The notes beneath the pieces are model-generated. The model did no database searches. It was given only the letters and a program-made list of their open reading frames with translations, and was not told the origin of the DNA. A stretch of DNA of 64,000 nt from Auanema rhodensis (taxonomy: Eukaryota > Animalia > Nematoda): NCBI GenBank assembly GCA_964057225.1, contig OZ059894.1:9052001-9116000 (forward strand). Direction: 5' to 3'. A program made the position numbers and the translations under genes. The first letter of the stretch is position 1. The number at the start of each line of letters is the position of its first letter. Below, piece after piece: positions 1-64,000 of this stretch.

Positions 1-795
1 TGCTGTTCATCGAAAAAAAAAATTAATTTTGACAACAACTTTGACTAACGAAAATTTATAAATTTTTTTCAAAAAATCTTTGAAATACATACATAGCATA
101 TACTAGATATCAATATCATTGTTATATATATATGTATATACAGTTTTACAATGAATATACAGCTAGCTTACACGAATCATTGAGAGATGATCATGAATAA
201 TTCTATTTTCTGCTTTTTTTCCAAAAGACAAATTATGATTAAATTCAATAATTTCTATTCTTGGAACAGCTTATTATGAATTTATGATCAGTACTCTATC
301 ATGTTTCAGCAGCTTATGAAATAGTAAGAAATATTCATAAAAATGATTTCAACTAATTTTTTCTCAGCTTTACATGATTTTCGATTAACAATTTTTTTAT
401 TTATTTCTACTGAACTGAGAAAAAAAGAAGTTTATTTCATTTTTTTTTCTTTTATTGTATATTTTCATTTTTATCAGTTGACGATGAGAAATACTTGTAA
501 CATTGAAAAACAAAAAGAAAAAGATGAATATTTATTTAGTTACTTATGCGAATGCGAGTGCTTCTTAGTTTTATGGATCTTTCTTAGATCGTGAATGGCA
601 GAATTTGTCTTAGTTTATGACTTTAATATATCTTTAATACTTTTTCTTCCTCTTCTTCTTCACATATTTCAATTTTTCCATCTAAAGTTTTTCATTTTCG
701 TGCGTAAAAAGCTCTCACTTTGATTACGCTTCCCTTTTGGAATATACAACATGGGTGGTAAAATGTCTGAAACAGCGATATTAAAATTTGAAATC

Positions 796-797
<2 letters not shown>

Positions 798-830
<33 letters not shown>
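798..830. repeat. (TGA)n microsatellite
   Basis: Perfect trinucleotide run of ~11 units. Confidence 0.95.
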
Positions 831-831
<1 letters not shown>

Positions 832-2803
832 GAGAGAATACAGATAGAATAAGTGAGACAATATAAGAGAGTAAGAGAGTAAGAAAAATAGTTAGAGATA
901 GAGAAAGAAGTCGGAAGAATGTAAGAGAACATCCACAAAATATTCTTTAGTCACTATTCTTGACATCTATTCTGGTATTAGTGTATATGGCAATGTTATT
1001 CCTCCCAATATTTTACACAAGAAGTTTCAACTATTCTTTTCTATTTCAACCTACCATACAAGTTCAGTATATTAATTATTTGACGGTGATGCGATGTGAT
1101 CACATCAATTTCTTGTTATTTACAGAAAAAAACTCATAAATTTGTGGGAATTTCAATTTTTTTTAGTTAAAATTTCAATTTACATCTTCATTTTCAAGTT
1201 CTTCTATTTAAATTAAAAAATTGATAAGTTTTTTATAGAATATTCCTAATTTTTTTTAAACTTATTTCATATACTTTCTCATAAATTTGGTAGAATATTG
1301 AAATTAAAATGAAATTGTAATAATATTCTTCTTCAAAATGATGATTTTGTGCTTAACAATAGTCGATATACGGTCCGAAATTTAAAAAATCAAAGCTTTT
1401 CAAACTTTGAGATAAAAAAAATGTCGAAAAAAGTTTGAAAAGAACAATTAGATCTGAGGACGCTGCAAAATTTTTCAATAAAAAAAAGAAAAAAAAAAGA
1501 AAAAAGGAAAATGATTTTGTGTTCACGGATTTGAGGATGGTTTCGTTTACTTCCGTTTCTAGTTTGTTCGACCCCATGGAAGGCAAAAACTTATGAGAGA
1601 AACAAGTTCTTTACGTCTTTTTTTCCTGTTGGGTTGCGGGGGACTTCCTATATTTCAGAATACATCTCTTGAACATTCCGGCTCGAAATGAACAATAGAG
1701 TTATATGGATAAGCTCGATGAAGTTGATGACAAAAAGTTTTTGAGTATAAGGAAGTTTGAAGACAAAAAGAGGTTGAAAAAGTATCCTCATAAGGTTCAC
1801 AATGTCCATTATGCGAATTGGGTGGGGAGATGAAGATGAGTAGCAAAATGGTTGAAGGAAGAGAAAAGATAACTGCCAGCTCATATATAAGAAATAAGTG
1901 GAATATTAGACTTTTATAGTGGCAAGCCTCACTCATTCAACACTAATTTTCGAATTTTCATTTGTATTCTCTATAGATGCTAAATCTCCGAACTTGACTT
2001 TGAAAACAAACGAGAGGAGAATGTGAGACAGAGAGAGAGAGAGAAAAAAAAAGATTTTCATAGGCTTCATATCATGAACGAGCTATTCACTTCCGCGATG
2101 TTTCGTCTCTGTGCCACGATTGCCGTTGTTAGAGATGTCTTCATCAGCACCTGCATGTCTTTCGCTCTATCCCATACTTCAAACGGCAAAAACTGCTTTC
2201 GTTCCATCCGTCCGTCCTAACATAATCATCATTCCGTGAATCAGTATGCAGTTCTACTCCTACACTTTCTCCTGCACTCGTACTCTCTAATACTCTTTAT
2301 AGTTATAAACGTGTTCTTTCAATAAAACTCTTGAAATATTTTCAAAATCATGGGCGACTTGCTCTTCGTTTTGACCCTTGGGCTAAGAATCATTAAAATG
2401 CAGTTAAATAAGCATGCATAAGACCCATTGCTCTTTTAAGCTAAGTAAGAAGACAGCGTGAAGAAAAAAGCGAAAAGCACAGTTTGAGAGCGGAAAGAGT
2501 TTTTCGGACTTTCGAATAGAAAATGTTTAAAGCAAAACAGAGACTGCTGATGCAAGAACTAACACGTGCATTTTGATCTCGTTGACTTCTGCTCCGACTG
2601 TACTCTGAATACAGTACTTCACGGCTATTCCGACTTAATCTCAAAGCTCAACATACAATTTGATCTTCTATTCATAAAGCCAAAAGTAGGAAAAACTCAA
2701 ACGCAAAAGGCCTGAAGGAAAGGTTATGCATGCTTTTCCGTACCCTTCTTCTCTTCCTCTCTCCTTTTCTCTCACTTTACCTTTCTTTCGTTCTTTCTTT
2801 CTT

Positions 2804-2808
<5 letters not shown>

Positions 2809-2882
<74 letters not shown>
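2809..2882. repeat. (CT)n microsatellite
   Basis: Perfect CT run of ~37 units. Confidence 0.97.
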
Positions 2883-2885
<3 letters not shown>

Positions 2886-5800
2886 ACTTACAGCATTATT
2901 CGTTTCTTTTATTGTTTTCTCTTATTCCACTGCTCCCTTTTAAAATTTTTCTATTTTTTATTTCTTTACACGTTTTAGAACAAGACAATTTTCAATCATG
3001 GTGGGCCATAACAGAAATCAAAACATCATTTACAGCATAAGTTGCAATATATTGTTTTTCATATGACTTACATATACATGTCCGTATGTCTATATATATA
3101 TATATTTATATTCATATATATTTTTTTTCTCTTATATCCAAAAATACAAATATACAGAATTTTGATTGTTTTCTTGAATTTTATCTTACAGACATGTATG
3201 CGTCTACCCATTTTGTACATATTGTATACATATATACTATTTCATTTATGCTAACTATACTTACGTGAACTTTTACGTGAGTCTTTTTTTCATTTCTCCA
3301 AGTATGCTAAGCTCAATCCGGTTGCATTCCCATATTAGCCTGAGCTTTTAACTTATTTTTCCACCTTTGTTCGCTTTTTTACAGATATTTTTTATTCTTC
3401 TACATAATATTAATGTAATAATTCTATTAAATCATGAAAAATGCAGTGGAATGCTTCAGCCATTCTCTTTTATGCTTTTCACCTCTCACACTCGCAACAA
3501 GCTTCCATTGCTACTTTGGCGTAAAAGCGCTGTCTTGACTGACAGCGCTACTTCACAACCACTTGGATCCTTCTTTGTTCAGATAGTTATTCATAAAATT
3601 CTAAAAAGAATTCCTTGTTTCATTTGCTATATTTCTCTCTTCTCCTTCCTCATTCGCATATATATATTCGTGTGTTTGCTCTCTAATCTTCGTCTTTGAG
3701 TTTTATCCTTTTTTTTACTATCATAGATTTTTGGCAAGGAGAGAGGGGGGAGGGGTTATAGAGGGGGAGGGGGGGTAGAAGAGTAGGATAGGATGGTAGG
3801 AGTAGTAGGGTTGAACAAAAGAAGAACTTTGACTAAAGTTAATTAGAACTCACAAGTACGTTGAGACATGAAAACTTCTTTTTTTTTCTCAAATAAGCGC
3901 TTGTTCGAGTAGTTTTGAGATTCAACCGAATGCTTACTCGAAACACTGAAGATTGAGAACAACTTCACACACACACTCACATACATACACACACGGCATG
4001 ATCATTATTCGTTGTATTTATCTAAAGTAACATGAGAAGAGATCGATATACAATTGAATTAACACATGTTGACATCTTGAACTGCCCAATAGGTTTGCAA
4101 ATCATATCGTGTTTAAGTAGTTTTTGCCAATGTCTTCTTTGAAATAGAAAAGAGAAATAGAATGCAATCTGATGGAAGAGCAGGAATGGATAAGAGAGAA
4201 GCTGGAAGCTTAGAGAGCGAAAGAGAGTTTCACAAAGCACATCAAGTGGAAAACTAAGACCGTAATCTTCATCTATCTTCAATCTTCGTGTCTTCGACGT
4301 GGTTGTCAGCTAGCACAGTCAAGTACTTCTGCTTCTGCTATTTCTGATTTCAGTTGTGTATACTCTTAGGTTGTTCATATAACGTTTGAACGCGGTTGCA
4401 ATGACAAGAGGAGAAACACATATAGTTAATGACGATTCTCGCTTCTTATCTTTGTGAAAAACTTGAAAAACTTTTTGTTTTCTCTCAAGATCATCCACGT
4501 GAAGTATTCAAGCTGTATATATGCATATAGGAAGTACAACCTATATACTACGTATCAGATTATATGTAACAGAGAGACCAAAGAAAACGAGGTGAAATCG
4601 TTTGAAAAGAGTTGGCTAAACGAGTATAGAAGCTTTTACTAAGCAAATAAATATATTCAACCTTTTCATAGCTAGCCTTATGTTCAAATCTCTTCCAATC
4701 ATAAGCATCTCAGACCCCAGAATGTTTTTTTTATATTTTTTTAACAAAAGATTTCTTTTTCTTATATGTTCCAACAAACGTAATGTCCATTGTATTGCCT
4801 TAATCTTTGAAAAATAGCATTTTTTGAGGAATAATTTAGTCTTTGCGGATATGTCTAACGAGTATAAGCCATAATAACATACATACGTGACAAAAAAAAA
4901 CAATTGTTAATATACATTCATAGATTTTGACTTTTCTTTTTCTTTTTTTTTTCTAATAAGCATGGTTAATGAAGTTTGTGTTAAAGCTAGTTGTTAGCAT
5001 ATGTATGTATGTGTGGATAGAATGCAATGTTCATATGCTAATGCTTTTCACGTGAGAATATTTCACGTTTTTTCACGTGATTTTCTAGCCATAATCACTT
5101 TTTTTTTGTGACGTTGGATATGAACGGTTGCTTAATCGTTGTCTTTTCTTTAAATCTTCAAATTTTTGACTTCTGAAGTGTGCAATGAGTTTACGTCATG
5201 ACATTTATTATCCAACTACGATACACATGTCAATCAATTTGTAAAAATTTTCCCATTGTTTCAAAGAAAATGTTGGCAAAGTTTTTATAAAAAAATATAT
5301 TTATAATTTTCATATTTTGTTAATTCATTCATCATTGCATATCAAGAGATGATCGCTCTTTCACTATTCACAAATCGAAAAATCTGTCTCATTATGTAAA
5401 ATATTTGAATTACCTTCAGCTATACATGCTTCCTGAATTGGACAATTAAACATAATTCATTCAAATAATAAAGATTTTTTTGTATATTATACTCATACAA
5501 GTAGTCTCATTCAATACTATTTCATGCAAAAAAAAAAATAATTTTCTCCATTCTTCTCTAATTTTTCATTCAGAAGTTTCTTCTTCAACTTATTCTCAAT
5601 TTATAGTCTTTATATAGTTTATATGGCAATGTAATACTAATATTAAAAAGTAAAAGATACATATAGACTTATTTTCAAAGCCCCCATTTTAATAATTGAT
5701 TATGCCAGCATAGATAGTCATTCCTTACCCTGCGGCTTGATGTCTCTCTGTTGTTGTGCTCTCTCTCTCTATGCCAAACGTTCCCTCAGGCAAAAGTTTG

Positions 5801-8800
5801 GATTTCGATGGTAATTTGAATGAAATTCATTATTTACCTTCTATAACTACCAGCTGTTTATTTTGAGTTTTTTTTATTCATTCGTTTATCTGAAAATGAT
5901 GAAAATGAAGCATATATTCAGATGCAGTAGGGGAGGTACCATTGGCTACATGTAAGTATATATGAACCTTATTGTAAATAAACTAACTGATCAACGATTG
6001 TCTTTGTTTTAGTTTTTGCTGAATATGTCTTTTTCTATTTTGAGTTTCATACTGATTTAACTGGAAAAGAAAGGAGAAGACCAAATATTTCCATTCCATT
6101 TATCCATCATTGAAGAGAAGAATGTATGTATGTATGTGGTGAAGGTTCATAGAGCATACAGACTCAACTTCAATAATATATATATAGGAATTCTGAATCA
6201 CTAGTGATAAATAGAAAACTTTTACTTCATTGTATGGTAATATGACTTCATTCCATTTATAATATGTTATGTTATTATAGAACATTGCCAAGTATTCAGT
6301 GAACATATAGAAAACATCTCTTTCTCTCTCTTTATTTCCTTAGTTCTTTCAGCTTTTCCTATTCTTTTTTCTGACTGAGCCTATCATGTATTCCGTCTGT
6401 TCTAACTATCTCTTCTCAATCCATAACTTCTCATTTTCACTCATCACATGAGAAGTCGAACACACAAAAAGCAAAATCTTGATTGAGCCATGTTCGGAAC
6501 TATGTTCACAACTATGCTACCTAGGTTAGTTGAATGTCTGTATGACTTTTATGAAGAGAAGACATCAAGCTAAATAATATTTATGAAAGAGAACAACATT
6601 TGGAATATTCATGAGTTTGCATGTTAGCACATGGTTTCATGGATAAGTACTCTGATTTGTCATTTTCAAGCTGCATTGTGGTAGACCCATTATTTCATTC
6701 TCTGTTGCTTTGCATCCTAAGTAATGAGACCACATTTTTTTTCTTTTTCTTTCTTCTTAAACATCCTCATATGACAGCCATGCTCATATATCTGTGTGTG
6801 CTATATCTTTCTCTCTCTCTCTATCTCTCTCTCTTTCTCTCTCTATCTTTCTCTCTGCTTATTCTTCCTTATTTCCTTTACTGATTTTTGAATTCACAAG
6901 CATCTCCCTCTATAACTCTTCTTTTAGCATATACATATACGTAAGAGATAGAAATGTATGTCCAGCCATCAGTAATCTCATCCTCAAGATTCTTTAGGAT
7001 TCACTCTTTGCTGAATTGCCTTCCATTTCTTAAACTTCGTCTTCATCTGCTTCTCAACTCACATACTACTTCATCTCCAATTTCCTTATTTGCAGTTGAA
7101 CATGTGCTATTGAACTGGCTGAATAAGCACATTAATCCTTCTGATTGTTTATCAAGTTATGATCATTAATCTGCTTCTTCAAGCTTTGTGTTTCTGATGA
7201 TTAATGCTGATATTTCAGATTCTATTCTTTAAATGTCAAAATGACTTTTTTTTTGTTTCGTATGAGATTTTTATAATAACTTTTACTTAAAAATAATTAT
7301 AAAACGAACATATTCATCATCATTTTTAATATTTATTTGTGCAAAAAAAACTTTTTTTTCATTAATATAAGCAAGGTAATTTGATATTCAAAACGTTCTG
7401 CTAATCGTTTGTTCCAATAGTAGGACTAATTGGCATTGTCATATACAGATCCGACCTTATAAACGACTTATTTTCAATACTCACTCTAGGAAATAAGATA
7501 GAGAGAGGGTGAGAGGGTAAGAGATAGAGAGAATGGGAGGGAGAGGGAGGGAGAAGAAGAAGAAGAAGGAGAACTTTGGATGTGCAGAACGAAAAAGAGT
7601 ATATGACAGAGAGAATTTTGAAAAAAGAAGGATATGTAAATGAGAGAGAAGACTAGAGAGATGTCTGAGAATAGACGAATTGGATAAGCTTCAAGCTCCA
7701 TAATGATGTCATGAAAGAGAGTTTTAGATCGAGATTAAAACACAAGAATAGCTCATTTTTCGTTCTACTTAATCAGAACGTCCAAGTAGGTAATGCTATA
7801 CATGAACATACATACATTAGCATGTCTGATTAAGCATAAAGCCTTGAGTTCACGTAAAATCTCTCTGTTTCATCTTCTGCCTTAATCACAATCTCACATT
7901 AATTTCTCATAAAATAATAATTAGTTTGAAGTAAAAAAATTACATAAAAGAACATGTATATCAATATACTAAATACATATACATATACATATGTATATAT
8001 AGATAAAGGTATTATATGAAATACATTCAACTTCATTCAAAAATCTGGTATATTCTATAGATATCCATAGATGTACATCTATACATGTGCATGTATGTCC
8101 CATTATGTAACGAATAGCTTTTCATACACATCAAGAACTGATTTCTAATTTCTAATCTTCGCCAATCAGCAATAATCTATTATGCTTTTACGATATATCG
8201 CTCATCCTAGCTTTTCAAATTATTCCAAATGTTTTTTTTTCCATTTTATTCGAGACTTACATCGATTCCAGACATATTAGTTCATCGAAAGATGAGCAAC
8301 CTTCCTACACGTGGCATTCCATGTCATAACTCTTTGGTTTCTTCAACAGGATTTAGCTCAAAATCCTTATATTCTATTTGATGTTTTCAATATATTACGG
8401 AAAACTTTCATACAGCTTCATATTCTTTCGAAATTTTTTATATTTTTCTCCCTTTTTTTATGAAATAGATATATCAGATGCTTAATTGTTTTTTATATAT
8501 TTTTACAATTGTTGCTGAAAAAAGCCAACAAATATTGTACTCCTTTCTTGTCTAACCTTCAAGCTGTGTTTGTACTTATCCATCACTCAAATTTTTTGCT
8601 AAACGCACAGTTTTCATGATTTCAACAACATTTTTCATTCAGCTTTTTTTTGTCGCAGCATTGTTTTCCAGCGAACATAGAAAGGTTTTTTCTTATTCAA
8701 TATCAAACAGCATTGCAAAACTTGGCTACAACTTATTTGCAATATCTTCTTCTCTTGGCTTACAACATCCTCAAACTTCTGTCGTTCCATTACATTCGCA

Positions 8801-10002
8801 CTTGTGATGTGATGTAAACTTTCAAATTATCATTAGCATGTAAAACATGAGAAAACATGTTGAAAGTTAGATTGAACATCTTCTCCATATTCAATGTCTA
8901 TTTAATGTTTTTTTCTATGAATATGTACATATTTCATATTTTATTGGACATTAAACAACATTACGAGCATATGCATTTGTAATTTTTTTTAAAATCTTTC
9001 AAATTAACCTTCAGACTTTTTGAGTAAAAAGAAAAGAAAACGAGAGAAAGAGGAAGAGAAGGATTAGACAGAAGTGAGATTGACAAAATGAAAAAGCAAA
9101 CTACATTGCTTACAAGCTCTTAGTTCACCTAGACTTTCGTATGAAAAATATTGGAAGAAAAAAAGACGTCAAAAGCACGAGTTTCTTCTTTTTCTATGGT
9201 GAACTTCATTTTTATATTTTTGTTTTACATCTTCCTTCCTCTTTCTCTCATTTACACCTTAACATCGTTGTTCTTATAACATACATGTAGTAGAAGTCGT
9301 TGTCTTCTAAGCTGATTTGATCACAGTGCATTCAAATTTAATGAAAACTCTTTCAGATCTTAACGTAAACAAGGAAAACTTCCTTATATTTTGTGGTTAA
9401 AATTCATATTTGATAAACATCGATGTACATATCCTATTTGTATAAGATATACATGTATGTATGTGTCTTATTTTCTTCAAATCTCGTTTGAAATATTTTT
9501 GACAACTTCTCTCTGATCTCAAGCTAAAGTCTTCTTTCTTTTCGTATGTGCTCAAGAGAAAAAGCAGATTCAAAAAAAAAGGCTTGTTGACAAATTTGTG
9601 ATACATTGGCTTCTTCCAGGCATAGTTGCTCATTCGGACATCTTTAGGTTGTTCTCTTCGTTCATTTATTCGTTTTTTTTCTTTTTCCAAAACACATTAC
9701 TAAAGCATCTCAGTTATTATGTTATTTAAACTGTTTTAATCCTTAATACATGTCAGTTTCATGTATTTCTTTACTTTTGTCAATTATTCGCATGTTTCCT
9801 CGTCACAGCTGAATCCTAAGGTGTGATGCCGAGGATTTTGGAGGATGAAAATCTTTTCTATTTTTAATCTTGAACAAGAAAAAAGAAGAAGACGAAGGAG
9901 AAGAGAAATTCTGTTACATTCATATACCTAGATATTCTGTGTTTTTTCTTGTTTTTCTTGAAAATTTGTCGTCTTCATCGACTTGTAAGAAGGAAAGAAA
10001 CA

Positions 10003-10012
10003 GGGAGGGAGG

Positions 10013-10066
<54 letters not shown>
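10003..10066. repeat. (GGGA)n(GA)n microsatellite
   Basis: Directly visible compound purine repeat. Confidence 0.95.
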
Positions 10067-10067
<1 letters not shown>

Positions 10068-12405
10068 GTATATATGTATATTAAGAGAGAAAAGTAAGAA
10101 TGGGAAAAAGATACTGAGATATGTTCTATAAAATCTATTCGATGTACATGTATATATCCGAATAAAATTATTATTCACATATAATTTAGCGGAAAACTCT
10201 CTTTTTCACTTTTCTTTTTGATTAATCTGAGAATATCCAATGATCATATATTCATAACTATAATACCATCTCATAATAACATTATTATAACTATTTTATT
10301 ATAATATTACTCTGAAATTTCTATAATAATGCGTTGAAAATCATCATCAAGTAATACACGATATATACTATCAAATCTGCATTCCAAATAGTTTTTTCTT
10401 CTTCTTCTTCTTCTACTTCCAAACATTTCTCACTTTTTTCTTTCTCTCCCAACGTTTTGACTAGTTTTATGTAGTTCAATTTACTTAAAAGTATATTGTT
10501 TTTAGATAATTGCTGATTACAAAGAAGTACATTTGAACACTTTTCCCTCCATTTTTCTAACTACAATATAAAAATCATTTTTTTAATAATTTATTAAAAT
10601 TTCTTAACATTTTTGACTACATACATACACATACGTACATGTATGTACATGAAAATCTTTTACCAAACCCTCTCTCTTTCACACCGCCCTCCTCTCTTCC
10701 TCCCTCCTCCTACTCCCCCCCCCTCTTTTCTCTTCCTCCTCCCTCTCTCCCTTTTTCTCTCAAGTGTATGTCTAACAATCCTAACAATAAAATTTTTTTA
10801 TTCAATTGTGAGAATAGAGATTGAGAACACCACCCCACACAATTAGATAAGTAATTATATTTAAAAATAAATAAACTTTTATATATTAAATAGAATAAAC
10901 TTATTATTAATGTTTTTGTGTTTTTTTTCTATTTTAATCAGTTTCTGAGATATAATTTTGCACATTTTCTATCACTTTACTTTCAATTCATTTAACTTTA
11001 TATATATATGAATTATTAAAATTAATTTATGTGTAAAATATGCGTTTGTGATTAAGAATGAGAAATTTGATTAAAAATTAAAAAAAAATAATAATTGGTT
11101 TAAATTTAAATTACTTTGAAGTAAAACAAAAATAAAATTTTAAATAATATACATTAACGAATTAATATTATAATTATAAATATATTTTTTAATCTGAATT
11201 ATAATTATTTTTATGAATTATTCAATCTCAATCACTATACTGCTGTATATAGCTCATCACCAACCTTGACACATTACAAGCATTAAATCTTCTTTTTGTT
11301 TTGTTTTTAAAAAGTTAAATTTACTCAAATATTAGTCATATGAGCTAATTCCAGTTATCGAAATATCAGTTTCCATGTTATCTAGCAATATAGAGATATA
11401 GTAGATGTATTGCATATGTATATATGAATGAATGTATCTTTTACATTCAAACCTCTTCTTCTTCTTCTTCTTCTTCTTCTAAAAATTTAAAATTTTATAA
11501 ATTTATATAGTAATCAACACTCTTTTTATCTTATAAGATTCAAGAATATTTCAATAGATACTTCCGTCATATTTCTTTAGTTAACGTAGGTATTTGTGGA
11601 ACACATCAGAAAACAAATTATACGAATAGAAGAGCAAAAATTAAAATCTTTAAAGCAAACAGTTTAACAGCCCATGAAGATAGAAAGCTTGCTTTGACAT
11701 TTTCTTCAACATTATCCTCTCTTAATTAAAAAAATGTAAATTCATTCCAGATTCTTGACTTCTTTCTCTCTCTCTCTCTCTCCCTCCCTCTCTCTCTCTC
11801 TTTCTCTCTTATTCTCTTTTAGTGTCCCTTTTCTTGTTCTCTCGTGACTATAATAACATGTGACCGAAAGATCAAAATTAATTCCATGAGCATTTAAAAC
11901 CATGTTGTCTGTGATTTGTCATCTCTCCAAGAACATCCTTTCATTGTCTTTTTCTGTCCTTCTTGACTGTCATCTTTCACATTTCTTCTTATAATATTCT
12001 CATTCTGCTTGTATTCAAAATCTATTTATAGCTTATAGCTTCATCAATATTATCAACATTTGACTTCCTCTCCTCCTCTTGCTTTGTAATCTCTGAAACG
12101 TTGAAAAGAAATTACCGGATCATATGAACGTATGTAATCCAATCATTTAAAACTTTGAAAAATAATACAAAAATATATAATAACTCAAATATATATATAT
12201 ATACAGACATATGTATAGTCCAAAATTGAATTAACTAGTCAATATAAAGAACTTACAGAGCTTGCGTACTTTGTAGTTTGTTAATTCTTTGTCTTTGTCA
12301 TGGTTGCTTCGTCTCTTCTCACTTCTCATCCTTTTCATTCCTTCCTTCCCGTTCGGGTGTTATTCTTCCCCCTCTCTTTCTTTCTTTCTTCTTATCTCCC
12401 TCTCT

Positions 12406-12439
<34 letters not shown>

Positions 12440-13925
12440 TAATTTCTCTCTGAGTTATATTCTTATTCTTCACGTACTAGAACTATTACTCTAATGATTA
12501 TGCTTCTTCTCATTCCTTGTTCTCCTTTTTGATTTTCACAATCTCGTTTTCTTTATCCTTTTTTTACAATTCGCATTTCCTTTTTATCTGCAAAAAAAAA
12601 GACTTTTTTCTATAATATTAGCCAATTCTCTTTTATTTCTTTATTACTATGCTCTTTATTCTTTTCCACTTTCTCGCTATTTTTTTTTCTCTCTCTCTCT
12701 CTGTCTCTTAATATCTCTTTCTCTTTATATTTTCTTTGCTCAATAGCTTTATTTCTTTGTTTATGTTTATCAGTAATTCTCATACTGCTTGTGGGTTCAA
12801 TTGTCTTAACCGACTCTGTAATCATTTGATCTTCACTGAATTGCTTCCATAAAGTTGTATTCACTCATTCAATGTTTTTGTTTAGAATTTTCTTTTTTTT
12901 TCCGAATTTTCATTCATTTTCCTTTTTTCCGCATCAAACTACTTAGTTAAACACCCTTCTAATTTGCTGTATAGTTAATTTGAAAGCAACAAGTTGTCCA
13001 TCAATCACAGCTTCTGGGTTTACCTCTCTCTCTTTCTCTTCTTTGCCCTCTCTTCGTCTCCCTCTCTTTCTATGTATTCCTTTATCTGTAGATGGCAGAG
13101 CTAGTAGGACCCTTTTCCGTTTTAAGCTTTGTCTCACATTCTCATTCATCCGCCGTTGTCGTGAGATATAGCTTCTGGATTCTATTCCTGTTGCCCTGTC
13201 TCAGTTCTACGAGATGGCCATACTTTTTTCTTCTGTAAAAGAATATTTTTGAGTTTAAGAAGTATATTATCACATTGTATTTGTAGTTTGTTCGTTTTTT
13301 TCCATCTTGAAACTGATATTCAATGATGTTAACTATGCTTTTCCCTCTTTAAGTATGATCTCAATGAAGATCTTCTGTCTATTTGCATAATTATTTTCCT
13401 TTTTCATATCATTAAAGAACAAAAAATTAAAAATATATTTCAATTAGTGTTAGCAGAAACTGACAAAAATCTCTAATGAATATAGAAAAAGAAAAAAAAT
13501 CGAATTATTTAAATACGAACTAATGCCCCCTATACGACATAATTAGTTCATAAAAAGCACTTTATTCTGATTTCTGACCACCTTATGCTTCATTTGCTTG
13601 AAACACAGCAACTGTCAGCTTTTCTTCGCCAAAAAAAAAGAAGATGACGACACAAGTGTGCAATTCTTCTTTCTGCTACTCCTCATTCTCTCTTTTGTTG
13701 AAATCAGCTAAGAAGTTGCTGCGCGTTTTGCTGTTTTCATGGATGAACTATACCCATTTCCTGTTCTAATATTAACTACTCATTACCTATACGTGTCCAT
13801 TAATCATTCATATTATGTGAAAGCTTTCATTATACTTTCATGTTGTTCTTACTGTCTTTCGTCATTGCTCTTCTTCAACTAATTTTTGTAATTTACAGGT
13901 GTTTGTGCGCGCCCCATCTCCTTTA

Positions 13926-14989
13926 ATGGAGGGGGTGTGGCTGATGCTTTTCTGTATTTTATTCATTATATTAGCCATCGTGGTGCTAGTCATCTCACTC
14001 TACTGTGGCATGACGCTATGTCGGACAACAAGCGGACGATACAAGTATTCTGGTGAGTGCACGTTGACAAACTAATCTTTATCTCTTCTCTCTCTCTCGC
14101 TCCCTCTCTCTCGTTCCGTGTTTCGCAAAAAAAGTTTTATTTTACATATGTATGCAAGGGAATGATTAAGTGAACAAGCTTATGTATGTATATAGATATG
14201 TACACAGATAGATAGATCTATGTTTGTGTGTAGCTTGTTGTACTGAGCGTTTGAAGACTAACAGTAAAAGTACAAATCTCATTGACCATTTGCTATAAGA
14301 GATTCCATGTTCATGTTTCAACTTTCAGTAACATTATGAGAAAAAGATGGAGCGCGCGAACAATTAAATTTTCAAATCTATCCAATTGTGCCATAAGATG
14401 TTTTACATGTTTCTTGCAAAATTTAATCACAATTTCTTTCTCTCTTAATATTACGTGAGAATATTAATGTTTCAAATCACACAGGCTACTTCTCAGTCAG
14501 AAGTCTGTAATGCTGGTGTGTGGGTTTCACGTGAAATTTCACGAGATCTGCCCACCACCTCTTCAATTCATTTTTCTCTACGCTTTCTCCCTGATCGGTT
14601 GGATGTAGTATACATGTTGAGCAACTGAAAGCATTATATTTCTCATCATATCTGGCTTAACTATATACTCATTTTCGATGCTTCTTGACTATTAATTTGC
14701 GTTTTCTACTTATTAATTGCGAAAAATAGTTTCTTTATATTGATGAGTACTGAATATTCGTTATATTCAATGAAACCTGCATGAGAAAAACAATGAAAAC
14801 TTGTTTTACAATTTGACTTTGATTTCTATATCAATAGCGCTTTCTATGGGTTACACATATTGTCATGAAATATAGCTATTTATAGTAATCATTAAACGAA
14901 ATATAGAAGATTGTCATTATCATGAAGCATCTATTTGACCATTAACATTCTTCATTTCTTCACAATTTGTGTTTCTTTCCCTCCCTCCT

Positions 14990-15047
<58 letters not shown>

Positions 15048-15260
15048 TCTCTATCTCTTTTTGAAGACAGATTATCTGAAAACAACAGGAAAAGAAACTT
15101 TCCTTTAAAATATTGTTAATTAGATCGTTATTGCTTTAGCTACTTTCTAAAGATATTCTTCATGTATCCTTTATAATTCTCCTTTTTTTTGCAATGTTTT
15201 CTTTTTTTGAAATAAAATTAATGATGAATTTGCATACAGAGATAGAAGAAGTGCTATAGA

Positions 15261-15302
<42 letters not shown>

Positions 15303-18300
15303 GAGAGAGATAGAGAGAGAGAGATTTCCAAAATCTTACAAAGTCCACAAATTTTTCTTTGAATATATAAATATATACTATATACTATATATAAGTATAT
15401 ATATATATATATATATATATGGTACGTAATGAAATTACGGGAAATAATTTGTGCTATTGAGAAAGTAAATAAGAGACAGGCGATTAGAAAAGAATAAGGT
15501 TCGCGATCCATGAAAGGACACATCTGCTTCATCGGCATCTTACTGCCCACACAATGCGAATGTATATGATTAAACTTCTTCTTTTTCCTTTCTTCTCTCT
15601 TTTTCATCTGTTATGAACTTATGAATAAGCTCTAGCTATCCTATTGTCAGGTATTAGCAAAGTTTTTCGTTTTTTGGACTAACTATGCTCTGCTAGAAGC
15701 ACATGCTGAGAGGTAAATACGTTTGTCTGTGCTAGTTGTAGCTCCCATTACGACCCTACGATTTTCAAGAGCATAATTTCTATATCAGACTGTTGTTCTC
15801 ATTTCCTGCATCAACTCAATCTTAAAATTCAATGTTGAAATTTATTAAAAGTTCTCGTGCAAAAAAGTTTATGAAATAGAGTTCTGAAAGGAACTATTTG
15901 ATTTGAGACAATTTTCACAACAAAAGGGTGGTCAATGAAGTCTTAGGTAGTGCGCTTCTGGATTAACTCGATCAAAGATCTAACAGATATGAAGAATTTT
16001 TTGCTATCGAATTTGAAAAAAACATTTGCTGCCTTCTTGTGGAGGTTTGCTGCTTTCCCTCAAACTTCTTGGCGTCTTTATCTCGAAAATCATGATTATT
16101 GGATGCAAAGGGTAATTTCATGATGTCCAATCAAAAATCTTAACCGAGAGAAAGGATGGAGACTTGAGATATCAGGAGAGTTTGAGAAAGAAAGTGGGAG
16201 AGAGAGGACATGACTGAGCATATTTTGAAAGTATTTTCAATACTTTGAGCAGATTCTTAAAATGGAATCTGCCCAACCAATTAGCGAGTTGCAGTAGAAG
16301 AGAAGGAAAGCAAAAAGCAAGGACCGGAAGACAGGATTTCCGGTCCGGACCATCATTGTAATTGACTTTGAATCCGCACTAATTGACACAAAAATATTCA
16401 GCTTCATATTGAAAAGGGAGGAACTTAGAGAAAGACACAAAACTTGTCAGTCAGCCTATGAAGACGATGAGAAATGGCTGAAGATTTTTCATACTTGGTG
16501 TGAGATACACTGCTCAGCTCTATAGATAGTTCCGACGTCAAACAACTTCAAACTTCAGAAGAAAAAAGAGGACGCATGGCAAACACCAAAAATGACTTTG
16601 ATAGCTATGACAAGGAGGTCATGATGAAGCAGAATAGACGATTTGAGTAGAAGCCATTAGCATCTTGAAGGCGTTCTGTTTCTTGAATCAAAGTAAAATT
16701 GTCTTCCTTGTCTTTTGAGACTCTAAACGGTTCAAATCTGAACCTAAACTCTTCTTCAACATCATCTGTCGTCTATTTCGATATATTTGGCTTCACAACT
16801 AAGAAAGCTGTATACATTCCTTCACTGTAAATTTCAACACGCATATTCTCGGGTTGAACCTAACTATTCCTCAACTTCGTCGTGTATTTGTGCTAAACCT
16901 CGTCTCAAAGAAAGGACTGGCAAACAATTCCTCTAAATATTAAACGATGACTACTTCAAAAGCTGATATTCCTGCAAATGTGTCTACCAAAGCAGAAGTT
17001 GTTGGTCGAAAAATATCCATAATTCGACGTCTTACACTATCAGGAGGTATATTCATAGTTTTCTGAATAAGAAAAAAAAGGAAATACGCCGCTCCGTCAT
17101 TCTCCTCCCGCGTTCTCTCTCTTTCTGGTATTCTTCTCATTCCTCTTCTACCTTTCTCTCTCTCTCTCTCCATCTCTCTCTCTCTCTCTCTCTCTTGCTG
17201 TGCCTTTTTTCTCATTAGATTTCTGCCTACTCATATCAATTAATGCTTGCAAAATCTAGTTTACCTATATGATAAAATAATAATTTCAATCTAAACTCCC
17301 TCGCAAAGATTTTGCAAAAATCAAAAAACAGAAGTACTTATTGAATTTGCCTTGTTCCCCATGAGTAGTAGTGAAGTGAGTGGATTTATTTTCATATCAT
17401 TTCTCCTAACATCACAGATCACCTATCGACTGTATGCTATGCTTTTCTCATATTCAGCTTGTTACGTAATCATATACTAACCTAGACAGTGCAACAACAG
17501 TTTATTCTATTACAAGCCGACGATGTAATCGGTTGTTTTCTCATTTTTTTGCTGAGAAATCTATCATTTTACATTGTTTTCTATTTCTCTTTCTTACTTA
17601 TTTTATTTGTGATAATATACCAAAAGAGCATTTTTAAAATGTTGTTGCACTGACCATTTCTCTGCTCTATAATTTTTAAATTTTTCTGTGAATTTAAAGC
17701 ATTTTTATGTAACTTACATACTTAAATTCATATATGGACTGTAGTTTTGTTCAACATCAATGATTAAATGTGAAAAATCGTTGTCAAACTTGGCAAAGTT
17801 GGCAAAAGGAAAAACTTTAAAATACTAGTACAAATCAATTATATTTTTCATCAGCTTGTTGAGAATTAAATCATTTAAGTACGTTCCTTTCGATGTAAAC
17901 AGAGCTGTATGTGAGTAAGGATCTTGAGTTTTCTACGGGTGGCAAAAGCAAAAGCATAAAACTTTTTTAAAGAAACAGCATAAGCATAACTTGAAACTTA
18001 CTAATTATTTTAGAATTAATAGAAAAATTAAAGAAATGCATCTTATTTTCCTATTCAATATAAGTAAATGAAAATGTGTATTCTAAACTTTGCAACCTAT
18101 CATAGTTTTTCTTTGTCTTTTCCGCCCTCTTCATCTTCGGCATCGTTGTGGACGTCTTCTACTCCATTTTTCCTAGCACGTGAATACATTAGTTTCTAGT
18201 CTTATGTTTAAACAGAATAGAAATATACACATCTATGTTGGTTATTATATATCCTCTTACTCAGTTTTTAATTCTGCTGATTGGCAGACTTGCCCTGAAA

Positions 18301-21300
18301 TTCGATAGGCAGTCATCTCAAGTTTATTTCCCTATTACATCTATATTTCGCACCTTTTTTTACTTCTTGATTTTCGCACCATCCATTTTCATTTCATCAA
18401 TTTTTTTTCTGAAAAAGAAAGAAAAAGCTATTTTGTTTTAATAAGAAAAGTTGATTAACAATGCTGTTTCTGTCTCTTGAAGTTTAAAGCTTATTTATTA
18501 ATTTTTTTTTGTGATAGGCTTTCTATTAGTTTACTTCCTACTCAACATGTTCAAAGAAAAAACAACACAGCGAAGATGAATAAGTTCAGCGTACTTTAGT
18601 CTTCAAAAGTTTCAAAAAACAATTGAAAGCCGTCACACATACATATCTTGTCTTCTCAAACATTTGTTTTTACAACAGCATGACTTCATTTATATTTTTG
18701 TCGAGCTGTCAAAACAATTACCAACTTTTAAAAAAAATCTCATCTTTTATATTTTTCTATTCAAAATGTTTTGAGTACTGATACATTACTTCAGCTATTT
18801 TTTGAACAGCTTATACATACAAGATATCTAATAACTTAAAAAAGGAAAAATCTTTCTATTTTGGTGTCAAGCATTGCGATTCTCATGTTCTTCCTCTTTT
18901 TTTCTAAAAAAAAAGAAAAAATAATAATATAACAAAGTAAATTGTGTTATTCTTCGCTCATTTTTCTAGTGGCTTTTAAAACAATTTTTGTAATAATTTC
19001 AAATTATAATGAAAAAGAATTTAAATAATATAAGAAACACTAAATATTTGTTAAAAATATTCTTATCGTCATCATCATTCTCATCCTTCCTCTTTCTCTT
19101 TTACTTCTTCTTTTTTCTTTCCAAATAAGTTGTTTGTTAAAGTTTTGAGGGATATGAGTTTGTGTATTTTTATTATTTTCGCTGCTTCTTATCTGAGCAT
19201 GTTGAAACTTCTTTTTTTCATACTAGAACCCCAGAAATGTGTGACAAGAGGCGATTCTTTTAGATCAAAAAGGTAGACTGACATCCCTCTATCGTCAACC
19301 TATCATGTTGTTCCTGTCTTGAATTAACTAAAAATTTTCAATTTTGAAACCTAAAATTACATTTGGTTGTTGAACATAGTAATCATATGTTACTGCTACT
19401 ATCGTTGCCTCGGTTGCCATTCAGATTTGTCAAAGAAAAGGAAGAAGAGGTAATGAAAGTGAAGAGACAGAGAAAAAGGACGAACAAATGAATTGAGAAT
19501 ATAGCGAGAGTCACAAAAAAAGTGGAAGGCACTGACATAAGCAAAAGTTGAAGAAGTTTTCGATTTTCAAATTTTGAGTAAAATGAAGAAACACAAGAAA
19601 AATGAACCGAAAACGGCAAAAATCAAGCACTGATGTCATAAGGGGGGATGCAAAAGTTTGGCTCATAACTTCCTTAAAAGTCCGGAAGTCCTCTAGGCTA
19701 GTTCACTATCTTTTACCATTTCTGCAGCTTAAGTGTTTTGTTGCGTCTTTCTCGTCTTTTACTTCTCTAATCCCCTAAATATATAATATATAAGGTCGTC
19801 CAATGAAAACGTGTCCCTATTTATATTATTTTTTTTGCAAAAAATAAGGTAATTTTTCAAAAGTTTAGAAGTTTTACAAACAAAAAAAATTAAAAAAGAA
19901 TACAAAATAATATTTTCAATTAACCTCAGCTGATTCGTCTGGGAAGCTTGTTTGATTCTGCTCTCTTTTTTTCGTGTCTTTCGTTATGGATGTAGCTCAT
20001 ATGCGCCTCGTCCTTTTATTTCATTTTTACAATTGTGTTTCTGCTAAAGACACATGTCGCAAAATGAGAGCTGTTTATGAAGAATCTTCTTTAATTCACA
20101 GCACATGTAAGAAGTGGTTTATCCGCTTCCAAACCCGCGAGATCGTTCTAGAATATCGTCAGAGACCCGGTGCAACTCCTAAAAGGGCGCTGCTCTTTGT
20201 TTTCTGGAATGAAAACGGAATTCTCTACTACAAGATTCTTTCTTATGGAAGAATGGGGAATACTATTCTGAACAACTCAGACGGCTTCATGCTGCCATTG
20301 AAGCCAAAGAGAAGCTCAGTATAGGAGCACAGCGTTGTTGCATGACAACGCGCGCCCACACTGTTGTGCGAGAGCACAAGAGACGCTTCTGGAGTTAGGT
20401 TGGGACGTTTTGAAGCATCCTCCCTATTCTCCAGATCTAGCTCCAGCAGATTTTTTTTCATGTTTAGATCTATGGAGCATAGTTTGAGGGGTCAAGCCTG
20501 CAAAACTATACAGGAAGTTGAAAATTTTACAAATTTTTTTTTGATTTTAAACCTGAAATATTTTTGAGAAAAGGAATTAGAAACTTGAATGAAAGGAGAA
20601 AAAAAAGTGATAGAACATCAAGGATATTTTAGAGAATGAAAACGTTTGCAATTTCTCGGTTTTTTAAAGTTTTTTGTGGCTACATTGGGGGAGGGTGGCC
20701 ACGTTTCAATTGGACAACCTAATATAATCCTTTATCATTCCTATATAATTTTTTTTTCGCTTCAAAAATATTTTATTCATTTTCTCCTTCATTTAGATAT
20801 TGTTACTCTTCAAACGTATCTAATTCATTGCTTTAATACATTTGCTTTAATCGAAACATGAGAATGTGACAGAAGAGTAATTGAAAAATGAAAGACAATA
20901 AAGTATAAAAGTCGTTTTGAACCTCAATGTCTAATTAACAATTTCAGAAGTGCCGACGAATCTGCCACAGATCAAAGTCACTAAGGTTCCACCGAGCAGT
21001 TCTACCATGAGCATAGCAAGTAAGTTCTACCATGAGCATAGCAAGTTGAAACAAACAGGCTGTTCCTTTTCCTTCTTTTTTTTTTGCTGGAAGAGAACAT
21101 TAGCAGAAGATATTATAGTATATAAAAATCTTGATTATGTGTCCTACATGCATATAGTCATACTGATATAGTAAGTGAAAGAATTACCGATACCTTCATC
21201 ACCAAGTATTTCTTCTATAATTTTCCACATTATAAGTTAATCATGATCTTCTATCTAAACCAATGAACATATATTCATACATATACTATATTATATTTTT

Positions 21301-24300
21301 TGAACTTTGAGCTTTTTGTCTGTCACAAAAATTGCATTGATTCGCTTAGTTAATTGAAAATTCTTTTTGTATAATTCAGTTTATATTGTGCTTTTCCCTT
21401 ATATAACTTACAACATATTTAAAGCATTTTTGTTCAATTACACACATATATACATATACTTTCTTATCTAAAATAATCATTTATGTTATTAAATTGAAAG
21501 GTTATAATCATTATAATATTCAATAATACTAATTTTACTGAGCTTATTTCAAATTTTAATCAATTTCCATCATCTGGTAATCCTTTCTAATAGCTAAACT
21601 ACCACTATGTCTGGTAATTATTCTCTACTTCCATACATACATATACATATATAGGCTGTATCAGGTTGTAACTTGATGAAAATTGGTAAAACTCAGTGTT
21701 ATGGTCAAGTCTCAGCCTATGTCGTGTCTCAAAGGAAAATAATAAAATGCATTTATTCATCTTCACGTGTCTCATGTAGCTCATTAGTATTTAAGCTTTT
21801 CAAATCACAATTTACACTTCTTTTTGATACGACGAACGCCACAAGCTTTTCCTTTTTCGTCCTATTCTTGTTTTCTATTTGAATAAGTCTATACGAATGT
21901 CTTCTACATCATGCTCAATTTCCTCTTTCATTGCCTTTTCCAATTTTTTTAAATTTCTTTCCTTCTTTCTCTATTTCGTTCTCTTTTTTTATGATTTATT
22001 ATCATTTTTACCTTCTAATTATTATGAGTATAATGAACAAATTTATTTTCCTGCAGGTAGCTTTATCTTGGATGTTCCAACTAGGCTTCTCCTAGGTTGC
22101 TGGAAGTTGAACGTCATCATAGAGATTATCTCTCTCCTTTTTTTTTGCTTTTTCTTCTATAATAATCCACATGCAAAACATTTATTATTTTGCCACTTTT
22201 TCATCATGACTTTACTTTTTTCTCTTTTTTTTAATTGTTTCTCGTTTTTTATCCTGTTCTACTCTCTTGTTTCCTCATTTTTTATGAGATGAATCATTGA
22301 ATCACAAGTATTATAATTATCATTTTCAATATTTTCTTAATAATTTTTTTGAATATGAATCGATTATATTAAAATTTGTGTTCGATTATGCATCATTCAA
22401 ATGCTTCTGCTTCATCATACACATTCAAAATTTAAATTATAGAGATGAGAAATATTCTGTTGAAATCGTATCCTTATCAAAAGCTTTAATCTATTCCAAT
22501 TTTTCGTATCATTTCCAATTGTAAAGTTAAATTAAGCTGTAATGATTTACTTCAGTTTAACGGGCATTTTTCTTCTCTTCCTCATTACTATGTCTCTCTT
22601 CCTTCTACTATACGTTCTCTCTATCATTCTCTCTACCCCTTCTTTGCCTGCTTTTTCTTTTATTTCCAAACATAGTCACAGAAAATGATCAGACATTTTT
22701 TTCTCCGCATTTTCGACTTTTCTTTGAGCTTATCTCTCTCTCTCTTTTTTTTTCTCTCTCTCTCTCTATTTTCCCTCTCCCTTTCAATCAAAAAATATTA
22801 TAAATCTGGGTTAGTTCATTTTTTGTCTTAACAACTAATCATATATTTAACATATTGATATAGAAAAATATGAATAAGATACAATTCCTTGTCTGTTCAC
22901 CAGACAATGATTAAGTGAGAAATCTTTTTCTATCTGTTTATAAGTCTCTGATGTTCCAGATATAATTTTTTCTGTTTTTTACTAAGATCTCTTCAGGGAT
23001 TTGAGATCTAACTTGTTTTCCTTCTGTTTTCTTTTGTTTTTTTATCCATTTGATTCATCTATGTTTGATAATTAATATATTTTTATCAGTTAATATTAAG
23101 CTTTTTTTGATTTTTGCAATATTCTACCATCACATCTCCCCCCCCCCCTCTCTCTCTTCCTCAAACTTGTCATCTTCTACAATTTTTGTTCCAAATTTAT
23201 ACTATAACAGTGAAACCAAGAAAACTTCTTTTTCAAAATTCATAAAAAAAACTAAAAATCTCTCATACAATACTTTCATCACAACTTGCTGCATAAGCAT
23301 AACTAACTGAATAAATTTATGAACATAATGTAAGTGAGAGAGCCTCTTCAACATCAATCACCTAGCTACTATTTTCGAAATTGTTCTTTCTGGACGTTCT
23401 TCCTCATGTTCTTTCTCTTTTCTCTATCATTACCTTTTTCTCTTTCTCACTATACATTTGTCTTTTACCTCATCTTCTATCCTCACTCTCACCCCTCCCC
23501 TTCTCTCTCTTTCTATAGTACTCTCTATATATAGGAATGAACATGGTTCATAATTATAACATTCGAAGCAACTATAAACTTTTCTAAGCAGTTATTATAT
23601 GTCCCGTTAGTTCTACGTTAGCTCTTTTCTACCATCATGTAAACTTCTCATGACTGGTAATGTTAGTCAAATAAACATTTTTTTTTATTTTTTCGTTGTT
23701 TTTAAGTAATATAGGTCCTATATTCAACTTTTTTTTATTTCTCCATCGTCTCTCTTGGGTTTTCCATCTTCGAAAATCCGATACTGAAGATATGAACTGA
23801 AGAAATGACAGGAGCGACATCTACATGGATTAATTTGTCCTTCACACAGACAAACTGTCAAGTGCTCCATACTTTATCTTCAGTTTTGCTGAACTTTTTT
23901 TTCATTTTTCTTTGAAACTTACGCCCTTAGCTTAAGAAATCGAACTATGTGTACCTTGTAATCGTTTATAACTTTGAAAAAAATATTATGAAATGAACAC
24001 AACCAAGTAGATAACCATTCTATTTACATATTTCTATACATTAGATGTAGCTTAAGTTGACACAAAGCCACATACTAATGGATCTTTTTACTTTTTCTTT
24101 TTCAGAAAAAAGCTAAGTATGTTATTTAGTGTTGTTGAATGAAACAAAAACGTTTTAAGTTAGTTGTTTTGTTTGCTAACAACTGATTATTCAAATCTTC
24201 AGCAAATAAAAAGCTTCGGAACGGTTGATTTTGCAATAATTTTCCAACATGATTCGACGCATTGGAAGTAATAAACGCAGTGCTTTCTCACTACCTTTCT

Positions 24301-25708
24301 TGCCTATTGAGAAGAGGTTTCCTTTTCTAACTTTTGCTTCTCCCTTTTCTGTCCTTCTTTCCCTCTCTCTCTCTCTCTCTCTCTTGGCTTTTTTCTCTTT
24401 CTCTCTCTCTCTCTCTCTTGGCTTTTTTTCTCTTTTAATTTCCCTCTTTATCTCCCAACTCATATCAATCTCTCCACCTCTTTTATTCCCTGTTTCCCTC
24501 CTGTTCGTACCCAATTTCCCTCCATCGATCTTCATGTCTTCAGTTTTATTTATCTAACTATCTATCTACTTTGGCTGTTTTTCTTTTGAACAAATGAAGA
24601 AAACTATTCGGAATGCTGAAACATTTCGTGAACAGAAGCCACATGTCTCGCACAAGACTATAAAGATTTTTCTTATTTTTTTGCCATTTTTTTCATAAAA
24701 TTTAGGAGAAAGATGCCATTTTTCAATTGAATAAGATATTCTTCCCATTCATGTTCAGCTTAAAGAATTTTTCTTCTTATTACCTCATTTTCATACACAT
24801 GAGCCGAAGCAGGCCACCCTAAGCCATTTATTCATCTTAATGTATGTCAACGTGATGATCGGTTGCTTTTTTTTGTCTGTCAATTCTTCTTTTTTCTAAA
24901 TATATATATATATATATATATATATCTCATTCTATTTTAGTTAGCTATCCTCTTCTTAATTTCCCTTTTCACTGATTTTTCCTGTCCAACTCATTTCTAT
25001 TGGTTTTGCTCATAGTTTGTATTATCTTATTATCACTAGACGTATACATCAATGTCTATATCTAGTAGTATTACAATTCATCAAAAACTTTCTGAATTCC
25101 ACTAAACCTTAAGTTTAATAATTTATTTTTCTGATTTGAAATGAAGATGAGAAATTAAAAAAAAACTTTTTGTTAATAGCCCCCAAGCCGTTTTTATCTC
25201 TTCTTCAAAATGCTTTCTCGTCATCGTTCATGACGAGTAATAGCCCGCGATTAACAAATGATTTCATTTATCCGATGCGCTTCATAGAAGATGAAAAAGC
25301 AGGTGCAGTCACATGGAATTCCTCTTTCCGTTTTGATGACAAGAAAGAGGGAGAAAGAGGGAGAAAATGAGAAAAGAGAAGGAGAGTAAGAGAGAGAGAG
25401 AGAGAAAGAAAAAAGAAAGAAAGAGAGAGAGAAAGATATGAGTGCTCTACGTATGTGCACATAAATTTGCCAGTAAAAAGCGAATATTATCAAGATTATT
25501 ACTTTGCCCTACTACGTTTTGCCATATACAAATCTTGAAATCGTTTTTCTTTGATGAGATATTTTCTGACGAAGCCAATCAGTTTGCAGTAGTTTTCTCA
25601 CCTGATAATGCACCTTACCTTCCACTTTTCGAGTCAGTTGGGAAATTATATATTATACTATATATATATAATATCTAACTATATATATATAAATATATAT
25701 ACATATCC

Positions 25709-25745
<37 letters not shown>

Positions 25746-25919
25746 GATGTAGATGAATGTTTGTGTATACATATATAAATGTGATGTGAAAAGTCTCAGC
25801 AGAGCAACAAGAACGAGGATTGAAGATTTTTTTCTTTCATCCGCCAAGATAAAGCTGATTTTTCAAAACGCAATTTTTTATCTTGAAAACTACTCCGTCT
25901 CTATCTCTCTCATTTATTA

Positions 25920-25955
<36 letters not shown>

Positions 25956-28900
25956 CTTTTTAGTTCAGAGATTTTTTGAATCAACGAATCAATGATATGC
26001 TCGAATAGGGATGCTAGAGTTCAAAGCATTCTAACATGAAATACTTTCCGATAATTGCGATAGAAGAGGCATAGAGGTACCTCGGCAGGAGGGTCACTAT
26101 GCTTCTCTGTGAACCAATGTTTCTAATATTCCGCAAATTCTATTGAGATAGTTCAAATTTTAAAAAAAATTTAAAACAATTTAATTCTGTTAATAAGAAT
26201 AATGAAGCATTTCATAACGAAATATTTGCTGGAAAACAAGCAGTAACTACTTGGTTATGAAATGTTGTGACACGATTTCAGATTTTGAATACAATTTCAA
26301 AATAATTTTTTAAATTTCCTTACTTGTTTCTCTACATCGTCCTTCTTCTTCATTTTTTTAATAAAACAAGCAAATGATGATGACCCATTTCAAAGAGAAG
26401 GGTGCAACATGGACAGAGAGCAGCTTTCAAGTATGTACAGCTGGTTCATTCGCTTCAGAGGTAGGACGGGATGAATAAAGAGAAAAAGAGAGAGTATAAG
26501 AGAGAAAAAGAAAAAACGAATATATATATATATGCATGTAGAAAGAGAAAAAAGAATAAAACATGGTTAGAGGAGAAAAAGAGCAAGAGAGGGACAGAAA
26601 GATATTGAAGCTTCTATATATTTCCGTCGACGTCACCTCTTACCATTCGTGCACAAGCTCGATATTGCCATTGAGCGAAAAGAAGATCCTTCTGGTTTTC
26701 TTTCTTCTTCTTTCTGGCTAAGATTGCTACTATATTACATCATGAAGTTTCATAATTTCCTTTGTGAAAACAGAAGTTGTTTATTCTGCTCATAATACTC
26801 AGCTATTTTTCTCATTTAATGTAAAAAATCTTTTAGTTATTTCTCTCGATATCAAGGGAAACACTAAGCAAGTCATAAGAAAACGAAACTTTTTGAGATT
26901 TCCCTGGAAAACGAACACAGAACTTCAAAGCTTCAAGACATCGAAAACATCGGCTTTTTTAATTACTGATTCCCGTGTTCTACCTATTTTTCCCCATTTT
27001 CCATTATTTTTTTCAAAAAACTTTTATATGTTTTATTTTTTCTTTTCATAATTTTGCAAAACCATTTCTCATTTTCATCCTATTTAATCAGTTATGGTAA
27101 CAACTTTTAATGAAAACCAATGATTTCAGTCAAGATTGTTGGACATTTCCGAACTTTTTTCCTGAAACTCGTCATAGTGACATAATCAGTTAGACCAAAA
27201 ATTAACTAACTTTATAGTGTTAGATCAATAAGACATAAGACAACTTCAATATGAGACTGAAATGTCGTTTCTTAACGTATTTCCTGTGTTCGCATAAGCA
27301 TTTTGATGTTCTTTTCCTCTTCTACTACTAGTCCTACTAACTAAGACCACTACTTATTCTGAAGATTAAACTGTTTCGAAATGATATTGATATCAAGAGC
27401 AAGTATTTCATCATATATTATTCATATTTTTCAAAAAATATTTTTCGATATCCTATCTGTCACGCATACAGAAAATGAATACTTCTGAACCCTTTTACAG
27501 CAAGCACTCCTTCTTTGGTGGTGTGGCCAGACATCATGCAGTGAGCACACAGCAACATTCAAGCCATATGTGTGTATGTATGTGTATGTCCATCAATTCA
27601 GTTCCAAGCTGCAATGTTCTCATTGATGCCTGATTGCGAGATTAAGCTAATCAGAGTAAATCATTAGGAAATTTGCCATTTCATCTTAATACTTTACTAC
27701 TCGACCTACATGCTATATGCTATGATCTGATCATTAAAAGCTGATGATGTAATACTGATCAATCTTTATTATTTTTAAGAAGTTTTCTTTCTTTCTCATC
27801 TTTTTTTCTTCTTCGTTTCTCATTCATCTCATTAACATTACTATGCTTTTTTCATTAACTATTTTTATTTACTTCCGCTTTTTTCTTCATAATTTTCTCC
27901 CATTATACAACATACTTATAGTTAGGATTAGCAATTGTTGACTCATATAAATACATAGTATATGAGATAAATCTATAAAAAAAACCTTTAAACCAAATTG
28001 GTATTTAAACAGTTGATTATGTTTTTTTTTTTTTTTTTTTTTTGAAAATATAAGCTTTCTCCCCACCAATTCATTTCAATTCTATACTGTCATGCTTCAT
28101 TCATCATTTTTATCGAAATAATGTTATTATTATTCATTTATTACTTAATCATAGTATTTTTAAAATATGATATTTCATTTGTGAACGACGATTTACTGAT
28201 CTTTTTCGTAATTTATTCGACAATCATTGAAATATAGTTGTTGAAAGAGCTTTATCAGTCTATAAGTAATAGGTAGCATAGTTAGTATGCTCTGATTGGT
28301 TTGACCAATCATCAAGTATCAGTTCTATTTATAACTGAAAGAAGCTTAATCAAGTTTAAACAAGCTTTAACTATACAGTCTGGTTGGAATGAATAGTTAA
28401 ACATCCTTCTTTTAACAATGAAACATGCTTTATAGTTAATTTTATTTTTATTAATTCAATTGAATATGTGTAATAGTTTTGAGATACTTTTAATCTGTAT
28501 TGTATAGTTAACTGAATAAGTTCAACAAGATCAAGTTCCATTTCATGCTGTACAAGCTCTCATTCTATTTCCACCAATGTTACAGACACTGAAAAATGAA
28601 AGAAAGAGGAAGAGAGAAAAAAGAAAATTTGGAAAGTCATCAAAGAAAGAAGCTACTAGCGTTTCAATGATGTCATTTTCATTAATATCATATAAGTTTG
28701 TTGCTGCTTATACACTAAGTCTTCCTCATTTCTTACAACATTCAAATAAACATTCCAATGATGATTTCAATGAATTTTTCAGAACTATTTGATCCTTCCA
28801 ATGTTTTGAGTAGTCACATATGTTAATAGAGCACATATTGCGCTTCTACTCCCCCCCCTCCTTCTCTCTTTCTCTTTCTTTCTATTTCTTTCTCTCACTT

Positions 28901-29900
28901 TCTCTTTATTTTGCTCTCTCTTTCTCCTACTAGATAACGTTCATGATTTTGAAAAACATAATCTTTCAATATGGAGAAATTTATAAAAAATTAAGAGAAA
29001 GAGTGGGACACGCTTCATCTTTTGCAGCAAAAAGCAAATGCGGAAACCTTATAGACAGTCAGAGACAACGACTGGGATCAACTATTGCAGATAAGCATAA
29101 AAGCTCTAACATAGCTTCTAAAAGAGATAATGATGAACATGATGATGTATAGAGAGAAGTAGCAGAAACAACGAATTTGTCTGAACAGCATTGCTGCTCT
29201 CTAAAGCTCATTCGAAAAGCAACTCTTATTGAACTTGTAACTAAACATCAACCACCAGCTGTGAGCATCACGTTTCGCTGACAACACTTCGTTTGGATCA
29301 AGTCTCTTACAATGATCCCATAAAACGGAAATGTCCAGCCAGTCCAGCTTCCTGCTCTTCTGCCCTTGAACCTCCATTACCACAAGTCATTTTCTATCTG
29401 CTTAAGAGCTCATACATACGTATTTATTTGAATACAAATCTTTTTTTTTTGTCTTTCTCAGCTTCGAGTTGTAACCTTTCGAAGTTGTTGTGTTGAAGGT
29501 AAATTGTCGATCGGCTACATCCTTAGCTAGAACAAACATCATTCTCATTTTTGTAATTGATGAAGAGAAACAACGAAGTAAATGACGAGAAACAAACTTT
29601 CAGCTTTCGTTTTATCTCTCTTCCTATCCTGTCTTCTTCACGTAATAACAAACAGAAATTTGTTTTTCATCATGCAATCTATGCTCAATTCTCTTTATTC
29701 GAGAGGGCCACCAACTAATCTTACTTATCGGCTTAAACACATTTTCTAGGAATCCAACACTTTTCCTAAATCACTCTCATCCACTCATGCGTTCTTATCA
29801 AGATGTATGACAGATAAAAAAATAATTATATACTTATACATATACAGTCGAAACAATCAACAGTTTTGTTTTATCCTTCTTTCATTCACACTCCCCCTCC

Positions 29901-29952
<52 letters not shown>

Positions 29953-31991
29953 TATTTTCGCCCCGTTTCGTCCTGCCAATAGATTAAGAAAAAGAAAATT
30001 TATAATTTAAATTTATATTACATTGCAATACAGTTTTTCAGCTACATTTGTGAGCTTTTTTTATATCTTTGTAATGATTATAGATCGTCCAATTCTGATC
30101 CACCATCTACAACTTCGTTCTCTATCCCATTTTTTTCATATTTGTTTTATTATTAATAATATACATATATTTAGAACAGAAAAGAAAAAGTTTTTATTTA
30201 GCAATTTCAATCTAAAACAATCAATCGTTTTCGAACATTTTTTGATCTGATAATATCCATTTTGCTTTAAACTTTTCACATGAATTTCACGTTTTTTCAT
30301 AATTTTACTTATACATGTATCACTATGAAAAGTTCAATTTTTAGTAAATTTTAAAGATATAAATTGAAAAATGATTATCTTATTTCAATGATATGTGGGT
30401 TGAAAGTACTTTTTTTAGTTGATTTTCTGATCTTTTTTGTCGTTCAGTCATTTTATTTCGATTTCTCAGTAGTCCATCATCATCAGCATCAGCATCATCA
30501 TCCTCATCATCATCGTTTCATTCCTCTTTCTTTAACCAAAAAGAGGGTGAATATTCAAATACGAATAAAGACACGCATTTCTCTAATGTTTTCAAATTTA
30601 ATGCTCATTAATAAACTTTGTAATAAAGTTGATTGAAAATTCCAATTTTTATATTTCTAGAGATGAATGGATCTTATAAGGCTCGAGTCATGTGGCGGGA
30701 TGATCGAAGCCCACCATGGATGGAAAAAGGTGGCGGACGATTGTCAACTCGTAGTTCACCTTGCACATCGCCAGCCATACCAAGCTCGTAAGTTATTCCG
30801 CATTAATATTAATTTATTGAATGACTATTAGAAGATTTTTCTTGAATATATAACAGCAAAATCAAATTCTTTCGATGTTTTTGTGAGTCTGTCTTACCTC
30901 ATCTACTTTCCCTGCTTCTTCCTCATTTTCAGTATTAGCTGGAATAATCAAAACTCGGAAAATGAGAAAAAAACCTAAAAGAAGCCTGTACATTCTCTTT
31001 GTTTTTTATTTTTTTCGCCTTTTTTTTTCTCAAAAATATTTCATGTTTATAAAGCAAAACTTTTGAATATTCCGCGTATTCAGATCTGACAGTTGTGATA
31101 TGTTGATAGACGATCGAAGGACATCTTCAACCAAAAATAGCTTATTCTTATTTTCTATTGATGACGAAAGTCAGCAGGTATGTTCAACTATTAAGAATTT
31201 ATTTTCAAATAATAAACAAAAATAAAAATTGTATTTGATACAAGGAAAGAATGAATGAAAATTCATTTTTGAAATATGAAAAGTTTGAAAATTCATAGTT
31301 TAACGATTATATTTTCAATTTGAAATGCTTAATTCGACATTTTTTTCTTCGTCTTTTCGGATAATGAAAAGATTAGAAGGAGATTAGCAGATATGATTTT
31401 GATATAAAATCATTGAAATGGCATACGAATGCGATAGAAATTGTAACTTGAGATTATCTAGCTAAAGACTAAAAGTTATCTTGAGATTTGAAATAGTCTT
31501 TCAACTACTACCCTCCATCGATCATTTCACTCATTCGTCGGATTTTCTCTCATTTCAATCTATTATATCCTGATTATATTATAATTATTATAATTTATTA
31601 TAACTTATTATATACAGTTTTTATAATAATTCATGATGTTTATAATGTATATTATAAAACATAAAAGAGTTAATACATTACTATGTTTCTGTAATCTTCT
31701 TTAAGTTTTGAGAAGAAAAGAAGAAAGAAATATAAAAAGAAATTTATATATAGATATAGATAGATATAGATATAACTATAAGTTTAAAAAGAAAGAAGAG
31801 TCATAAAGAAGATGAGAATGAAAGAATAAGAGAGTTTATGTATGTATGTATGAATGATGATAGCTTCGATTACTATTTAACTATGTGTATATCCTGCTTA
31901 CATAATAAGAATATAAGCGTAGTTAGTTGAGGTAAGAAGATGAGAGAAAGAATCAAAGTCAAAATTTAGTTTTTAGATTTCTTTATAAATA

Positions 31992-32041
<50 letters not shown>

Positions 32042-34592
32042 ATTTATTTTTCTAGGTAAAATGAAATAAAAGAACTGAGCTAAAACGACAAAATGTGAGT
32101 ATAGAGAGAGGGAGAGAGAGAGAGAGTAAATTTGTGTGGAATAGATGAGAGAATCTAAAAAAAGATCTTTTTTTTTCTATAATTTCATATATAAATATGA
32201 GAATTTTGGATTATAAATAGACTTTTTGAAATTGTTAATATGGTTGCTTGCTGTCAATTCATTTCTCATTTATTATTCCTTGTCTTCGCTTAATGAACTT
32301 CAATGCTTTAGAATATAAATAAAATATTTAATTTTATATTCTAAAGCAATATATAATATCTGTTCTATGCTTAATAGTTTAAAAACATTATGATGATCAG
32401 TATTATTTTTTTTCCATCGTTTATCAAGTTAATCTAAATAGTCTTCTTCTTTATTTTCAAACCAAAAAAAGTTGTAAGGTTTCCAATCTTATTCATCTGT
32501 TCACACTTCATTCACAATTCTTAGTCTTTCATCGTGATTGGTTCAATTCTACGTTTTCTTTTCATTCTTTTTAATATTTTCTATCTGATGTTGTGATATA
32601 TACATATACAAAATATATTTTGTATATGTATATATAAGAATTTCTGCTCATTTTTTTCTTGAAGAAGTTCAAAATGATTGATGTCATTATAGGAAAACAT
32701 CGTCAGATCTCAGATGCTTAGTGTTTTAGATAGAGTAAACACTTTTTATCGAAATCTAATCACAAAATAAACATCCAAAACGTTTTGTTTTTCTAAAAAC
32801 AAATATCAAAAAGCATGATTAAACTTCATAAGATAATATTTGAAACATTTGGATTTTTCATATCAAAAAATTCTAGAAAACACATAATTCATGCTTGAAT
32901 AATCATGCTTGTTTCAGGATGACATGGATGACAAAAGCGTCTTGCATTATGAACTGGGTTTTTATGAAAAAGGAACCGGAGACTGTTTTAGGTAAATTTC
33001 TATTAACTATTTTCTAATATATTATATTTTACTTATTATAGGGGTTCACTTACTTTTGCCCTTCGTTATGACTTTATTCACCGAGTGCTAATGCTACATG
33101 TTCTTCGAGCTAGTAATCTTCCAGTCGAGGTCAAACCGTTTATCAGATTATTTATTTATAATTATTTATTTTTTTTAGGATAAAAATCGAACTGTTGATC
33201 CTTATGTAAAAATGTATTTATTACCAGAACGACGAAATCATTGTAAAACACGTATTTGTAAGAAAACTCTTGATCCAGAGTTTAATGAAATGTTTTCATT
33301 TGATGTTTCTTTCAACAGTCTCAATCATCGCATGCTACAGGTATTTCATAAATACATAATTTAATGATTTTAGTTTTTCAATTTTCAGTTTACTGTTTAT
33401 GATTTTGATCGTTTTACTCGACATGGTCTCATAGGAAATGTAATTATGCGAGATCTTTTTGATAAAAGTGATTTGTATACATGGACAGAATATACAATGC
33501 AAATAGTTGGCAGTCAGGTAAAAATTTTTAAATTTCTTCATTTAAATTTTGTAAAAAATTCTTTTTTTTGAAAATATCATCGTCAGCATGATGATTTTCA
33601 TGTTGTGTTAGCACATCTGGTTAAGCATATGCTCTATTAATCAAAATATAAATTATATACTAAATCTAAACTATATGATGATATTTATATTATTTTTGAA
33701 AATTTTATTTGAAAATAATTCTTTCTATTTTTAGGAAAAAAATGATTTTGGAGATTTACTCTTATATCTACAATATGTTCCTCACGAACAAAAATTATTA
33801 GTTACAGTAGCTAAAGCTTATAACTTACGACCCATGGATATTACAGGAGCATCAGGTTTGTTGTATTGATGCTTTTCGTATATTAAGCTTCCTCATATTT
33901 TAGATCCATATGTGAAGGTGGAACAGGTATATCGAGGAAAACGTGTCAAGTTGCGAAAGTCATCTATCAAACGGGCAAACTTAAATCCTGTTTACCATGA
34001 AACATTGGAATTCGAATTACCTATCAATCAAGTTCCCGAAACAAATTTGTTGGTGCAAGTCATGGATTGGGATAGGTATGATATACAGTATACGATATAG
34101 CATATTCATCTTGATGCTTAATAGAATTGGAAAAGATGATCTGTTAGGATGTTGTGTACTTGGAAAAGATTCTCCGACAGCTGAAGGCAAGCAGCAATGG
34201 GAAAACTGTTTCTTGGCAACTGCATCGAAAGAAAGTGGACAAGTATGTGATTTTACTTAATTTTTAATTTTTTTTTCATCAGAAAAAGTAAATAAATTGA
34301 GTTACAAACATCAAATGCAACCATCTGCTTTTCAAATAAAATTTTAAAATGAAAGCCACGCGAAATTTTACGTGGGATGAAGCAATTTCATTTTTAAATT
34401 TTTCGTAAAGTTGCAACCTAACGTTGTAACTTAACGTTGTAACCTTATTTTTCGGTTAAAATAAAAAAAATAAAAGTTAGGATTGATATTAACTTTTTTA
34501 TTTTTCAGAAGCAGAAGCCTGTAGGCCAGTGGCACAGTATTCTCTCTGAAGTACCTGAGAGCTTCCGTGACATTCCAAAAGCAAAAAAATAG
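13926..34592 (+). CDS. Synaptotagmin (N-terminal TM + C2A + C2B), 11 coding exons, 431 aa
   Basis: Hand-spliced exons: 13926-14052, 30661-30787, 31084-31177, 32918-32991, 33042-33129, 33179-33340, 33389-33517, 33735-33855, 33904-34075, 34125-34242, 34509-34592. All are GT-AG with compatible phases, total 1296 nt ending in TAG. Translation: [31 protein letters not shown]; C2[47 protein letters not shown]...[16 protein letters not shown]; C2[20 protein letters not shown]...[22 protein letters not shown]...[14 protein letters not shown]; C-terminal GQWHSIL (WHxL-like). The C2 exons are near-certain. The join to the distant TM exon is inferred from phase and protein architecture. The paralogue was not assigned. 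Confidence 0.93.
14995..15058. repeat. (CT)n microsatellite
   Basis: Near-perfect CT run. Confidence 0.95.
15264..15324. repeat. (GA)n microsatellite
   Basis: Near-perfect GA run with GATA interruptions. Confidence 0.93.
19791..20722 (+). mobile_element. Mariner (DD34D) DNA transposon, internally deleted and non-autonomous
   Basis: Imperfect ~26-bp TIRs: left TAAGGTCGTCCAATGAAAACGTGTCC versus reverse complement of right TTAGGTTGTCCAATTGAAACGTGGCC. TA flanks both ends (19789-90, 20723-24). Transposase remnants: [13 protein letters not shown]...[24 protein letters not shown], and in-frame HDNARPH...[18 protein letters not shown] with exactly 34 residues between the two Asp. Frameshifts are present. 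Length 932 bp. Confidence 0.92.
19986..20640 (+). pseudogene. Degenerate mariner transposase
   Basis: Pieces lie in several frames with stops. The second HTH, the WVPHEL linker and the first catalytic Asp region are absent. Confidence 0.85.
20998..21047. repeat. 25-bp direct tandem duplication
   Basis: AGTTCTACCATGAGCATAGCAAGT(A/T) occurs twice in tandem. Confidence 0.9.
25712..25742. repeat. (TA)n microsatellite
   Basis: Perfect TA run. Confidence 0.93.
29904..29949. repeat. (CT)n microsatellite
   Basis: Perfect CT run. Confidence 0.95.
31995..32035. repeat. (CT)n microsatellite
   Basis: Perfect CT run in synaptotagmin intron 3. Confidence 0.95.
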
Positions 34593-35457
34593 AAGAAAAA
34601 TGAAAAATTTATACTAGACCAATCATCTCATGTTGTTATACGTTTTCATTTTCTTTTTTTTCCTCTTCTTTAACCTATACAGAATGTTTTATTCACTTTC
34701 CACTTCTATCTGTTTAACCTTATTTATCTTTCCTCTTCATCCATCTGATTTCCTCACTTCAATTTCTATTTTTCTTTTCCTCTCCCTCACTTTATCATAT
34801 TTCTTCCTAAATTTCTATTTCTTTTAAACAAAAAAATTTCATTTTTTGCCTAATTTGAATATTTTTCTTTTTTCTTATATCATTATACTATTTACCAATC
34901 CTATTTTCATCATGTCTCTTATCAATCACGGAGATTCATCTTTTTGCAGAGAAATGTATGTATGTATGTATATTCAAAGATTTTTACGTATTTTCGCGGT
35001 ATCAAAGTTGCTTCTTATTACTGCATGCAAGAACAACAATATTATTTATTTGCAAGCCTCTCATCTCAGCTGCATCTTTTTTTTTGCCTTTGGGTATTAA
35101 CAGAAAGTCACTCCTTGTCGATGTCACACTATATACTTCTCAACAAATTTTTGATGTTCATGAATGTCATACTGGTGCTTAAGCTTACGGGGTATTTGTT
35201 TTTTTTTATTATTTTTTGCTCTTCTTTTAATTTCATGTATATTTTTTTACAAATTGTCGAGAGAATGAATTTTTTATACAAAAAAAAAAACTTTTACATA
35301 TGTACACGAGTTCTGCAAATATCAAAACATATTACACATAATATAAGATATACATATAAGAGATATGTGTATGTATACATACATATGTGTATATGGATCT
35401 GGTTATATGAAGTCATTTTAGTCGGAAAAATGCTGCAAAATTATTAATTGTAACATA

Positions 35458-35463
35458 TTTATT
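35458..35463 (-). terminator. Putative polyadenylation signal (AATAAA) of amnionless
   Basis: AATAAA on the minus strand ~17 nt downstream of the TAA stop. The hexamer is common in AT-rich DNA. Confidence 0.4.
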
Positions 35464-35479
35464 ATGTAAATTCACAGTT

Positions 35480-38400
35480 TTAAAGATCGATAAGCTTTAA
35501 CTCTTCTACGTCTGAAGCACTCTTCTCTTCGAACATCGGATTTTGAATTCCACTTGTAATATCTGCGGAGAGATGTTCAGCTTGTACAGCCGTCGGTAAA
35601 ACCAATTCGTCGATTGGAGTTTCGTTTTCTTCTTCACTTTTTAACTGAAATTGTGGATATATAAATTCATTTTTAAAAGCTTTTCAACTAACGCCTTCGT
35701 CGGAAACCTGAGCTTCCTGAACAATCATTTGAATTTCATCGTTGTCTCCTGTTTTAGGAAGAAAGCGAACTGCAACGTATGATGAAACTGAGCTCGTGTG
35801 CTGCATTAGGAAATGTATTCTGAATACAAAAGTACATAAAGCATTCAGAAGTTAGAAGTAGGAACCTTTGTCGTCCAATCGGATCATTATACATTAATTT
35901 CAAAGTGATTGTTGATATAATAATGAGGAATAATATAGATCCAATGATTATCGAAGCTTTAAATAATTATATTGATTTCAAACTTATTCTTACAACTTAC
36001 ATAGCGTGAATGCTTTATCAATTTTACTCATTGTTATCTTAAATTCTTGTATTTTTAGATTATTTCCTAAATTACTTAGTATGTTTGGAACATGAGAAAT
36101 CTTAAAGTACTCAGTTGCCTGTCTAATTTGTACTCTAAATAGCCAAGTATATCGCTTATGGGTCCTTCTTCGAATGCAACTTCGTCGTTTTTCTTATAAA
36201 CTACAATCTGTAAATGAATATACCGGAATTTATAATGGGAAAATAGTGAAATACACCATGTATACCTGATAGGTTGAAGGAGTTTCATCATCATCTAATC
36301 TGTCAAACTCATAACCGTAATTTTCGTTCAAAATTGGATGTTGTTGAAAAAACTGCAACAGAAAATAGAAAGAAATATGTATGAATGTGTGAAGAAAAAT
36401 GTAATTTTTTGAATTTTCAGTAAACCTGGTCAATATCCTTGTGAACAGACGAAAAGCCAATATCATAGCCGACAAATTGAACTAAGCCTCCTGAAGATTA
36501 AAAAAAATGTCGGAAAGAAAAGAAATTTTAAAAATGATGAAAAAACGATAAATTTGCTAATATTTCCTTACCGCAGATTGAACAGCAATGACCAGTTGGC
36601 TTCACTCTGTCAATACATTCAGCTCTTGATTCACATGGAATATATGGACATAACAAAGACATCGTCTATAAAGTGCAGATTTCCTGTCATAAATGTTAGA
36701 AATTCCTAGAAATTTGATGCTATTTCAAGAAATTACAAGCAGCTTCGTCGTATCTTTTACTTTTTCACAATTCATGCTTATGCATTCGGGACAAAAATAT
36801 AAATAAGCCTAGCTATTTCGTTCTCAATTTATTTGACTCATTGCCATCAAGTGCAACCTTCTCTTATCCATTTTTTTCTCTCACATGAATATTATGAAGT
36901 AAAATTTGAGTTGAACATGCTTCTAGTGATGAAACTATATATATAAATTCTGGTGCCCGAAGCAATTGGCCTATTGTGTCCTTTTGAAATCATCAGTCCT
37001 GACTTAATTTCTTTCTCTTTTTCTTAGATACATATCAAGGAAATTTAAACACATCGCTTGTTGCCATCTTTCTTCATTTCGTAGAATTGAACGTCACATG
37101 TGTTTAGCGTTACAATTTTTTTTGTAATTTATGAATAATCTAATCAGTTGTTTTAGTTAATGAGGTGCAGCATTTCCTCAAAGTTTAAAGAACGCTCTGA
37201 GAAGCTTTTTGAAATTTCCTAATTGTGTCAAATACAAAGCTGAAAGAGCTACTTACCCCATTGTCCATGTTTGGATTACGTCGGCCCAGCATACTCTCCA
37301 GATGAGTTAGACCTCTATTCTTTATAATTAATGGCTCTGATTTGGGTGTTATTATCTCTAAGTCATCAATAGTTTTTATAACGGCTAGAGAATGTCCTAA
37401 TGAGACCTGAAACAAATATTTTGACATTCAAATCAAATATGTTCTCTGAAACGGATACCTTGTATTGTCCCTCAACTGAACTCACAGATTCAAGGAACGA
37501 ACGTGTGGTTGGGCTCTGAAAAAAGCCAAAATAAATCTTAAGAAATGTAATAAATTACATTTTCAGTATCAGGAAATGAATTTGACAATTTTCAAAAAAG
37601 TTTTTCTATTATTAGCTGAATTATAAAAGTTTTCTGAACATTCGCACTTTATTTGTGTCAAAACCAGTTAAGGACATCAAATTGTTTCTCTACGTAGGGA
37701 GATTCGTACGAAATGCCTTAATTATACGTATAAATAGAATAAATTTTGATGAATCCGTTTTTCTGTATATTTTCATTATGTAGCTTATGCTTCGTTTTCG
37801 TTTCTGTTTCCAGACAGTGATGGCTATTCATGAATCTGCTCCGAATAAAGTGTCTTGTCTCTCTCTCTATATGTATAAGTAGTGTCTGGAAGTCGTTCAA
37901 GACTTCTTCATATACAGTTTCATCCAAAACGATATTCAATATGAAATGATAGTCTGGTTGAAAAGCTAAGAAGACAAATTAAAGTGTATTTAGTTGGTTG
38001 TTCGTCGGAGTGCTCGTCAGACACTCTCTTTCCACTTATCCTTTCCACTTTCTCAAACATTGTCTGCTGTCACATTCGATGTCTGAAAGACATTTAACGT
38101 CTAGACCTTCAGAAAACCGTCATCTCTTTAGCCTATCTATCTTCATTTCATCCCTCTCACCGTCTTTCATCTTTTCTATACCATTTTTCTCGAAGATAGT
38201 ACCGCCATCAAATGACAACATCTTGTATCTGACTGAGTGCTTACAGTCTGAGTGCGACGTCAATCACCTATTTTTCATGTTCTTTCATGTTAAAGTTTAT
38301 TTTTGATCTGTCAATCTATCGAAACCTCAAATTCAATATTTCCATATCAGTCGTTTGCTAGTTTAAGAAGTTCTTTCTCTATACGGCTACAGCTAGAGTT

Positions 38401-41400
38401 TCGTCTTACTCATTTCCTCTTCCACATTTCGCTTTTTGTCTCTCAGCATCTTTCATTAAGAGTTCAAAATTTGATCCAAAAAAAAGTTTAATTGCTTCTT
38501 AACATCTACTTAACTGATATAACAATTAAAAGTTTCTGAGCTTATCATCATACGTATTCAAATGATCAGAGTGCAACGTTCAAGATGAATGATGTTTGTA
38601 TAGGTAAATACATCACTTTGTCCATAATTTCAACAAGCACTTAAAAACGTTATTGGGATGATTAAGCTCATTATTGAGCAGAAAGAATGAGCAGAAAACT
38701 TTTGTATTTTTCTTCTTCGTAACCCTTCAATATTTTGTTTCTTAGAATATGTGTCATCTTTTTGAACTTCTGGTCTCAGAAATTGGTTAAACATTCCGTT
38801 CAATTTCCGGATCAGCTGGACTGTTTCGATTTCTGATTTTAGAAATTCTATCAAATAAAAGAAAAAAAACATTTCTTTTAATTATTTCATAATTAAAAGA
38901 AATGTTTGAAATTCAATTCTGACTTATCATGAATCTAATGCTTTTATCATTTTTCTTGCTTCAGCTGGTTAGCAATATGACATTTGCTCTTTTGATTTAC
39001 CAATAGTGTCATGTTATTCTTGCTTGAATAATGAGAGAAGATGGACTTCCAGAATCCTGCATGATTTCATATATGAGTTGGCATCATCATGTCACATAAC
39101 TCATTCATCCTTATGCATTTTCCTAATTAGATATATCCATATAATAGCTTTGAATCATAAAATCTTAGGAAATGAATATATCCAACAGAAATCTTAAAGT
39201 TGCATACCGCTTGCATAACACATTCCGTTTTTCGCACACTTTTCTTCTTTGCTTCTCATCTTTGTCCATATATTCTGTATCAACTTTCCGCATCTTCGAT
39301 GGTAATTTTCTAATCTATATGAAATTTTGTGCTTATCCTTCAATTCATTCATCTTAATAACGAAAGAAAGTCCGAACAATTTGTGATCATTGGCCAATGC
39401 TCTAAACTGGACATGCTTATGCTGCTTTAAGCTCGTCATTTTCAGTTTATTGACTGGCAATGGACAATCAATTTTCACAAAACTGATTGGATAGAATAGC
39501 TTGCAGCATTTTGAGAATATTATGATAAAATGATCCAATTATGGATTTTGTAGGAGAGCTACTTGACACGGAAGTTGTGCTCTTCTTAGTGGAGATGTCT
39601 TAGTCATCATAACTTCCGTGAACTCGTCGGCTTCAGAGTTCTAAACCGTTTTTACGTCTTCTGCTATTTAAACGAATTCAATTTTGTCGTTCATCAGCCG
39701 GATATACGTCCAACTGATCCTCCAAGGAGTGCAGCTGCTCATAGATTGGTCATATATGGAGAGCAGCCTGATTCCTTTCTGTGGAAATTCCATTCTCATT
39801 AAACCTATGAAACTCGACGAGCCTCAGACAATTTTATTTGAACCAGATTTCTTTCATACTTTATTTGTCTTTTTTTTTGTTTAGCAGTTTTTTGAACTTC
39901 GATATATTTTTTTTGACAGAATAATAGTTTTATGAACAAGATAGAGAGACCTAATAGTGTAAAAGAATTAGAAAAGTTGGAAGAGCAAGAGAAATATGAG
40001 AAAAGTGGAGAGTCAGCTAGATTTAGACATCATCTTTGTCAGTCATCATGATCGTTGTTTTTTGGTAATTTTGAACAGTTGTCATGTTTTTTAATATCTT
40101 AAAAATCATCAGGAAATCTCCATTTGAGACAAAATAATCAATTATTTTCGAATTTCTAGAGTATTCCTGGAAATGTTATAAGAAAACTTGTTATCATTTT
40201 ACCATTTTTGGAAACAAAAAACGAGTTAGACTATTAGAAATCAGATGTACTCCGTTAATTACTACCTGAAAATCCAAAAGACATTCAGTGTATATTACTC
40301 ATTTCCATCACTTCAAAACGTTTTTTCATAATCCATTACATAAAACAAAACAAATTTCTGACAAGACGAGAAATACAAGACAATCGCTGTTGGAGGTACT
40401 TGATTGCTGTCCGAGTTCGTCAACTTATCGCAGTTGAACAATTGTCTGTCATGAGTGTATGAAGAGCTCAGGTGACACTCTTAGATTTTCTTCAACTGCT
40501 GACCCGAAAGCCGATATATAGATGTGTAGAACAACTAATGTATGTATGTATATATCTCTTTTCTATTCTTATCGACGACATCGAGCGTACACGTATATAT
40601 CATGTGCATGACGGCGTCATCTTCTATACTTTACTCCTCCTTACACCATCTTATTCATCGTGTTTTTCGGATGATCTTTCTTCTTTATCTGTCTGTACTG
40701 TATTAACCATTTGTTTTTCAAGTGACACGTGAAAATATATATAATGGTAAGAAAACGAAGCTTTGTTAACATGCGAAAAGTAATAGACACATTTTCGACA
40801 TCCATGATTGACAAAAAAAAAGAATTTTCAATTGGAGCTTTTTCTAAATTGAGACTCCTTTCTCCCGTTCTTTGTCAGAAGATTATTCCCGACATGCTGT
40901 TTTCATTTATAAGGTTTATAAGTTTATAAGGCTATGCAGAGCTAGATGAAATGAAATTTTCAAGTATATGCCATGCACCGCAACAAAAAAAAAGTTTCAG
41001 AAGTAGAACTTGAATGAAGTGGCTATGAATAAATACACAATACGAGTTAAATATATATATATATTTTTGTACAAACTTATTTATATACATATTATTGATT
41101 ATTTGTAGAAATATTCAAATCAAATACTGGAACTGAATGATTATGAATTGTAGTCAAAGATAAGATCATTCTTTGAAGCTTTGACATTATTTTTCTTTTT
41201 TTTTTGCTCTCAGCAAACATAAAAAATTTTTGAATCATACGGTGTTCTCAGCTACTAACAACTTACTGTCGTACTAGTATGCTTATCAGACGAACTATAA
41301 TATTAATTTCTTCATCATTGTTATTAAAACATGTAGTTCAAATCATCATATAATATACTTAATTATATAATAATTTAATAAAATAATATTAAATATATAC

Positions 41401-42136
41401 AAATATATATTTAACTAATCATTCTAATAAGTAATTTTCATCTTATTCACGTATGTTGACGTGTAAATATGCATATTGCTTCCACGTAACTACGTGTCCA
41501 TCATGCTCATTTTCATTTTCCAATTGACATCTCACCATGAATGGTTGCATCTTCGTCTTCTTCTTCTTTCTTTTTTTCTTTTCTTCTTCTACTTCCACAG
41601 AAAAAAAAAACTTTTTATTCCCATTTCAAGACTTATATATCTAAATCTTTGAGCTTTTTATATAGCTGCAAAAATATATCAAAGCAATGACACTGCAAAA
41701 TCTGTGAAGCTGACGGTATGGGGTATGCCTTCTTGTCTATTACTATTCTTACAATTGACGTACATACAATCACATACTTTACTGAATAATCACTGGTGTT
41801 GTTTATCCAGATTTCTCTTTTACGATTTCTGATCTCTTACAGCTAGGTACCAAATCATTTGGTCAGTCGATGCTCTTTAAACTTAATTTTGTTTCTCTTT
41901 TTCACTCTATATGTCAGGTTAAAACAATCTGGCCATTTCGGATGAATTAATACTGAAAACTAAGTTAAAGTGCGAAACTGGAAATCCTACTGATGAGTTG
42001 AATCTTTTTCTTCTCTCCCTCTCTCTCTCTTCAAATTTCTCGTTTCTATCTGTCGTTCTTCAATATCTTCAGGATTCACTTTCTCAAAGGTATCTTACTT
42101 TCTCCTTCTAATTCTCAATTCACCTCTTTTTTCCAA

Positions 42137-42169
<33 letters not shown>

Positions 42170-44485
42170 TCCTCTCTCTCATTCACATCTTTCCTCTTGG
42201 CCAACCTCTGACAAGCATATTCTCTTCATTTCTCCAACTTTTCTCTCTTCATCTTCATTGACTTAATAGACACACATACATGCGCACATTTGCTCGTCTT
42301 GTTCGAATCAACTACTTATGTTCATTGTTCTTCTGCTCAAAACTTCTTGTACTTATTCGTTTTCATGTGTGATTGTCTTGTCTTCAGATCAGTCTAATCT
42401 AGCCATTTGCTTTTCAAACATGTAGAATCTTATCTTCTCACCAGATTGAGAAAACTAGTTTGATTAGTCCTTATTCACAGGATAATTTGGAACCGAAAAA
42501 CTACACAAATTCACTCACAAGACTAACAATCGCCTACAATATTGAAAAAAGTTTCGAAAAGGACATATCTCAGAATTTGTATTTCAAATTAGCACAACTG
42601 TATAACATGATGACAATAGATCTAGAATTACAAGCACTTATCCAAGTGTTAAGTTGAACCGAGTGGATAAGTTTAGATGCTGTAAAGGGTGAATTAGAAA
42701 AAAAGAAGAAAAGTAAGAGGAGAAGTATTGTCATCAGTTACGCGAACATTCTATCCGTGTTCGTTAGATCAATTTCTATATCCCCAAGAAGATTTACTCC
42801 TCACCAAAGCCTCATATTCGTCTTCCTTGAATATATACATAAATCCATCTTTTTTTGTAATTATTGAAGATCTGTTTATGAATTTCCGACGTCTTTGAAA
42901 TATAAAACGAATGAGCTATTTTGATTTCATTGAATTTTATCTATTATTATCTAATTATTCTATTGAATGTTATAAGGTATTGAATGGAAGAGTGAGGTAC
43001 CTTAAATCTCAAAAGCTCGACTCTTCTTTGGTCTTAAAGTGAGAAAATGAAAAAGAGATAGAGAGGAAGGGAGAGGAAAAAGAAGAGAAAGAAGAAGAGA
43101 AACTACGATGCTGGTATGCCGAATGAGCAGAGAAAAAAAGATATAAAGCCTGTGAGCGATAAGCTTTTTTAAAGAAAAGGCAAAGTCTAGACAGCAGCCT
43201 TGCAATGTCGCTGATGATGATGTATGAGCGTATTCGCTAAAGTTAACAGCAAATGAAAAGTAATTTAACGTTATGTTATGAAGAAATGAATCACTTTTCT
43301 AACATGTTTCTCATCTTTCACATGTTTAAAGTGGTTGGTCTAGTCGAATTTTCAATGAGTTCATCCAAATATATTCAGCTGATAGTAGTAGAAGTTGCTG
43401 AGTAATACTCAATTTGCTTATGACCTTTTGTGCTATTGAACTCGACGACCAATAACATAAGTGAGGGGCAAGTGACTAGAACGATAAGCAAAGCTTTAGC
43501 AGATATCTGAAGCATCTCCAGCACAGTGAAACTTGATCAGCTGTGCTCAGGAGAAACTTCAGCCTGCCGTTTATGGAGTCGGGCTATCCTGAAAGAGTAG
43601 GATTTTTCTCGTTCAGCAACATCATTTCAGCTACCACAATTTAAATTTCTTCTTCAAATGCACATGCTCCGAACTATTATCGGCGACACTACAAACGTTT
43701 TTCTGTCTGCTATCCTCTCTCATGGTTCTTCAGCATGGATCCCTTTAGTCCATACATCTGAGATCTACTCAAATATCACACTACTATCGTTTTGAATCTG
43801 CAGCACATCTCATTTGAATTAATGCTTCTAATTCTTCATTGAATTCCGTGCCGACTTTCGTTGTCTTCGTTTCATCTCTTAACTTTCCCTGCTTGCCATG
43901 TACCAACCCAGCATGCAGAGCTTTTTCTATTCAAGACAAATTATCATTTTTACTTCAATTTATTATTTTTCTTGCCATTGAACTATGTATCGCCAAGCTT
44001 AGTACTTGATTTATGAAAATCCTCTGTGACTTCTCAGACATTCTTAGGCGAGAACACGTAAACGGCTTTATTTTTCATCATTTCTCTTATTCTTATTCTT
44101 TTTTTTTCTTCAACATTTTTCCTGTTGATTTTTCTCATCTGAACAAGCAACAGGAACAACTTTGCTATTACCTATTCTTTGCTTTAATTTGTTTTTTTCC
44201 TTCACAACTTTTCAAAGAAAGAGGATATCACTACATACTACAGATGATATCTATATAGCTTGAATTATGATTATACGATTACATTTCGTTAACATATTCT
44301 TTTGAGCGAAATATTTAGTATAACTGAAATCAAATTTTTATTTTATTTAGACTTCAACGCTATTTATGTGTACATATCCATATATTCAAGTATACATCAT
44401 ACCCAATTTCTCTCCCTCTCTTTATCTCTCTCGATTTCTCTCTTTTATATATTTTTTTATTTTGTCACATTTCTCTCTCTCTCTC

Positions 44486-44567
<82 letters not shown>

Positions 44568-47500
44568 TCTCCTTTTTTCAGCCATTGAATAGCTTTAGTA
44601 ACTGATTGAATGACATCATATATTTTTTAATGAGCACTAATTTGTCACAATATACTATATTATACTTGTTACATCACAATGTTTTTAATATTTTCAATTA
44701 ACCTTTAAATATCCGTGAAATATTATGAATGAAAACAATAGCAATAGCTAGTTTTCTTTGATAAATTTGCAATTTATCTAATTTATAAATGTTTGATTTT
44801 GAATTATCAAAAACTTAAATATAAAAACAATTTTATTTTCATGGTATGACGAAAAGCAAATTGTAACATTTTCATATTGTATTGTATTCAATCAGATTAT
44901 TTTCTAAATTATACATTCATAGCATGAATGCAAAAACTTATAAGTTATATAATTAGATTTAAAAGATTCATTTCTCTCGCAAAATCGCTGTTTATCTCTG
45001 TCTAACAGTTATGTAGTTCGGATTGAGATATAGAGTGTATGAGTTAGCTTATGAGTAAGTAAGAAATCCTAGGAGAACAAGAGAAAGGGAAAAATAGAGA
45101 GAGGGGGGATATAGAAAAAGTAGAAAGGATAGAGAGAATGACAAGGAGAAAGAAACATCTCATTTTTCTCTTCGATATATCAAAAACTATTTGACTATGT
45201 CAGTAATACGTTATTTGTTGGTCCACATATAGATGCATTGAACCCCCTAGTCTAGTAATGTGTCAGCGTAACTCGTCGTTTCAACCTATACCAGCATATT
45301 CTCCTTAAAAAGCTTTGTTATGTCACTTTCACATCTGTGCACTTTTTGACAGATTTGTCATTTGCAATCAGTTATTGCTTCTTCCGCTTTTGGGTCACTC
45401 ATTTTTACAAGATTTAGGATATAGCCTAAAGAACTTGAAAACATTGAATTTCCTCCAGAATTTTTTTTTCAAATTTTTTTAAATCCAAAATTCGTTTTTC
45501 GTCTTTTTATGTCTGTTTCTCTTTACTTCTTCCCACTCCTCCTCCTCCTCCTCTTCACCTTCTACCCTCTTTCTCGCCCTCTCTCTTTCTCTTCTCTGAA
45601 GGCAGCCTTCTGTTTTCAGAATTATAATAATCAGTTGGTTTTGAGAAAAAACTACGAAAGAACATCGACACACGAAAATTGAAACTTATGCTGCAGAGTT
45701 GCATCAGCTGTTTGTAAAATTCGGAAATGAAGCTTCTGCTTTGAGTACAAAAATCTTTTAGAACATCGAAAGAACGAAGAAAATTTCATTCAGTCAGAGC
45801 TACGAATTAATCAACGACCTTTTTGTCAACAAAACATTCCTTTTAGGATAATTCTGTTAGTAAAATCTATAGAAATACAGAGTTTAGTCATGCACCTTCT
45901 TCAACCCACCCTTACATCTATTGAACATAAATTCAACAACCCATTCTCATGTGATTTACATTTTCAGTTAAACTCAAGTCAAGTTGAACAAAAGCTTGAA
46001 TCTGTAAACAGTTGCTCTTTTGATGTCAAGACACAAAAAATGCCGGCTATCATAAGAAAGATGCATCACAAACGTTAATATTCGTTATACATTGTTGTTC
46101 TTTGACTTGCATTGAAATATTATTTCTTTCGGCACATCATCATCTCTTCAGTCATGTGAGCATCTCATTTGAGTAAAGCTTCAAGAAATCGTCAAAGAAA
46201 TATCTTTTAATGAAATTAGGATTCTGTGTTTCTTTGGACGAAGACGACGCACGAGCGGCAAACGAATAATGGAGAAAAAAGTAACAAGCACGCATGGTGA
46301 CCAAACTATAAAATTAAAGAGATGAAGAAAAAAAAAGAAGAATATACACAAATAGTCTTCGTTCTTATGTCACAAACATCAAAAGCTTTTGACTTTTCTC
46401 TCATAATTATGTGCAGGAACTGTTCTTCAGCACATAGGCTTTCTCTCCTCCAAAGCGAAGATAATCTAAGTGATGCTGCTGTTGTTGCAAGACAAGCTAG
46501 CTAGAAATACGGGAACACGAATGAGATTCGGATGTTACCGTGCTGCAGCAATAGTATGCTGCTATGCTTATAAGCTTTTTCTCTCTCTGCCTTTCAAGTG
46601 TGAGCCAGCTTTCAGTTTTTGTGCCCCGGAAAAGGCCCAGGAAGCGTTATCCATATATAGAAATGTTGTTTATCCCTTTTCTATATCATAACTGAAGAAA
46701 GTTATACCTACATACATGTATAAGTATCTATTCAGATCTATATAGTATGTTCCACATCGTATATTTTCGTAACTTAAATAATTTTTTTCCACAATTCATA
46801 TAAAACAGTTTTTCAATCACTCAGTTTTCTTTTATTCTCAGATATTCTCTGACAATATTTTTGATTGAAAAGTAGTAAATCTAGCTGCAAATCCGAAAAA
46901 AAACTTTTAAATATTAAAAATTATATGTTTATTTACAAGATATTGCAAGAATTCATATGAAATCTAGCAAAACTGTGCTGGGAAACGACGCGATGACAAC
47001 TTGTCGTCGTCATATCGCCGATTATTCAGCAGAAAAATCACTATCTGATAGGATGAGCATATTTTCAAGTGTAAACGTTGAAAGAGATAGATAGATAGAA
47101 AAAGAGAACAATAGAGAGAGAAAAAGATATATAGAGAGGGAGTTGTTCAATCTCAACGGATCGTCTTTGTGGCCTTCCGTGTTTAGACTAGCGGAGCTCG
47201 CCGCTATGAGGGAACAAAAATTTTCTACACAAAACCCAAAAATTCAAGAAGACAGAAGCGAATGGCAAGAAGCCAAAGACAGAAGACGAGAGACAAAACG
47301 CCTACCTAGCAGTATCTCTTTGAATTTTTACAGGAAGTGTAATTTCCAATTCTATAATACTCAATGCTCTACCTCTTCAAAAGGCCAAGAGGCTCAAACG
47401 TTTTCGTGTCAGCCAAGATAATTTATGTATTTATATCTCAACGTTTCATCTTTTTTTATTTTATTTTGTTTCACTTTTCCTTAGAATCTACATACATCTA

Positions 47501-50500
47501 TCTCTATTCTACATCATTATCAACATTATGATTTTTGCTTCTTCACTTATCAATATCAATATCTGCTGAATGTTAAGTAAGTAATCTCAACTCACCGAAA
47601 GTAGGCGGAACGCGAGGATTGATCCTATTCTATTTCAAAACGTCAAATATCCAACACTCATCCTCATTTGCCATTTTTGCATCACGATCACGAGTTTGTC
47701 TGATTTTGAAAATGTGAGGCAAGTCCCGGCTATTTCAGTCTCATTAACTTTAGTTTTTCGTTTTCCAAATAACACAACGAAAATTTTTTCGTCTCAAGCC
47801 AAAATGACTATGAAATTAAATCATCACAAAAGTTTTTGGTACATATTGCCTACCACCACCTTCGAAATACATGTATCAAATGTTTCTTCTTTTTCGAGTT
47901 TGTGTTTTGAAACAACAAAACTTTTTTATAGCACCTTTGAGATTCAAAAAATATATTTATGGCAAAACTATATATAAATATTATATAATTCAACATTTAG
48001 TACCATTTATAATTATTTTTTATAGAAGCTATATGTGCATGAAACAGCTTAATTAAGTGAAATATATGTAAGTATCTCACTTTCAGAAAAGAGACTTGAT
48101 GGGAAATGTCAAAACGTATTTCTAATTGCACTTAGAATTCAAATCATCAGCTGAGCAACTTAATTATTTTGCCCACGTTCAAGTTCAACACTCGTTACTC
48201 AAAAACAGTATGATCTTAGAAAAAGTGTGATCAAATGAGATTTTCCGAATTACTTTCTCAATCGAGTTCATCGAATACTGTGCTCTCTCTCTCTTTCTCT
48301 CTCTGGCTCTTTTGACTGAAAAAATCAAACTATTTACTTTTTTTTTCTTCTATGCTGTTTTCTCCTTTCAATATTTATGTTTTTACTCACATCACTTTTT
48401 CTTTTTGCGTGTTGACTCATGTTCAAAGCTATCTTCGGAATTTTTTCTACTTCTTCTAGTATTCTCAATTTTTTCTTAATTATTTATTAATTTTTATTTA
48501 TTTTAACAAAAAAAAAAGAATATTTTTCATATTCTCTTAAATTTCAAATAACGGCATAAAATAACTGATTTATGCTAAGCCTACAAGCGTCGTAGATTAG
48601 GCTTGACGTTCAATTGTACGTGAACGTGCACGTGGACGCACATTTTTCATTTTAATATAACTAGACAGCGAAGATCGGTTGCATATTTATATTAGAATTA
48701 GTTAGTTGAACACATATAGTCATTGGTATGTGTTGTTATGCTTATATCCTTTTCTATATCTTTAAAAATCATTTATTGTTTCACTTGTTCTATGATTAGC
48801 ACTTTAATAACTGCGGTGGTTTTTCGAAAAGTTGCAGCTGCTCCCTTAAATTCACACAATAAATAGAATTTCAGTAGCAGAGTACACGGAGAACAAAAAA
48901 ATGAATTTAATCGGCAATCAAGTATGGACATTGTGAAATAGCTTTCAATTTTCAAGATAAATATTTTTCATCTATCCACCTCGTTTATTCTTGAAAATAT
49001 TGAAATTAGAGGTTAGAACGGGAAAGGCAGACTACTTTATGATTTGAAAATAATGAGTATTAATGTCTTATATTAATAATAATTTATTTGAAATGATATA
49101 AATCACTTAAATCATCTAAAATCCCTGATGATTAGTGGCTTCATTCAACGGTTTATTGCAGCCTTTTGCCATTTTCGTATTATTCTCTCTCTTTGTTTCA
49201 ATTTTATTTCAAAAATAAACAATTTCTCAGCTCTTCGCTGTATGTGATCGTGTTCAGAAATGAATTTAATCCAATATATCGAAACTATTTTTAAGTTTTA
49301 TTGCTCTCTGTTCCTTCTTTTTGGCATCATCACCACATGACCGCTCAAAGTTTCCGTCATCAGGCCACCCACAATGCTTTAATCTTGATCGAAAACCATT
49401 GCAAAAATTTATGAAGCATTTCATTTTATTTTCGAACTTTTACCTTTTTTAGCTTATATAAAATGAAATTGTTGACACAGCATAGAGTTGGCACTTTTCG
49501 AAAACGCTTTCAACGATAAACCAAAAATCCTCCGAAAAATTTCTCAAATTTCGTCAAATCTTTTCAATAGAAAATGTGCTTCACTTCACGAGCCATGTTC
49601 CCAGGTATCTCAGAACATAATAAACATTTCTATTTTATTATTTTAAAGGAATTGGATCATTAATAAGACTTATCTCGATAAGCTATTTGAACTTGAATGT
49701 CCTTTTCAGGATTCCAAAGTTCATTCATAACTAAGCGCAAAGCGAAAGCCATTGTTGCTAACTTTGAGGCGAAAAAATAAAATTCAAATTAATTGTAGCA
49801 TAATATAAATATTAAATGCTAATTATATTATCAATTATAAAAGTTATAGTATATTGAAAATAAAATAAGTCATTTCATGTTTTAACGCTGTTTGGCAAAT
49901 AAATTCAGAATACTATCTCGGAGTATTTCCTTTTTACAGCTATTTTTTTCTATTTCCCAAGGTGGCGATTTTACGTGTTACTTTCATGATCAATAGATTT
50001 GTTTTATTGATAAACATGATTTGAATCTAGGAGTTCATAAAACAGGAATATCCGTTTGTTTTCGTGAATGCTTAACGTAGCAAGCTTCAGTTTGATGAGA
50101 TTGACCTAATAGCCTGAAAATTACAAGTTCAGATTTACTCTGCTTCCCTCTTCAAGCGTTATTTGCCAGTTTCTATTAGTGTTGTCCTCATTATTTCAAT
50201 TACTCAAGTGACAAACTTCAATTAATACAGTGTCTCATTCAAATATTATTCACTTCACACATATACATAGATGTATGTAGAGATTTAGGTATTTTTAAGC
50301 CTTGCTAGCTATTTGTAAACAAATGCCCTAAGGGGAGTTCTCTATTATGATCTCATCACATCACTTTGAAAAAAATTTTCTTTTCTAAAATGTAATACGC
50401 TGCAAGTTTGATATGCATAAAGACGGTACCGGAAAAATTATAATGTTTAGTATTGGAAAGACGATCGTCATAGTCAGTCAGCTTTGAAAAGATATCAGAA

Positions 50501-51908
50501 TTGAAAGTCACATTTCCATCCAGTTTCCGTTATAGCTCCGGTTATATGATATGAAATGATGTGCTCATACGCATATACACACATATATGTATATGAATGT
50601 AAATGTATGATGATATCTAATCGTGCTTGTTATCACAATATTTCGACAGACTCACAGAAAGCCAAAAGATATTTCCTACTTCATCTCATAGCCTACTCCC
50701 AGCCAACCGATATTGTATCAGAAGCAGGGATCAGATTGCTGTACATAGCATAACTATTTATATCAAACTGGCTTTTACATACTTGCAGCCGTTGTTGTGC
50801 CGCAACTTGTCTCACCGAGCAACCCGATACGTAGACCGAATTTCAGTACGTCTTAGACCTTTTTTTAGAAACACGTAATGTATACTTTTTTCACTTTTAC
50901 GTCACTTTTTCACACAACAATGATTTTTTTATGATTTGTTTCTTGAAACTGTCAACTATTTGATAGTTTCAGGGCATTTCTTTTTCTTTTTTTTTCTTCC
51001 ACTTCTCTTTGGGAGTATCCCTATTCCTAAACTTGGATTTTGAATACAATAATGATTTTCTTACGGAGTTCAAAGATAAAGGGGATTTACGTAAAACTCA
51101 TAGATTAATGCACTCTCATACTCCATATTTAACTTTTTTCAAACCAAAAGTTCAGAAAAACTCACAAAACCTCATAAAATGCTTGAAAAATTATGTCTTT
51201 AGTTATGAGGAAGAGAGAAGATTAGTACATTTGTGCCACAAAAAAGATTAAATCACAAAAGAGAATGAAAAACAGAGCACAAAGGAAGGAAAGATGATAC
51301 TAGCAAAGGTTAAATAGTTTGTTGATGATGCCATCGCTCCGGAAGTTACTATTTCATCTGAGAAGTCACATTCTGTTTTCTGTTTGAATTCAATGTTCAC
51401 ATACCTTTTCTTTTTGACATTTTTCAAGATTACCTATTCTCACCCACCACACACCCTTTTACTCTGTTTTCTTCAACCTAAGTTTCAATGTTCTATTTGG
51501 TTCACATAGGTTTTTTTCTGTTTTCATTTATTAATCTGATTCAAATAAACGGAATTTTACAATGTAGAGGGTGGTAGTTACGAATACATAAAAAATTCAG
51601 TAGCACGTATTCTGAGACAAGACTAGAGTGCTTGTTCTTTGTTTTCTCAGTAAGCTGAGGTAGAAGATTTTTGTCGTATAATTTTCCCATTCATGTCCTC
51701 TCTGTACCATATTTGTCTTCGATGTCCCGTATCTGTTAATGCTTTGCCCTCAATGCTGGTTCATCTTTCCTCTCTTGGGCTCTCGCTTTCACATTTCCTA
51801 CTTGTTTCATTTACATCGTCTACTCTTTTCCTTTGCTTTCTTCATCTCTCTTTCTCTTCTTTTCTCATTATCGTTTCCTCTCAATTTATCGTTTTTCTCA
51901 TGTTTTGT

Positions 51909-51939
<31 letters not shown>

Positions 51940-54900
51940 TATCATTTTCTCCCAATTGTTCCAGAAATCATTTTCTTGGCATAGCTAACCTATAGGTAGA
52001 TATGAAGGAAATTCTCCAATTTCTTTATTGACAATATGAATATTAGAGTTTTCTACTGCCAACTGACACAACCAAATGAAATAGAGAGGCTAGTTTTGAA
52101 AAATCTATTCACACCCTTCATTTCGTGTATATAAGCGAGCAGAGTTTCAAGTCACAATGATGAAAATGGAAAAATAGACGAAAGTTTTCACATGTGTTTA
52201 TGTATGTGTAAGTGATAATGAAGAGTGAAATCATTGAAAATAGAATTTCGGGGAGGGGAACGGAAGACAGATGATGAAGAATATATAAGAAGTAACGAAC
52301 ATGCTCCCAACATCCGAATAATATCTTAAGGTTTTATATGTTTCTGACAAGAGTGCAAAACAATCGTCGCACATATTAAGGTAGACTCTGCTGTATTTCA
52401 CAGATTACGTAGAGTTCAAAACAGAACAGAAACTGTCTGAAATGAGAAGAAAAAAGTCGTTTTTCTTCTTATTTCTGAGGACAACTTTCTGCATAATTCT
52501 CACCTGACGGGTATTCTTTTAAAATGTTTTTCTCATTTTTTTTTCATTAACTGTTTGGAATACCTTTTTACTAACTCTTTGCTCTTCCTTCCTCTTAATC
52601 GGAAACTGAATCCACTTTCTCAAAATTCATCTTCGAGCAATTCACGTAAAAACAACTCTTATATCTTCTAGTAGACGATTTTTTTTATTTTCTGCTATAC
52701 TACTTACTGGAGTAGCTTTTGAGATTTGTTATACTAGCCACATCACGCTTCTCTACTCGTCGTAACAAACATTACTTCTCATTTTTATAGTTTCATCGAG
52801 AGCAAAACTTTAAATTTCGAAAAATAAAAAAAGTAATCAGAATCAGGCGTCTGTTTTCTTTGAACTTTTTTACATCAGTGCTCGAACTGTCTCTCCTACG
52901 TTTTTCGTTTGAAGATATTAAGCTTCTGCTAGTAATTCAGTTATATCTTCTTCTGCCTTGCAAGGATATAAAATGAAATTTGTCTTTTTCGCTTTTTCTC
53001 GTGGATTTTTATTCAAAAAAAAAGTGAGATATGTGTTAAGAGCATAATATAAAGTTCTAATATTATGAAGATAATGCTGGAAAGTCTGCAAAAGCGTTAC
53101 TAACAATACTTCCAGCATTCTATTATTATCCGCATAGACTACATGCTGCTATAATTGGTCAAATCGAAGCGCATTACCGATGTCTGGCTACTTGCAAACT
53201 GAAGATGTTGAATAACCATTTAAAACTCTCAGCTCATAAAGCTTCAAAAAGTTAAAGAACAGCAGTTTTCTCTATATTTAACTTGCTTTTTGACATCATG
53301 TACTTCTAAGCTATTTGTTTGCAATGGATAAGAAATGAGAAGTTGAGTTCAGAAGTTTCAAATCGCCGTTAAGCACATAGCAGACTTCAATCATCTTTCC
53401 TTCTTGCGTTTGCCCAGTCAACTAACTTCCCAGATGGCCTTTCCCACCTTTTTCTCTCATCATCTTTTTCATGTTCTCTTTAACTTCACATATATTGGGC
53501 TGTCTCTCGCAAGTCTCTAATAGATCTCTGAGATATCAAACTCTCTCTTTCTCCGCTCCCCCCACATGAACCCTCCCTCAATACCGCCATTTCTACATTT
53601 GTTGCTATTGTTTTTCGATCTTTGAGTCTATTACGATTGAACTTTCCTGAATCTTTTAAAAAGTAATTCGACCCATCAGCTTCAAAATGAAATTTCCCAA
53701 TTTAAATGAGGAACAACAGTTTTCAATGTTGTAAACTAGAAAAAGCTTCATAGACTTCGTCGGCAATCGCATCTCTGCTCATTCGCAACCTCTTATTCCC
53801 GTTGTCTTCTGTCCAGCTCTCATGAATAATTTATTGTCTTCAACGCTGAACACCACAAAAACTTTGTGCCACATCAGAAGGCATTCAAGTTGATCATTTC
53901 TGATCGTCAACTGTTGTGTTGTGCATTCTTTATTCACTATTCGAAACAGTCTCCTCGATTGAATTTCAAAACATTTTACTCCAAAATATTCACCAAATTA
54001 CCTCATGTTTGTCTACTTCATACTCTTACTATACACATATTATGCTTATGTCTGTATCATGCCCACATCAACAATTGTTTCCAGTCTCTATAGTCTAAAT
54101 CGAACCAGAGTTATCAGGCAATTATTTTGGATTATTTTGAAATGTCGTCGTTAGAATATAACTAAAATGTTCGTTTTCTTTTACATCTTTTGACAGTTGT
54201 AGCATTTTAATATTTTATTTGAAGAATATGAAGCCGGGATATATATTTATTATAGAAGATGTTCGATGTTCTATAGAAATATGTATATATAACTAGATAT
54301 GTAGCTATATTGCTATTATTAGTCGACAATTCAATGATTTTTCACTCAAATTTTATACATTATTTCCTAACATGCATATAATATATATATTGTTTATAGT
54401 TCATTGTATGGGAGATTGAAAAACCAGCATTGTCTCTCCTTTTAATCACACAAAACCATAATATGCTTACTTGCGTACTTTTTATAGTTTCTCTGATTTT
54501 GTTGTGAAAATCCAAAGTTGTTAGTAATGCGATGAGATGAGATGAGAAGTTGCATCGTGATTGAGCAGCTAGTTCGTTTGTGTTTCATTTCACTTCCCCC
54601 ATTCATAACTCAGACCGATATCCGGCAAGCTATAACAATACGTAGCTGGATTAACGAGACAGTCTTAGCTCTGACCCTGGAATGCGTGATGATTCATTGT
54701 GCTTTCACAGCCAGCATCATGATGACAGTCGTTCGGTCTTTTGTCTTATCCCAACGTTCTCTTACACTCATCTCGCAACCATCACAGTATTTCGCTTATT
54801 TTCGGACATATCTACGTCGTTTATCCGTATGTGAGTTCTAACGAAAGTTGTTTGCGCGTCATCATCAAATCTTGTGCATTTATCACAAAAAGGTTTGTGA

Positions 54901-57900
54901 AATTATAGTTTTACAAGAGAGGCTTAAACGAAATAGAGATAAAGGATGGGAAAACTGGTGAGTTAATGGGTAGCACAGTAGCGTATGCTACCAACGTTCA
55001 CTGACAAAGAGAGATGTATAGTTAGTTCCTCCTTCTTTTTTTCGAAAAGAAAAAGTTGGAATGATTATATAAACCATTGAAAACGTTAAATAACCAAGAG
55101 TCATGGTAAAGCTTCAAACTACTCTCATGGGAGCATTAACAACCAGTCAGTCTGCGAACCCTAGAATTCTCTACATTCCATTTTCTTCACCTATTTTCCT
55201 ATTTTTGAGAAAGTTCTCGATTCGAAAATTTGTTTTTTCGTTTTCGTTTCTGGTTTTTATTTGAACTTTTCTTTTTATCTTAATGTACATACATACCTAG
55301 AAGGATAATTCTCAATTGATCCAACAAAACTCTTATGAATATACCGTTATTCGTCACTTGATAGAAAACAACATAAAAATAAAAGAAACAAAACGGATAT
55401 GTGAGAAATGTTTAAATCCAAAAATAGAAAACAGTGATTTTTGCATCATAATAAAGGTACGAAACTTCTTTCTCATTACTTTAATTTCATACTAATTGAG
55501 TTTAACACCATAATGTTGTTATTCGTTCTTCGCACTCTCAGTATTTTCTTGACAGCACAATAATGGCACTTTATTCTATATTCTTTGCCTTACTTTCTCT
55601 CTCTATCTATCTTATTCTTCTTTTACTTCTTCTTATCACTCCCTCGTTCGTTCTCTCAGATATTTGAAGATTTTCGGATGAAAGGGAATAAAACATGGGT
55701 GTGTACTTCATCTCTTCAAGTAGTTAAACTGCTTGTTTAGAAAAAAATGTTTCTGATGTCTTATGGGTCATTGCTAGACGCACTCTGTCTTCTTCTTGTG
55801 TTCCGAGACTGAATACTTTTAGATGTAAACTCGAAACATACATTGTATCTAATACATGCAGAGTAATTAACTCATCTTCGAATCATATAATTAAAACAAA
55901 TAATCTTAACTATATGATCTATATTCACATTTCATTCTTAATCATTCCAAATAATATTTGTGATTTTCGTTTTCAAAAACTTCACGTGCGCCACGTGAAC
56001 TGCGGCAGACGCATTTTGCTTTTAAGCGTCGCACTAAACGGTTAGCTTCTTCCTCTTCAACACCTCTCTCATTTTTTTTCCATTTCAGCATCTTCATGTA
56101 TTTCTAATTCTTTTATTTCATATTTATGATTAGAGTATGTTCATTAATTTGAAAAATAATATGAATTTCATATTCTGGTAAGATATTGATATCTCGTGTT
56201 TTTTTTTTCGAAAACCTTTTTTTTTCGTTTAAACTACTCAAATATTTAAAGCAAACTATTTTTCAAAATATGAACTATTCTGTGAATGTTTTCAACCAAT
56301 TTAGTTGTCCTTTAGGATAACTCATCGTTTTTTGTTGTTTTTGATGCCATTGTAGTACATTATACACCTCTTGTAGTTCTATTAACCATTTTATACACAT
56401 ATATTCTCAATATATATCTCAATAATATAATTTTTTTTATCTTAAAATGTTTTTTGTATCACTATCTATTACGTTATAATATACGTTACAGATTTGAAAG
56501 TTACAAAAATGAAAAAATCGCGTCGATGAACTACGATTATGGCCAATACAAGTCTCCCAAACTGTATCGTGATACTTCCCAATCCAGAACCTTATGTGTA
56601 AATTTATAATAATTTAATTTTTGAACATAAAGGAAGGTATGTTCAGACAATTTTCACAAATTGTGAACGGATGGATGACGACGATTTGCGTCGTGTTGGG
56701 AAGTTCCTTCAATATGCATGGTATACACAGCGTTATCATGAATGCTGACAAAGTGAGAAGACAGATGATTATTGACAACTCACTTCGATATTACAGAATC
56801 GTGGAGTTGTCCTAGGCGTTTCAATGGTTTTTCTGGGATTATGGGATACGGTTCTATTATGGTGTGCCTTCTTCTATTATGGTATCAAGCATATGCCATT
56901 TGGCTTCGTAACTTCTGAAATTCTGAACCAGCTCACACCATGGTTTCATGCATTTTCTCAGATTGCCAATACAGCTTCAGTAAGTAATTTTTCATGGCTT
57001 TGTTTCATTTTATGAAAGCCAATACTACTAAAAACACTAAGTTCGGACTGAAAGACATATTCAAGTTGCTGTGACAATACCAAGTTACTTTCACCCAAAC
57101 GTGAACGAACAAAAAAACTTATTTGAAATTAGTTTAAAGGAAATTCTTCCGCATAAGTATTAGAATAAAGTTGTTATATATGCGATTTTTGAACTAACAA
57201 CTTAGCCAGAAAGCGTCTTGCAGACTTAATGCTGCTGCTCTTCAAGCTTTACCACATAATGACGGGTTTCCGTTCTGAATACTTGATTGCACGTTAAATT
57301 CTCCGCATGGAACTTGACATCCAAAAATTTGCACAACCATATGCTAATCAGAGGATACAGAGAAAAGTTCGAAACTTTTTAAAACTTTTTTCTTTTCATT
57401 TAGCGCAAAAAGTTAAAATAGAATATATGATTGCCGAATAATTCAAACTTTTTTGAATAAAATGAAAGAGATTTTGTGTATGAGGAGGGAAACAAAATTT
57501 CCACAAACAGATTTCTCAGATTTTATGAGAATATACATTACAGATATGGTGTGTAGTAGCTATTACTCTACAACGATTCATGGCTACAAGAGATCCGTTT
57601 CGTTCTAGTAGGTCACCAGCATTTGCTCACTCATTTCGTAGTGAACGACGTATCTCGTTCATTTCATGTTCAACATATCGACGACTTTTACGGTATATTT
57701 ACAATATAATAGCTAATATAATAAATTATTGTGATTATAGAATGCCTTTCATACTCTCAATCTGTGCCATAATTATAAATGTTCCAGCTTTTTTTGAGAT
57801 TATAGCTCAAGCTTGCTACAACAAAACGCTTAATCGGATGTCGGTTCATGTAAGTTTTCAACTTTGACATTAACTTTGAAATCAATTAATAAGCAGAGAA

Positions 57901-60900
57901 TATGAACATAAATATATGTTATAGCTAATTGTGACACCATTTCGACGGGATGCTGTTTATAAGATGTATCGACTGCTATCTCGTATGATACTTATATCAA
58001 TTGGTCCTAATATATTCATATTATGTAATTTATAAATTATTATAATCAAGTTGGAATATGCTTTTTTCCAGGCATCACGCTCATCACAATCTACATTCTA
58101 AAAGGCTCCAATCGTTCTAGAAGGCAGTTATTTCAAATGAGTGATATGCTGATAGAACGACACGCTTCAAGGTTAGTAAAACTTTTATAAGTTTTCATGA
58201 AATAATTATTATATTTTGATTTTATTTTTCAGGGAAACCACGCAAACCTGGATTTCTATCATACTTGTTTTTAAGTTTTTACTACTTCGAAGTTTAACAT
58301 TTGCGGTAAATTTTAAATATAGCTTGAAATAATAAATTTGTAAATCTTTCAGCTGGATATAATGGAGATGACTATTGGTGTAACAAATTTTTTTGTTGTG
58401 GATATTAGCAATTTTTTACTTATTCTTAATAGTGCTACGAATTGTATTCTATTTTTGAAGGTAATACAACTTAAAAAGCTTAAATTGACGGACAAGCTTA
58501 TCAATGATGTTACTAATCCAAACTTTTCTTAGGCTAAACAATGGATGGATAATCGATGGCATGAAAAGAAAACAATCAAACGTAAGAAAACATTATGTGA
58601 TGCTAGGTATAAAATCTGTTCTTGATGGCAATTATTTTTATTTGTTACAGTCTTTTGCAAGGAGAGAGAGCAGCAATTCTTCATAAAAGTTGGCAAAATG
58701 CTCTGGGGATGACAAATGGCCAGCTTGGCTTGCGGGTTCTGTACTCTATGCTCAGAAAGCATCCAGCATTATTTAATGTTTTCCGGATGCCAAATCAAAC
58801 CATATATTCTACAGAAAAGGTTTGAATACTAGCATTATGAGTATTACAATCATTATCTGCTTTATAGTGTCCCGCAGAACCAGAGCTTGTAGCCCTGCTG
58901 ACAAATGGTCAACGAAGAAGCTTTGATATTATAACAAATACCAAGTAAGTAATTTGTTAATGAGCACTACTTGATGGTATTCGTTATTGTTTTCTCTTCA
59001 GATATCAAGAAGTAGCTGATAGGATAACCTCTTTCATTACGGAAATGATTGACCTCATGATGAGAGGACAACCCGAAGACGTAAGATCAAATCTGATATT
59101 TCATTCACAAAAATGACCAAAAATCTCTTTTTTTCAGTATGTAGTTATGAGAGTCCGTCGTATTGGAGCTATTCATTACGATAAAGGAATTCATTTCTCA
59201 TCGTCAGTGTGGAAAGAATTCAAAAATAGCACAATATCTATTATTGCCGAATGTGATTTCGATTCTCAAGTGGTATGTGCATGTAGTCATAAGCAATACA
59301 ATCAAATTCAATGAAATCATATTTCAGGAACGAGATGCGGCTATGGACGCATGGAATATCTTCACTTCATTCATAATACGGGAAATGAAAATGGGCACCT
59401 GGGCCATTGGCGAGACACTTGGTACTATGCCCTGATTCAATATCAAATTCATAATCATGATTCTTAATATATTAATTTGTTGTATACTATTTCAATTCCT
59501 CAAATATTTTTCCTCAATAGATTTAAAGCAGATAGTTATAGATTTACTATTTTTTTCATATTTCATTGAATAGTTTTCAATTCAAACATGAACGAAAATA
59601 GGTTTTAGATACTCATCTTCACTAGATTAATAGCTTAAAGTTTAGGCTTTAGCGATTTTTTTCTTTTTTTAAACGGAAATCTAGAAGACGTATCTATATG
59701 AACACTGAGAATACGATATACTATATCTCATATCAGATCTCAGCAGTATCGTCATTTCGCCAGTTTTTTTAAACAAAAAAACAAACTTTATTTGTATTTC
59801 AAAGAATTGTAGTTACAATTCTGTAGAAAGTTATAAGATGAACTTGAAAAAAAACAACTTTTCGAACATGTTTGAATTGAAATTCAAGATTTTTAACTTC
59901 TGTGTTTCATCTTCTGCTATTAGAGAGAACACTGTGTATACATACATATACGCTACTCATTGCTTATTACTCAAAATAGTTTGGTCCCGCCACTCTAAAT
60001 ACGGGTTTTCTTTATCAATAATCCCTCCGACTAATTCAGTTGTCAATTATGATCTACATGTAATTTTTATGAACAAAGTTCGTGTCTTTGTCTTCATCAG
60101 ACATCATTCTGATCTCTCAAAAAAAAATACTTGGAATCAATCAAACACATCTACCCAATTTCACATCTTACTTTTGTATAATTTTTTGTTTATTTTATAG
60201 TATTTTTTACTGAAAAATATAAAATTACCAGGTATGAGAATTCGATGATTTGTTTTTTTAACTACGATTTTTTATATATTAAAGTTTTTTTTAAAGTTGT
60301 TCGTACCCGATTATCATATCGAAACTGTCCGATCGTTGTAACATTATCCAGATAGAGTTGAGCACTTCCTTTGTTAAAGACAACTTCATCCTGAAATTAT
60401 TCAAAGATTTTTCCGATTTGAGGATAACAAACTTACATTTGCTCCCGGTATCAACTTCATATGAAGAAATGGAAATTCACCAACAATGATCCAGTTATGG
60501 GGATCATGAAAAGATCCGAAATATATTTCAGGCTCAAAAAATACATCTGAAAAACACAGAAAGGTTTAAACATTTGAAATTACAACTAACGCTCTGGGCT
60601 TTTCCGTCTCTGACATTGGTGAGATCCTTGTTTTCCTATAATACAGTTGTCATTAAAGTATATGACACCTGTATCAGAAAGATCTATCTGGCTTACCTAA
60701 GAAAATAATTGAAATAAATTGAAATACAAAAATCTCACATCAATATCACTATCCAGAACAGCAACAGTTAGCTTTTCTTCTTCAAAAACTATATGATCAC
60801 CTTAAAAATCATACGAAATTGCATACAAATCATCAAGATATCTAACCTGCACAAGGAGTTCCTTCATTCATCCAATTAGCAATTGAACTAATTTGATTAT

Positions 60901-60970
60901 TTGGTACGAATACATACTTTGATCCCAACGAGTATTGTAATAAATATATAAATATTAAGAATAAAATCAT
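35480..60970 (-). CDS. amn: Amnionless (cubilin co-receptor, type I membrane protein), 16 exons, 518 aa
   Basis: Minus-strand exons in 5'->3' order: 60970-60847, 60800-60739, 60696-60591, 60546-60437, 60390-60307, 37515-37459, 37406-37257, 36808-36737, 36665-36572, 36490-36426, 36352-36266, 36207-36111, 36066-36001, 35956-35866, 35819-35693, 35644-35480. All GT-AG, phase-consistent, 1557 nt. The signal peptide is followed by SKYVFVPNNQISSIANWMNEGTPCAGDHIVF (cf. vertebrate AMN [25 protein letters not shown]). Further matches: FHDPHNW...IPGANDEVVF, Cys-rich VWC segment CPYIPCESRAECIDRVKPTGHCCSICGG, TM SIIIGSILFLIIISTITL, and cytoplasmic IQNPMF (FxNPxF-type endocytic signal). The exon-8 acceptor (aaatagctag) is weak. 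Confidence 0.92.
44473..44571. repeat. (CT)n microsatellite, interrupted
   Basis: ~100-bp CT run with CTTT interruptions. Confidence 0.95.
55981..55999. promoter_or_regulatory. Palindromic double E-box (TTCACGTG-CGC-CACGTGAA) ~540 bp upstream of the glb-33 start
   Basis: A perfect 8-bp inverted repeat of two CACGTG cores in a locally GC-rich patch upstream of the gene. The function is inferred only. Confidence 0.4.
56539..59435 (+). CDS. glb-33: 7-transmembrane (FMRFamide-receptor-like GPCR)-globin chimera, GLB-33 orthologue, 15 exons, ~546 aa
   Basis: Exons: 56539-56595, 56633-56752, 56797-56979, 57544-57692, 57741-57849, 57925-58024, 58072-58171, 58233-58305, 58353-58460, 58533-58606, 58651-58819, 58868-58944, 59002-59080, 59138-59272, 59328-59435. 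Seven hydrophobic segments carry rhodopsin-family marks (TM1 GSSFN, TM2 LGLWD, TM3 ANTASIWCVVAITLQRF, TM4 IINVPAFFE, TM7 SNFLLILNSATNC). A globin fold follows: A-helix ILHKSW, B/C GLRVLYSMLRKHPALFNVF (CD1 Phe), F-helix RRIGAIHYDKG (proximal His F8), G SVWKEF, H DAWNIFTSFIIREMKMG. The first exon and start codon are ambiguous. Confidence 0.93.
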
Positions 60971-62214
60971 GATTAGAGTTGGTATGTGACCTCAGGTAGA
61001 CTGAATAAAGTAAATCAATGAGGCAGCCTTGTGCAATTTGATCCACCTAAAATGATGCGTAATATAAACAATTTTTATAAACACATTACATTTCTATCCG
61101 TAAAATATAATAAAAAATTAATTTAATTATAATAATTATTATAATAATTTGTTTTTATTTATTTTCGACATTATTATATTAAATAATATTTTTTTTATTT
61201 TATAGTCAACTTTGCTTTTTTTTAGTTTGCAATGCTCTTTATAGATTTAAAAAAACTTTTGCTAAATTCTTAACTGAATACAGAGAGCTCAAAAATTGGC
61301 TGATTTTTAAATTTTTTTTCCAGTTTTGAAAGATATTTCATTTATTTTTCTGTCATTTTTTGCTGAAAACGGTCTGTCAGAATTTAGATCTTTTGTTTGA
61401 TTTTACTCAAGCTATAACTCGAAATTTTTTGAAGTTTAACTTTCTATATTATATATTTATATAAATATATAAAAATATAAAAAGTTTTGAAACATTCTTG
61501 AACAATATCTAAACTCTTAAGTTTTACATAAAATATTGTGAACTAGAAAGATTAATCACGAAAAAGTTACTCACTCTCTGAACCATAGACATATTACTAG
61601 TTGCTTAAAACTAACGAGTATTTCATAGCTAAGCTTTATCTTCCTCTATCTATTGTCAGAATGGGCCAATCGCACAAAATGTGGTATTAATCTGATCTAG
61701 TTCTCGAGCTTTGTTTAACCAACAATACTTTGTGTCGCTTTTCAAACTGACAAAAATTGTTCTTTCTCTTGTAATGTATTTGCTAAATGCTTATGTTTTA
61801 AATATATATTTTTAATTTTTAGAATACTATCTGTACATTCGATAATTGAATTTTTTCTAATTTTCTTGTTAGTTCATATATTTCATTTTCTTAGTCTATG
61901 CTGATTTATTTGGTGATCAATCAATAATCAAACAATAAATTAACATATGTAAAGTTAACAATATTTTTTTTCAGTCTTCATATTCCTTAAAGAGTGGTTG
62001 CTTTCTATTCAATTTGTTCTTTTAATACAATTTTATGAATAGTTTTCAATATATTCTTTCATTTCAAACTTTTCACTATACAGTTGGCGTGCAATGAAAA
62101 ATGGGTAACACTTGAATATATTTGTTACGTACTTGGTTCAATTCATCGAGACACTTGTATTCCACGACCCTTGCTGCTTTATCTTATTATTCCTTGACTC
62201 CAATTTTGGAAACA

Positions 62215-62872
62215 ATGCAAGAAGCTAGAGAAAGATTGGAAAAGTTCAGGAAGCAACATCAATCGGAAGAAATTAAGAGCACAGAGGCTCAGGATGACAA
62301 TAACGAGCATGTATGTTTTTCACTACATGTTATTCCTCAATATATTCAGTATTGTTTCCTTTGAGTTTGGCTAGACACCATGGATCATTAAGTTCCTTCT
62401 TTTAGGCGGATTCTCCAATGCCAGCTTCAAATTCAACTGGGATTTTGTCGCTTTTGGATATCGACTTGCTTGACAGCGCGCCGTTTCGGTTGTGGCGTCG
62501 GTGCTATGAAGCTGATTCAACGAAAACTTTAGTCATAACACTGCTTTTATATGTAATAGGACAAGCTTTCTTTTTATGGTGAGGTTTTTCAGCCCTAATA
62601 GTTTATTATGATTTAATTTGGAAAACTTAATTCATTCTTCTGAAGGGTTCAATTTGGAGCTGTGTATTTTGTTTTTTCCGTGCTGATTGCCATTTGTCTA
62701 TCTCTGGGAAAAAGAAATAGCAACGAGGTTGATGCAATTTACTAATTTATTCCATATATGTTATTTGTAGGTGTCTGCGTATTCAGTTTTTAATCCTCAA
62801 TGCAAACGGTTACTAGGACAAATGACTGCAGAACACTTTGAGCGAGATGTTTTAATGAAAAAAGTTCGTTAG
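62215..62872 (+). CDS. saysd1: SAYSvFN domain-containing protein (SAYSD1 homologue), 4 exons, 150 aa
   Basis: Exons 62215-62310, 62406-62578, 62646-62727, 62771-62872; GT-AG and in phase. Translation MQEARERLEKFRK...hydrophobic hairpin LVITLLLYVIGQAFFLWVQFGAVYFVFSVLIAICLSL...GKRNSNEVSAYSVFNPQCKRLLGQMTAEHFERD contains the literal SAYSVFN family motif. Confidence 0.93.
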
Positions 62873-63713
62873 GTAACAATTTTCTGGGTACGTTTTAATT
62901 GTTGTACATTACATATTTTCATTTGCATTCAATTTCTTTTATACGTAGCCTTATCATAGAAATTTGCCATAATATTTTTCTTTTTTTGATTTTTATTTCT
63001 CTTCAGTTTTTACTGTTCAAAGTGAGTTAAATTATCTTTGGTTATGCGTAAGAAAGATCGATTATTCTCCGTCTAGTGGACACGTAAACCCTCTTACGGA
63101 CTGTTGTGTTTGTTTTAGGAAACCGAGTCTAACATTGCTCTTCTTTTATTTCTAACGTTCGAACACTATTGTTCGGAAAATTTTGAATTTTCATAATCTA
63201 TAATTCTTACGCATTTTCTCTTAACTATTATACTAAAGGTGTCATTATATATAATTACGGTGGTTTTGGTTTGAAAGCTTAATTGTTACACATATTTTTT
63301 ATTTTTTAAATATCATTTTATATCTAAATATTCATTTTCACTTAGTCTTACACATATATAATAATTTATAATTGATGAAGTAGCACATTAATTCAATTTT
63401 ACAATCGAAGTTTGTTACTTCCCTCAGTTTTATATCATTCGTATCGAGTTCAAATATTTTTAAAGATATACTATGCATTTTTAGAAGAAAACTTCGTTAA
63501 TTCCTGAAATAGCTTGGAGTAATACGATTCTGGTCAATAAAGTATAAATATAGCCTAGTAGTTCTTCAGCAATTAGCCCAGCAAGTTCAATGCTTGCCTC
63601 GGTTACCTTATCCTTTAAATCAGTCCCTATATATATTATAGTATCAATTAGTATAGAATTTATTTTGTTTATATATTTAAATCTTTTATAATGCATTGTT
63701 CAGAATCATAGTA

Positions 63714-64000
63714 ATGGTTCTTGATGTTCGACTAGAAGAAAAAGAGGTTAAAAACTTCGGATCCGAATTTGTTACGGTTTGTAAATTTATTGTTTGAATC
63801 AAATGATTGTACAGTTCAGAAGTTTGAACCAGGTAACTCGACCTGGGGCTGTGAACCATATTGTAATTTCTATGCAAGGATGAAGCTGCAACAAATAAAG
63901 TAATATCGCTTTGGAAAAATATGTCATATATAATTTTTTAAATTTAGTGATTATGCTATTCTAGAAGTAGAAAGATCTCCCGAAGGATGGGGTAATGATA
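63714..64000 (+). CDS. 5' part of an unidentified protein-coding gene (runs off the window)
   Basis: Acceptor ttgttcag lies 10 nt before ATG 63714. Exons 63714-63776, 63820-63899 and 63948->64000 are separated by 43- and 48-nt GT-AG introns, typical sizes here. The frame is open: MVLDVRLEEKEVKNFGSEFVTKFEPGNSTWGCEPYCNFYARMKLQQINDYAILEVERSPEGWGND. No family recognised. Confidence 0.6.

Follow-up and report, generated by a model that had tools for sequence, protein, structure and literature searches.

Nested gene pairs are widespread and, once formed, not easily separated. The locus analysed here, in a 64,000-nucleotide stretch of Auanema rhodensis DNA (the window; AT-rich, ~31% GC), resembles the intron-nested antisense genes of animals in that the nested gene is complete, has its own ends and occupies, within a single intron, the strand opposite to its host, in a position kept across species. 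It departs from the usual nested pairs in two respects: the nested gene, glb-33, makes up together with its upstream DNA the whole of a giant intron, and the host, amnionless, is systematically split by annotations. Amnionless (AMN, PF14828) is the membrane anchor of the cubilin–amnionless (cubam) endocytic receptor of vertebrates and Drosophila nephrocytes. Its cytoplasmic [FY]xNPx[FY] motif mediates Dab2/ARH-dependent endocytosis (PMC6912373); our literature search found no nematode study of amnionless or of its cubilin partner. The Caenorhabditis elegans gene glb-33 (Y75B7AL.1) encodes a 542-aa protein with a 7TM receptor followed by a C-terminal globin (PMC2228317), is expressed in neurons (PMC2576238) and is mildly induced by anoxia (PMC2228317); the function of the protein is unknown in the published account (PMC13331133). 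We consider it highly probable that the two genes form an ancient host-and-nested pair, in which amnionless is a single minus-strand gene whose fifth intron holds the whole antisense glb-33 gene and its upstream region.

The amnionless host gene and its fifth intron

The amnionless model comprises 14 exons on the minus strand, separated by GT..AG introns throughout, with a 1404-base open frame (467 codons) that runs from an ATG at 60970 to a TAA at 35482–35480. Its main features, and those of the gene that it hosts, are as follows.

60970–60847, 60800–60739, 60696–60591, 60546–60437 and 60390–60307, minus strand: amnionless exons 1–5 (together 60307–60970), residues 1–162, signal-peptide-like start (gene model)
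37515–37459, 37406–37257, 36665–36572, 36490–36426 and 36352–36266, minus strand: amnionless exons 6–10
36207–36111, 35956–35866, 35819–35708 and 35644–35480, minus strand: amnionless exons 11–14 (exons 6–14 together 35480–37515; gene model, with weak VWC and Amnionless matches in exon 8)
37516–60306, minus strand: amnionless intron 5, 22,791 bases, phase 0, GT..AG, host to glb-33 (transcript loose ends)
56492–60246, plus strand: glb-33-like gene, 15 exons, coding 56539–59435, 542 aa, 3′ UTR of ~0.8 kb (transcript contig)
37516–56491, no strand: spacer of ~19 kb that separates amnionless exon 6 from the 5′ end of glb-33

The initial annotation had joined five N-terminal exons (60970–60307) in phase 0 to a C-terminal half of eleven (37515–35480) to give one protein. 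The joining is borne out by the model and by the transcript join described below, and the span, stop and boundaries of the C-terminal half stand; the exon count does not, as nine exons give the open frame. The encoded product has the layout of a type I membrane protein: a hydrophobic, signal-peptide-like N terminus, a large ectodomain, a six-cysteine block (residues 237–262, encoded by exon 8, 36665–36572), one transmembrane helix (residues 348–366) and a 101-residue cytoplasmic tail. The start, the ectodomain, the cysteine-rich VWC-like block, the single helix and an NPxF core in the tail are all shared with AMN. Unlike known AMN, the window protein is very divergent and carries only one NPxF, in an IQNPMF at residue 446 whose core is present but whose first position is Ile rather than Phe or Tyr.

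Assignment of the host to the amnionless family draws on several comparisons. In exon-by-exon Pfam searches, for which single exons are short, only exon 8 matches Amnionless (E 0.02), at profile positions 207–235 of 442; this is the expected place in the profile, and the same exon has a weak VWC match. Single exons searched against the PDB found no amnionless chain, and exon 7 gave no phmmer match among 1.8 billion representative sequences. Comparison with other nematode loci is more informative: the N-terminal half matches that of Auanema sp. JU1783 (E 3e-29), with ~55% identity to exons annotated there as a 152-aa PF14828 Amnionless product, and the C-terminal half matches C. bovis (E 1e-6) and C. 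auriculariae (E 6e-6). By tblastn, the PF14828 gene that lies upstream of glb-33 is matched by exons 6 and 8 in C. bovis and by exon 8 in C. auriculariae. The minus-strand neighbours of glb-33 in the fetched loci have precomputed PF14828 matches. Through these indirect sequence comparisons, the host gene of the window is probably the amnionless orthologue.

All transcript data derive from four public runs of a single study, used as assembled contigs and examined over 55200–61100. The records do not state RNA, but we take the contigs of all four runs to be cDNA because each carries 14 GT..AG joints (those of glb-33, below). Contig pieces on amnionless cover 60845–60990 (exon 1 plus 5′ UTR, which thus extends to at least 60990) and 60436–60546 (exon 4), and include the joint 60696/60739. 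Contigs of two runs, X2 and X4, leave the genome exactly at the exon 5 donor, 60307, with loose ends of 255 and 29 letters. The 30 displayed letters of these loose ends match 37486–37515 exactly, beginning at the exon 6 acceptor, and this is the sole match in the window with two mismatches allowed; both boundaries are in phase 0. The X2 continuation, at 255 letters, is long enough to pass exons 6 and 7 and enter exon 8. Exon 5 is therefore spliced to exon 6 across 22,791 bases as a unit, and the predicted junction from 60307 to 37515 is seen directly in transcripts of two runs. Intron 5 lies at the same position in the protein in the window, C. bovis and JU1783. Its size is unlike that of the other introns here (mostly 42–565 bases).

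Public annotations present the gene differently. Seven of them call the N-terminal amnionless exons as a separate truncated gene of 151–232 aa, and in an eighth species, Diploscapter pachys, the exons are uncalled. Automatic annotators had been expected to split the gene, and all seven that call these exons do so. We attribute the truncated or absent calls to the presence of glb-33 in the giant intron, and surveys of the nematode cubilin–amnionless system would therefore miss or truncate amnionless. With the layout known, annotators can join the two halves, and each gene can serve as a synteny anchor for the other. The same calls could be read to mean that the halves are separate genes, the join being a rare trans-splicing product or a chimera of contig assembly, and the restriction of the RNA evidence to assembled contigs of one study would allow this. 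Against it, the join, seen in two runs, coincides exactly with GT/AG boundaries and keeps phase 0; the halves are complementary, follow the domain order of amnionless and do not overlap; and the N-terminal half alone lacks a membrane anchor, its annotated versions ending in intron read-through. We regard separate genes as highly improbable and treat amnionless as one gene in what follows.

The nested glb-33 gene and its product

The glb-33 contig (2494 letters) aligns in 15 pieces on 56490–60246, all four runs showing 14 joints of the GT..AG type, and its longest frame encodes 542 residues, receptor plus globin. The transcript ends 23 bases after a TATAAA and 60 bases from the donor of amnionless exon 5. 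At the other end, a TTACAG acceptor (56486–56491) lies just before the first genomic letters of the contig and the five preceding contig letters are unmatched, which suggests that the 5′ end is trans-spliced to a leader. By the contig coordinates, amnionless intron 5 encloses the whole of glb-33, which is read from the other strand and sits at the exon 5 end. The complete 15-exon antisense 7TM-globin gene proposed in the initial annotation is thus present as a transcript within 37516–60306, and in RNA the surrounding host intron is spliced out. A 120-aa ORF in the glb-33 3′ UTR returned nothing in a look-up of its exact product.

Intron 3 (564 bases) is the only large intron of glb-33. It contains a block of ~125–150 bases (57210–57352) that is 79–85% identical to JU1783; the remaining introns do not align with that species. 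The block has no contig coverage and no stable RNA fold (z +1.4), is absent from the other seven loci, and may possibly be an intronic enhancer.

Homologues of the protein were reached by a chain of searches, from a 112-aa stop-free piece of the window to a 186-aa fragment, a 314-aa fragment and then full-length orthologues, of which there are at least 20; the C. elegans sequence did not appear among the hits. Identity is 94% to the JU1783 protein and, over 500 aligned residues, 52–69% to the rest of the full-length orthologues (69% for C. auriculariae, 59% for C. bovis and 52–60% for strongylids). Like C. elegans GLB-33 (PMC2228317), the window protein has 542 residues, a 7TM region of ~350 N-terminal residues and a C-terminal globin with a GAxH motif. 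We assign the gene as the probable glb-33 orthologue, its orthology to Y75B7AL.1 being traced at the sequence level through the C. bovis and C. auriculariae proteins.

The glb-33 exon pieces have no Pfam match, and the Pfam column is empty for all orthologues as well, with neither the globin nor an above-threshold 7TM domain recognized; both domains of the JU1783 protein were therefore folded using orthologue alignments. The model of the C-terminal 194 residues (pLDDT 79) is a globin: its best 50 PDB matches are all globins, the first being neuroglobin (E 9e-4, TM 0.74). A profile search gave a weak match to plant haemoglobin, in matching order, and the GAxH motif, with its proximal histidine, is unchanged across 12 orthologues. 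Residues 1–352 model as a 7TM domain (pTM 0.70) whose best 50 PDB matches are all class A peptide GPCRs (best E 6e-7), and the hydrophobic segments of the window protein correspond to those of this JU1783 domain. From the fold and the conserved histidine, GLB-33 is predicted to bind heme. As the family lacks Pfam recognition, domain-based surveys will miss it.

Annotation of glb-33 itself varies: at the Bursaphelenchus okinawaensis locus (10001–16978) it is split into genes of 167 and 545 aa, and tblastn with the window GLB-33 passes through both pieces in unbroken order.

Conservation of the layout among nematodes

Conservation was assessed with tblastn and fetched loci. Eight further nematodes, from clades IV and V, have the N-terminal amnionless exons on the opposite strand, 0.1–2.9 kb past the glb-33 stop.

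Auanema sp. JU1783: amnionless gene downstream of glb-33, minus strand, 152 aa
C. bovis: amnionless gene downstream of glb-33, minus strand, 171 aa
C. auriculariae: amnionless gene downstream of glb-33, minus strand, 206 aa
Mesorhabditis belari: amnionless gene downstream of glb-33, minus strand, 151 aa
Necator americanus: amnionless gene downstream of glb-33, minus strand, 232 aa
Bursaphelenchus okinawaensis (clade IV): amnionless gene downstream of glb-33, minus strand, 184 aa
Ancylostoma ceylanicum: amnionless gene downstream of glb-33, minus strand, 205 aa
Diploscapter pachys: amnionless exons downstream of glb-33, minus strand, present and unannotated

The C-terminal half is placed in two of these species. 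C. bovis and C. auriculariae have a second PF14828 gene, also on the minus strand, upstream of glb-33; it contains the cysteine-rich exon, and exon 6-like sequence is found in it by tblastn (C. bovis) or in an ORF translation (C. auriculariae). In JU1783, Necator, Bursaphelenchus and the others, the C-terminal half was not seen in the fetched 10 kb upstream of glb-33. Full nesting in these species would follow from the geometry of the locus, and in JU1783 the C-terminal half should lie just beyond the fetched 10 kb. Beyond the 3′ end of the host, exons of a C2-domain gene (window 33179–34577, plus strand) converge on amnionless, and the last of them share 76–78% protein identity with a C2 gene that adjoins the amnionless C-terminal half in C. 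auriculariae, in synteny. The layout, for which a comparison with other nematode genomes had been suggested, thus recurs on its N-terminal side in eight further species. Because the layout is common to clade IV and clade V nematodes, we infer that the nesting arose before the two clades split.

These comparisons also bear on the assembly. The spacer is AT-rich and contains microsatellites, so that the spacer or the gene order of the window might be chimeric. Several observations speak against this: blocks conserved with JU1783 keep its order across 42.3–60.9 kb, C. bovis and C. auriculariae share the gene order of the window, the C2 gene on the left flank is syntenic and the RNA join from 60307 to 37515 agrees. 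Misassembly, which had been named as a risk, is excluded by this transcript join and the matching gene order in other species, and we find a chimeric window hardly credible; the nested arrangement is taken as real below.

The C. auriculariae locus shows two features without window counterparts, a 113-aa gene (8766–9186) called between the amnionless C-terminal half and glb-33, and extra 5′ exons (5195–5644) on the annotated 405-aa amnionless gene.

The spacer and the persistence of the nesting

Scans of the 19-kb spacer found neither Rfam matches nor tRNAs, nor any ORF with a conserved counterpart at the fetched loci. Four blocks (42299–42363, 46638–46681, 52012–52081 and 52583–52657) are shared with JU1783, in the 10 kb that precede glb-33 there; they are of 44–77 bases, are 77–91% identical and occur in the same order. 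The blocks are probably regulatory elements of glb-33, and the likeliest role of the spacer as a whole is as regulatory DNA of this gene, which would explain the size of the amnionless intron. A 19-kb region with a few conserved blocks can thereby be marked as the likely regulatory domain of glb-33.

On our preferred reading of an ancient host-and-nested pair, the nesting would be kept since taking glb-33 out of the intron would damage amnionless, and not for a joint function of the products; the intron would be large mainly through carrying glb-33 regulatory DNA. Amnionless and glb-33 are probably used in different cells (glb-33 being neuronal in C. elegans), so that antisense transcription would rarely collide.

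The nesting might instead have been selected for functional coupling, with antisense transcription making expression of the two genes mutually exclusive, or with both genes responding to heme, B12 or oxygen as a pair for uptake and sensing. In its favour, nine species of clades IV and V keep the layout and its close spacing, with 60–870 bases from the end or the stop codon of glb-33 to amnionless exon 5, and in C. elegans anoxia causes a mild induction of glb-33 (PMC2228317). Conserved nesting is, however, expected without function because any move out of the intron would break the host gene, and nested pairs are thus conserved by default. Furthermore, glb-33 is reported in neurons (PMC2576238) rather than in the absorptive cells where cubilin–amnionless acts in flies and vertebrates, and rates of evolution differ greatly for the two proteins, identity between the two Auanema species being 94% for GLB-33 and ~55% for the amnionless N-terminal half. 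Our literature search found no paper connecting the two genes. Coupling is, in our judgement, very unlikely. About as improbable is the more specific proposal that selection maintains the nesting because antisense read-through from the host gates glb-33, or the reverse, which would link a heme-based sensor of neurons with a receptor for the endocytosis of nutrients.

The initial annotation had offered a co-regulated or mutually interfering pair for heme uptake and sensing, with a neutral rearrangement as the fallback. The first finds no support, in view of the default conservation of nested genes, the neuronal expression of glb-33 and the unequal constraint; the fallback fits best, though the rearrangement is ancient. 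A heme link between the genes is speculation, and nothing that we found supports a functional link of amnionless and glb-33 through heme or B12. The biological value of the locus is accordingly modest, as one more deeply conserved nested pair.

Two minor features of the window concern repeats. Three (TC)n microsatellites of 15–50 copies lie in the giant intron (44472–44571, 42137–42180 and 51909–51939), and such repeats account for the long SLSL-type pseudo-ORFs in the ORF list. Outside the host gene, a 116-aa ORF on the plus strand (19974–20324) resembles by eye a mariner-type transposase in its N-terminal, DNA-binding portion, and is probably a transposon remnant.
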